NCBI GenBank assembly: GCA_026390315.1
Contig: JAPLGE010000069.1
Span: 1 to 36,703, forward strand
DNA: 36,703 bases
Source of the DNA: Candidatus Bipolaricaulota bacterium
GTDB taxonomy: Bacteria > Bipolaricaulota > Bipolaricaulia > UBA7950 > UBA9294
Reading direction: 5' to 3'
Part shown: positions 1 through 36,703 of the stretch, piece after piece
Layout: each line of letters opens with the position of its first letter
How positions within the stretch are numbered: position 1 is the stretch's first letter
Translations under genes and position numbers: made by a program
The notes under the pieces: generated by a model
What the model was told of the DNA's origin: nothing
What the model saw: only the letters and a program-made list of their open reading frames with translations
Databases searched by the model: none

Positions 1-152
1 GGGCGCGGGGCGCCCGAAGCCCTCCCTCCGAGGAGGTGAGGAATGGCCTGAACGTCCGAGCGCAGGGAGCCGCCGTGAAAAGGATCCTTGCGCGGAAGAC
101 GGGGACGGGCCATGGCGCTTGCCGCGATGGCGCGGTGAGTGTCTTCCCCGTC

Positions 153-180
153 TTGCAAAACGCATGAGTTGGCTTATGAT
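153..180 (+). promoter_or_regulatory. Putative sigma70 promoter for the lipoprotein gene
   Basis: TTGCAA (153-158), 16-nt spacer, TATGAT (175-180); SD GAGAGG at 201-206 before ATG 215. Confidence 0.55.
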
Positions 181-214
181 TAGGTGCCCAATGTGGCAAA
201 GAGAGGTGCACACT

Positions 215-751
215 ATGCTAAGTGTCGGAAAAGGCAAGAACGCGCGGTTGATCGTTGTGGTCATTGCGCTGGTTGGGATCGGGCTTTTGCTCGCGGGTTG
301 CGGGGACAGCAAGAAGATGAAGGATCTGCAGAGCCAGCTGACGACCGCCCAGGGCCAGGTCACGAAGCTGACGGCCGACCTCAAGACGGCGACTGACGGA
401 AAGACGGCCTCGGACAAGGCCGCGAACGACGCCAAGGCGCAGGTGACGACGCTGCAGAAGGCGTACGACATCACGCCGTACGTCGCCACGTGGACGACCG
501 CGCTGGCGAACGGTGGGAAGGTCGAGATCGTCGTGACCAAGGCGGGGGACGTCACGCTCAAGTCCTTGAACGCTGCGGGCGAGGCGGCGGGGACCGCGCC
601 GGGCCTCGCGGGGCTGCTCCCGAAGGGCGAGTTCACCGTGCACGCCGGGGGCGTCTTCATGACGTTTGCGCTGCAGGGGGCCGATCTGAAGCTGGTCGCG
701 GTCGTCGGCAGCGACTTGTACGGCGCCCCGAACGCGATCTTCAAGAAGTAG
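215..751 (+). CDS. Lipoprotein with N-terminal coiled coil, unknown function
   Basis: ORF 119..751 restarted at ATG 215 (SD GAGAGG). Basic N-terminus, hydrophobic stretch, lipobox LLAG-C, then an Ala/Thr/Lys heptad segment; strong G/C-ending codon bias. Confidence 0.85.
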   Translation: MLSVGKGKNARLIVVVIALVGIGLLLAGCGDSKKMKDLQSQLTTAQGQVTKLTADLKTATDGKTASDKAANDAKAQVTTLQKAYDITPYVATWTTALANGGKVEIVVTKAGDVTLKSLNAAGEAAGTAPGLAGLLPKGEFTVHAGGVFMTFALQGADLKLVAVVGSDLYGAPNAIFKK

Positions 752-774
752 GGAGCCGCCCAGCGAACAAAGCG

Positions 775-805
775 GGGGAACCGTCCGCGCGGCGGTTCCC
801 CTCTT
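775..805 (+). terminator. Intrinsic terminator-like hairpin
   Basis: GGGGAACCG (775-783) pairs with CGGTTCCCC (793-801), followed by TCTT, about 25 nt after the stop codon. Confidence 0.6.
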
Positions 806-1092
806 GCAAGAGATGAGACGCGCTCAAGGGGAGGGGACGCCTTCTGCTTGGGCGCGCTTTCTTTGGTCGCGAATGGGACTGAGGCCGGCCGCCCTTCTGG
901 GGACACGCTGGCCGCGTGCGACGCTTGGCTGCACAGCGCCGCGGGTTGGCTCATCCCCCTCTGTGGCCGCTCGGGCGGCACGAGGAGGGGAGCCGGCGGG
1001 AAGAGAGAAAAGAGGGCCCGCGACAGGGCTCCTGCGCGGGCACCGGGCCAGTTGCCGTCCTGAGAGGACTCGTCCGTCGATAGGCAGCACGC

Positions 1093-1266
1093 CTAGTTCT
1101 TGCTCTCCTCGTGCTTGAGGTACTCGAGGATCGCGTCGACGACCAGGTAGTTCACCGATCGATCGCGCTTCTCCGCGAGGCGCAACAGCCGCTCGACGGG
1201 CCGCTCCTCCATCTTCTTCTGCGGGACGTAGATGGACAGCTTATCCAGAATCTCCTTCTTAGCCAC
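1093..1266 (-). CDS. Small ribbon-helix-helix (CopG/Arc-like) DNA-binding protein
   Basis: SD AGGAGGTGA then GTG at 1266. Alternating beta strand KLSIYVP followed by two helices (LLRLAEKRDRSVNYLVVDAILEYL), the RHH pattern. Confidence 0.8.
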   Translation of the reverse strand: MAKKEILDKLSIYVPQKKMEERPVERLLRLAEKRDRSVNYLVVDAILEYLKHEESKN

Positions 1267-1393
1267 GTGACTCACCTCCTCATCTAGCTTCCTAAGCGAT
1301 CGTTCCGGATCTTATCCGGCGCGGATGAACGATCTGTGAAGGAGCGGTGAAGCGTTGATGGGCCTTGCCACCATCCTCTCCGTTGCGTGCAGT

Positions 1394-2582
1394 CTAGAGG
1401 ACCCGGAGGCCGCCGATCGCGGCGTCGAGCAGGATGATCGCCCACGTCGGGGCGCGCGCCGAGGCGAGGAGGACGAGCGCCACGGGAAAGAGAAGAGCGG
1501 TTCCGGCGTCCCAGACGAGCGCCGCGGCGATCCTGACCGCGACTCCCAGGATGATCCCGACGACCGCGGCGGAGACTCCCGCTAGGACCTCTCTTGCCCA
1601 CTCGAGCTCGCGCAGGCGGCGGACGTTGGGCGCGACAAACGACATGAGGGCGAAGGCCGGAAGGAACGCGCCGACCGTGGCGGCGACGGCTCCGAAGGGC
1701 CCCGCGAGGAGCCAACCGATGAAGGTGGCCGAGGAGAGAACCGGCCCGGGGGTCATCTGGCCGATGGCGATGGCGTCCACGAGCTGGCTCGGAGTGCGCC
1801 AGTCCATGGCGACGATGTCGCGTTCAATGAAGGCGAAGAGGACCATGCCGCTTCCGAAGAGGAGCGCGCTGACCTTGAGGAAGAAGAGCCCGATCGAAAG
1901 CGGGTGCGTGATGACCGCGGACGCCGAGCCGGCCGCCCCAGGGATTCCGGCGAGAGCCATCAGGAAGGCGCCGCGTCCGGGGAGGCGCGCCCGAAAGAGC
2001 GCCGCGATCCCCGCGGCGAGGAGAACCCAGATCGGATCTAACCCCAGGAGTTCGCCCGCCAGGCCGCCCGCTCCCCAGGCAAGCCAGACCCCCTCGCGGA
2101 TCGCGGCGCGTCCCAAGCGCCAGACGGCCGTGAGGATGATGGCCAGGACGACGGGATGGATCCCGAGCCGGAATGCCTTTTGCAGATACGGAAGCGCGCC
2201 GTAGCGTTCGTATGTCCAGGCCAGGAGCCCGGAGAAAAGCGCGCTCGGGAGGATGAACGCCGATCCCCGCCAAGAGGAACCCGGACCAGCGGGCGCGAAG
2301 ATAGCCCAACTGGATCGCCATCTCGGTCGCGTTCGGCCCAGGGATGAGGTTCATGAGAGCGACCAAGTCGAGGAACTCGTCGCGGCCTATCCAGGCTCGA
2401 CGGCGAACGACCTCGTGCTCCATTAGGGCGACGTGGGCGGCTGGGCCTCCGAAGCTCGTAAGGCCCAGCCGCCCCATCAGCCGAACGACCTCCATCAGCC
2501 GCCCCGGCTCCGGGCTCCCGGCGAAGGACACGGGGAGCAGGACCTGGGGAGCAAGCATTGGCTGGCGGCGCGCGTCGGGCAT
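1394..2582 (-). pseudogene. chrA: Chromate ion transporter (CHR family) with a +1 frameshift near 2261; true lesion or assembly error
   Basis: N-half motifs SFGGPAAHVA and NLIPGPNATEMA lie in ORF 1824..2582; C-half motifs FGSGMV and GQMTPGP lie in ORF 1394..2116. Removing one G in GGG ATC G GCG TTC gives a continuous LAGI-AFILPSALFSGLLAWTY. Start codon uncertain (2582 or 2558). Confidence 0.85.
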
Positions 2583-2781
2583 GTCTCGCCAGGTGGTCGC
2601 TTCCGAGGCTCACTTGGCGCCGGGGAGCCACGTCGCGAGGAGGGTGGACTCGAAACAGAGGCGGCCCCTTCACCCCCGGGCCCGGAGTCTCCCACCCGAT
2701 TCTCCGACTCTGCCGTCCCCTCTCTCTTCCTCCCGCAGGGCAAACGAGCCGCCAATGAGACGTATGGAGGTAGCTCAAGTC

Positions 2782-2810
2782 ACCATACCACAGCGGCGTG
2801 CGCAAGTCAA
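2782..2810 (-). promoter_or_regulatory. Sigma70 promoter for chrA
   Basis: Minus strand TTGACT (2810-2805), 17-nt spacer, extended -10 TGgTATGGT (hexamer 2787-2782). Confidence 0.65.
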
Positions 2811-2967
2811 GCGTGTTGTCAGTGAATCGGTTGTCCTTCCCATCGCCGGCCAGGACAGAGGGCGGCCGAGAGGTCAGTTGGATCCGCCTTCTTGGGCTGG
2901 GCGCCCGCTGTGAGAGGGAGGGTGGGGGTAGTGATCCTCCGTATGGGGCTGCGGTTTGGATGCGGCA

Positions 2968-2996
2968 TTGACTCGGCTCTCCCGTCCGTGTAGTCT
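2968..2996 (+). promoter_or_regulatory. Sigma70 promoter, divergent from chrA
   Basis: TTGACT (2968-2973), 17-nt spacer, TAGTCT (2991-2996). Confidence 0.65.
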
Positions 2997-3110
2997 GAGG
3001 AGACCCTTTCAAGCGAGGGATGCGGGTTTCGCCGGCCGAGGGCAAAGGCCTAGCGATGGTCTTGCAGAACGCACCCTTGTCGCGGGTCGCTCTCAAGGAG
3101 GTGTTCTGTC

Positions 3111-4135
3111 GTGAACGACGACTCAACCTGGCTTTGGGTTCTGGGGCTTCTGGCGGTCGGGGTGGTTGCGCTCCTCGTTTTCGGGTCGACCCCGCAAACG
3201 CCGGCCGTCGAGCCGCCCGCGTCGGGTCCGGCGGTCTCCACGGCGCCCGAATCGCGTGGCGTCTCGCCTGTGCTCCCACCGATCGTTGAGGCGGGGAAGG
3301 ACCTGACCCTCGATGAGCGGAAGAACGTCCGGCTCGACGGGGACGGGCGGGGTGTCTCGGGCGGAGCGGTCAGCTACCGCTGGGCGGCCGCGGGCGGGCG
3401 TGGGACCTTCGACGATCCAAGCGCGAAGCGGCCGGTGTACACGGCGCCGTCGATCTGTGGGTGTGAGGAGTGCGTGACGCTGACGCTCACGGTCACCGAT
3501 GACCGAGGCGCGAGCTCAGTGGATCACCTCACCGTGCGGGTGAGGAACCCGTTCGACTGCGTGGCCAGAGAGGCTCCGTGTCCCTGTGCCGCGATCGGTC
3601 GCCCGTGCGGACGGTCCGTTCTTCCGCTTCCGGAGCCGCCCTGCGGCGCTCCGTCTCCCTGCGGGTGTGAGCGTCCCTGCTCCACGCCATCGATGACTCC
3701 AGGTCCCTGCGATCCGGCGGTACACCCCTGCGACCGGCCTTGCGTCACCCACGTGAGCGCGCCGGAGCCTGCGAGGAGCCGCCGGACAGGCTGCCGTACA
3801 TCGTCTCGCTTCCGTGTCCCTCGGGTTCCCTGTCTACCCCGCTCGTCTCCCGCCAGTACGCGCGAACGGTGGAGGAGGGAGGATCGGTCGCGCTTCACGG
3901 GACGATCGGCGGGTCAAGCTGCAGCCCGGTCTGTTTCCGCTGGACGGCGGACAAGGGGTGGTTTGAGAACCCGGACTCCCTGAATCCGATCTGGCACGCG
4001 CCCAAGACCGGCTGCTGGGGCGGAGACGAGGCCTGCATCACGCTCTCGAGCACCGAGGCGTGTGGCGGACGGGGCTACGATCAGATTCGGGTTCGCATCA
4101 GCGATCCTAGGCTCTGCCGCACACAAGCGAAGTAG
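3111..4135 (+). pseudogene. Membrane-anchored Cys/Pro-rich protein with two Ig/PKD-like repeats; apparent 1-nt deletion near 3770
   Basis: SD AAGGAGG, GTG 3111, N-terminal TM. Repeat 1 (VSYRW...GTFDDPSAKRPVYTAP...LTLTVTD) is in frame 3111; the homologous repeat 2 (CFRWTADKGWFENPDSLNPIWHAP...ITLSSTE) is in ORF 3740..4135. Confidence 0.75.
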
Positions 4136-4230
4136 ACTCAGAAACGAGCCGGCGGGAAAGCGGCGTTTGATGACGGAGCTCGAGGCGCGTCACGCGGAGA
4201 GACTCTTCGCGTGGCGTGCCTCGCTTCCCT

Positions 4231-4926
4231 TCAGCCTCCTGCGGAGTCGGCGACGTACTTTCCCTTGTACAGGAGTGTCCACTCGTTCAGTCCCCCTAGA
4301 AGGCTTCGCGCCTCAAGAAACCCGGCCTGCTGAAGCGTCTGGGTCGCCTGGTCGCTCAGTGAGCCATCCCAGTCGTACAGGATCATGAGCACTCCCTGGG
4401 GCAGGCGGCTTTCCCACAGGTCGAGTTCGGCGTAGGGAAGGTTGATCGCGCCCATGAGGTGGCCGGCGGCGTAGTCGTTCGGCTCGCGGAGGTCGATGAG
4501 GAGGTAGAAGAGGTAGTTCAGATCGCCGACCGGGATCTGGTAGTCCTGCGGCCTCGTCGTCGCGCCGACGATCGTCAGGACGAGCTTGGGGTTGGCCGGG
4601 TCGGTTGACTCGACGGCGATCTCCTTCGCGATCGATCCAGAGAATCCGGCCGTGTTCACGAGCACCTCGAGAGCCACGGACTCCCCGGCAGCCAGTTGGC
4701 TCTTCGCGAGCGTCGTCGTCGTGCACCCACAGGCGGCGCTCACCTTGGTGATCTCGAGGGCGCTGTCTCCGACGTTGGTGAGGATGAAGGTGTGCGCGAC
4801 CGCGATCCCTTCGACGACCTGTCCGAAGTCGTAGGTCGCGTTGTCGACCGCGATCCGCGGCGCTCCGAGGGTGGCGAGGCCGAAGACAGCGACGACGAGG
4901 AGCATGACGGGGGCAGTCTTATTCAT
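4231..4926 (-). CDS. Secreted DUF1573 (Ig-like) domain fused to a rhodanese-like domain
   Basis: SD AAGGAGG; signal peptide. DUF1573 pattern YDFGQV...F.LTNVGDSALEI..V.AACGCT; rhodanese pattern LIDLREPNDYAAGHLMGAINLP...LLGGLNEW. Confidence 0.85.
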   Translation of the reverse strand: MNKTAPVMLLVVAVFGLATLGAPRIAVDNATYDFGQVVEGIAVAHTFILTNVGDSALEITKVSAACGCTTTTLAKSQLAAGESVALEVLVNTAGFSGSIAKEIAVESTDPANPKLVLTIVGATTRPQDYQIPVGDLNYLFYLLIDLREPNDYAAGHLMGAINLPYAELDLWESRLPQGVLMILYDWDGSLSDQATQTLQQAGFLEARSLLGGLNEWTLLYKGKYVADSAGG

Positions 4927-4947
4927 GAGTGTCCTCCTTGCGCTTGA

Positions 4948-5721
4948 TTATAGCCAGGGTCTGATCGTGTCGTCGGTCATCGTGGCGGGATGGCCGGAGA
5001 AGCGGACGATACCCTGGCGGTCGATGACAAACGTGTGCGGGATTCCGAAGCCGCCGAAGACGAAGACCTCGTAGCGGCTCGCGACCTCCCGAGCCTCGGC
5101 GAGGGAGCTCCAGAGGGCGACGAGCTGCGTCGAGCCGCTCTCCTCCAGGTAGGCCGTGGCCTCGTCCGCGGTCCGATCGAGGCTCACTCCCACGAGGACG
5201 ACCCCTTGGTCGCGGAAGCGGCTCACGAGGGCCTCGAGGCTCGGCATCGTGGCGCGGCACGGGACGCACCAGCTCGCCCAGAAGTCAAGGACAACCACGC
5301 GGCCCCGTAACTCCGCGAGCTGGATCCGGCCTCCGCGGAGGCCAGCAAGAGAGAAGTCAGGCGCAAGCTGGCCTGACTCGTTCCCCACGCTGAGTTCCCG
5401 TGGAGTCTCCACCGTCTCGCGGGGCGGCGGCGCGGTTCCGTCTTGGGGGCGTGACGACGAGTCGGTGTCCTTCAGATCCGCTTGGGACGTGGTGACGTCG
5501 CGCTCGGTTGGAAGCGAGGCTCCCGCCGGAACGACCTCAGCGGTCCCCAGGGCAGGCGACGCCTCCGCAGGCGGACGGGAAGAGGCGATCGTCGCATCCT
5601 CGAGCGCAGGACGACGGAGGACGAGGATCGCCACGCCGGCGACGATGAGCACGGGAACCACGACCCACGCCACAAACCGGAGCCGGCGACTTGGGTTCCT
5701 CTTCTCTGTGGTTTGCCCCAC
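4948..5721 (-). CDS. TlpA/ResA-family membrane-anchored thioredoxin (disulfide reductase)
   Basis: N-terminal TM, low-complexity linker, APDFSL, VLDFWASWCVPC, and cis-Pro region GIPHTFVID. Confidence 0.9.
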   Translation of the reverse strand: MGQTTEKRNPSRRLRFVAWVVVPVLIVAGVAILVLRRPALEDATIASSRPPAEASPALGTAEVVPAGASLPTERDVTTSQADLKDTDSSSRPQDGTAPPPRETVETPRELSVGNESGQLAPDFSLAGLRGGRIQLAELRGRVVVLDFWASWCVPCRATMPSLEALVSRFRDQGVVLVGVSLDRTADEATAYLEESGSTQLVALWSSLAEAREVASRYEVFVFGGFGIPHTFVIDRQGIVRFSGHPATMTDDTIRPWL

Positions 5722-5909
5722 GGTCTGACCCTCCGCTCACCACGAGCCGTCTTGCCGCCCGAGGAATGTCAGGGGAGTCCCTCGTTCAGTCCGCGACCTC
5801 CGGTAAAGCGGCGCTCACCCGGCGATTCCTGTTCCCGTTACCATAGCGACGGCGTGTGAGGATCCCGTGAAGCGGAACGCGGCGGCCGGCCGGTCGGGCG
5901 CGTGGCTCC

Positions 5910-6197
5910 CTAGCGGCCGTTGTGCGGCTCGGAGCACAAGACCGCTCTTGAGTCTCGGAACTTGACGAAGCGATCGGGCGATCGGTAGAGCCATGTGCAG
6001 AGGTCCACACGGGAGCCCTCGCAATCGGTGTAGCTTGACTGGACCACCTCGTCCGGCTGTCCCCACGCCCTCGCGACCTGCTCTTCGCACATCCCCGGGG
6101 CGATCCGGCACAAGTAGTTCGAGGAGTGTTCCCACGCCCCCGCGATGAACATCAACGTCAAGGCGATCCAGATCATCAGGCGGACTTGGCATCCCAC
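5910..6197 (-). CDS. Small hypothetical protein with a SmpA/BamE-like motif
   Basis: Hydrophobic N-terminus, then PGMCEEQVARAWGQPD...TWLY resembling the GMtxeqV...GxP...W.Y pattern. Start uncertain. Confidence 0.5.
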   Translation of the reverse strand: MGCQVRLMIWIALTLMFIAGAWEHSSNYLCRIAPGMCEEQVARAWGQPDEVVQSSYTDCEGSRVDLCTWLYRSPDRFVKFRDSRAVLCSEPHNGR

Positions 6198-6677
6198 TCA
6201 CATCACCCCCCGTCTGTGAACGGCGCTCGCGAATCTGCTCACCGCTAAGCATCTCAGGAACGGCTTCCAAGCAGAAGACGGAGGAGTCACCGAATCTGGA
6301 ACCTTGTCCCCAGATTCCTAGACGCGTCGGCCGAAGAGGGCCGGGAGCTCCTGCATGCCGTCGCCGCGTTCGGGTCTCCGTGGGTCCGCGTCCCTCGTTC
6401 GCTCATCGTTGCCGCGGTCTCCCTGCCTCAACGCGACGGGAGGCACCCCGAGCGCTAAGGGATCTCCGCGGGAGTCGGCGAAGGCGTCGAGAGAGACGCC
6501 AAGCGGCGGCTCCTCTTCAAGAGCCTGCGGAAGAAAGCGATGCGTCAGGGACGCAGAGGGGCCTTAGGCGCCCGAGTCTTCGGAGCTCGAGCCGGGGAGG
6601 ATCGCGGTGTGCCCGAATTCCCTTCGGACTACCGCCAACCCCGTTCGTTCCGTATCATGGAGGGGAAGGAGGAGAGC

Positions 6678-7511
6678 ATGGAGATCGAGGCCCTCAAGCG
6701 GAAGGCGAACGCGCTGCGGGGAGACGTCCTGCGGATGGTGACTCTGGCAGACTCCGGCCACCCCGGAGGAGCTTTGGGCATGGCCGACGTCCTCACGGTT
6801 CTCTTCTACCGCTTCCTTCGCCACGACCCGCTCCGCCCCGATTGGCCGGAGAGGGATCGCTTCCTCCTCTCGAACGGCCACGCATGCCCGATCCTTTACG
6901 CGATTCTCGCTGACCGAGGCTACTTCCCCAAAGAGGAGCTGTGGCTCCTGCGAAAGCTCGGTGCCCTCCTTCAGGGGCACCCCTCCACCGCGTGGGAGAT
7001 TCCCGGAGTCGAGGTGTCGAGCGGGTCGCTCGGGAACGGGCTCTCCGTCGCTCTCGGCATGGCCATGGCTGCTCGCCTGGACGGCCGCGACTCGCGGATC
7101 TACTGCTCGATCTCCGACGCCGAGTGTCAGGAGGGCCAGCCCTGGGAAGCGGCGACGGCCGCGGTCCACTACGGTGTCGACCGGCTCTGCGCCATCCTCG
7201 ACTGGAACGGCTGCCAGATCGACGGCCACACGAAGACCGTAATGGACGTCGGTGACCTCGCCGCGAAGTTCCGGGCGTTCGGCTGGAACGTCTGCGAGAT
7301 CAGCGGCCACGACGTCGACGCGATCGTCTCCTCGTTCGACGCCTTCCTCGGGGCCGCCGGCTCAGGGCGACCGACGTTCCTGGCCTGCCGCAACACGCTC
7401 GGGAAAGGCGTCTCTTTCATGGAGGACGAGCCCAAGTGGCATCACGGAGCCCTGTCTCCGGACGAGCTTGCGCGGGCTCTCTCCGAGCTTGGCGTGGTCC
7501 TCCCCCGCTAG
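6678..7511 (+). CDS. Transketolase, N-terminal (TPP-binding) subunit
   Basis: SD AAGGAGG, ATG 6678. Motifs SGHPGG, RDRFLLSNGH, LQGHP, GSLGNG, SDAECQEG, GKGVSFME..PKWHH. Confidence 0.92.
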   Translation: MEIEALKRKANALRGDVLRMVTLADSGHPGGALGMADVLTVLFYRFLRHDPLRPDWPERDRFLLSNGHACPILYAILADRGYFPKEELWLLRKLGALLQGHPSTAWEIPGVEVSSGSLGNGLSVALGMAMAARLDGRDSRIYCSISDAECQEGQPWEAATAAVHYGVDRLCAILDWNGCQIDGHTKTVMDVGDLAAKFRAFGWNVCEISGHDVDAIVSSFDAFLGAAGSGRPTFLACRNTLGKGVSFMEDEPKWHHGALSPDELARALSELGVVLPR

Positions 7512-7557
7512 AGGTGCCGGGCTTCGAGCCGAGCGGATTGAGAGTGGGTCTGGGTTC

Positions 7558-8550
7558 CTAGGACTTCGTCGGCGCCGTGCCTCTCCGCTGCGTGAGGTAC
7601 CGTTCTGCCGCGACGGCCGCCGTGGCCCCCTGGGCCGCGGCGATGACGACCTGGCGTAGGCGCTGGGCGACGACGTCGCCCGCGGCAAAGACGCCGGAGA
7701 CGCTCGTGCGGCCCTCATCGTCCACGACGAGGCCTCCGGTGTCGCTTCGCGCGAGCTCGTCCTGCAGGAAGTCTGTGATCGGCTCTCTGCCCTGGAGGTA
7801 GAGGAACACACCGGCGACTGGAAGGGTCTTCTCGCCCTGCGGCGTCCCGACTCGTACTCCCTCGACCTTCGCGTCCCCAAGCACCTCGCGCAGCCGAGCG
7901 TTGACGTGGACCTGAACGCGGTCGTCGCTGTCCACGAGAGAGGTGAGCCGTGGTGAGGCCGTGAGCTTTGGCGTCGGGACGAGGAGGTGAACGCTCTTCG
8001 CGAGCTTCGCGAGAAAGAGGGCCTCTTCCGCCGCCTCGTCGGTCGTCCCGGTCACGGCGACCTCCTGGTCGCGGAAGAAGAAGCCGTCGCAGGCCGCGCA
8101 GTAGGAAACGCCGCGTCCCGTGAGCCTCTCCTCCCCAGGAATGGTTCTTGCTCGCCCCAGGGCGCCGGTGGCGACGACGACGGTGCGTCCGCGGTAGATG
8201 CCCTTCGCGCCGCGGACCTCCTTCGTCTCGCCGGCGAGGCTCGCGAGGATCACCTTGTCCTCGACGAAGCGGGCGCCGAACCCTTGTGCCTGTGCCCGCA
8301 TCCGCTCGAGGAGCTCGATCCCCTTGACCTCATCGGGGACGCCAGGGTAATTCGAGACCCTCGCCGCGAGGGCGAGCGCCCCCGCGGCCGTCCCTTTGTC
8401 CACGACGAGCGTGGAGAGAGAGGCGCGCGCCGCGTACAGGGCCGCCGTGGAGCCGGCCGGCCCCCCGCCGATGACGATGACGTCGAAGACTTCCTTCTCG
8501 GCGGGGTTCCCCGTTTCCTCATGCGATGGAAGACGTGGTTCCTGGTTCAT
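7558..8550 (-). CDS. trxB: Thioredoxin reductase-family flavoprotein with atypical pyridine-nucleotide motifs
   Basis: GGGPAG FAD motif, GRGVSYCAACDG redox CxxC, TSVSGVFAAGD; start overlaps the Clp gene stop (ATGA). Confidence 0.88.
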   Translation of the reverse strand: MNQEPRLPSHEETGNPAEKEVFDVIVIGGGPAGSTAALYAARASLSTLVVDKGTAAGALALAARVSNYPGVPDEVKGIELLERMRAQAQGFGARFVEDKVILASLAGETKEVRGAKGIYRGRTVVVATGALGRARTIPGEERLTGRGVSYCAACDGFFFRDQEVAVTGTTDEAAEEALFLAKLAKSVHLLVPTPKLTASPRLTSLVDSDDRVQVHVNARLREVLGDAKVEGVRVGTPQGEKTLPVAGVFLYLQGREPITDFLQDELARSDTGGLVVDDEGRTSVSGVFAAGDVVAQRLRQVVIAAAQGATAAVAAERYLTQRRGTAPTKS

Positions 8551-10784
8551 CCTCTCCCCTGCTCGCTCTTCTCGCGGCGGATGACGAGCGCGCTCGCCAT
8601 CGCCGCGGCGTCCACGGTGACGCGATCCCCTTCCTTCACCTCGCCGGAGACGATCTTCATGGCCAATGGATTCTCCACGAGGCGCTTCATCGCCCGCTCC
8701 AGAGGCCGCGCCCCGTAGAGGGGATCGTACCCTTCCTTCGCCAACACCTTCTTCGCCTCCGCCGTGAGGACGAGGGAGATCCCCTGCTCGGCGAGACGCT
8801 CGTTCAACAGCGCCGCCTTGAGGTCGACGATCTCTAGGATCGCCGCCTCCGAGAGCGGGTGGAAGATGATCGTCTCATCGATCCGGTTCAGGAACTCCGG
8901 CCGGAAGGTACGCCTGAGCTCCTCCCGGATCTTTTCGTGGATTCGCTCCTCGGGAAGATCCTCGGCGAAGTGCTCGCTCCCGACGTTCGAGGTCATGATC
9001 ACGATCGTGTGGCGGAAGTCCACGGTGCGGCCGTGGCCGTCGGTCAGGCGTCCCTCGTCGAGAAGCTGGAGGAGGAGATTCATCACCTGCGGGTGTGCCT
9101 TCTCCACCTCGTCAAACAGGACGACCTGGTAGGGCCGGCGGCGGACCGCATCGGTCAGCTGCCCCCCCTCCTCGTACCCGACGTACCCCGGCGGGGACCC
9201 GATCAGACGCGCCACGGCATGGCGCTCCAAGTACTCGGACATGTCGATCCGCTGGAGGGCAGCGTCGCTGCCGAAGAGGAACGCCGCGAGAGCTTTGGCG
9301 AGCTCGGTCTTCCCCACTCCGGTCGGCCCAAGGAAGAGGAAGGTCCCGATCGGCCGCCGTGGATCCGCGAGCCCGGCGCGGGAGTGGCGCACGGCCTCGG
9401 CGATGGCGCGCACCGCCTCCTCCTGGTCGATGAGGCGCTGGTGCAGGAGGTCTTCCATGCTCGCGAGCCGCGTTCGCTCCTCTTCGAGCATCCGCTCGGC
9501 GGGGATCCCGGTCCACTGGGAGACGATGGCGGCGATGTCGTTTTCGGTCACTTCCTTGTCGCTCTTGTCGACCTGCAGCCGGCTCGCCGCCTCGTCTACG
9601 AGGTCGATCGCCTTGTCGGGAAGGAAGCGGTCGGAGATGTAGCGCTCGGAGAGCCTCGCCGCCGCGCGGATCGCCTCCTCGGTGATCTTCACGTGGTGAT
9701 GCTCCTCGAGCTTCGCGCGCAGCCCCTCCAGGATCTGGACCGTCTCTTCGACCGTCGGCTCGCGCACGAACACCTTCTGGAGACGGCGCTCGAGGGCGGA
9801 GTCCTTCTCGATGTGTTCGCGGTACTCGTCGAGGGTCGTCGCGCCGATGAGCTGGAACCTCCCGCGGGAGAGCGGCTCCTTGAGCATGTTCGAGGCGTCG
9901 ATCGCCCCTTCCGCCGCGCCGGCCCCGACCACGGTGTGGACTTCGTCGATGAACACGATCGTCTTTCCTGATTGAGCCTCGATTTCCTTGATCACGGCCT
10001 TCAGGCGGTCCTCGAACTCCCCGCGAAACTTCGACCCGGCGACCATCGCCGCGATGTCGAGCGAGACGATCTCCTTGCCCTTCAACGAATCCGCGACCTC
10101 ACCCTTCGCGATCCGCTGGGCGAGCCCCTCCACGACGGCCGTCTTCCCAACGCCAGGCTCGCCGATCAGGACGGGGTTGTTCTTGCGGCGGCGGGAGAGA
10201 ATCTGCTCCATGCGGCGGATCTCCTCGTCCCGGCCGATCACGGGGTCGAGCTCCCCGCGGGAAGCCATCTGCGTGAGGTTCGTCGAGTACTTCTTCAGGA
10301 TCTGGTAGCGCTCCTCCGAGGAGCGGTCGGTCACGCGCTGTTCTCCGCGGACACCCTTCAGGGCGGCGTAGATCGACTCGGGACTGATCTGGTGACGGTC
10401 GAGGACCCGCTTCAGCGCGGGATCGGTCGTCCGGCTGATCGAAAGGAGAAGGTGCTCGATCCCGACGAACTCGTCGCGGAGCCGGTCGGCCTCCATCTGG
10501 GCCCCGGTCACGACCGCGTCCAGGCGCGGCGTGATGTAGATCTGCGTCCCGACCGGGACGGTAACCGAAGGCTTGCCACGCAAGAGGAGATCCAGGTCGT
10601 GGGCGAGGCCGGAGGTGTTCACCCCCATCTCCTCGAGGATCTGGCGCCCCACGCCTTCCTGGGTGGCGAGGACCGTGAACACGTGCTCCACGTCGAGCTG
10701 GTTCTGCTTGGTGCGCGCAAGGAGGTCCTGTGCCTCGTGGAAGAGTTCCTGCGCGCCCTCCGTCAGTTTGTCGAAGCGGATCAT
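8547..10784 (-). CDS. ClpB/ClpC-like Hsp100 AAA+ ATPase lacking the middle domain
   Basis: Clp N-domain, two Walker A motifs ([16 protein letters not shown]), pore loops KFRGEFE and [22 protein letters not shown] 10784 is preferred from SD GGAGG spacing. Confidence 0.93.
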
Positions 10785-10804
10785 CTCGGTCACCTCCCCC
10801 CGTC

Positions 10805-10831
10805 TTAGCAGTCGCTATACGTAACTGCTAA
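10805..10831 (-). promoter_or_regulatory. CIRCE-like operator (HrcA binding site)
   Basis: TTAGCAGTC-N9-AACTGCTAA versus consensus TTAGCACTC-N9-GAGTGCTAA, located between the promoter and SD of the Clp gene. Confidence 0.8.
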
Positions 10832-10835
10832 CAGC

Positions 10836-10864
10836 AGTCTACCGCGTTCTCCACGACACGTCAA
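10836..10864 (-). promoter_or_regulatory. Sigma70 promoter for the clp-trxB operon
   Basis: Minus strand TTGACG (10864-10859), 17-nt spacer, TAGACT (10841-10836), directly upstream of the CIRCE. Confidence 0.75.
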
Positions 10865-10926
10865 GAGGCGTTTCCCTTCCGCTGGAGGAGACGTAGGGAA
10901 AAGAGAAAGGGGCGGGAAGGCGGGCG

Positions 10927-11427
10927 CTAGGGCTTGCAGAAGGTCAGGCGGTCGCGGTCCTTCACCACCCCGGGAAAGCGAAGGACCCGGTTGTGCATGG
11001 CGACGTAGACTCCCGGAGGGACGAGGCGCGCGGCGAAAAGGGCCTCCGTCACGTTCTGCAGCGCGTCCGTGTCGCGGAACTCGTAGGGGCGCATCGCGCC
11101 GGTCAGGATGACCGGCGTAGCGAGAGGGTCAAGCTCGCGCTCGAGGAGGTCGCCCGTCTCGGTGAGGGTGTCAGTCCCGTGCAGGATCACGACCGCTTCG
11201 GCCTCGCGAAGCGCTTCTCTCGTCGCGTCGAGGATCCGTTGTCGATCCGCCGCAGTCATCTCGAGGGAGTCCTTGAAGACGACTGGCTCGTAGCTGACCT
11301 CAAGGTCGGGGAGCCGAAGCGTGGAGAGCATCCGAGGAAGAATGGTGTGGTAGTTCCGAAGGGATCCGTCCCGCTCGTTGTACGTCTTCTCGATCGTTCC
11401 CCCGGTCGTCAGAATGGTCACCTTCAT
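10927..11427 (-). CDS. Short asparaginase/glutaminase N-domain protein
   Basis: Catalytic motifs TGGTI and HGTDT plus PVILTGAMRP; 166 aa with no C-terminal domain; SD GAGGAGG. Confidence 0.88.
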   Translation of the reverse strand: MKVTILTTGGTIEKTYNERDGSLRNYHTILPRMLSTLRLPDLEVSYEPVVFKDSLEMTAADRQRILDATREALREAEAVVILHGTDTLTETGDLLERELDPLATPVILTGAMRPYEFRDTDALQNVTEALFAARLVPPGVYVAMHNRVLRFPGVVKDRDRLTFCKP

Positions 11428-11518
11428 CGCGTCACCTCCTCAGAGCCTGCCGCGGCATCCCGGATTGTACGCCGGTGCAGAAGCCGGCGCGAGGGGAGAA
11501 GGGACGGGCCGACCATCG

Positions 11519-12040
11519 TCAGCGGAGAGCGTTCACCACGACGTTCGCCGCCGCGTGGAGAAGGACGAGCCCGAAGAGTTTTGGGAGGCGTTTCTTGGAG
11601 ATCCGATGCGAGAGGCGCGGCCCGATCTGCGCCCCGGTGCCGAGCCCCAGTAAGAGGGGAAAGGCGAGGTCCATGTGGAGGTCCTCTCGAGCGAAGTGCG
11701 GGTAGGAGGCGACGACGGACGGGGGACCCTTCACGAGGAGACTCGTGGTCACGGCCGCCACGACGTCGATTCCCAGGAAGACGGCGAATAAAGGGGCGAG
11801 CGCGGTCCGCCGCCGATTCCAGACAGGCCATTCCCTGCTCCCGCGAGGAGGCCGACGAATACGGCGAGACCGCAGAGGCGGGGCCCGTCGCCCTCGCGCG
11901 GAGAGAGGGGAGATCTCCTCCGCCGACGTGCCGCGGAGCCGGGTGACGATTGGGCAGAGGAAGAAGGCGCCGAAGGCAACGGAGAGCCAGCGGGCGGCAA
12001 CGACCGCGGTCAGGCGGGCGGCGAACAGCCGCTCTGGACC
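11519..12040 (-). pseudogene. Decayed TauE/SafE (sulfite exporter, TSUP) family gene remnant
   Basis: Three frame segments: LFAARLTAVVAARWLSVAFGAFFL / FVGLLAGAGNGLSGIGGG / AAVTTSLLV...GAQIGPRLSHRISKKRLPKLFGLVLL. The N-terminal part is not evident. Confidence 0.65.
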
Positions 12041-12107
12041 GGCGTCGGCCGACCGGGTAGAGTGGCAGCATTCGAAGGCCTCCGGGCTCTAAAGGAAGGA
12101 GATCAGG

Positions 12108-12686
12108 ATGACGCACCGGCCGACTCGCGATGAGGCGCTCGCTCTCCTTTTGGAGTGGAACCAGAGCGACCGCCTCGTGAAGCACGCGCTCGGGGTCGAG
12201 GCCGTCATGCGCTACATGGCGCGCCAGCGCGGCGAGGACGAGGAGACGTGGGGGATCGTCGGTCTCGTCCACGACCTCGACTACGAGCGCCACCCCCAGG
12301 AGCACTGCCAGAAGACGAAGGAGATCCTCGAGGCACGCGAGTGGCCCGAGGAGATGGTCCACGCGGTTCTCTCCCACGGCTTCGGGTTGTGCACGAACGT
12401 CGAGCCCAGCCGCGAAATGGAGAAGGTCCTCTACGCGGTGGACGAGCTCGTTGGCCTCGTGGCGGCCGTGGCCGTCGTTCGGCCCTCGCGCAGCGTCCTC
12501 GACCTTGAACCAAGCTCCGTCGCGAAGAAGTGGAAGGACAAGAGCTTCGCCGCGGGGGCGAACCGGGACGTCATCGCCAAGGGAGCCCAGATGCTGGGGA
12601 TGGACCTGCGCGACCTCTTTGCCGACGTGATCTTGGGGATGCGCGAGGCTGCTGACGCGATCGGCCTAAGAGGGACCCTCTCCTGA
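12108..12686 (+). CDS. HD-domain (HDIG-type) predicted hydrolase
   Basis: KHALGVEAVMR, GLVHDLDYE, AVLSHG, YAVDEL, KKWKDKSFAAGANR; SD AAGGAG. Confidence 0.88.
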   Translation: MTHRPTRDEALALLLEWNQSDRLVKHALGVEAVMRYMARQRGEDEETWGIVGLVHDLDYERHPQEHCQKTKEILEAREWPEEMVHAVLSHGFGLCTNVEPSREMEKVLYAVDELVGLVAAVAVVRPSRSVLDLEPSSVAKKWKDKSFAAGANRDVIAKGAQMLGMDLRDLFADVILGMREAADAIGLRGTLS

Positions 12687-12716
12687 GGCCTGCCCTAGAG
12701 AGCGGGGCGGACGTGG

Positions 12717-13181
12717 CTACTCGACGCGGAGGTCGGCGATCGAGGCGCCGATCGCGCGGATGAGGTCGCTCGTCGCGAGCCGCACGAGGGTTCCCCGTGC
12801 CCCGGCGTTGATCACGACCGAGGGCTCCGCGACGAGCGCGCGGTCCAGGAAGACAGGGAGGGCGCGCTTCACGCCGAGGGGGCCGATGCCCCCGATCTCG
12901 TAGCCCGTGACGCGCTCCGCGTCCCGGGGGGACGCGGGGGAGACCTGCTTGTGACCCGAGACTCGCGCGAGCTTCTTCTCGCTCACGGTGCCGTCGCCCC
13001 CCATGAGGGCGAGGAGGAAGCTGTGGTCGTCCGCCCGGAAGACGAGCGTCTTGATCACGATCTCATCTCTCAGGCCGAGCCTCTGCGCGGCAAACCGGAC
13101 TCCCGTCTCGTCCGGGTGGTAGAAAAGGGCTTCGAACGGGATCCCCTCTTGCTTCAGTCGCTCAAGGCCGCGCGTCGTCAT
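12717..13181 (-). CDS. ybaK: YbaK/EbsC family aminoacyl-tRNA deacylase
   Basis: IKTLV catalytic Lys, TGYEIGGIGPLG, INAGARG. Confidence 0.88.
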   Translation of the reverse strand: MTTRGLERLKQEGIPFEALFYHPDETGVRFAAQRLGLRDEIVIKTLVFRADDHSFLLALMGGDGTVSEKKLARVSGHKQVSPASPRDAERVTGYEIGGIGPLGVKRALPVFLDRALVAEPSVVINAGARGTLVRLATSDLIRAIGASIADLRVE

Positions 13182-13487
13182 TGCCTTTGTCCTTCTTCGC
13201 CTTCAGCAGACCCGCCTGGACACCTCTCGTTTCGCCTCGCCGGCGCGAGCCGCGCCGAGCGTCGCCCTCCCGCCGCGTCCCCGACCGTGAGGATAGCCGG
13301 GCGGCCGTCCGCGGGGAAGAGGCGGTATAATGGGGCCCTTCCGGACCGCAAGCCGGGAAGGGGCGGCCCCTTCGTCCGTGCGGCAGGTTCGCGGAGGGCT
13401 TGGAAAGGAGAGTCATGAACGCTCTTGAGCACGGGCGGGGAGTCTCCCGCACACCCGGGCCGAAGGTCGGGGAGGGCTAGCGCGACG

Positions 13488-14027
13488 ATGACCGCGGATC
13501 CTTCTACCCTCCCTCGCTGGTCGTATCCCCTCGTCCTTGTCCTCCTGGGGATCGTCCTCTTCGTCGGGGCAGTTCCCTTCGCCCTGCAGTTGGGGGTCGG
13601 AGTGGAGACCGCTCTCTTCCTGTCCTACCTCTTCTTCCGGTCCCGACGCGGCGCGCCGCGAGAGCCGGCTCCCGCGAAGGTCCTTCCCCTCTTTCCCGGG
13701 CACCTGCTCCTCCTCCTGGCTCTCTCTCTCCTCCCGTCGCCCCAGCCGCGCCTCGTGATGGTGTGGATGCTCGTCCCGCTCCTGAGCGTTCTCTATGACT
13801 TGGTGGCCTCGCGGGGGCGGCTGCGATCGAGGCGGAACCTTTCGATCTTGACCATCCTTTACTGTATAATCTGGGCCGATCTCTTCTTCCTGATTGAACG
13901 CGTCATCGTCTTGGGAAGAAGAATCGTAGGAAGCGGGGAGATCGCAATTGGGGCGGGGTTTGTCCTGGCAGGACTCCTGTTCGTTTTCTTGGGCGTGTAC
14001 CGCCACTGGCGCACGAGGAAGGTGTAA
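13488..14027 (+). CDS. Hypothetical integral membrane protein (about 5-6 TM)
   Basis: Multiple hydrophobic segments; ends 11 nt before yajC. Start uncertain (13425 or 13488). Confidence 0.7.
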   Translation: MTADPSTLPRWSYPLVLVLLGIVLFVGAVPFALQLGVGVETALFLSYLFFRSRRGAPREPAPAKVLPLFPGHLLLLLALSLLPSPQPRLVMVWMLVPLLSVLYDLVASRGRLRSRRNLSILTILYCIIWADLFFLIERVIVLGRRIVGSGEIAIGAGFVLAGLLFVFLGVYRHWRTRKV

Positions 14028-14038
14028 GGAGTGAGACT

Positions 14039-14395
14039 ATGGCAAAGCTGATCGGTGTGATCCTGGGGTTGGGAATCCTGCTCGTCGGGAGCGCGGCGCT
14101 CGCTCAAGAGGCCGCCCCTCAGGCGCAGGCAGGGAGCTCTCCGTACATGCTCATCGTGATCCTTGTCGTGTTCGCGGCGGTCTTTTACTTCATGTTGATC
14201 CGGCCGCAGCGGAAGCGCCAGTCTCAGCACAACGCGCTCTTGAAAGACTTGAAGCGCGGCGACAACGTCGTGACCGCGGGCGGGATCTACGGCGAGATCG
14301 ATTCCGTCGGGGACACGAGCGTCGTCGTGACAGTCGAGGACGGGGGGAAGCTGAAGGTGGCGAAGTCCAGCATCGTCGACAAGCGCGCGAAGTAG
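14039..14395 (+). CDS. yajC: Preprotein translocase subunit YajC
   Basis: FYFMLIRPQRKRQ...LKRGDNVVTAGGIYG; lies directly upstream of secD. Confidence 0.95.
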   Translation: MAKLIGVILGLGILLVGSAALAQEAAPQAQAGSSPYMLIVILVVFAAVFYFMLIRPQRKRQSQHNALLKDLKRGDNVVTAGGIYGEIDSVGDTSVVVTVEDGGKLKVAKSSIVDKRAK

Positions 14396-14423
14396 CTCGC
14401 TTCCAGAGAGGGGGAGGCCTCGC

Positions 14424-15797
14424 ATGGTAAAAGGCAACATGACGCGGAACGACTGGCTCCGGCTCGCGAGCGTGGTGATCGTCTTCTGTGGTTCTCTCGC
14501 TCTCCTGTACCCCTTCTGGCCCCTCAAGGCGGTCATTCCCCTGGGTCTCGACCTTCAGGGCGGGGTACGGCTCGTCCTCCAGGCCAAGGCGACGGAGGGG
14601 ATGAGCGCCGACCAGAAGAGAGACACGCTCGACAAGATCGTCACGATCCTCTCCAACCGCGTCGACCAGTACGGCATGGCGAACGCGGAGATCAAGCGCC
14701 TCGGCACGGACCGGGTCCTGGTGAACGTCCCCGGGACGACCAACCCGGAGGAAGCCCGGCGTCTGATCGGGCAGACCGCGATGCTCGAGTTCCGCAAGGT
14801 CATCGAAGCGGGGACGACGCCGAACTCCGACCTCGTGCCGACCTCCACGGCACAGGAGGTCCTTCGCGACCGGGAGGGGATTCCCTACATCGTGGAAAGC
14901 GAGGCACTCCTCAGCGGAGCCGCCCTCTCGGACGCGCGCGTGCGCGTCTCCCAGTCCGTGCAACAGGCGGGGCAGATGTACATCGCCCTCTCCTTCAGCC
15001 AGGACGGGGCCCAGCAGTTCGTCAAGGCGCTGAACCAGCTGAAGGTGGACGACCGCCTGGCGATCGTCCTCGACGGCATCGTCTACAGCGCGCCGCGGAT
15101 CACGGACTCGATCAAGCAGGCGGCAGCGCAGGGATGGCGCCAGGTCCAGAACGAGACGACGATCACCGGCCGCTTCACTAGAGACGAGGCGACCCGCATC
15201 GGGATCGTCCTGCGTGCCGGCGCTCTACCTGTGGCCGTTGAACCGATCGAGGAGGTCACGGTCGGTCCCACCTTGGGCAGCGACTCGGTTCGCCGCGGCA
15301 TGATCACGATCGTCGCCGGCTTTGCCATCACCCTGATCTACATGACGATCTACTACCGCACCATGGGCCTCGCGGCGGACTGTGCCTTGGTCCTCAACAT
15401 GCTGATCATGTTCGCCGCGCTGCGTCTCTTCCACGCGACGCTCACCCTGCCGGGAATCGCGGGGATCGTCCTCACGATCGGCATGAGCGTGGACGCGAAC
15501 GTCGTCATCAACGAGCGAATCAAGGAGCAGCGGCGGGCGGGGAAGGCGCCGCTCGCAGCCGTGAAGGCCGGGTTCGCGATGTCGGTCTCCGCGCTGGTGG
15601 ACGCCAACCTGACAAACCTCATCGTCGCGGTCATCCTTCTACTTGTGGGGACCGGGCCGGTGAAGGGGTTCGCGATCACCCTCGGGATCGGCGTGGTAGG
15701 GAGCCTGTACGCGGCGTACGTCCTCTGCCGACTTCTTCAGGAGAAGACCCCGCTGGGCCGGCACATCCCAGTGCGGGTCTCGTCGCCGGAGAACTAG
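14424..15797 (+). CDS. secD: Protein translocase subunit SecD
   Basis: LGLDLQGG, GPTLG, LTLPGIAGIVLTIGMSVDANVVINERIKE, GPVKGFAITL. Confidence 0.95.
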   Translation: MVKGNMTRNDWLRLASVVIVFCGSLALLYPFWPLKAVIPLGLDLQGGVRLVLQAKATEGMSADQKRDTLDKIVTILSNRVDQYGMANAEIKRLGTDRVLVNVPGTTNPEEARRLIGQTAMLEFRKVIEAGTTPNSDLVPTSTAQEVLRDREGIPYIVESEALLSGAALSDARVRVSQSVQQAGQMYIALSFSQDGAQQFVKALNQLKVDDRLAIVLDGIVYSAPRITDSIKQAAAQGWRQVQNETTITGRFTRDEATRIGIVLRAGALPVAVEPIEEVTVGPTLGSDSVRRGMITIVAGFAITLIYMTIYYRTMGLAADCALVLNMLIMFAALRLFHATLTLPGIAGIVLTIGMSVDANVVINERIKEQRRAGKAPLAAVKAGFAMSVSALVDANLTNLIVAVILLLVGTGPVKGFAITLGIGVVGSLYAAYVLCRLLQEKTPLGRHIPVRVSSPEN

Positions 15798-16719
15798 CCA
15801 CCAGGACGAGCTCGAGCAACGCGTCGGCCGGCCGGATGAGGCCGGCCTTGATGTCAAGATCGAGGCCGATCGCGCAGTCGAGGGCCGTCGCCAACTCCAC
15901 GCTCGTGCGACGGCCGGCCTGATCGAAGAGCCGGCGCGCGAGCCACGACGGGCCCCCCAGGATCGTGGCCGCGCCCTCGAAAGGCGTCTTCTCGTCGAGG
16001 AGAAGGCGAGCGGCGAGGGTGCGCCCCAGGTGTCGCACGGCCGCGGCGAAGGTCTTCGACGGGTCTTCCCGAAGCTCCGCGAGGATCGCGAGCGCCGCGC
16101 GGAGGTTCCCCTCGCCGAGGCGGTCAAGAAGTGGGTAGACCGACGCTTCTCCCCCCGCGAAAGAGAACCGGTCCACCGCGTCCTCCGCGAGCGGCCCTTC
16201 TCCCAGGGCGACGCGCAGCTTTCGGACCTCCTGCGAGATGGCGAGGAGGTCCTCGCCGCTCCGTTCGACGAGCCTCTTCCCCTCCGCCGGCGCAAGCGAG
16301 ATCCCCTGCTCGGCGAGGAGCTCGCCCGCCGCGCGCTCGAGGGCCTTTCCTTTGAACTCGGGAAACGAGACGAGGCACCCCTTCTCCCGCGCGGACTTGA
16401 GCAGGGGGGAGGACTCCTTCAGTTCGGTCGCGAGCGCGGTGAGGAAGGTCGCTGGAAGAAGCTCCCGCCGGAAGAACGAGGCAAGTCCCTTCGAGTCCTT
16501 CGCGGCCTCGGCGTGGCGGACGACGAAGTGCCGCCCTGCGACGAAGAGCGATTGAGACTCAAGCTCGATTCCCAGGGAGGCGAGGTCGACTTCGTCACCG
16601 AACGTCTTGTGCCGCTCTGTGTCGGGGAACTCCTCGAGAATCACCGAGTGTCGGGCGGCGAGCGCCCGCTCGCACCGATACGGATCCCCGAGGAAAAGGG
16701 CGAGCTGCGGTTCAGGCAT
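15676..16719 (-). CDS. holA: DNA polymerase III delta subunit
   Basis: N-terminal LFLGD, SQSLF..RHFVVR, LVERSGEDLLAISQEVRKL, C-terminal DLDIKAG...LLELVL. Confidence 0.8.
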   Translation of the reverse strand: MPEPQLALFLGDPYRCERALAARHSVILEEFPDTERHKTFGDEVDLASLGIELESQSLFVAGRHFVVRHAEAAKDSKGLASFFRRELLPATFLTALATELKESSPLLKSAREKGCLVSFPEFKGKALERAAGELLAEQGISLAPAEGKRLVERSGEDLLAISQEVRKLRVALGEGPLAEDAVDRFSFAGGEASVYPLLDRLGEGNLRAALAILAELREDPSKTFAAAVRHLGRTLAARLLLDEKTPFEGAATILGGPSWLARRLFDQAGRRTSVELATALDCAIGLDLDIKAGLIRPADALLELVLVASSPATRPALGCAGPAGSSPEEVGRGRTPRTGSLPRRSRG

Positions 16720-16840
16720 GTCCCCCTCGTCGAGTCAGGATAGCCGATCTTAGCGCGCGAGCCGAAAGGAGGCAATCCTCTCTGTTTGGGAGCGCGGGCC
16801 TCTTCTCGACAAGACGGAGCCGATCGGCTATACCTTCCCC

Positions 16841-17305
16841 GTGCCTAAGAGAGTCACCATCTACACAGACGGCGCCTGCAGCGGGAACCCCGGCCCGGGA
16901 GGATGGGCCGCGATCCTCGAGAGTGGTCGAGAGTGCAAGGAGATCTCGGGGGGAGAGGGCTCGACGACGAACAACCGCATGGAGCTGCTCGCCGCGATCG
17001 AAGCCCTCAAGGCGCTCCTTCGTCCGGCGGAGGTCGATCTCTACACCGACTCGCTCTACCTCAAGCGCGGGGTGACGGAATGGCTTCCACAATGGAAGGG
17101 AAACGGCTGGAAGCGACGGAACGGGCGCCGGCTCCTCCCGGTGAAGAACGAGGACCTGTGGCGGGAGCTTGACGGCCTGGTCGGCCGCCACGCGGTCGCC
17201 TTTCACTGGCTGGAAGGGCACGCCGGAACGGAGGAGAACGAGCGGTGCGACGCGCTCGCCCGCGCCGCGATCCCGGTCTCCCGGACGAAGGGGCCTCGTG
17301 GCTAG
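16841..17305 (+). CDS. rnhA: Ribonuclease HI
   Basis: [44 protein letters not shown]. Confidence 0.97.
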
Positions 17306-18263
17306 GGTCTTCCTCACGTGCCGCGTCTTCCCGGAGGAGGTCGCGCGCCTCCGCGACGCGGGGCATTCCGTCGAGATGCGCGACGCCGCCGAGCCGATCG
17401 GGCGGGATGAGCTTCTGTTGCGGGTCAAGGACGTCGAGGGTCTCGTCTGCCTTCTCTCCGACCGAATCGACGCGGCGGTGATCACGTCCGGCGAGAGGCT
17501 GCGGATCATCGCGAACCTCGGGGTCGGCACCGACAACGTCGACGTTCCCACGGCGAGGGCAAAGGGGATCGTCGTCACGAACACGCCGGGAGCCCTCACC
17601 GAGGCGACGGCCGACCTCAGCTTCGCTCTTCTTCTTGCCGCCGCGAGGAGGCTCGTCGAGGCGGACGCCTACACGCGGTCCGGTGCCTTCCGCAGCTGGG
17701 AACTCCTCCCGCCTCACCTGGGGCTCGACGTCCACGGGAAGACGCTCGGGATCGTGGGGATGGGCCGCATCGGGACGGCGGTCGCGCGCCGGGGCCGGCG
17801 CGGCTTCGACATGCCGATCCTCTACCACAACCGCCACCAAAACGAGGAGGCCGAGCGCGATCTTTGGGCGAGGTTTGTCTCGTTCGAAGAGCTTCTCCGC
17901 GAAAGCGACTTCGTCTGCGTCCACGCGCCGCTCAGTCGGGAAACCCACCACCTCTTCGATCGGGATGCCTTCCGCCGCATGAAGAACACGGCGATCCTCG
18001 TGAACGTCGCGCGCGGTCCGATCGTCGACGAGGAAGCTCTGGTGTGGGCCCTCGAACAGGGGGAGATCGCCGGGGCAGGACTCGACGTCTACGAGCGTGA
18101 ACCGGCGGTCCACCCCGGCCTCGTCGCCCTTCACGATCGGGTCGTCCTTGCGCCGCACATCGGGAGCGCGACCGCGGAGACGCGGCGCGGCCTGGCGAGG
18201 ATCGCGGTCGCAAACGTCCTCGCGGTCCTCGCGGGGGACGCGTCCCTGAACCCCGTCGCCTAG
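17298..18263 (+). CDS. D-2-hydroxyacid dehydrogenase (glyoxylate reductase / D-glycerate dehydrogenase type)
   Basis: GTG 17298 overlaps the rnhA end. Motifs [35 protein letters not shown]. Confidence 0.92.
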
Positions 18264-18646
18264 GGGAAGCAGCCGAGCTGACAGGAGGAGATGTGGACTC
18301 CGAGCCCCTCGGCCGCGCAGGAGACCGCGAGTCGGGAGAGGCCCTTCTCCGCGGCGATCTCCCACGCCGAGCGGCACGGAAGCCTTCCCCCAGTGAGGCG
18401 GGCGGCGATCTCCCGCTTGAGATCGAGACTTGCCTCGGGATCCGGGTTCACGATCCGTCCCTTGCCCGTCTCCGTGTGGCCGAAGAGGCCGAGCTCGCAG
18501 TGCGAGATCTTGACCCCGATCGCGGTCGCCTCTCGGCCCAGGATGAACGGCTCGATCCCCAGGGACGCGGCGAGGTCGAAGGCGCGGCGACACGGCAGAC
18601 GTCCCGTGGGGGAGGCCGCTCGGATCGCTTCCGCGAGATCCTTCAT
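18260..18646 (-). CDS. Small duplicated-domain Cys-motif protein, unknown function
   Basis: SD AAGGAGG, ATG 18646. Two repeats: LPCRRAF...KISHCELGLF and LPCRSAW...HISSCQLGCF. Confidence 0.8.
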   Translation of the reverse strand: MKDLAEAIRAASPTGRLPCRRAFDLAASLGIEPFILGREATAIGVKISHCELGLFGHTETGKGRIVNPDPEASLDLKREIAARLTGGRLPCRSAWEIAAEKGLSRLAVSCAAEGLGVHISSCQLGCFP

Positions 18647-18768
18647 CGAAACCTCCTTGGATCGGCCATTCTCGCCGCGGAGGTCCCTGCGCGGCAACCC
18701 GCCGTGCGACGGACGGCCTCGATCGGATACCCTTTCCCCTCAGGTTCCTGTAGCCGAGAAGGAGCGCC

Positions 18769-19971
18769 ATGCTGATTTGGTCCGGGTTTTCTCTCGCCGT
18801 CGTCGCGATGCTCTACCTCTCGCGGAAGAGCCTTTCGCTTGGGATGGCGGTCGGGGCCTTCCTCCTCGCTGCCTTCACCCTTCGGCCGGTCCAGATGCTC
18901 GAGGCGCTCCGCGCGACCTTCGCCGATCCCTCGGTCCTCCTCCTCGCGCTCGTCGTGGGGACGATCCCCATGATCGGCGGCGTGCTCGAGCGTTCGGGGG
19001 AAATGGATCGCCTCGTCGCCAACATGCGGATCGGCACGAAGCCCTTCCTGGCCATCGCGCCCGCCCTGTTGGGACTCCTGCCGATGCCGGGTGGGGCCCT
19101 CCTCTCCGCGCCGCTTCTCGAGCGCGGCGCCCCGCAGGCGGCCGGGGACGTCAAGGCGGCGGCGAACGTCTGGTTTCGCCACACCCTCCTCATCGTGTAC
19201 CCGCTCGGATCGGCGCTGATCGCCGCGGCGAAGATCGCCGAGGTCGACGTCTACCGGTCGATTCCCTACCTCCTTCCGGGATTCCTCTTGATGAGCCTGC
19301 TCGGGTACGTCTTCCTCCTCCGCGGGGTCGCGGGAAGGGCGGAGAATGTCGGCCCCTTCTCTCTTCGCGGTCTCGTCGTCCCGCTCGTCGTCCTCCTTCT
19401 CGCCCCGGCCCTGGACATCGTTCTGAAGAGCGTCTTCGATCTTCCCTACTCGGAGATGAGCACAGCGATCGGGGTCGGAGCGAGCTTGGTGCTCGCGGTC
19501 GGGATCGGCCGCGTCGGGCCAAGCGCCCTCCTGGGGGTCTTCCGCGCGATGCGGCCGTGGAAGTTCTCGCTCATCATCATCGCGGTCTTCGTCTTCCTCA
19601 ACGTGTTCACGGCCTCGGGCGCACCGGAGAGTCTCGCCGCGCTCGCCCTTCCGCCCGCCGTTCTGACGGTTGGCGTCGCCCTCGTCCTCGGCTTTGTCAC
19701 CGGCAGGATCGAGACGCCCGCCTCGATCGTCATCCCGATCTACGTGATGAGCTACGGGTCGATGTCGATCCCGACCTTCGCCGTGACGTACTTCGCGGCC
19801 TTCCTGGGCTACCTCATCACGCCGACCCATCCCTGCATCTCGGTCTCGCTCGAGTACTTCTCGACCTCGCTTTGGGCCTTCTTGCGAAAAACGGCCCTTC
19901 CCTTCGCCATTGCCGTCGCGGTCATCTCGGTCGTCGGGTTCCTCGTGGTGACCGGCCGGTCGGCCGGGTAG
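18769..19971 (+). CDS. DUF401-family integral membrane protein
   Basis: GLLPMPGGALLSAP, NVWFRH, GYLITPTHPC; many TM helices; SD AAGGAG. Confidence 0.85.
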   Translation: MLIWSGFSLAVVAMLYLSRKSLSLGMAVGAFLLAAFTLRPVQMLEALRATFADPSVLLLALVVGTIPMIGGVLERSGEMDRLVANMRIGTKPFLAIAPALLGLLPMPGGALLSAPLLERGAPQAAGDVKAAANVWFRHTLLIVYPLGSALIAAAKIAEVDVYRSIPYLLPGFLLMSLLGYVFLLRGVAGRAENVGPFSLRGLVVPLVVLLLAPALDIVLKSVFDLPYSEMSTAIGVGASLVLAVGIGRVGPSALLGVFRAMRPWKFSLIIIAVFVFLNVFTASGAPESLAALALPPAVLTVGVALVLGFVTGRIETPASIVIPIYVMSYGSMSIPTFAVTYFAAFLGYLITPTHPCISVSLEYFSTSLWAFLRKTALPFAIAVAVISVVGFLVVTGRSAG

Positions 19972-20099
19972 GCTCGTCGCCACCAGGCAGCTCGCGTCAC
20001 GGGTTGGTTCCAAAGCGGACTTGCGCGGGTGATGCGTGTCCGGCGCGAAGGTCCGCCCTTCCTCCTTGAGGCTCCGTTCCCCCGCTTAGGCTCAAGGGC

Positions 20100-21314
20100 A
20101 TGGACAAGATCAAGGTGATCGCCCGCGCCTCGAGCCTTCACGGCTCGCAGGAGATGGCGCGGCTCAAGGCGCGCCTGCTCTCCGAGATCGGAGAGCGGGC
20201 GGACTTCTCCCTCGAGGAGGTCGAGTTCCCGTCCGAGGGAGGGCTCACCGCGATCCTCGTCCTGACTGGAGGGGTCGAGCGGGAGGTGTTGAAGCTCGTC
20301 TCCCAGCTCCCCTCTCCCACGCTCCTCATCGCCCATCCCGGCCACAACTCGCTTCCGGCCTCTCTCGAGGTCCTCGCCCGCATCCGGCAGGATGGAGGGG
20401 AGGGACAGATCCTGTTCGGGACGCCTCAGGCGATCGCGGCGGGGCTGAAGAGGGAGCTGCGCGTCGCGGTGGCCTGGGAGAACCTTCGCTTCAGCCGCGT
20501 CGGCTTGATCGGGGAGCCCTCCGACTGGCTGGTCGCGAGCGACGTCGATCGACCCTTCCTCAAGGGGCAACTCGGGATCGAGCTGATCCCGATCGACATC
20601 GAGGACCTCATCGAGCGGATCCGATCGGTCGCCCCGTCGCGCGGTGACGTGGCGCGGTTCACCAAAGGGGCCGCGATCTTCGGAGAGCCGAGCAAGGACG
20701 GACTCCGGGACGCCGTCTCCGTGTACACCGCACTCCGAGGGCTGGTTGACGAGCACCGCCTGTCCGCCTGTTCGGTGCGCTGCTTCGACCTCGTGACCCG
20801 CCTCCGCACGAGCGGCTGCTACGCCCTGTCGCGCCTGAACGACGAGAGGATCCCCTCCGGCTGCGAAGGGGACCTCCAGGCCTTGTTCTCCATGTACATG
20901 GGAATCCTCCTCTCCGGGGAGTCGGCGTTCATGGGGAACATCGCCTCCGTGGATACGTCGACGCGCTCTGCGACCCTTGCCCACTGCACGTGTCCCCTCT
21001 CGCTCGCGGCAAGCTACGCGATTCGCAGCCACTTCGAGTCGGGGATCGGCGTGGGGATTGGCGCGAAGATCGCGCAGGGTCCATGCACGCTCTTCCGGCT
21101 GGGGGGCGAGCGCCTCGACCACCTCTTCCTCCGTCAGGGAGGGATCGACTCGACGGCCGAGCGCGACGACCTGTGCCGGACGCAGGTCACGGTCACGGCG
21201 AGCGAGCCCCTCGATCCCCTCCTCACCGCGCCGCTTGGGAACCACCACATCCTCCTCCCCGGCCACCACGGGGAGACGATCGAGCGCTTCTTCCATCGGT
21301 TCCTCTCTCCGTGA
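20100..21314 (+). CDS. L-fucose isomerase-like protein
   Basis: TGGVE, HNSLPASLE, CSVRCF, GCEGD, AHCTCP, CRTQ, PLGNHH. Confidence 0.78.
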   Translation: MDKIKVIARASSLHGSQEMARLKARLLSEIGERADFSLEEVEFPSEGGLTAILVLTGGVEREVLKLVSQLPSPTLLIAHPGHNSLPASLEVLARIRQDGGEGQILFGTPQAIAAGLKRELRVAVAWENLRFSRVGLIGEPSDWLVASDVDRPFLKGQLGIELIPIDIEDLIERIRSVAPSRGDVARFTKGAAIFGEPSKDGLRDAVSVYTALRGLVDEHRLSACSVRCFDLVTRLRTSGCYALSRLNDERIPSGCEGDLQALFSMYMGILLSGESAFMGNIASVDTSTRSATLAHCTCPLSLAASYAIRSHFESGIGVGIGAKIAQGPCTLFRLGGERLDHLFLRQGGIDSTAERDDLCRTQVTVTASEPLDPLLTAPLGNHHILLPGHHGETIERFFHRFLSP

Positions 21315-21375
21315 GTTGTGCTCGCCGACGAGGCGGGCTAGACTCTTCTCTAGCTTTCGGGGAGGTGACCGCGGG

Positions 21376-21654
21376 ATGACCGAGCGCCAGATGCAGATTA
21401 CGGCCGACAACGAGGCCCGTCGAGGAGGCTACTCCAACCTCGCCCTCATCTCTCACCGCAAGGAGGAGTTCGTCGTCGACTTCCTGTTCGTCGACCCTCA
21501 GACGCAGGCGGCGAAGGCCGATCAGGCGCTCCTCGTCTCCCGGGTGATCCTCAACCCGGGCCACATGAAGCGGCTCTTCCAGGCGATGGGGGAGAACATC
21601 GAGAAGTACGAGAAGAACTTCGGGAAGATCATTCTCCCCCCCACGCTCAAGTGA
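21376..21654 (+). CDS. DUF3467-family small protein
   Basis: SD GGAGG, ATG 21376; GGYSNLALISH...EFVVDF...SRVILNPGHMKR...YEKNFG. Confidence 0.85.
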   Translation: MTERQMQITADNEARRGGYSNLALISHRKEEFVVDFLFVDPQTQAAKADQALLVSRVILNPGHMKRLFQAMGENIEKYEKNFGKIILPPTLK

Positions 21655-21691
21655 CGGCGTCCCCGCGCGCTGGGGACCCGTCGGAGAACGC

Positions 21692-22939
21692 ATGAGCCCG
21701 ATCGATCGCTTTGTCGACCTGAAGGAACGGGTCCTGAGGACGATCCTGGCGCGGCGGGTGACGCTTGGGGTCTTCGCCGGGGTGGCCCTGGTCGTGAAGT
21801 TCACGAGCGGGATCAGCTACTTGAACCCACTCTACTACACTCCGGTTGCGTGGTTCCTCCTGACCTTCCCCTTCGCCACGCTCGTGCGGCGGCAGAAGAG
21901 CGAGCGCTGGCTCCACTGGGTGCACACCGGTTACTTCCTCGCCGAGATCGCCCTCATCACCCTCTTCGTGCACTGGATGGGCGGAAGCGAGTGGATCGGG
22001 AACATCTTCTACCTCTTCACGGTGATCACCGCGAACTTCTTCCTGCCCCGGATGCAGGGCTACCTCGTGACGGCCGTGGTCATCCTCCTGTACGCAGGGC
22101 TCGCCCTTCTCGAGTACGCCGGCGTCATCCCGCATCGGTCCCTGTTCGCCCTTCTGGGCGAGCCGCATCGCAGCCTCTCTTACACCCTCACGACGATCCT
22201 CGCCGGGGTCGTTGGGGTCTACTTGGTCCTCACGTACACGGTGCGGACGTTCACCGAAATCGACGCGAACAAGAACCGGATGCTCGCGAAGCGAGAGGCC
22301 GAGCTCGCCGCTCTTTCCAACCGCCTCCTCTCGGCTCAGGACGTCGAACGACGCCGGATCGCCCACGAGCTGCACGACACCCTTGGGCAGTCGCTTGCTG
22401 CCGTGAGGCTCCGCCTGGCCGCGCTCCGCGACCGCATCGGCGCGGACGAGCACGAGGCGATGGCCGCGACCGTCGATCAGGCGATTCGGGAGACGCGGAC
22501 ACTCGCCTACTCGCTCCGCCCTCCCCTTCTCGACGACCTGGGCCTCGTTCCGTCGCTTCGCCGACTGGCGGCGATGGTGAGGGAGGGAAGTGGCCTCGAG
22601 GTCCTGCTGGAGCTCGAGGAAGGGGAGCGCCCTTCGGGTGCCGTCGAGAGCCTCCTCTTCTCCGTCGCACAGGAGGCGCTCTCGAACGTGGAGCGCCACG
22701 CGAAGGCGCGCAGGGTCGTGATTCGCCTGCGCCGCCATCCAGGGCGGCTTGGCTTTGAGGTCGAGGACGACGGAGTGGGGTTCCGGCCGGAGGACCGAAG
22801 TGGGCTTGGCTTGCGCGGGATGGTGGAGCGGGTGGAGGCGGCCGGGGGGAGGGTTCACGTCGTCTCCTCTCCCGGCAGCGGGGCACGGATCAGCGTGGAG
22901 GTACCCTGTGAGACCGATCCGGGTCCTCGTTGTGGATGA
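21692..22939 (+). CDS. Membrane sensor histidine kinase (HisKA_3; NarX/UhpB/DesK class)
   Basis: About 6 N-terminal TM helices, H-box ERRRIAHELHD, N-box QEALSNVERHA, G-boxes DDGVGF and GLGLRGM. Confidence 0.93.
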   Translation: MSPIDRFVDLKERVLRTILARRVTLGVFAGVALVVKFTSGISYLNPLYYTPVAWFLLTFPFATLVRRQKSERWLHWVHTGYFLAEIALITLFVHWMGGSEWIGNIFYLFTVITANFFLPRMQGYLVTAVVILLYAGLALLEYAGVIPHRSLFALLGEPHRSLSYTLTTILAGVVGVYLVLTYTVRTFTEIDANKNRMLAKREAELAALSNRLLSAQDVERRRIAHELHDTLGQSLAAVRLRLAALRDRIGADEHEAMAATVDQAIRETRTLAYSLRPPLLDDLGLVPSLRRLAAMVREGSGLEVLLELEEGERPSGAVESLLFSVAQEALSNVERHAKARRVVIRLRRHPGRLGFEVEDDGVGFRPEDRSGLGLRGMVERVEAAGGRVHVVSSPGSGARISVEVPCETDPGPRCG

Positions 22940-23501
22940 TCATGCCCTCGTGCGGCACGGGCTCGTGCGACTGCTCGCCACGTTGGACGGGGTGGAGGTC
23001 GTCGGAGCGGCCGAAGACGGGGAGAGCGCGATCCGCCTCGCGGCGGAAACCCGTCCCGACGTCGTCCTTCTCGACCTCTCCATGCCTCGTCTCGACGGGA
23101 TGAGCGCCCTTCCCCGGCTTCGCGAGGTCGCGCCGGCGAGCCGGGTCCTCGTCCTCAGCATGCACGACGAGCCTGAATACGCGCAGGCGGCCGTCCAGAT
23201 GGGTGCGAGCGGACTCGTCTCCAAGGCGGCGTCGAGCGAGACCCTCTCTGGAGCGATCCGCGCCGTGGCGGCCGGGAAAACCCTCGAGCCGGAGGCCGGC
23301 CTGACGCCGCGCGAGGAGGAGGTCCTCTCTCTCGTGGCCTTCGGCCGGAAGAACGAGGAGATCGCGCGCGCCCTCGGGATCCAGCCCAAGACCGTCGAAC
23401 ACCACTGTGGGCGCCTCATGTCCAAGCTCGGCGTTCGCACGCGCGCCGGGCTCGTGGCCCACGCCAGGAGGATCGGCCTCCGACCGCCCGCGGGCAGTTG
23501 A
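22908..23501 (+). CDS. NarL/FixJ-family response regulator 1
   Basis: GTG 22908 (SD GGAGG); VVDDH, LLDLSMP, LSMH, LuxR-type HTH LTPREEEVL. Confidence 0.93.
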   Translation: MRPIRVLVVDDHALVRHGLVRLLATLDGVEVVGAAEDGESAIRLAAETRPDVVLLDLSMPRLDGMSALPRLREVAPASRVLVLSMHDEPEYAQAAVQMGASGLVSKAASSETLSGAIRAVAAGKTLEPEAGLTPREEEVLSLVAFGRKNEEIARALGIQPKTVEHHCGRLMSKLGVRTRAGLVAHARRIGLRPPAGS

Positions 23502-23551
23502 TACATTCTCCCCATGCCCGCCGGCGAACTTGTAGGTTAGAATGGATCGTG

Positions 23552-24187
23552 ATGAGAGCGATCCGGGTAGTCCTGGGAGACGATCACGTCCTCGTTCGCG
23601 AGGGGATCAAGGCGTGCCTTGAGTCGCCCCGCGTCCTCGTCGTGGGCGAGGCGGAGGACGGGCGGGAGTTGGTGCGGTGCGTGCAGGCCTTGCGTCCTGA
23701 CATCGCGCTCGTCGACGTGTCGATGCCCCTTCTCAATGGGATCGAGGCCACTCGGCAGATCGCGCGGATCTCTCCGGGAACGCGCGTCGTGATCCTCTCC
23801 ATGTTCGACGACAAGGGCACCGTTTCGAGCGCCCGGGATGCCGGCGCCTGGGCCTACGTCCTGAAGGACGAGGCTCCGGATCACCTCGTGCGGACGATCG
23901 AACGCGTCCACGAGGGAGAACGCTCGTTCCCTGCGGGAACGGAGGGCCTCCCGTCCCCCAAGTCGCCCGTCGACCTGACGCCCCGGGAGCGCGAGGTTCT
24001 CCAGCTCGTCGCGGAAGGGATGCGGAGCGCGGAGATGGCGAGGGTCATGAAGCGGAGCGTCTGCACCATTCGGAACCACCGCGCGCGGCTGATGAAGAAA
24101 CTGGGCGTTCGGACGGCGGCGGCGCTTGTGGAGAAGGCCGAGGAACTCGGCGTGGTCCGCCTCGAGGCCGCGCGGAGGAGCGCATGA
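23552..24187 (+). CDS. NarL/FixJ-family response regulator 2
   Basis: LGDDH, LVDVSMP, YVLK, LTPREREVL HTH; stop overlaps the next start (ATGA). Confidence 0.92.
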   Translation: MRAIRVVLGDDHVLVREGIKACLESPRVLVVGEAEDGRELVRCVQALRPDIALVDVSMPLLNGIEATRQIARISPGTRVVILSMFDDKGTVSSARDAGAWAYVLKDEAPDHLVRTIERVHEGERSFPAGTEGLPSPKSPVDLTPREREVLQLVAEGMRSAEMARVMKRSVCTIRNHRARLMKKLGVRTAAALVEKAEELGVVRLEAARRSA

Positions 24188-25173
24188 GCGACCCCGTCGT
24201 GCTGACGCGCCACCGCGCGTTGATCGAGGGAGGGCTCTCCACGGCACTCGCGGGGAGCTCCTTCCTGCACAAGGTCCTTCGCTACCACTTGGGCTTAGAG
24301 GACGAGGACGGGACGCCGCAGCGAAAGACGGGGAAGCTCCTGCGGCCGAGCCTCGCGCTCCATTCTGCGGGCGAGCTGGGAGGCGACCTTGAGAAGGCCC
24401 TTCCCGCCGCGGTGGCCCTCGAGATGGTGCACAACTTCTCGCTCATTCACGACGACATCCAGGACCGCGACGAGACCCGACGAGGACGCGCGGCCGTGTG
24501 GGTGATCCACGGGACGGCGCAGGCGATCAACTCAGGCGACCTCCTCCAGGCCCTCGCTGTCCGCGAGGCCCTGCGCTCCGGGGCGGCGGTCGCGCAGGCC
24601 CTGGTCGAGTCGACCGCCGAGATGATCGAGGGGCAGGCGCTCGACCTCGGCTTCGAGGGGTGCCCGGCCGGCGTCCGCGCGTACGTCGACATGATCGATC
24701 GCAAGACAGGAGCCCTCATTCGATGCGCGTTCCGCATCGGCGGCCTCCTGGCCCTCGCGTCGGGCGACACGCTCGATCGCCTGGACGACCTCGGAAAGCA
24801 CCTCGGGCGCGCCTTCCAGATCCGCGACGACGTGCTCGGGATTTGGGGAAAGGAGGAGGCGACGGGGAAGCCGGCCGGGTCGGACATCCGGCGCCGGAAG
24901 ACGTCGCTTCCGGCGGCGCTTGGCTTCGAGCTCGCTCGGGGCAAGGACCGCGCCATTCTGGAAAGAGTCTACGGACAGGAGGCGGTGACGGACGCGGACG
25001 TGGCCGCGGCCACCCAGGTGCTGGAGCGGCTCGAGGTTCGCGACGAGGCCGAGGGGTGGCTCTCAGAGTCCCTTGGTGCGGCAGAGATCGCCCTAGGGAA
25101 GGCCGGATTCTCCCGCCGAGGGGCCGAGGAGATGGAGGAGCTCTTGACGTACCTGGAGAGAAGAGAGCGATGA
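24184..25173 (+). CDS. Short-chain polyprenyl diphosphate (FPP/GGPP) synthase
   Basis: GKLLRP, first Asp-rich motif NFSLIHDDIQD..RRG, GQALD, KTG, FQIRDD. Confidence 0.92.
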   Translation: MSDPVVLTRHRALIEGGLSTALAGSSFLHKVLRYHLGLEDEDGTPQRKTGKLLRPSLALHSAGELGGDLEKALPAAVALEMVHNFSLIHDDIQDRDETRRGRAAVWVIHGTAQAINSGDLLQALAVREALRSGAAVAQALVESTAEMIEGQALDLGFEGCPAGVRAYVDMIDRKTGALIRCAFRIGGLLALASGDTLDRLDDLGKHLGRAFQIRDDVLGIWGKEEATGKPAGSDIRRRKTSLPAALGFELARGKDRAILERVYGQEAVTDADVAAATQVLERLEVRDEAEGWLSESLGAAEIALGKAGFSRRGAEEMEELLTYLERRER

Positions 25174-26174
25174 GACGGCCGTGGCGGCTCGACCTCCGCA
25201 TGGCGAGGTACCTCCTCGCGCAGAAGGCCAAGCGTCGGACGCACTTCCCGTTCGTCACAATGCTCGAACCGCTCGAGGCGTGCAACCTGCGCTGCGCGGG
25301 GTGCGGCCGGGTGCGCGAGTACGCCGCGGTCATGGACCGCCGCCTCGCGGGCGACGCGTGTCTCGAGGCGGTGCACGCCTCGGGAGCGCCGATTGTCTCT
25401 ATCTCCGGCGGGGAGCCTCTTCTGCACGCGGAGATCGCCGCGATCGCGCGCGCGATCATCGAGGAGAGGCGTTTTGTCTACCTGTGCACGAACGGCCTCC
25501 TGCTCGGGGAGACGCTCGACCGGTTCCGGCCGTCGCCCTACCTCTCGTTCGTCGTCCACCTGGACGGGACCGAGGCGGTACACGACCGCGTGACCGCCCG
25601 GCCCGGGACCTACCGCACGGCGATCGCAGGGATTCGGCAGGCGATCGCGAGAGGCTTCCGCGTCAGCACGAACACGACCCTCTTCCGCGGCTCGGACGTC
25701 GAGGACCTCCACCGCCTCTTCTCGACCCTCACGGCGTTTGGGGTCGAGGGGCTGATGGTCTCCCCCGGCTACGCCTACAGGGACGCAACCGATCAAGGGT
25801 TCTTCCTCGACCGGCAAGAATCGATCGAGGTCTTCCGGCGGGTCCTGGATCCGGCGAAGGGGTATCGGTTCTACAACAACCCCCTCTACCTCGACTTCCT
25901 CCGGGGCGAGCGTGACGTGGACTGCGCCGCCTGGACGACGGTGACCTATACCGTCCTCGGCTGGCGGAAGCCCTGCTACGTCCTCGCGGACGAGCACGTC
26001 GAGGACGTGCAGGAGCTCCTCAATCCGGCTCTCTGGGCGGCGTACGGGCCCGGACGGGACCGTCGCTGCGCGAACTGCATGATGCACTCTTCATTCGAGG
26101 GGGCAAGCATCCTGGAGGCCTTCTCCCGACCGCGCGACCTCCTCACCGTGGCGCGAGAGGAGCGCAGAGGGTGA
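25170..26174 (+). CDS. hpnH: Adenosyl-hopene transferase HpnH (radical SAM)
   Basis: ATG 25170; MLEPLEACNLRCAGC (CxxxCxxC), GGEP, YLCTNG, WRKPCY, RCANCMMHS; lies in the shc operon. Confidence 0.92.
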   Translation: MRRPWRLDLRMARYLLAQKAKRRTHFPFVTMLEPLEACNLRCAGCGRVREYAAVMDRRLAGDACLEAVHASGAPIVSISGGEPLLHAEIAAIARAIIEERRFVYLCTNGLLLGETLDRFRPSPYLSFVVHLDGTEAVHDRVTARPGTYRTAIAGIRQAIARGFRVSTNTTLFRGSDVEDLHRLFSTLTAFGVEGLMVSPGYAYRDATDQGFFLDRQESIEVFRRVLDPAKGYRFYNNPLYLDFLRGERDVDCAAWTTVTYTVLGWRKPCYVLADEHVEDVQELLNPALWAAYGPGRDRRCANCMMHSSFEGASILEAFSRPRDLLTVAREERRG

Positions 26175-26803
26175 TCGTGGTGACCACGTGCTTCTGGGTA
26201 GAGAGAGCCTGGATCCCGCAGCTTCGCGGGGTCCGTCTTGTCCGCACGCCGATGGGCGAGCCGGCGGCGTCGTCGCTCGAGCGGACGATCGGCCAGGAGG
26301 TGCCGGACCTTCTTCTCGCGACGGGCTTCTGCGGCGCGCTCGATCCGCGGCTCGAGGCCGGCGACCTCGTCCTCGCGGAGGGGATCGAGGACCGCGAGGG
26401 GAGGGTTCCGATCGATCGGCTGCTCGCCGATCGGGCCGCATCGGGTCTCGCGGCGCGTGGGATCCCGGCGACGAGGGCGACGCTTCTCGCGGCGCCGGGC
26501 GTCGTGGGGTCGCGCGAGGAGAAGGCGAGGCTTCGCGAAGGCGGGGCCGCGGCGGTCGACATGGAGAGCGGTCCGCTCGCCCGCTTCGCGGCACGACGAG
26601 GCATCCCCTTCCTCGCGCTTCGCGCGGTCCTTGACTCCGCGGGAGAGGATCTCCCCTTCGCGGGGGGCGGGGATCTCGTCCGATCGACCGCCGCGCACCC
26701 GCTCCGCGCGCTCCGGGCGGCTCGCTCCGCCCTCATCGCGGGCCGCGCGCTCGGCCGGGCGGTTCCGGCCGCCCTCGCCGCGGTCGAAGGAGGGCTCGCG
26801 TGA
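26171..26803 (+). CDS. hpnG: Hopanoid-associated nucleoside phosphorylase HpnG
   Basis: GFCGALDPRLEAGDLV, AVDMES, LRAVLD (PNP/MTAN fold); follows hpnH. Confidence 0.85.
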   Translation: MIVVTTCFWVERAWIPQLRGVRLVRTPMGEPAASSLERTIGQEVPDLLLATGFCGALDPRLEAGDLVLAEGIEDREGRVPIDRLLADRAASGLAARGIPATRATLLAAPGVVGSREEKARLREGGAAAVDMESGPLARFAARRGIPFLALRAVLDSAGEDLPFAGGGDLVRSTAAHPLRALRAARSALIAGRALGRAVPAALAAVEGGLA

Positions 26804-27861
26804 CGCGGCGCGCGGTGACCGTCGGAGACGTTCGCATCGGAGGAGGGGCCCCGATCGTCGTTCAGTCCATGACGAACACCGACACGCGCGACGTGGCGGC
26901 GACCGTCGCTCAGATCGCGCTTCTCGAACGAGCCGGGTGCGAGATTGTCCGCGTCGCGGTGCCCGACCGCGCGGCAGGAGAAGCCCTGAAGGAGATCGTC
27001 GGGCGGGCTCCGGTGCCGCTCGTCGCGGACATCCATTTCGACCATCGCCTCGCCCTGCAGGCGATCGAGGCCGGCGTGGCGAAGCTGCGCTTGAACCCGG
27101 GGAACCTCACGGACCGCAGGAAAATCGCAGACATCGTCCGTGCGGCGGGCGAGGCCGGGATCCCGATTCGCGTCGGCGCGAACTCCGGCTCCCTCGCTCG
27201 GAGGTTCCGCGACGCCCACGGGCGGCCGACCGCAGAAGGGCTCGTCTCGAGTGCCCTCGAGGAAGTCCGGCTGCTGGAGGAGCTCGGGTTCGACCAGATC
27301 GTGATCTCGGTCAAGGGCACGGACGTTCCGATGACCGTGGCCGCCTATCGCGACGTCGTGCAGAAGGTCGACTATCCGCTTCACATCGGAATCACCGAGG
27401 CGGGCACGGCCCGGGAGGGGGCGATCCGCTCGTCGGTCGGACTGGGAATCCTCCTCGCGGAAGGGCTCGGAGACACGCTTCGCGTCTCGCTCGCTGCCGA
27501 TCCAGTCGAGGAGGTCCGCGTGGCGTACGAGATCCTGCGGGCCCTCGGCCTGCGGGAGCGGGGGATCTGCTACCGGGTCTGCCCGACGTGCGGCCGGACC
27601 GAGGTAGACCTCGTGAGGATCGCCCGAGAGGTCGAGGAGGCGCTCGTCGACGTGATCCAGCCGCTCACCGTGGCCCTGATGGGGTGCGTGGTGAACGGCC
27701 TGGGCGAGGCCGGGGAGGCGGACGTCGCCCTCGTGGGTGGGCCCCACAGCGGGACGGTGTATGTCGACGGAGAACCGGTCGACCGCGCGGTGCTGGAGGC
27801 GGGCCTCGCGGAAGCCGTGATCCGCGCCGTGCGCGCGAAGGTGGGCTCCCATGACGGCTAG
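26800..27861 (+). CDS. ispG: HMBPP synthase IspG
   Basis: IVVQSMTNT, VADIHF, RLNPGN, PLHIGITEAG, GDTLRVSL, CPTCGR, MGCVVNG. Confidence 0.96.
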   Translation: MTRRAVTVGDVRIGGGAPIVVQSMTNTDTRDVAATVAQIALLERAGCEIVRVAVPDRAAGEALKEIVGRAPVPLVADIHFDHRLALQAIEAGVAKLRLNPGNLTDRRKIADIVRAAGEAGIPIRVGANSGSLARRFRDAHGRPTAEGLVSSALEEVRLLEELGFDQIVISVKGTDVPMTVAAYRDVVQKVDYPLHIGITEAGTAREGAIRSSVGLGILLAEGLGDTLRVSLAADPVEEVRVAYEILRALGLRERGICYRVCPTCGRTEVDLVRIAREVEEALVDVIQPLTVALMGCVVNGLGEAGEADVALVGGPHSGTVYVDGEPVDRAVLEAGLAEAVIRAVRAKVGSHDG

Positions 27862-29791
27862 GGCCGGGCAGGACGTCGCGCCGAGACTCCGTGCGTCGAG
27901 CGAGGCCATCGACCTCGCGGTGGATCGAGCCGTCTCGCACCTCCTCGCGGTTCAAGGCGACGAAGGCTATTGGTGGGGGGAGCTCGAATCGAACGTCACG
28001 ATCACGGCGGAGCACCTCTTCTTGACGCACATCCTGGGCGCCGGCGACGCCGGCGAGTGGGAGAAGATCGCGCGCTATCTTCTCTCGAAGCAGCGGTCCG
28101 ACGGGACCTGGGCGAACTGGTACGACGGGCCGGGGAATCTCTCGACCACGATCGAGGCCTATCTCGCGCTCAAGATGGCGGGGACCTCCGCCGACGCGCC
28201 CGCGATGACGCGCGCCTGCGAGGCGATCCTTTCTTTGGGCGGGATCGAGGAGGCGCGGGTCTTCACGAAGATCTGGCTCGCCCTGCTCGGCGAGTGGGAC
28301 TGGCGGGGAACGCCGGTCCTTCCGCCGGAGCTCGTCCTCCTTCCGGGTTGGTCCCCCCTCAGCATCTACTCCTTCGCCTGCTGGGCCCGCGGGACGATCG
28401 TTCCGATGACGATCATCCGCACGCTTCGGCCGGTCTTCCCCCTCCCGCGCTTCGCGCACGTCGACGAGCTCTTCGTCCGCGGAAGGGAGAGGGCGGAGCT
28501 TGCGCTTCCCCGGTCGCACCGCTCCGCCTGGGCGACGCTCTTCCTCGCGGCGGACCGGGCCTTGCGCGCTACCGAGCGCCTCCCGGTGAAGCCCTTCCGG
28601 CGGCGAGCGATCCGCGCGGCGGAACGGTGGATCGTGGCGCATCAAGAGGAGGACGGCTCCTGGGGCGGGATCCAGCCACCCTGGGTCTACTCGCTCATCG
28701 CGCTTCACGCGCTCGGCTACCCCTCGGAGCACCCCGTGATCCGCCGCGGCCTGGCTGGCTTCACCGGGCCGAAGGGCTTCGCGATCGAGGAAGAGGAGTC
28801 CTTCCGGCTCCAGTCCTGCCTCTCCCCGGTCTGGGACACGGGGCTCGCCATGCTCGCTCTGGAGGAGGCCGGCTTGGCGGAAGACCACCCGGCGCTCGTC
28901 CGGGCCGGCGAATGGCTCCTCGACGAGCAGATCCTCTCCGGCGGAGACTGGCAGGTCCGCTCGTCGGGGCGCCCCGGAGGATGGGCGTTTGAGTTCTCGA
29001 ACGACCTCTACCCGGACACCGACGACGCGGCGATCGTGGTCGCTGCCCTCTCCGGAGCCAAGCTCGACCCGGTGCGGAAGCGCGAGGCGATCGAGCGGGC
29101 CGCCGATTGGCTCCTGGCCATGCAGAGCCGAAACGGCGGTTGGGGGGCCTTCGACCGCAACAACACGCAGTCCTGGTTGCGGGAGATCCCGTTCGCCGAC
29201 TTCGGGGAGATGATCGACCCGCCCTCGGCGGACGTCACGGCGCACATCGTTGAGGTCTTGGGGCGACTCGGCTTCCTCCGCCCCGGCACCCGACGGCTCG
29301 ATCGCGCCCTCCGTTACCTCGAGGGAGAGCAGGAGGCCGACGGGGCGTGGTTCGGACGGTGGGGGGTGAACCTCACGTACGGGATCGGAGCGGTCCTCCC
29401 CGCCCTGGAAGCTGCGGGCGTGCCGGCGGAGGCTCCCGCGGTCCGCCGAGCGGTCGGCTGGCTCCTGGATCATCAGAACGCCGACGGCGGATGGGGGGAG
29501 CGCGTGGAGGGCGTGGATCCGCTCTCCAGGGGTCGCGGACCCTCCACTCCCTCGCAGACGGCCTGGGCCCTCATGGGTCTGATCGCGGCCGGCGAGGGAA
29601 GGCACCCGGCCGCGCAGCGTGGGGCCGAGTTCCTCGTCTCACGCCAGAAGGCCGACGGGAGCTGGGACGAGCCCGAGTTCACGGGGACGGGGTTCCCGAT
29701 CGACTTCATGATCAACTACCACCTCTACCGAGACGTCTTCCCGCTCTTGGCTCTCGGACGCTATCGCAAGGCCGCCGGGGAGGTCGCGTGA
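27851..29791 (+). CDS. shc: Squalene-hopene cyclase (HpnF)
   Basis: Catalytic DTDD, SPVWDT, GGWAFE, several QW repeats (QRSDGTW, QEEDGSW, QNADGGW, QKADGSW), TGTGFP. Confidence 0.97.
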   Translation: MTARAGQDVAPRLRASSEAIDLAVDRAVSHLLAVQGDEGYWWGELESNVTITAEHLFLTHILGAGDAGEWEKIARYLLSKQRSDGTWANWYDGPGNLSTTIEAYLALKMAGTSADAPAMTRACEAILSLGGIEEARVFTKIWLALLGEWDWRGTPVLPPELVLLPGWSPLSIYSFACWARGTIVPMTIIRTLRPVFPLPRFAHVDELFVRGRERAELALPRSHRSAWATLFLAADRALRATERLPVKPFRRRAIRAAERWIVAHQEEDGSWGGIQPPWVYSLIALHALGYPSEHPVIRRGLAGFTGPKGFAIEEEESFRLQSCLSPVWDTGLAMLALEEAGLAEDHPALVRAGEWLLDEQILSGGDWQVRSSGRPGGWAFEFSNDLYPDTDDAAIVVAALSGAKLDPVRKREAIERAADWLLAMQSRNGGWGAFDRNNTQSWLREIPFADFGEMIDPPSADVTAHIVEVLGRLGFLRPGTRRLDRALRYLEGEQEADGAWFGRWGVNLTYGIGAVLPALEAAGVPAEAPAVRRAVGWLLDHQNADGGWGERVEGVDPLSRGRGPSTPSQTAWALMGLIAAGEGRHPAAQRGAEFLVSRQKADGSWDEPEFTGTGFPIDFMINYHLYRDVFPLLALGRYRKAAGEVA

Positions 29792-30645
29792 AGGTCGTGA
29801 AGGCGAACGTCCTCGGGTTCTGCTTCGGCGTCCGGCGTGCCGTGACGATGATCGAGACGGAGCTCGAGAAGTCGGGGGACCTGGCGACCCTGGGGGCGAT
29901 CGTCCACAACACGCACGTCGTCGACGGCCTAGCGAAGAAGGGAGGCCGGCTGGTTCGGACTCTCGACGACGTCCCGGCGGGGGGCGCCGTCGCCATCACG
30001 GCGCACGGCGCGGGGGAGGAGGTATACGAGGAGAGCAAGCGACGGGGGCTCCGCCTGATCGACACGACTTGCCCGATCGTGCGGCGGGCGCAGGAAGCGG
30101 CGGCCAAGCTCGTCGAAGAGGGTTTCTTCGTCGTCCTCTACGGCGAAGCAGAGCACCCGGAAGTGCGGGGGATCCTCTCCTGGACGCGGGGCCAGGGCTT
30201 GGCGACGCACGCTCCGGAGGTCGACGTTCCCATCCCCACGAATGCGAAGGGGATCGCGATCATCGCCCAGACGACCAAGCACCCGGCGCTGTTCGCCGAG
30301 TTCGTCCAGGCCTTGACCAAGCGCTACACCGTGCGCGTGCCGGAGATCCGCATCGTCGACACGACGTGCCCGGAGACCGGCCGTCGCTATCAGGCCGCCC
30401 GCGAGCTGGCCGGAGACGTCGACGTCATGGTCGTGGTCGGGAGTCGGTCCTCGGCCAACACGCGGAAGCTGGCGGAGACGTGCCGTGCCACGGGGAGGCC
30501 GACGTACCACATCGAGTCAGCGTCGGAGATTGACGAGGCGTGGTTCTCGCACGCGAAACGGTTCGGAGTGACGGCGGGGGCGTCGACGCCCGACGACCTG
30601 ATCGACGCCGTGGTCGAACGACTTGAGAAAGGGGGCGGGAGGTGA
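29788..30645 (+). CDS. ispH: HMBPP reductase IspH (LytB)
   Basis: GTG 29788; GFCFGV, IVHN, DTTCPIV, HPEV, QTT, third Cys in DTTCPET, GVTAGASTP. Confidence 0.95.
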   Translation: MKVVKANVLGFCFGVRRAVTMIETELEKSGDLATLGAIVHNTHVVDGLAKKGGRLVRTLDDVPAGGAVAITAHGAGEEVYEESKRRGLRLIDTTCPIVRRAQEAAAKLVEEGFFVVLYGEAEHPEVRGILSWTRGQGLATHAPEVDVPIPTNAKGIAIIAQTTKHPALFAEFVQALTKRYTVRVPEIRIVDTTCPETGRRYQAARELAGDVDVMVVVGSRSSANTRKLAETCRATGRPTYHIESASEIDEAWFSHAKRFGVTAGASTPDDLIDAVVERLEKGGGR

Positions 30646-31169
30646 AGAGAAGAGAAGAACGGGAGGGCGCTCCGCGCCTCCGCTCGACGGCGGCGACGCG
30701 ACCGCGCGCCGAGGAGGAGCCGGCGGTCCAGATCCATCGAGAGGTCGTCCGCAGGACGGCGACGAGGGCAGCCGAGTTCATCGACATCACCGGCGAGGTG
30801 GAACGAATCCTCGGACGCTCCGCCATCCGCGAAGGCTCGGTCTTCGTCTTCTCCCGGCACACGACGGCGGCGATCGTGATCAACGAACACGAGCCGCTCC
30901 TCCTTCACGACATGACGCACTTCCTCGAGCGGACCGTCCCCCGCGAGGGCGACTACCAGCACAACGACTTCACCATCCGGACCGCGAACATGACCGAGGA
31001 CGAGTGCCCGAACGGCCACGCGCACTGTCAGCACCTGGTTCTGGGGACGAGCGAGTGGATCCCCGTCTCGGAGGGGGCGCTCCTGCTCGGGAAGTGGCAG
31101 CGGATCTTCCTCGTCGAGCTCGACCGTCCGCGCGAGCGGGAGGTCGTCGTTCAGGTTCAGGGATGGTAG
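30642..31169 (+). CDS. yjbQ: YjbQ/UPF0047 family protein
   Basis: FIDIT, HTTAAIVINE, NGHAH, LGKWQRIFLVELDRPR; overlaps both ispH and hpnC. Confidence 0.9.
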   Translation: MKRREEREGAPRLRSTAATRPRAEEEPAVQIHREVVRRTATRAAEFIDITGEVERILGRSAIREGSVFVFSRHTTAAIVINEHEPLLLHDMTHFLERTVPREGDYQHNDFTIRTANMTEDECPNGHAHCQHLVLGTSEWIPVSEGALLLGKWQRIFLVELDRPREREVVVQVQGW

Positions 31170-32071
31170 AGGCGCACCTCGCCGCCGTGATCAAGCCGCC
31201 GGACCGCCGGCCGACGGTCGCCGAGGCGGCGGACCTGTGCCTTCGGCTCGCCCGGACGCACTACGAGAACTTCGCGGTCGTCTCGTGGCTCACCCCTCGC
31301 CGGATGAGGGTCCACGTCGCGGCGCTCTACGCCTACTGCCGGACGGTGGACGACCTCGGCGACGAGGCGGCCGGGGACCGCGTGGAGCTCCTCGACCGCT
31401 TCGAGGCGGAGCTTGGCGCCGCCTATCGGGGCGCGGCGCGGCACCCGGTGCTCGTTGCCCTGGAACGGACGATCGAGACGTTCGCGCTCCCCGAGGAGCC
31501 CTTCCGGAAGCTCATCGAGGCGAACCGCATCGACCAAACGAAGCGCCGCTACGCGACTTTTGCCGAGCTCCTCGACTACTGCGACCATTCGGCGAACCCC
31601 GTGGGGCGCCTGTTCCTTCACCTCTTCGGTTACCGTGACGAGGAGAGGCTCGCCCTATCGGACGCAACCTGCACGGCGCTTCAGCTCACGAACTTCTGGC
31701 AGGACCTCCGGCGCGACCACTCGGCGGGGCGGATCTACCTCCCCGAGGACGACCGCGCGGCGTGGGGCGTGTCGGAGGCGGATCTTCTCGCCGCGACGGC
31801 GACGGACGAGCTCCGGGGGTTGATCGAGTCCCTCGTCGAGCGGACGAGGGACTACTTCCGTAAAGGCCTTCCCCTACTCGATCGCGTGCGCGGCCGTCTC
31901 TGGGTCGACCTCGCCCTCTTCTCGCGAGGGGGCCTCGCCATCCTGGAGAAGCTCGAGGAGCAACGGTGGGATCCGCTCAAGAGGAGGCCCGTCCTCTCAG
32001 GCGGCGAGAAGCTCGGCCTCTTCGCGAAGACGCTCGTCTTGCGGGATTGGGAGCGATGGATCGAGCGCTGA
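31163..32071 (+). CDS. hpnC: Hydroxysqualene synthase HpnC
   Basis: ATG 31163; HYENF, YAYCRTVDDLGDE, SANPVGR, LQLTNFWQD. Confidence 0.92.
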   Translation: MVEAHLAAVIKPPDRRPTVAEAADLCLRLARTHYENFAVVSWLTPRRMRVHVAALYAYCRTVDDLGDEAAGDRVELLDRFEAELGAAYRGAARHPVLVALERTIETFALPEEPFRKLIEANRIDQTKRRYATFAELLDYCDHSANPVGRLFLHLFGYRDEERLALSDATCTALQLTNFWQDLRRDHSAGRIYLPEDDRAAWGVSEADLLAATATDELRGLIESLVERTRDYFRKGLPLLDRVRGRLWVDLALFSRGGLAILEKLEEQRWDPLKRRPVLSGGEKLGLFAKTLVLRDWERWIER

Positions 32072-32931
32072 GGGCGAGCTATCGGGCCTGCGCGCGACTG
32101 ACGCGGCGGGAGGCGAGGAACTTCTACCTTGGGTTTGCGACCCTGCCGCGGCGGAAGCGACTCGCGGTCTGTGCCGTGTACGCCTTCTGCCGCGAGGCCG
32201 ACGACATCGCCGACGGAGAGACCCCACTCGAGACGAAGAAGGCCGGGCTCGCCGAGCTGCGGGGCCGCCTCGCGCAAGCCGCCTCCGGAGCGCCGTCCGG
32301 TGAGAGAGACCTCGCCTTGGCGGACGCGATCGCGCGATTCTCCGTGGATCCGCAGGACCTCGCGGACGTGGTCGCGGGCGTCGAGATGGACCTTCGGGCC
32401 ACGCGCGTCGCGACGTACGCCGAACTCCGGCGCTACGCCGAGCTTGTGGCTTCGGCCGCGGGCCTCGCGATCCTTCCCGTCCTCGCGTGGAGGCGAGGCG
32501 GCGCCCGGGTCACGCCCCAGGCTCGGGCCGCGGCGGTGGAGCTTGGGGTGGGAATGCAGCTCGTGAACGTCCTCCGCGACGTGAAGGAGGATGCGGAGCG
32601 CGGCCGGATCTACCTTCCCCGGGAAGACCTGGTACGGTTCGACGTGACCGAGGAGGCGCTCTCTTGCGGGGTGATCGAAGGGGGGACCCGCGCGCTCCTT
32701 GCCTTCGAAGCCGAGCGGGCGCGTGAGGCCCTGAAGAAGGCTTCGGACCTCGCGTCGCGCCTCCCCCGCCACGCGCGCGGCTGCCTGGCCCTTCTTGGCG
32801 CGATCTACTCCCGCCTCCTCGATCGGATCGACGCCCGCGGCTACGACGTGTTCGGCCCGCGGATCTGCCTCACGGGCGGGGAGAAGCTCTGGCTCTTCGT
32901 CCGAACCTACCTCCGCGCGACCTTCCGATGA
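32056..32931 (+). CDS. hpnD: Presqualene diphosphate synthase HpnD
   Basis: ATG 32056; NFYLGF, YAFCREADDIAD, MQLVNVLRDVKEDAERGRIYLP; lies between hpnC and hpnE. Confidence 0.88.
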   Translation: MDRALRASYRACARLTRREARNFYLGFATLPRRKRLAVCAVYAFCREADDIADGETPLETKKAGLAELRGRLAQAASGAPSGERDLALADAIARFSVDPQDLADVVAGVEMDLRATRVATYAELRRYAELVASAAGLAILPVLAWRRGGARVTPQARAAAVELGVGMQLVNVLRDVKEDAERGRIYLPREDLVRFDVTEEALSCGVIEGGTRALLAFEAERAREALKKASDLASRLPRHARGCLALLGAIYSRLLDRIDARGYDVFGPRICLTGGEKLWLFVRTYLRATFR

Positions 32932-34229
32932 GAGAGGCGATCGTTGTCGGCGGCGGAGCCGCGGGGACGAGCGCTGCCGCCTCTCTCGCCGAGCGAGGGA
33001 TCCGCGTCCTCCTGCTCGAGCGGTCGGCTCGCCTGGGAGGGAGGGCGGCATCGTTCTCGTTTGAGAGACGCGGGGAGGAGGTAGACACCGGCGAGCACGT
33101 CCTCTTGCGCTGCTGCACGGAGGTCGTGGCGCTTCTCGCGCAGCTTGGAGTTGAGGAGAGCGTCGCGTTCCAGCCGAGGCTCCGTGTTCCGATGCGGAGC
33201 GGATCGCGTCGGACGGTCCTCCGCTCGAGTCCCCTTCCCGGGCCGCTCCACCTTCTCCCGGGCCTCCTTGGCTACAACCTACTCCATGTCCGGGAGCGGT
33301 GGCGGGCCGTGGGGACGGCGGCCCGGCTTCTCTTGGGAGGATCGAGTCAAGAGGAGACGTTCCGCGACTGGCTCGAGCGGCGAGGCGAGTCGCGCGCGGC
33401 GATCGAGAGGCTGTGGGATCCGATCTCCGTCGCCACGCTGAACGCCCACGCGAACACGGCGCGGCTCGACCTCGCGGCCAAGGTCTTCCGTGACGCCTTC
33501 TCGAGGCCCCACGGCGCAGACCTTGGCTTCTTCACGCGGCCCCTGTCCCGCGTCTTTTCGGCGATCGTCCTCTACCTTGCCGCGCGGGGCGGAGCGGTGC
33601 GCCTCGGCGCGCGGGTCGACGCGATCCTCGCGAACGGCGGCGCCGTGCGCGGCGTGCGGCTTGCGACCGGCGAGGTCCTGGAGAGCGACGCGGTCGTCGC
33701 GGCGGTCCCTCCCTTCGACCTGGGACGGCTCCTTCCCCGCGAGGCCGTGGGCGACGCGTACCTCGCCGGGCTCGGCCGGCTGCGGTGGGCGCCCATCGTG
33801 AACGTCCACCTGTGGTTTGACCGGCCGGTGCTCGAAGACCCGTTCACCGTGTGCGTCGACTCCCGCCTCCAAGCGGTCTTCGACGTCTCGCGGCTCCACA
33901 ACCAGACGGGCGCGACGCACCTCGTCCTCTCGCAGAGCGCGGCGGAGGAGTGGCTCTCCCTCTCCCCGGCCGAGATCGAGGTGGCGCTCCTTCCGGAGCT
34001 GCGCCGCGCCTTTCCCGAGGGGGAGGGCGCGAAGCGCCTCGACGCGCTCGTGGTGAAGCATCCGCGCGCGACCTGGGTCCCCGGGCCGGGAAGCGAGAGG
34101 GATCGGCTGTCTCCGCTCACCCCGATTCGCGGGCTCGTCCTCGCCGGAGACGCGACGACGACCGGCTGGCCGTCGACGCTCGAAGGGGCGGTGCGGTCCG
34201 GGCGGACCGCGGCTGGGCTCCTCCTCTGA
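32928..34229 (+). CDS. hpnE: Hydroxysqualene dehydroxylase HpnE
   Basis: GGGAAG dinucleotide fold, LGGRA, DTGEH, PIVNVHLWFD, LAGD..TGWPSTLEGAVRSG. Confidence 0.9.
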   Translation: MREAIVVGGGAAGTSAAASLAERGIRVLLLERSARLGGRAASFSFERRGEEVDTGEHVLLRCCTEVVALLAQLGVEESVAFQPRLRVPMRSGSRRTVLRSSPLPGPLHLLPGLLGYNLLHVRERWRAVGTAARLLLGGSSQEETFRDWLERRGESRAAIERLWDPISVATLNAHANTARLDLAAKVFRDAFSRPHGADLGFFTRPLSRVFSAIVLYLAARGGAVRLGARVDAILANGGAVRGVRLATGEVLESDAVVAAVPPFDLGRLLPREAVGDAYLAGLGRLRWAPIVNVHLWFDRPVLEDPFTVCVDSRLQAVFDVSRLHNQTGATHLVLSQSAAEEWLSLSPAEIEVALLPELRRAFPEGEGAKRLDALVVKHPRATWVPGPGSERDRLSPLTPIRGLVLAGDATTTGWPSTLEGAVRSGRTAAGLLL

Positions 34230-34331
34230 CCTCGCCCGTGGGCCACGGGCGAGAGGCCTCGCGAGACCCTGCGAAGCGAAGCCGTCGCCGGGCGTTCGGA
34301 CGATGCCGCTCGCTCGCACGTCCGTATGCTC

Positions 34332-34360
34332 TTGACACCCTCGAAGAGGTGCGCTAGGAT
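34332..34360 (+). promoter_or_regulatory. Sigma70 promoter for the aconitase operon
   Basis: Consensus TTGACA (34332-34337), 17-nt spacer, TAGGAT (34355-34360). Confidence 0.8.
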
Positions 34361-34364
34361 GAGA

Positions 34365-34400
34365 GTCGCAGATTGAGAAGTCAGTCTCATATTCCGGGAA
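34365..34400 (+). promoter_or_regulatory. Putative repressor operator (possibly for the downstream IclR)
   Basis: TCGCA-gat-TGAGA and TGAGA-N6-TCTCA dyads just downstream of the -10 element. Confidence 0.45.
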
Positions 34401-34481
34401 GGCTGACCGGACCGCGGAGGCTCCGCTGGGGCCGTCGCATCGAAAAGAACGGCGCTGTGGCGTCTAGGAGAGGTGGTGTCC

Positions 34482-36377
34482 GTGCCGAAGACGATGACGG
34501 AGAAGATCCTCGCCGAGCACATTCGCGAGGGGCGGCTTGAGAAGGGGACCGAAGTCGGCATCAAGATCGACCAGTGCTTGACGCAGGACTCGACCGGGAC
34601 GATGGCGTGGCTTGAGTTCGAGTCGCTGGGTCTCGACAAGGTGAAGGCGGAGGTGGTCGTCTCCTACAGCGACCACACGTCGCTCGGGTTCAAGGGCGAG
34701 TCGACGGACGACCACATCTTCCTCCAGACGATCGCCTCCCACTACGGGGCGAAGTTCTCGAAGAACGGAAACGGCGTCTGCCACCAGGTGCACTACGAGC
34801 GGTTCGGCGTGCCCGGAAAGACGCTCCTCGGATCGGACTCCCACACCCCCACGGCCGGCGGGATCGGGATGCTTGGGATCGGGGCCGGCGGAGCGGACGT
34901 CGCCGTGGCCATGAGCGGAGGCCTCTTCTACGTCGCCGTTCCCAAGGTGATGCAGGTCGTGCTCAAAGGGAAGCTCCCCTGGGGCGTGACGGCCAAGGAC
35001 GTCGCTCTGGAAATCCTGCGGCGGATCACGGTCAAGGGCGGGGTCGGCTACTTCCTCGAGTTCTCCGGTCTGGGCGTGAAGACCCTCTCGGTACCCGAGC
35101 GCGCGACGATCACGAACATGTGCACCGAGACCGGCGCCACCTCCTCCGTCTTCCCTTCGGACCTCGTGACCAAGCGCTTCTTCGAGATGCAGAATAGAGC
35201 GAAGGACTGGGTCGAGTTTGGCCCGGACAAGGGCGCGACCTACGACCAGACCCTCGAGATCGACCTCTCGACGCTCGTCCCGCTCGTTGCCATGCCGGGG
35301 AGCCCGGACAACGTCAAGCCGGTGACCGAGGTCGCGGGGACGAAGGTCGACCAGGTCTTCATCGGCTCGTGCACGAACGGCGGCTACCGCGATATCCGGG
35401 TCACGGCCGAGATGCTCAAAGGGAAGCACGTCTCGCCGGACATCGACGTGATCGTGTCGCCGGGGTCGCGCCAGGCGTGGGAGATGCTCGTCAAGGACGG
35501 AAGCTTCCTCGCTCTGACCGAGGCGGGCGTCCGCATGATCGAGCCAGGCTGCAACGCCTGCATCGGGATCGGCTTTGTCCCGGGCACGAACTCTCTCTCG
35601 CTTCGCACCGTGAACCGCAACTGGAAAGGCCGCGGCGGGAACGAGCTCGGGAAGCTCGCCCTCACGAGCCCCGAAGTGGCGGCGGCTTCCGCCCTCGAGG
35701 GGAAGATCGCCGACCCGCGGAGGCTCCCGCCGGTCGTCGTGCGCGTGACGAAGCTGATCGTCGACGACACGATGATCCTCGAGCCCAAGGGGAAGTCGGT
35801 CGAGATCCGCCGTGCGCCGAACATCGCCAAGATAGCGGCGCCGCGCCCGCTCCCGCCGGTGCTCAAGGGTGAGGTGCTGCTGAAGGTTGGGGACGGCATC
35901 TCGACGGACGCCATCGTCCCGGCCGGCCCGCTCACCCAGCACCTGCGCTCGAACCTCCCCGAGATCGCGAAGTTCACCTTCCACTACGAGGACAAGACCT
36001 TCGCCGCTCGCGCGGCGGAGAAGGGAGGAGGATTCCTCGTCGCGGGCGACAACTACGGCCAGGGCTCGTCGCGCGAGCACGCGGCTCTTGCTCCCTGGCA
36101 GCTCGGGATCAAGGCGGTCTTCGCCAAGAGCTACGCCCGCATCCACCGGGCGAATCTGATCAACGTCGGCATCGTCCCGTTCGTGTGCGACACGACGGGG
36201 ATCGACCAGGGCGACTCCCTTGAGATCGACGTCTCGAACCTGAAGGGGACGCTCCTTCTGCGGAACAAGACCAAGGGGACGACGATCCCGGTCCGTCACG
36301 ACCTCTCCGAGCGCGACATCCGCATGGTCAAGGCGGGCGGACTGCTCGCCATGGGGATCGCGGACCAGAAGAGGTAG
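34482..36377 (+). CDS. Aconitate hydratase (short single-chain type)
   Basis: TQDSTG, DH, GVCHQ, DSHT, three Fe-S Cys (GSCTN, GCNACIG), NRNW, NYGQGSSREHAA. Confidence 0.93.
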   Translation: MPKTMTEKILAEHIREGRLEKGTEVGIKIDQCLTQDSTGTMAWLEFESLGLDKVKAEVVVSYSDHTSLGFKGESTDDHIFLQTIASHYGAKFSKNGNGVCHQVHYERFGVPGKTLLGSDSHTPTAGGIGMLGIGAGGADVAVAMSGGLFYVAVPKVMQVVLKGKLPWGVTAKDVALEILRRITVKGGVGYFLEFSGLGVKTLSVPERATITNMCTETGATSSVFPSDLVTKRFFEMQNRAKDWVEFGPDKGATYDQTLEIDLSTLVPLVAMPGSPDNVKPVTEVAGTKVDQVFIGSCTNGGYRDIRVTAEMLKGKHVSPDIDVIVSPGSRQAWEMLVKDGSFLALTEAGVRMIEPGCNACIGIGFVPGTNSLSLRTVNRNWKGRGGNELGKLALTSPEVAAASALEGKIADPRRLPPVVVRVTKLIVDDTMILEPKGKSVEIRRAPNIAKIAAPRPLPPVLKGEVLLKVGDGISTDAIVPAGPLTQHLRSNLPEIAKFTFHYEDKTFAARAAEKGGGFLVAGDNYGQGSSREHAALAPWQLGIKAVFAKSYARIHRANLINVGIVPFVCDTTGIDQGDSLEIDVSNLKGTLLLRNKTKGTTIPVRHDLSERDIRMVKAGGLLAMGIADQKR

Positions 36378-36382
36378 GAGGA

Positions 36383-36703
36383 ATGAAAGCGGGGCGCGCG
36401 GCCCGGGCCGTGCGCCCCACTCGGCCGACCCACAGCGGCGCGCGAGGAGGCCCTCTGAACACGCTCGAGAAGTGCGTCAGGATCCTCTCCCTCTTCGCGG
36501 ACGGGCGTCCGGTGATGAGCGTCTCCGCGATCGCGCACGGCGTTGAGCTCCCCAAGAGCACAGCCTACCGCTACGTCTCCGCCCTCAAGACCTTCGGTCT
36601 CCTCGAGGAGGACGTGCGCACCGGGGACTACCGCCTGGGCGGGAAGATCCTCGAGCTCGCCGCAAGCGCCAGGCGGCGGGGTCTCGTCGAGATCGCGCTT
36701 CCC
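36383..36703 (+). CDS. IclR-family transcriptional regulator (runs off the window end; absent from the ORF track)
   Basis: SD AGGAGG, ATG 36383, frame open to the window end: NTLEKCVRILSLF...VSAIAHGVELPKSTAYRYVSAL...GDYRLG. Confidence 0.88.
   Translation, partial: MKAGRAARAVRPTRPTHSGARGGPLNTLEKCVRILSLFADGRPVMSVSAIAHGVELPKSTAYRYVSALKTFGLLEEDVRTGDYRLGGKILELAASARRRGLVEIALP

Follow-up and report, generated by a model that had tools for sequence, protein, structure and literature searches.

A membrane-buried sensor kinase and two NarL-type regulators at the head of a hopanoid and isoprenoid operon suggest a dedicated control circuit in Bipolaricaulota

A sensor kinase and two response regulators adjoin a run of hopanoid genes in a Bipolaricaulota MAG, and this raises the question of whether the two-component system is dedicated to the control of these genes and, if so, what the kinase may sense. 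The window referred to here is the whole stretch of DNA that was analysed, at 36,703 nucleotides. A sequence-only reading of it had proposed a dedicated, DesK-like circuit that couples the physical state of the membrane to hopanoid and isoprenoid-precursor synthesis. The genes concerned were identified using Pfam and the NCBIfam cut-offs, with HpnH, hopene cyclase, IspG, IspH, HpnC, HpnE and YjbQ scoring above the latter, and are as follows:

21692..22939, forward strand: sensor histidine kinase HK, 415 aa (Pfam HisKA_3 and HATPase_c; hydropathy; AF2 model)
22908..23501, forward strand: RR1, NarL/FixJ-type response regulator, 197 aa (Pfam Response_reg and GerE)
23552..24187, forward strand: RR2, NarL/FixJ-type response regulator, 211 aa, first operon gene (Response_reg and GerE)
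24184..25173, forward strand: pps, polyprenyl (FPP/GGPP-type) diphosphate synthase (PF00348, E 6e-58)
25170..26174, forward strand: HpnH, adenosyl-hopene transferase, radical SAM (TIGR03470, 402.9 bits, cut-off 225; Pfam radical SAM and DUF3463)
26171..26803, forward strand: HpnG-like phosphorylase (PNP_UDP_1; TIGR03468, 113.9 bits, below the cut-off of 187.1)
26800..27861, forward strand: IspG (GcpE), MEP pathway (Pfam GcpE; NCBIfam IspG above cut-off)
27851..29791, forward strand: shc, squalene-hopene cyclase (TIGR01507, 809 bits, cut-off 431; Pfam SQHop_cyclase N and C)
29788..30645, forward strand: IspH (LytB), MEP pathway (Pfam LYTB; NCBIfam IspH above cut-off)
30642..31169, forward strand: UPF0047/YjbQ-family protein, 175 aa (PF01894, E 6e-37; TIGR00149 above cut-off)
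31163..32071, forward strand: HpnC, squalene synthase step (TIGR03464, 325 bits, cut-off 250; SQS_PSY)
32056..32931, forward strand: HpnD-like presqualene diphosphate synthase (TIGR03465, 250.6 bits, below the cut-off of 278.6; SQS_PSY)
32928..34229, forward strand: HpnE, hydroxysqualene dehydroxylase, last operon gene (TIGR03467, 374.5 bits, cut-off 283; Amino_oxidase)

From RR2 onwards the order is RR2-pps-hpnH-hpnG-ispG-shc-ispH-UPF0047-hpnC-hpnD-hpnE, making 11 genes with ten overlapping junctions (4, 4, 4, 4, 11, 4, 4, 7, 16 and 4 nt, from RR2/pps through to hpnD/hpnE), and the first of these is the ATGA at 24184–24187 which the RR2 stop and pps start share, as had been read earlier. The unbroken overlap chain to hpnE claimed in the sequence-only reading holds once an ORF it did not list, the UPF0047 gene at 30642–31169, is included, and this gene is kept at the same position in the related clusters we fetched. 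The description of a complete hopanoid operon is sound as far as the making of squalene, its cyclisation and the initial side-chain steps are concerned. The HpnD- and HpnG-like proteins fall below their cut-offs, and MEP pathway genes are present as well. It should be noted that the operon is not purely hopanoid because it also houses the sole copies of ispG, ispH and pps that were detectable by tblastn in this 91% complete genome. A full sigma-70-like promoter at 34332–34360 (10/12 consensus), 5' of the gene after hpnE, marks the next transcription unit.

Pfam, hydropathy and an AlphaFold2 model all agree with the earlier description of the HK as a HisKA_3 kinase with about six TM helices and no sizeable extracytoplasmic domain. 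The Pfam matches were to HisKA_3 (E 1.9e-12), HATPase_c (4.4e-13) and, weakly, 6TM_PilS, and the hydropathy profile and AlphaFold2 place the six helices at approximately residues 3–39, 46–67, 71–96, 102–117, 120–143 and 162–185 (the model has a mean pLDDT of 80 and a pTM of only 0.50). Loops in the model are no longer than 8 residues with the exception of 142–163, and its sixth helix runs from 162 to 247, so that TM6 would pass into the DHp helix without a break. His228, within an LHD motif, is the phospho-acceptor, and this residue and about 20 in the TM region, many of them polar, are invariant across 40 HK sequences (the TM-region residues include H78, E85, N115, Y107, T127, T168 and a GG-x-x-W-x-G loop). 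Matches in the PDB were to VraS and DesK and are restricted to the cytoplasmic core (E ~1e-13 and 25–27% identity with DesKC). The sensor itself is PilS-like, with PF25323 scores of 19.5–22.5 bits that are below the cut-off of 27 and Atlas neighbours scoring 0.95. There are only two HisKA_3 kinases in the whole genome.

DesK/DesR of Bacillus subtilis is described as a membrane thickness and fluidity sensor that controls the des desaturase, a lipid-modifying gene (PMC11237406, PMC8301901). By analogy, the TM bundle of the HK would gauge bilayer thickness, order or fluidity, with hopanoid synthesis adjusted to restore order. The likeness stands for the cytoplasmic half of the system: in each, a HisKA_3 kinase is partnered by a NarL-type regulator, the best solved matches to the HK are the DesK and VraS cores, neither kinase has an extracytoplasmic domain, and in both the final TM helix feeds straight into DHp (here according to the AF2 model). 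The target in each case, a putative one here, is also a neighbouring gene that alters membrane lipid composition. The likeness does not extend to the sensor, which has six TM helices compared to the five given for DesK in PMC8301901, is PilS-like and could not be related to the TM region of DesK (the PF25323 profile had no match in the B. subtilis control). Its invariant TM-region residues also resemble a specific site more than they do a generic hydrophobic ruler. The systems differ further in that there are two regulators here, one of them encoded at the start of an operon of 11 genes, and in that the putative target is isoprenoid and hopanoid synthesis whereas DesR acts on acyl desaturation. 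We regard DesK-like sensing of the bilayer as possible, though not likely.

PilS of Pseudomonas aeruginosa has a HisKA-type DHp domain, a sigma-54 activator as its partner, and the pilin protein as its ligand. In this it is unlike the HisKA_3 kinase and NarL-type regulators found here, but both PilS and the HK have a six-TM sensor without a periplasmic domain, and the Pfam 6TM_PilS model is the nearest to the HK sensor, albeit below cut-off. The TM segments of PilS sense the membrane pool of its regulon's own product (PMC6058289), with PilA being sensed in the inner membrane, and by extension the 6-TM domain of the HK might bind a hopanoid, squalene or polyprenyl lipid and tune its own operon. 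Such product or intermediate feedback would suit the strongly conserved and polar TM positions, the location of the regulator inside the operon it would control, and the modular use of the same sensor domain as an input elsewhere, where it is fused to GGDEF, adenylate cyclase, SpoIIE and HisKA outputs. However, the PF25323 match is sub-cut-off and the PilS ligand is a protein and not a lipid, and we consider this reading unlikely.

The regulator genes follow the HK closely, with RR1 starting at GTG 22908 (preceded by GGAGG) and overlapping the HK by 32 nt, in agreement with the overlap noted earlier. The RR1 stop at 23499–23501 is followed by a 50-nt gap before the RR2 start at ATG 23552 (alternative GTG 23549). 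The two proteins share 40% identity and both have conserved receiver active-site residues (D10, D11, D56 and K106 are kept in 47/47 aligned RR1 sequences, and D55 and K105 in 44/44 RR2 sequences). Their recognition helices are unlike one another, and both are altered between families f1 and f6 of the orthologous loci. RR1 forms a separate clade (98/92 support), and the single regulator found in family f7 clusters with RR2 and not with RR1 (98/94 support). The whole genome contains only three GerE regulators.

Among 61 relatives (G000 included), a full-length HK orthologue was found in 44 and shc in 43, with 42 having both, two the HK alone, one shc alone, and 16 neither. This joint absence of shc and the HK is more than a missing contig, since ispH is kept in 14 of the 16 genomes. 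The two genes are on one contig and strand in 29/42 cases, lying 4.8–6.5 kb apart, and all 20 fetched loci have the order HK-RR(s)-pps-hpnH, followed by more cluster genes where the contig extends. Upstream genes (unk404, DUF3467 and DUF401) are common to f1 only, and the conserved unit therefore starts at the HK. A scan of species representatives found 53 HK-orthologue loci, TM domain included, all labelled as Bipolaricaulota, Acetothermia or 'uncultured Thermotogae', and such orthologues were found solely within the Bipolaricaulota phylum; no hpn gene was found near any of 26 kinase-core matches from outside the phylum. The sequence-only reading had named beforehand a lack of linkage between the HK/RR orthologues and hpn genes in other genomes as the finding that would count against it. 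We found an RR and hpn genes at 39 of the 41 HK-orthologue loci having at least 3 kb of downstream sequence, and the linkage spans four families with different flanks despite cluster rearrangements, noting that the compared genomes are kin (f1 is also syntenic upstream) and that the informative comparisons amount to approximately four lineages.

Comparison of the orthologous loci also revealed two conserved elements between the regulator genes:

23498..23516, forward strand: conserved ~19-bp promoter-proximal box, TTGATACATTCTCCCCATG (upstream alignment of orthologous loci)
23538..23543, forward strand: -10-like hexamer TAGAAT, 8 nt 5' of the RR2 ATG (conserved position in orthologous loci)

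The box is a new observation of this analysis and a candidate regulator-binding site. Its first position falls at the stop codon of RR1, and RR2 begins 54 nt further on. A search for NarL-type sites shared by the regions upstream of 21692 and 23552 had been suggested earlier; the box lies before the second of these, and none was found before the HK in the PWM and upstream comparison of loci. In a PWM scan of its own genome the box was the best match at 31.9 bits (the runner-up, at 20.8 bits, is inside an ORF), and it was the top match in 41/43 further RR2-bearing loci, although 39 of the sites recovered had themselves gone into training the PWM, so that uniqueness is the only independent result. 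In two loci that have RR2, L076 and L077, no match to the box reached 11 bits. Where present, the box is always 5' of whichever gene opens the hpn operon, between regulator and operon, and in family f4 it is 59 nt upstream of pps and not upstream of a regulator gene. No dyad symmetry is obvious in the box, and NarL-type dimers often prefer dyad-symmetric sites. There is no conserved or significant RNA fold and no Rfam match in the box region, and it is therefore more likely to be a DNA site.

The -10 hexamer occurs as TAGAAT, TACAAT, TAAACT or TACGAT among the orthologous loci, with a fixed spacing between box, hexamer and a start that has no Shine-Dalgarno sequence. Both this sequence and a -35 element are absent before RR2, and a pattern scan found no full sigma-70 promoter across 20900–24400. 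We infer from this arrangement that the RR2 promoter is activator-dependent and that its transcript is leaderless or near-leaderless.

Adjacency alone is no proof of regulation, and the two-component system genes might merely co-travel with the operon while controlling others, in which case the box would be the site of another factor or another promoter element. This would accommodate an HK not preceded by a box, a box without clear dyad symmetry, and MEP genes that are essential and have to be expressed constitutively, but not readily a linkage that outlasts cluster rearrangements in four families, nor a genome-unique box that invariably falls between regulator and operon. The HK was also not found in the 16 shc-lacking relatives even though 14 of these retain ispH, and the few GerE regulators in the genome argue in the same direction, making a lack of any regulatory link quite improbable. 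It is very improbable that the cluster yields a secreted bioactive terpenoid in place of a membrane lipid, with the two-component system answering competitors or cell density. In favour of this, a preprint on the Bipolaricaulota isolate J31 calls the homologous cluster terpenoid (it includes a 'response regulator transcription factor' according to the Fig. S12 legend) and ties it to an antibacterial compound (10.1101/2025.11.21.689855). Against it, the available part of that text gives no genetic compound–cluster link, and shc, hpnH, hpnG-like and hpnCDE are the standard bacteriohopanepolyol set (NCBIfam).

On comparative grounds, a regulatory link between the two-component system and the operon thus appears well supported, as the HK adjoins hpn genes in 39/41 loci and across four families, and the box lies between regulators and operon. 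What the sequences show directly is the gene content with its overlaps, a linkage that is conserved, and a box that is both conserved and unique, and we think it fairly probable that the system is dedicated to the isoprenoid/hopanoid operon and modulates an activator-dependent promoter. The earlier claim of dedicated control gains from the linkage and the unique box, but has to allow for an operon that is not purely hopanoid.

In the circuit we propose, the HK would most likely read a cue within the membrane, given its PilS-like six-helix domain, the lack of an external domain and the modelled passage from TM6 to DHp, and would phosphorylate RR2 and RR1, as suggested by gene coupling and intact receiver sites. 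Of the two regulators, RR2 lies within the operon and is probably the ancestral one. The conserved architecture suggests that the phosphorylated regulator, most likely RR2, would bind the box at approximately -54 to -36 and activate the promoter having a -10 but no -35, and that this would drive a leaderless or near-leaderless RR2-pps-hpnH-hpnG-ispG-shc-ispH-UPF0047-hpnCDE transcript. As the RR2 gene is 3' of its own box, the circuit would be positively autoregulated if the model holds. With the sole detectable ispG, ispH and pps in the operon, control is probably modulatory and not strictly inducible, and the two-component system probably tunes operon flux and is not an on/off switch.

Other two-component systems have been connected with lipid synthesis. 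The BesRS regulon of Burkholderia thailandensis is described as including a putative hopanoid biosynthesis operon with a candidate regulator box, at which binding is marked as unverified (PMC9426598). It resembles the present system in this respect, but is a broad envelope-stress regulon that includes penL, efflux and catabolic operons, and the available part of the paper makes no mention of BesRS genes adjoining hopanoid genes (PMC9426598). EdsRS of Bacillus anthracis is reported to activate cardiolipin synthesis (PMC7157781), and is likened to our proposed circuit by its described logic, in which a membrane or envelope signal alters the transcription of a lipid-synthesis gene; the lipid class is different. 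The recurrence across this group of a membrane-buried kinase and two DNA-binding regulators heading a hopanoid and isoprenoid operon, together with that of the promoter box, suggests a dedicated control circuit, and this would govern the synthesis of hopanoids, the bacterial sterol surrogate.

The two-component and hopanoid genes follow one another on the forward strand of contig C35, part of a MAG of 1.76 Mb (223 contigs, 91% complete, ~67% G+C) that the source names of close HK homologues assign to Bipolaricaulota ('Ca. Acetothermia'). Gene assignments were made with Pfam and NCBIfam profiles plus a reading of the junction sequences. The Pfam matches and junctions bear out the sequence-only reading of a six-helix HisKA_3 kinase gene (HK) that overlaps the gene for a first NarL-type regulator (RR1), and of a second regulator gene (RR2) whose stop codon lies on the start of the polyprenyl diphosphate synthase gene (pps).

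Genes of the regulatory and hopanoid cluster and its upstream flank (nucleotide positions in the window; source of the assignment in brackets).
18769-19971, DUF401 protein
20100-21314, 404-aa protein (unk404), no Pfam match, weak sub-cut-off match to sulfoquinovose isomerase
21376-21654, DUF3467 protein
21692-22939, forward, HK, HisKA_3 sensor histidine kinase (Pfam)
22908-23501, forward, RR1, GTG start behind GGAGG, 32-nt overlap with HK
RR1-RR2 gap, 50 nt (junction sequence)
23552-24187, forward, RR2 (Pfam, junction sequence)
24184-25173, forward, pps (Pfam/NCBIfam)
25170-26174, forward, hpnH (NCBIfam)
26171-26803, forward, hpnG-like gene (Pfam/NCBIfam)
26800-27861, forward, ispG (Pfam/NCBIfam)
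27851-29791, forward, shc, squalene-hopene cyclase (Pfam/NCBIfam)
29788-30645, forward, ispH (Pfam/NCBIfam)
30642-31169, forward, UPF0047/YjbQ gene (Pfam/NCBIfam)
31163-32071, forward, hpnC (NCBIfam)
32056-32931, forward, hpnD-like gene (Pfam/NCBIfam)
32928-34229, forward, hpnE (NCBIfam)

All junctions from RR2 to hpnE overlap by 4-16 nt in the junction sequences. The overlap chain to hpnE described earlier is unbroken only when the YjbQ-family gene is counted, and HK and RR1 are set off from RR2 by a true intergenic gap. The hopanoid gene set that had been recognised as complete is confirmed for squalene synthesis, cyclisation and the first side-chain steps. Shc, HpnH, HpnC and HpnE exceed the NCBIfam equivalog cut-offs; HpnD (250.6 against 278.6) and HpnG (113.9 against 187.1) score below theirs, yet these models are the top NCBIfam match for each protein, and with Shc, HpnCDE, HpnH and HpnG all present this is an hpn biosynthesis cluster. 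A consensus sigma-70-type promoter at 34332-34360 (TTGACA, 17-nt spacer, TAGGAT), 5' of the next gene, aconitase, marks the boundary of the operon unit; being near-consensus, it also serves as a reference for an activator-independent promoter in this genome. In tblastn searches pps, ispG and ispH were the sole copies detectable in the 91%-complete genome, and essential isoprenoid supply would therefore lie behind the regulated promoter. We note that the YjbQ-family gene ('secondary thiamine-phosphate synthase' family) lies between ispH and hpnC, overlapping both, that its place after ispH is kept in related clusters of all four locus families (f1, which includes the window locus, f4, f6 and f7), and that a second copy, 35% identical, is found on contig C196.

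HK is a HisKA_3-class sensor histidine kinase (PF07730, 47.9 bits, cut-off 24; PF02518, 50.1 bits, cut-off 26.4), with H228, N332, D359, G361 and G363 invariant across 40 HK sequences. Six TM helices were found both by hydropathy and in an AlphaFold2 model (built on 40 orthologues; mean pLDDT 80, pTM 0.50), with the N-terminus inside the cell and loops of at most 8 residues save for an outside loop at 142-163. In the model a single predicted helix, residues 162-247, comprises TM6 and the DHp helix with the invariant His228, and HK is thus predicted to lack an extracytoplasmic sensing domain, and its last TM helix to run on into the DHp coiled coil. Some HK orthologues with apparent internal stops were considered as pseudogenes and this was rejected, as these are natural C-terminal stop codons that had been read through. 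None of the NCBIfam equivalogs for named systems (MctSR, NarXL, LiaSR and UhpBA) was reached by HK, the best being MctS at 150.8 bits against a cut-off of 700, and such matches span the kinase core alone.

RR1 and RR2, which are 40% identical, are NarL/FixJ-type response regulators with PF00072 and PF00196 both above cut-off. The receiver acidic pocket, phospho-Asp and Lys are intact in all aligned orthologues (D10, D11, D56 and K106 kept in 47/47 RR1 sequences, D55 and K105 in 44/44 RR2 sequences), and neither regulator reaches the NCBIfam MctR equivalog (170 and 149 bits, cut-off 300). The genome holds two HisKA_3 kinases and three GerE-type regulators in all, with the third pair on contig C218. 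A maximum likelihood tree of the regulators (48 rows, rooted by midpoint only; the mis-extracted rows L042_RR1 and L071_RR1, each a duplicate of its own locus's RR2, are disregarded) placed RR1 in a separate clade (support 98/92) and grouped RR2 with the single regulator of f7 (98/94), leaving the placement of the f4 single regulator unresolved. RR2 is thus the component common to f1, f6 and f7, and RR1 is additional.

Linkage of the two-component genes to hopanoid genes is maintained in related genomes. We surveyed 61 of these, counting the window's own, with the HK counts tallied from the table: shc was present in 43 and a full-length HK orthologue in 44, with kinase-core matches alone in 7 more. 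HK and shc occurred together in 42 genomes, HK alone in 2, shc alone in 1 (G014, as fragments) and neither in 16. In the two HK-only genomes the contig ends after pps (G017) or the gene series is cut short at a fragment of ispG (G016). The joint absence of HK and shc is not merely a matter of lost contigs, because ispH is retained in 14 of the 16 genomes concerned. Where both are present, they share contig and strand at a distance of 4.8-6.5 kb in 29/42 genomes and the cluster is split over contigs in 7/42; in the six f7 genomes shc is elsewhere, and HK and ispH are on a shared contig.

The order HK-RR(s)-pps-hpnH was seen in 20/20 fetched loci, followed by further cluster genes as the contig allowed. 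The upstream neighbours DUF401, unk404 and DUF3467 are syntenic within f1 alone. Cluster content also varies: some clusters lack ispG, the f6 and f4 loci lack hpnCDE and the f7 loci lack shc. The constant partners of the two-component genes in complete loci are pps-hpnH-hpnG, then ispH-UPF0047. A one-genome-per-species scan returned 79 loci, 53 of them orthologues that include the TM domain, all labelled Bipolaricaulota, Acetothermia or 'uncultured Thermotogae'. The regulator and hpn genes were found in 39 of the 41 orthologue loci with at least 3 kb of downstream sequence, and the synteny check proposed with the sequence-only reading thus came out in its favour; the 53 scanned loci overlap the 20 fetched loci, and the two sets are therefore not independent. 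In the two exceptions, L073 and L074, neither a regulator gene nor any hpn gene was seen over the ~4.3-4.5 kb that remain of the locus. No hpn genes were found near any of the 26 out-of-phylum hits, which span the kinase core alone.

Several individual loci depart from the common arrangement. In one subclade a minus-strand MacB-type ABC efflux operon (OEP, HlyD, ABC ATPase and MacB/FtsX permease; L089:10237-14606) lies between HK and RR1, divergent from RR1, and the same minus-strand operon follows HK in L074; L073 was not among the matches listed in that comparison. This efflux operon might be a further target of the system or a lipid exporter. In the f7 locus L022 an NAD-dependent epimerase/dehydratase gene, possibly HpnA-like, lies at 7869-8879 between hpnG and ispG, the slot of shc in other families; L021, also f7, has a matching ~1-kb gap there, and the f7 shc is on another contig. 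In L019 (G016:C1:147000-165000), from a single-contig genome that is 69% complete, the last cluster genes are hpnH and an ispG fragment (N-terminal residues 1-86, inside a longer open frame). Neither shc nor ispH was found in this 69%-complete genome, and the break may reflect a rearrangement or a join made in assembly. The clusters of L015, L017 and L018 (f6) and L016 (f4) end at the UPF0047 gene, with hpnC, hpnD and hpnE absent from the following 1.5-6 kb.

An upstream alignment revealed a conserved ~19-bp block (the box) 5' of RR2 that starts at the RR1 stop codon, at 23498-23516 in the window (TTGATACATTCTCCCCATG), with the conserved core T-R-C, 3-5 nt, then YCCC. A -10-like hexamer follows after ~20 nt (TAGAAT, 23538-23543, in the window; TACAAT, TAAACT or TACGAT in others), and from its end to the RR2 start codon, which has no Shine-Dalgarno sequence, there are 7-9 nt; the spacing in f6 fits if a second in-frame start, 9 nt downstream, is used. 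A -35 element is absent, and a promoter pattern scan of the region returned no full promoter. We infer that this promoter depends on an activator and yields an operon transcript that is leaderless or nearly so; the box would then lie at ~-54 to -36.

A first PWM (14 f1 instances) scored the window site at 31.9 bits and the runner-up genome-wide at 20.8; the latter (C101:5382) falls within an ORF on the plus strand and was treated as a chance match. The second PWM was trained on 39 sites that it then recovers; its top match was the site before RR2 in 41 of 43 further loci with RR2, and no other match exceeded 15.5 bits in 682 kb scanned on both strands. A search for shared sites upstream of 21692 and 23552 had been proposed; the box is found before 23552, but PWM scans of the window region and 51 loci gave no recurrent site before HK, and box-like strings noted there by eye in L009, L010 and L015 were rejected as below the PWM threshold. 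In f4 the single regulator gene comes straight after HK, and there the box, with a TAAAAT hexamer, is 59 nt ahead of pps; locus L021 of f7 has two weaker boxes in tandem in the interval from HK to the regulator gene. Whichever gene comes first in the hpn operon, the box thus goes with it.

An RNA element in the RR1-RR2 or DUF3467-HK gap was considered and rejected, as these fold no better than shuffled sequences (z of -0.48 and -1.23, respectively). The DUF3467-HK gap does contain a GC-rich hairpin of -22.3 kcal/mol, which is no more stable than shuffles and has no T-run. The stem around the window box is not conserved in other loci, and no Rfam family matched the promoter region.

At the level of sequence comparison, a dedicated regulatory link between the two-component system and the operon is well supported by the comparative linkage and the box, but the sensor side differs from the DesK precedent with which the link was first proposed. 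In the scheme that we consider most likely, HK would read an intramembrane cue and set the phosphorylation of RR2 and RR1, and a phosphorylated regulator would then bind the box and recruit RNA polymerase to the -35-less promoter. RR2 is the favoured binder because it is common to f1, f6 and f7; a comparison of recognition helices with box variants did not assign the binder, as the helices of both regulators change between f1 and f6. As RR2 would be made together with the pathway, this arrangement would imply positive autoregulation, and RR1 could be a second output, a co-activator or a phosphate sink. Since the operon carries the only detectable ispG, ispH and polyprenyl synthase genes, such control would tune isoprenoid flux, or further promoters exist.

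The nature of the cue is where a DesK-like sensor of membrane state, as in the sequence-only reading, has to be weighed against a sensor of the pathway's own product. The best solved-structure matches to HK are VraS and DesK (E ~1e-14 to 1e-10, 25-31% identity), and the output side resembles DesK, as do the predicted lack of an extracytoplasmic domain and the modelled TM6-DHp continuity. Sequence searches and a Foldseek search with the full model against PDB matched the cytoplasmic kinase core alone, and the solved DesK structures themselves comprise the cytoplasmic part alone. DesK is described as having five TM helices (PMC8301901) and HK has six, a count that differs from that of a DesK-type thermosensor. 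The HK sensor also departs from DesK in its likeness to PilS and in the number of polar TM residues that do not vary: ~20 TM-region positions, many of them polar, are invariant across the 40 HK sequences, including R21, W54, H78, E85, G97, G98, W101, G103, Y107, N115, T127, E141, T168 and G172.

The Pfam model closest to the membrane domain is PF25323 (6TM_PilS), but the likeness is one of resemblance and not firm membership, as HK scores 19.5 bits as a whole protein, 22.5 for residues 1-203 and 21.4 in the genome search, all below the gathering cut-off of 27. Several close HK orthologues carry a precomputed PF25323 match, the protein-atlas clusters closest to HK are PF25323 (score 0.95, 208 shared features), and the profile had no match in a B. 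subtilis control genome. An exhaustive HMMER search with HK residues 1-200 found 252 representative clusters (E <= 0.001), and in the 20 that were scanned (proteins among P0127-P0164) the domain was fused to HisKA (6), HisKA_3 (2), GGDEF (2), adenylate cyclase (1), SpoIIE (1) or PAS alone (1); the remaining 7 were short proteins (278-300 aa) in which an output domain was not recognised, and one of these has a 6TM_PilS match. Fusion to such diverse outputs suggests that the six-TM domain is a modular membrane input domain and no mere anchor.

The six TM segments of PilS are described as sensing how large a pool of its regulon's product the membrane contains (passages of PMC6058289). By analogy with this precedent, HK may sense a product or intermediate (hopanoid, squalene or a polyprenyl lipid), and we regard this as equally reasonable as DesK-like sensing of membrane state. 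The narrower proposal that the six-helix domain directly senses membrane hopanoid or squalene, with feedback on the operon via RR2, we consider unlikely; if true, a deep-branching anaerobic phylum would possess, for a sterol surrogate, the bacterial equivalent of the sterol-level sensing of eukaryotes.

Control of hopanoid level in bacteria is poorly understood, and in our full-text literature searches no hpn cluster was described as encoding a regulator or as having a dedicated one. A preprint of 2025 on the distribution of hopanoid genes reports a statistical association of hopanoid producers with KdpDE, in passages that do not mention Bipolaricaulota (PMC12324291), and BesRS of B. thailandensis is described in part of PMC9426598 as controlling a broad envelope-stress regulon that includes a putative hopanoid operon. 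For J31, the first cultured Bipolaricaulota, a figure legend presents the homologous cluster, a response regulator included, as a terpenoid cluster, and the accompanying text passages make no regulatory claim for it (10.1101/2025.11.21.689855). Control of a lipid pathway by an intramembrane HisKA_3/NarL system has precedent; what is new is the hopanoid/isoprenoid target, the sensor type and the operon-embedded two-regulator layout.

The system is compact and directly testable, consisting of a kinase, a pair of regulators, a single ~19-bp box and a single promoter. Its conservation extends across the phylum, of which a member has now been cultured (passages of 10.1101/2025.11.21.689855). Were the sensor to respond to membrane state or to hopanoid content, it would reveal how the balance of a sterol surrogate is maintained, and a function could be assigned to a modular six-TM input domain with many outputs. 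The reading of hopanoid biomarkers from anaerobic subsurface lineages would also be affected, because production would be conditional and not constitutive.

Follow-up and report, generated by a model that had tools for sequence, protein, structure and literature searches.

A probable 13-gene operon for making hopanoids without oxygen in an anaerobic Candidatus Bipolaricaulota bacterium

Does this contig encode a route to hopanoids in an anaerobic bacterium whose phylum is not a known hopanoid producer? A first-pass annotation of the window (the whole stretch of 36,703 nucleotides that was analysed) proposed that it does, and our analysis supports this interpretation. We put at roughly 80% the probability that the locus is a 13-gene operon with which an anaerobic Ca. 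Bipolaricaulota bacterium would make hopanoid membrane lipids without oxygen. What can be seen directly is how the genes are ordered, which families they belong to, their catalytic motifs, and how conserved and widespread they are.

Extent of the gene block and its regulators

We confirmed the initial observation of an overlapping block of hopanoid genes at 24184-34229 on the plus strand (Table 1). All ten co-directional genes are present where they had been reported. The genes overlap at 9 of 9 junctions, by 4-16 nt (from pps to hpnE: 4, 4, 4, 11, 4, 4, 7, 16, and 4 nt, where the 4-nt overlaps are ATGA or GTGA), and a GGAGG-like motif precedes most of the start codons by 5-10 nt. The chain does not begin at 24184, however. 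A histidine kinase and two NarL-type response regulators lie directly upstream and run into the ten-gene block, and the stop codon of the second regulator overlaps the start of pps by 4 nt. All 13 ORFs are intact, and they overlap or nearly do so. The unit probably has 13 genes, including the two-component system, rather than 10.

Table 1. Features of the hopanoid locus, by position in the window.
Feature	Positions	Strand	Evidence
Sensor histidine kinase, intramembrane-type	21692-22939	+	HisKA_3 1.9e-12, HATPase_c 4.4e-13 (Pfam)
Response regulator 1, receiver + LuxR/GerE helix-turn-helix	22908-23501	+	Response_reg 1.2e-27, GerE 9.6e-17 (Pfam)
Response regulator 2, receiver + LuxR/GerE helix-turn-helix	23552-24187	+	Response_reg 1.2e-24, GerE 2.6e-13 (Pfam)
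pps, short-chain trans-polyprenyl diphosphate synthase	24184-25173	+	polyprenyl_synt 6.3e-58 (Pfam)
hpnH, radical-SAM adenosyl-hopene transferase	25170-26174	+	TIGR03470, 402.9 bits vs. 225.05
hpnG-like nucleosidase/phosphorylase, PNP_UDP_1 fold	26171-26803	+	PNP_UDP_1 3.3e-22 (Pfam); best NCBIfam family HpnG
ispG, HMBPP synthase	26800-27861	+	NF001540, 455.1 bits vs. cut-off 345
shc, squalene-hopene cyclase	27851-29791	+	TIGR01507, 809.2 bits vs. 431.1
ispH, HMBPP reductase	29788-30645	+	TIGR00216, 251.8 bits vs. cut-off 187.85
yjbQ (UPF0047)	30642-31169	+	TIGR00149, 121.9 bits vs. 67.75
hpnC	31163-32071	+	TIGR03464, 325.1 bits vs. 250.45
hpnD	32056-32931	+	best family TIGR03465, 250.6 bits, below 278.6
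hpnE, FAD-dependent hydroxysqualene dehydroxylase; last gene of the unit	32928-34229	+	TIGR03467, 374.5 bits vs. 283.05
GC-rich 10-bp hairpin, no U-tract	34231-34253	+	directly 3' of the hpnE stop
Sigma-70-like promoter match	34332-34360	+	TTGACA-17-TAGGAT, 10/12 matches

A few start codons deserve comment. The first regulator likely starts at GTG 22908, which has GGAGG upstream and gives a 32-nt overlap with the kinase gene (its longest ORF begins at TTG 22749). The second could start at ATG 23552, 50 nt after the first, or at TTG 23498, with a 4-nt overlap; the gap between these genes in relatives is 54-63 nt. For yjbQ, GTG 30642 is the sole canonical in-frame start ahead of the conserved domain.

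Overlapping genes are commonplace in compact genomes. What takes this block beyond chance is that its order is conserved across loci, not the overlaps alone. We compared it to the 32 closest loci, which are those whose SHC is 61-73% identical to the window's. The ten-gene order is repeated in 31 of these (with 39-78% amino-acid identity per gene). The complete order, HK-RR-RR-pps-hpnH-hpnG-ispG-shc-ispH-yjbQ-hpnC-hpnD-hpnE, is found in 13 of the 32, and 3 more lack just ispG.

The kinase also lies 5' of the cluster in related loci, at 46-68% identity. Residues 25-181 contain six hydrophobic segments without a large outside loop (six Kyte-Doolittle peaks, each at least 1.43), followed by the HisKA_3 and HATPase_c domains. 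The kinase core is similar to MctS, UhpB, and LiaS, each below its cut-off. Given its position and conservation, the two-component system most likely regulates the hopanoid operon, and a membrane-embedded kinase with two NarL-type regulators at the front of the operon would most likely adjust expression to membrane conditions.

At the other end, the hpnE stop is followed by a 243-nt gap and then an aconitase gene. The predicted promoter in this gap marks the unit's downstream boundary; it is the sole sigma-70-like match in 20000-36703 (1 site vs. 0.5 expected). The hairpin just after hpnE is weak and at chance level for such composition (-22.1 kcal/mol, z = -1.20, with 25 of 200 shuffles equal or better).

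Enzymes and predicted products

Pfam and NCBIfam name all ten genes as the first-pass annotation did. Curated NCBIfam cut-offs are passed by SHC, HpnH, HpnC, HpnE, IspG, IspH, and YjbQ; HpnG (113.9 vs. 187.1 bits) and HpnD fall below theirs. HpnH has the Radical_SAM and DUF3463 domains and a CxxxCxxC motif (CNLRCAGC at residue 38). The HpnG-like protein aligns with MTA/SAH nucleosidases over the stretches VDMES and RAVLDSAG, and related loci have a counterpart, 39-50% identical, at this point in the gene order. Asp-rich motifs are present in HpnC (DDLGD at residue 63 and DLRRD at 181) and in HpnD (DDIAD at 49 and DVKED at 175; its runner-up family is cyanobacterial CrtB, at 207.6 bits). HpnE has a GxGxxG motif (GGGAAG at residue 8). 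YjbQ belongs to a distinct subtype, with 45 invariant columns among 29 sequences and the insertion NDFxxRTxNMTxDE[C/S]PNGHxHCQHL, which is in neither the genome's second paralogue (on contig C196, 35% identity) nor the solved homologue 1vph.

The pathway steps are those described for proteobacterial and Streptomyces HpnCDE, SHC, HpnH, and HpnG; from these and other characterised families we infer every reaction, the list of products, and how the operon is regulated. IspG and IspH would complete the MEP pathway, yielding IPP and DMAPP, and the polyprenyl synthase would form farnesyl diphosphate (FPP). HpnD would join two FPP into presqualene diphosphate, HpnC would turn this into hydroxysqualene, and HpnE would reduce that to squalene. 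SHC would protonate and cyclise squalene to diploptene and diplopterol. HpnH would then combine diploptene with the 5'-deoxyadenosyl radical to give C35 adenosylhopane (whose structure contains oxygen), and the HpnG-like enzyme would remove adenine, leaving ribosylhopane, which might be converted to bacteriohopanetetrol. The O2-independent route that had been proposed holds. The locus predicts diploptene and diplopterol along with C35 products of the adenosyl- or ribosylhopane type.

As for the prenyl supply, pps has the motifs DDIQD (residue 90) and DDVLG (residue 215) and is the presumed supplier of FPP; it meets no NCBIfam equivalog cut-off (best 276 vs. 450 bits). By tblastn, ispG, ispH, and the prenyl synthase have one detectable copy each in the genome (for ispH, one match in G000), with no second prenyl synthase. 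These are housekeeping genes inside the operon rather than dedicated duplicates. Dxs is absent from all 184 genomes of the phylum that we searched, which leaves the entry to the MEP pathway without explanation.

Among the 58 ORFs scanned in the window, we found no domains like those of hpnI/J/K/O, hpnP/R, or hpnN, as the first-pass annotation had noted. The host genome is 91% complete, which is the scope of all our genome-wide absences. In it, HpnI, HpnK, and HpnR were not found, nothing reached the cut-off for HpnJ, and there is no true HpnN, just distant RND relatives (254-265 vs. 751.85 bits). Since no methylase (HpnR genome-wide, HpnP/R in the window) or side-chain tailoring enzyme was found, we expect simple products without methylation, which agrees with the earlier prediction of simple extended hopanoids. 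We counted the low scores of HpnD and the HpnG-like protein, and the lack of a pps equivalog, of Dxs, and of a true HpnN transporter, against our best explanation.

A different product has been proposed for homologous genes in strain J31, the first cultured member of Bipolaricaulota and an obligate anaerobe (November 2025 preprint; bioRxiv 10.1101/2025.11.21.689855). In the accessible part of the preprint, the genes are considered a secondary-metabolite cluster for a secreted antibacterial, "terpenoid alkaloid-like" compound. The legend of its Fig. S12 gives a "complete" terpenoid cluster (from antiSMASH) with YjbQ, IspH, SHC, a hypothetical protein, HpnH, a polyprenyl synthetase, and a response regulator, and the active compound, J31-TP1, has the possible formula C50H68N8. 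The stem "hopan" appears 0 times in that part, and the lipids it reports are fatty acids only. The J31 cluster shares genes and relative order with the window, with the hypothetical protein in the slot of hpnG. Unlike the window, the cluster as listed does not include ispG and hpnCDE and has a DUF116 gene after yjbQ; it resembles the arrangement in family f3 of the phylum, as in genome G006. But as presented there, the cluster and the compound are linked by association, without a mutant or heterologous expression, and the formula is oxygen-free, unlike adenosylhopane. Also, the window's gene set is exactly the hopanoid set, with other tailoring enzymes absent from the unit. We consider a secreted antibacterial, in place of membrane hopanoids, very unlikely for our locus. 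We did count against the hopanoid reading that the preprint ties a homologous cluster to a different compound.

Slightly less likely again is that the cyclase makes another polycyclic triterpenoid, or that squalene goes mainly elsewhere (such as to C30 carotenoids), so that hopanoids do not accumulate. Sequence cannot fix the product of a cyclase with certainty. Also, in family f3, SHC is present in 43 of 50 genomes and a squalene/phytoene-synthase homologue in just 3 of 50, a hint that the way SHC is supplied with substrate in this phylum is only partly understood; in relatives, carrying SHC and HpnH does not guarantee the full route. But the window's SHC scores far higher on the hopene-cyclase equivalog (Table 1) than on the profiles for tetrahymanol synthase (172 bits) or oxidosqualene cyclase (275 bits). 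It aligns with the solved Alicyclobacillus SHC at 667 bits, over residues 21-641, with its DxDD motif (DTDD at residue 389) aligned on DVDD. It has eight QW-like motifs, and what we take to be the cavity residues of the Alicyclobacillus enzyme are kept, as read from the alignment. These hallmarks bear out the earlier call of a hopene cyclase. HpnH, which needs a hopene to act on, is conserved together with SHC, and the unit has no carotenoid desaturase besides HpnE.

Host lineage and distribution in the phylum

The host belongs to the candidate phylum Bipolaricaulota and is an anaerobe from sediment that has not been cultured. This lineage had been guessed in the first pass, and the guess stands: the closest SHC relatives carry Ca. 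Bipolaricaulota-type names, and ClpC from the contig is 89% identical to that of a same-genus genome and 83-85% identical to those of the next genera. The contig belongs to the lineage of the host genome. Neither a heme-copper oxidase (COX1) nor cytochrome bd was found in the 91%-complete genome, in keeping with the anaerobic lifestyle that had been suggested.

Could the hopanoid genes be foreign to this host, either because the contig is mis-binned or chimeric or because the block was recently imported from a known producer? Mis-binning or transfer does happen in these bins: same-genus genome G146 has another family's type of cluster (SHC 64% and kinase 47% identical) on a short contig. Also, SHC from family f6 branches away from the f1/f3/f10 clade, and the cluster's G+C (0.69-0.715) is slightly above the genome mean of 0.660. 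But the genome's contigs span 0.59-0.72 in G+C, which includes the cluster, ClpC on the same contig follows the genus and family of the genome, and the best relatives of the cluster genes are in genera of the host's own family. In our tree, the window's SHC falls inside the clade of its family (17 rows; SH-aLRT 99), with genus g5 as sister (96). The downstream aconitase is syntenic in 7 loci, at 76-78% identity. In two single-contig genomes from the phylum, roughly 3.5 kb separates SHC from HpnH, and in G006, the one of these examined in detail, the cluster order is unchanged. Finally, four other metagenome runs (sediment, peat, and freshwater sediment) cover 30 of 30 bins of 17000-36703, and independent contigs from the four runs bridge the junctions from the second regulator through ispG and from shc through hpnC. 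No chimeric assembly is indicated, and a foreign origin is highly improbable.

In the suggested survey, which covered 184 species genomes from the phylum, SHC exceeded its curated cut-off in 110 and HpnH did so in 121; both occur in the same families (f1, f3, f4, f5, f6, and f10). The trait thus seems to be common to much of the phylum (about two thirds) and no peculiarity of one contig. Eroded clusters do occur, including in some genomes of family f1. Among relatives, G118 lacks shc, yjbQ, hpnC, and hpnD, G129 keeps the regulators, pps, and hpnH alone, and family f2 retains just ispG-ispH-yjbQ, but a decaying operon whose expression is lost is as improbable here as a foreign one: the window's ORFs are all full length with catalytic motifs present, the sole copies of ispG, ispH, and the prenyl synthase, which need to be expressed, sit in the operon, and other samples show mostly single-base variants, along with one insertion of 3 nt in shc that keeps the frame.

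Comparison with known hopanoid clusters

Proteobacterial hpn clusters, as in Zymomonas mobilis, Rhodopseudomonas palustris TIE-1, Bradyrhizobium, and Burkholderia, contain hpnCDE, shc (hpnF), hpnG, and hpnH, often with ispH adjoining. These producers also carry hpnN, hpnI/J/K, hpnO, and often hpnP or hpnR. The window has the same enzyme set and logic, and SHC, HpnH, HpnC, and HpnE meet the same NCBIfam equivalogs. Unlike in proteobacteria, HpnI, HpnJ, HpnK, HpnR, and a true HpnN were not found in the host genome, and HpnG and HpnD have diverged.

The hopA-E region of S. coelicolor is a Streptomyces-type cluster that has recruited MEP-pathway genes and includes an aminotransferase for aminohopanoids. 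In locus L074 of a Streptomyces sp., hpnC, hpnD, hpnE, a polyprenyl synthase, shc, and hpnH are grouped as in the window (39-54% identity), but in another order, and a two-component system and yjbQ are absent within 10 kb. The host is an aerobic actinomycete, unlike ours.

Blocks of this kind also occur in four Chloroflexota loci (L033, L038, L041, and L068, labelled Dehalococcoidia), where pps, hpnH, (hpnG), shc, yjbQ, hpnC, hpnD, and hpnE run in one direction and the window's YjbQ subtype lies between shc and hpnC. These blocks lack ispG, ispH, and the two-component system, and their SHCs (52-55% identical to the window's) fall outside the f1/f3/f10 clade. In a Dehalococcoidia-order sample of 251 genomes, yjbQ is within 4 kb of shc in 71 of the 79 that carry both.

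Geobacter, Desulfovibrio, and anammox Planctomycetes are strict or facultative anaerobes that make hopanoids, and they established that O2-free synthesis is possible in principle. Bipolaricaulota is a different phylum, and in our genome, unlike in these producers, the genes form a single operon that also holds a two-component system of its own and the one copy each of ispG, ispH, and the prenyl synthase that the cell has. As the first-pass annotation had supposed, we found no paper in the searchable literature that links Bipolaricaulota to hopanoids, and the searchable papers contain no lipid data on hopanoids for the phylum. The pathway itself appears to be real and ordinary, in a host that has not been recognised as a carrier. 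What is new would be the host and not the pathway. Geologists read hopanoids as molecular fossils, and, judging by its genes, Bipolaricaulota may be an overlooked source of them.

The operon and its candidate regulators

An early reading of this DNA held that ten consecutive genes overlap, from a prenyl synthase (pps) through hpnH, an hpnG-like gene, ispG, shc, ispH, yjbQ, hpnC, and hpnD to hpnE. The gene models bear this out: all ten are on the plus strand, and neighbors overlap at every junction, by 4, 4, 4, 11, 4, 4, 7, 16, and 4 nt. The 4-nt overlaps are ATGA or GTGA, and a GGAGG-like motif lies 5' of most starts. Pfam and NCBIfam profile searches returned the same gene names. (The window's G+C content is 66-71%, with many spurious frames.) However, the unit does not start at pps, since two response regulators (RR1 and RR2) and a sensor kinase precede it, and the stop codon of RR2 overlaps the start of pps by 4 nt. 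For RR1, the GTG in the table is the most likely start, which implies that the gene overlaps the kinase gene. RR2 has two candidate starts; in relatives, the gap between the two regulators is 54-63 nt.

On the other side, hpnE is followed by a gap of 243 nt and then by an aconitase gene. The only sigma-70-like promoter match in the 16.7 kb that we scanned lies within this gap, 5' of the aconitase gene. A hairpin directly 3' of the hpnE stop codon was rejected as a signal because 25 of 200 shuffled sequences fold at least as well. Similarly, the terminator-like sites (10 observed and 6.3 expected) were not taken as signal. We found no Rfam families or tRNAs in the window.

Features in the window and in related genomes (plain numbers are positions in the window; G000 is the window's own genome, and other G, C, and L codes are genomes compared, contigs, and loci)
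Feature	Location	Strand	Remarks
Ten genes, pps to hpnE	24184-34229	+	
RR1, probable start	GTG 22908	+	GGAGG 5' of start; overlaps kinase gene by 32 nt
RR2, start	ATG 23552 or TTG 23498	+	50-nt gap (ATG) or 4-nt overlap (TTG)
Split transketolase, N-terminal subunit	6540-7511	+	298.5 bits, model positions 9-281
Split transketolase, C-terminal subunit	G000:C139:64-1290	-	291.3 bits, positions 313-624
Chromate-transporter ORF	1394-2116	-	
Chromate-transporter ORF	1824-2582	-	
Segment of low depth in run X2	17657-21598		upstream of operon
HpnN-like RND-type protein	G000:C190:10125-12137		265 bits
HpnN-like RND-type protein	G000:C174:958-2934		254 bits
Cluster L096	G146:C51:1-11461		11.5 kb
Cluster L094	G006:C1:1412000-1431000		
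Eroded cluster L089	G118:C13:43000-62999		
Eroded cluster L087	G129:C1:147000-166999		

The upstream genes form a two-component system. According to Pfam, the kinase has HisKA_3 and HATPase_c domains, and both regulators have receiver and GerE domains (NarL type). The kinase has six hydrophobic segments within residues 25-181 and no large outside loop. It did not reach the cut-off of any named NCBIfam equivalog (92.6 bits for LiaS, versus a cut-off of 450), and its N-terminus did not match any named family. From its architecture, we take the system to be akin to the intramembrane-sensing type of DesK and LiaS. Given their position at the head of the operon and their architecture, the kinase and the regulators are the obvious candidates for controlling it in response to the state of the membrane.

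Enzymes of the proposed route and the rest of the genome

The squalene-hopene cyclase (SHC) scores 809.2 bits against the whole-protein family TIGR01507, above the curated cut-off of 431.1. The same protein scores 172.1 bits for tetrahymanol synthase and 274.7 bits for oxidosqualene cyclase, both below those families' cut-offs. An alignment to the Alicyclobacillus cyclase of known structure (667 bits) spans residues 21-641 and places DTDD (residues 389-392) over DVDD of chain 1gsz_A. There are also eight QW-like motifs (Q-x(2-5)-G-x-W/F). A DxDD proton donor and repeated QW motifs are features of the Alicyclobacillus cyclase. The predicted product is hopene or hopanol.

Most of the other enzymes are also above their families' cut-offs: HpnH (402.9 bits versus 225.05, TIGR03470), IspG (455 versus 345), IspH (252 versus 188), HpnC (325.1 versus 250.45), HpnE (374.5 versus 283.05), and YjbQ (121.9 versus 67.75, TIGR00149; 82.7 bits to 1vph_A, a solved trimer of the YjbQ family). 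HpnH has a Radical_SAM domain, with CxxxCxxC as CNLRCAGC at residue 38, and a C-terminal DUF3463 domain. HpnC and HpnD have pairs of Asp-rich motifs, and HpnE has GxGxxG. (These motifs, like the DxDD and QW motifs, are defining features of their families.) The prenyl synthase matches only polyprenyl_synt in Pfam and did not reach any NCBIfam equivalog cut-off.

Two of the proteins fall below the cut-off. HpnD scores 250.6 bits versus 278.6, though HpnD is its best family. Its gene is adjacent to and co-directional with hpnC and hpnE, with overlaps of 16 and 4 nt, and the hpnCDE triplet is present in 19 of the 32 loci whose SHCs are closest to the window's. The HpnG-like protein scores 113.9 bits versus 187.1 (TIGR03468), yet this is its best-scoring family; it scores 41.9 bits for futalosine hydrolase. 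It has the PNP_UDP_1 fold (PF01048, 3.3e-22). A homolog (39-50% identity) lies between hpnH and ispG or shc in 22 of these 32 loci, and most of the remaining loci end at a contig edge. We compared the protein with MTA/SAH nucleosidase, looking for the catalytic acid residues of the nucleosidase family; VDMES is paired with VEMEA, and RAVLDSAG with RAVSDLAN, in local alignments that are individually weak (i-E 0.04-0.08).

We then searched the rest of the genome, which is estimated to be 90.9% complete with 2.2% contamination; all of the genome-wide absences that follow refer to a genome of this completeness. A tblastn search with the window's proteins turned up no further copy of ispG, ispH, the prenyl synthase, shc, or any hpn gene, and it did turn up a second yjbQ at 35% identity. 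Because the sole detectable copies of ispG, ispH, and the prenyl synthase are in the operon, it is the organism's isoprenoid operon and not a dispensable add-on.

The first-pass annotation had noted that hpnI, hpnJ, hpnK, hpnR, and hpnN are absent from the window, and profile searches extend this to the whole genome. There was no match for HpnI, HpnK, or HpnR. For HpnJ there are only distant relatives (best 37.3 bits versus a cut-off of 577.6), and there is no true HpnN (best 265.4 versus 751.85). (This search for tailoring and transport genes covered these five families.) As these tailoring and methylating enzymes were not found, the products should be simple. The two RND-type proteins nearest to HpnN (see table) are possible lipid exporters. 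We also found no heme-copper oxidase or cytochrome bd in this genome. CdhC/acetyl-CoA synthase was not found either; the control set held no acetogens, and this result carries no inference.

A separate observation is that, near the start of the window, two ORFs that overlap in different frames each have a match to the chromate-transporter domain. These represent either two short CHR genes or a single gene with a frameshift.

Host, descent, and distribution

The window is one contig (C35) of a 1.76-Mb genome in 223 contigs. Its ClpC is 89% identical to that of a genome in the same genus and 83-85% identical to those of the next genera in the family. The contig thus tracks the genome's taxonomy, and the Clp protein, which had been proposed as a check on the host, agrees with the genome's own genus.

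Near-identical DNA is present in sediment, peat, and freshwater-sediment metagenomes from at least four studies. At 95% identity or above, every one of the 30 bins of 17000-36703 is covered by contigs from four other runs (two from sediment, one from peat, and one from freshwater sediment). Single pieces from these runs span 23262-27044, 29621-31699, 29252-31902, and 26122-27741. These pieces bridge junctions within the operon, which speaks against a chimeric assembly there. Apparent joints in the other-run contigs had sides of only 20-24 letters and were regarded as noise. In all, 17 runs contain at least half of the cluster's sampled words, and none of these is an RNA run. The other-run contigs also have many single-base differences, which are strain variants, and an in-frame 3-nt insertion (ATA) behind position 29511, inside shc, is found in the contigs of three of the four runs. 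In run X2, the depth was 24-37 over the operon and 32.5 over 17000-17656, versus 2-9 over the intervening segment listed in the table, which may vary among strains.

We scanned one genome per prokaryote species for relatives of this SHC and found 85, of which 80 were kept. The 32 closest (61-73% identity) have record titles of Ca. Bipolaricaulota, Acetothermia, or Bipolaricaulis (14), "uncultured Thermotogae" or Thermotogota (15), "uncultured bacterium" (2), or Desulfarculaceae (1). These titles are the source of the phylum name used here. The next tiers are Dehalococcoidia or Chloroflexi (52-56%), Myxococcota (50-55%), one Streptomyces (54%), and Acidobacteriota (45-46%).

All thirteen genes, from the kinase to hpnE, are present in the same order in 13 of the 32 closest loci. 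Another three lack only ispG, 15 have a partial set in the same order (many are cut by contig ends), and one has shc alone. Seven of the 32 run on into the same aconitase gene.

We built two trees of SHC. In a tree of 73 sequences, 27 of the Bipolaricaulota type group together (SH-aLRT 99), separate from Acidobacteriota and from a group of Chloroflexota plus Myxococcota (95). In the other tree, of 53 sequences, the members are labeled by family; the families of the phylum are coded f1 to f11 (the window is in f1). There, 17 of the 18 f1 sequences form one clade (99), and the window is sister to genus g5 (96). Families f1 and f3 are sisters (100), joined by f10 (94). Family f6 branches deeply on its own (100), outside the f1/f3/f10 clade, and f4 and f5 fall among Chloroflexota and Myxococcota without resolution. 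Both trees were made with a quick method, sampled only the closest phyla, and took Acidobacteriota or the midpoint as the root, so they bear on descent within f1, f3, and f10 and not on first origin. As far as these sequences go, the trees support vertical descent of SHC within those three families. On the choice posed earlier between vertical and horizontal origin, then, the vertical reading is supported for SHC within these families.

The lone f1 sequence outside the f1 clade is from G146, the only other genome in the window's genus, whose ClpC is the 89% match. Its SHC falls in the f3 clade. Its cluster (L096) is of the f3 type, without ispG or hpnCDE, and its SHC and kinase are 64% and 47% identical to the window's. 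This contig reflects either mis-binning or transfer within the phylum.

A survey of shc across the phylum had also been suggested, and the gene turned out to be widespread: among 184 species genomes, 110 have SHC above the cut-off. At E ≤ 0.001, there are matches in 121 of the 184, in 47 of the 71 best-quality genomes, and in 35 of the 54 genera. HpnH is above its cut-off in 121 of the 184 genomes, in the same families as SHC. By family, SHC and HpnH are found in 55 and 59 of 73 genomes in f1, in 43 and 43 of 50 in f3, and in 17 and 19 of 19 in f6. Both are also found in f10 (3 of 4), f4, and f5. From f2, f7, f8, f9, and f11, both were absent. Squalene/phytoene synthase (SQS_PSY) is in 80 of the 184 genomes, including f1 (53/73), f6 (19/19), f10 (3/4), and f3 (3/50).

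The cluster varies among families. In G006, an f3 genome that is 99% complete on a single contig, it ends at yjbQ, without hpnCDE (L094). Across f3, SHC and HpnH are in 43 of 50 genomes and a PF00494 homolog in only 3, which poses a puzzle for squalene supply. (A flag for one TGA inside the SHC of five genomes of genus g22 was dropped, as the G006 gene is one open frame.) The f6 operon (genome G054; loci L092 and L093 on contigs C137 and C168) lacks shc, and a cyclase of about 51% identity is on another contig. One f6 genome has two copies of SHC. Family f2 keeps only ispG-ispH-yjbQ. There are also eroded clusters within f1. L089 has pps-hpnH-hpnG-ispG-ispH-hpnE-aconitase and has lost shc, yjbQ, hpnC, and hpnD; in L087, only the kinase, the regulators, pps, and hpnH are left. 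Thus, HpnH homologs above the cut-off exist in genomes without SHC.

We also considered the entry to the MEP pathway. IspH is above the cut-off in 158 of the 184 genomes, in all 11 families, and Dxr is present in the window's own genome. Dxs was found in 0 of the 184 genomes, at E ≤ 1e-90 or above the cut-off; in two single-contig genomes (96% and 99% complete), it scores only 42-48 bits. What looked like a dxs match in the window's own genome proved to be half of a split transketolase, namely the C-terminal subunit; the N-terminal subunit is encoded in the window. Judging by homology, the phylum has a MEP pathway without the usual first enzyme. The same puzzle is described for 181 of 4,400 species in PMC10663253.

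The YjbQ of the operon is of a subtype marked by a conserved insertion (NDFxxRTxNMTxDE[C/S]PNGHxHCQHL; about 11 residues are inserted) that is not in the genome's other paralog or in the solved homolog. It carries a C-x3-H-x-H-C-x-H patch. The subtype (54-80% identity) is in f1, f2, f3, f4, f5, f6, and f10; f7, f8, f9, and f11 have only a distant paralog. In Chloroflexota clusters it lies between shc and hpnC, and overall it is found beside shc or hpnC in two phyla (at L033, L038, L041, L051, and L068, among other loci). In a sample of 251 Chloroflexota genomes from one order (that of G184), the subtype is in 142 and SHC in 128, and yjbQ is within 4 kb of shc in 71 of the 79 genomes with both.

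Is the subtype specific to hopanoids? The data did not support this, for two reasons. First, all 4 of 4 f2 genomes have the subtype next to ispG-ispH but have neither SHC nor HpnH. Second, the genome-level co-occurrence in Chloroflexota is weak (79 genomes have both genes, 63 have just yjbQ, 49 just shc, and 60 neither; odds ratio 1.5, p = 0.10, with kin that are not independent). Because these 63 genomes and f2 have the subtype without SHC, the linkage is strong but not exclusive. We rejected a tie to the missing Dxs: f8 and f11 lack both the subtype and Dxs, yet have IspH. A predicted complex of HpnC with residues 36-175 of YjbQ scored 0.00, which reads neither for nor against contact.

Proposed route and its meaning

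The route that we propose is extrapolated from characterized families. IspG and IspH would supply IPP and DMAPP, and the prenyl synthase would make FPP. HpnD, HpnC, and HpnE would convert this to squalene, from which SHC would form diploptene and diplopterol. HpnH would then give adenosylhopane, and the HpnG-like enzyme would remove the adenine. None of these steps should require O2.

In sum, the homology and gene order identify a real, intact hopanoid operon with ordinary predicted chemistry that is conserved across much of the phylum. What is new is the host, a lineage that is not recognized as a hopanoid producer. In the full-text literature (which here excludes some supplementary tables and Hoshino & Villanueva 2023), we found no paper that links Bipolaricaulota or Acetothermia with hopanoids, and the short supplement text of Santana-Molina et al. 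2020 (967 characters) contains no mention either. Neither the phylum nor Chloroflexota, YjbQ, or ispH appears in the main text of a 2025 survey of hopanoid genes (Lawrence et al. preprint), which states that SHC is absent from Thermotogota. In the preprint on strain J31, the first cultured member of the phylum (bioRxiv 10.1101/2025.11.21.689855), homologous genes are described as a terpenoid cluster and the stem "hopan" is never used. As that preprint reports an isolate, lipid analysis is feasible.

We tentatively propose, with a probability of roughly 0.3 for the proposal as a whole, that Bipolaricaulota are a substantial and unrecognized anaerobic source of C30 and simple C35 hopanoids, including adenosylhopane-type compounds; that one operon is wired to a membrane-embedded sensor kinase, giving feedback from membrane state to hopanoid supply; and that an uncharacterized enzyme of the YjbQ subtype is involved.

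The operon offers compact material, with ten genes for O2-free heterologous production of hopanoids. The kinase is a candidate sensor for regulated hopanoid synthesis, and the conserved YjbQ subtype is a target for finding a function.

Few molecular fossils are as abundant as hopanes, and their interpretation depends on knowing the producers and their settings. Anoxic sediments, peat, hot springs, and the subsurface commonly harbor Ca. Bipolaricaulota, and adenosylhopane-type compounds serve as tracers of soil input. Here, a candidate phylum of anaerobes has genes for hopanoids of the unmethylated C30 and simple C35 kinds. If these genes are expressed, then hopanoids, including those of the adenosylhopane type, could form in place in anoxic deposits, and the use of such compounds as tracers would need to allow for this.
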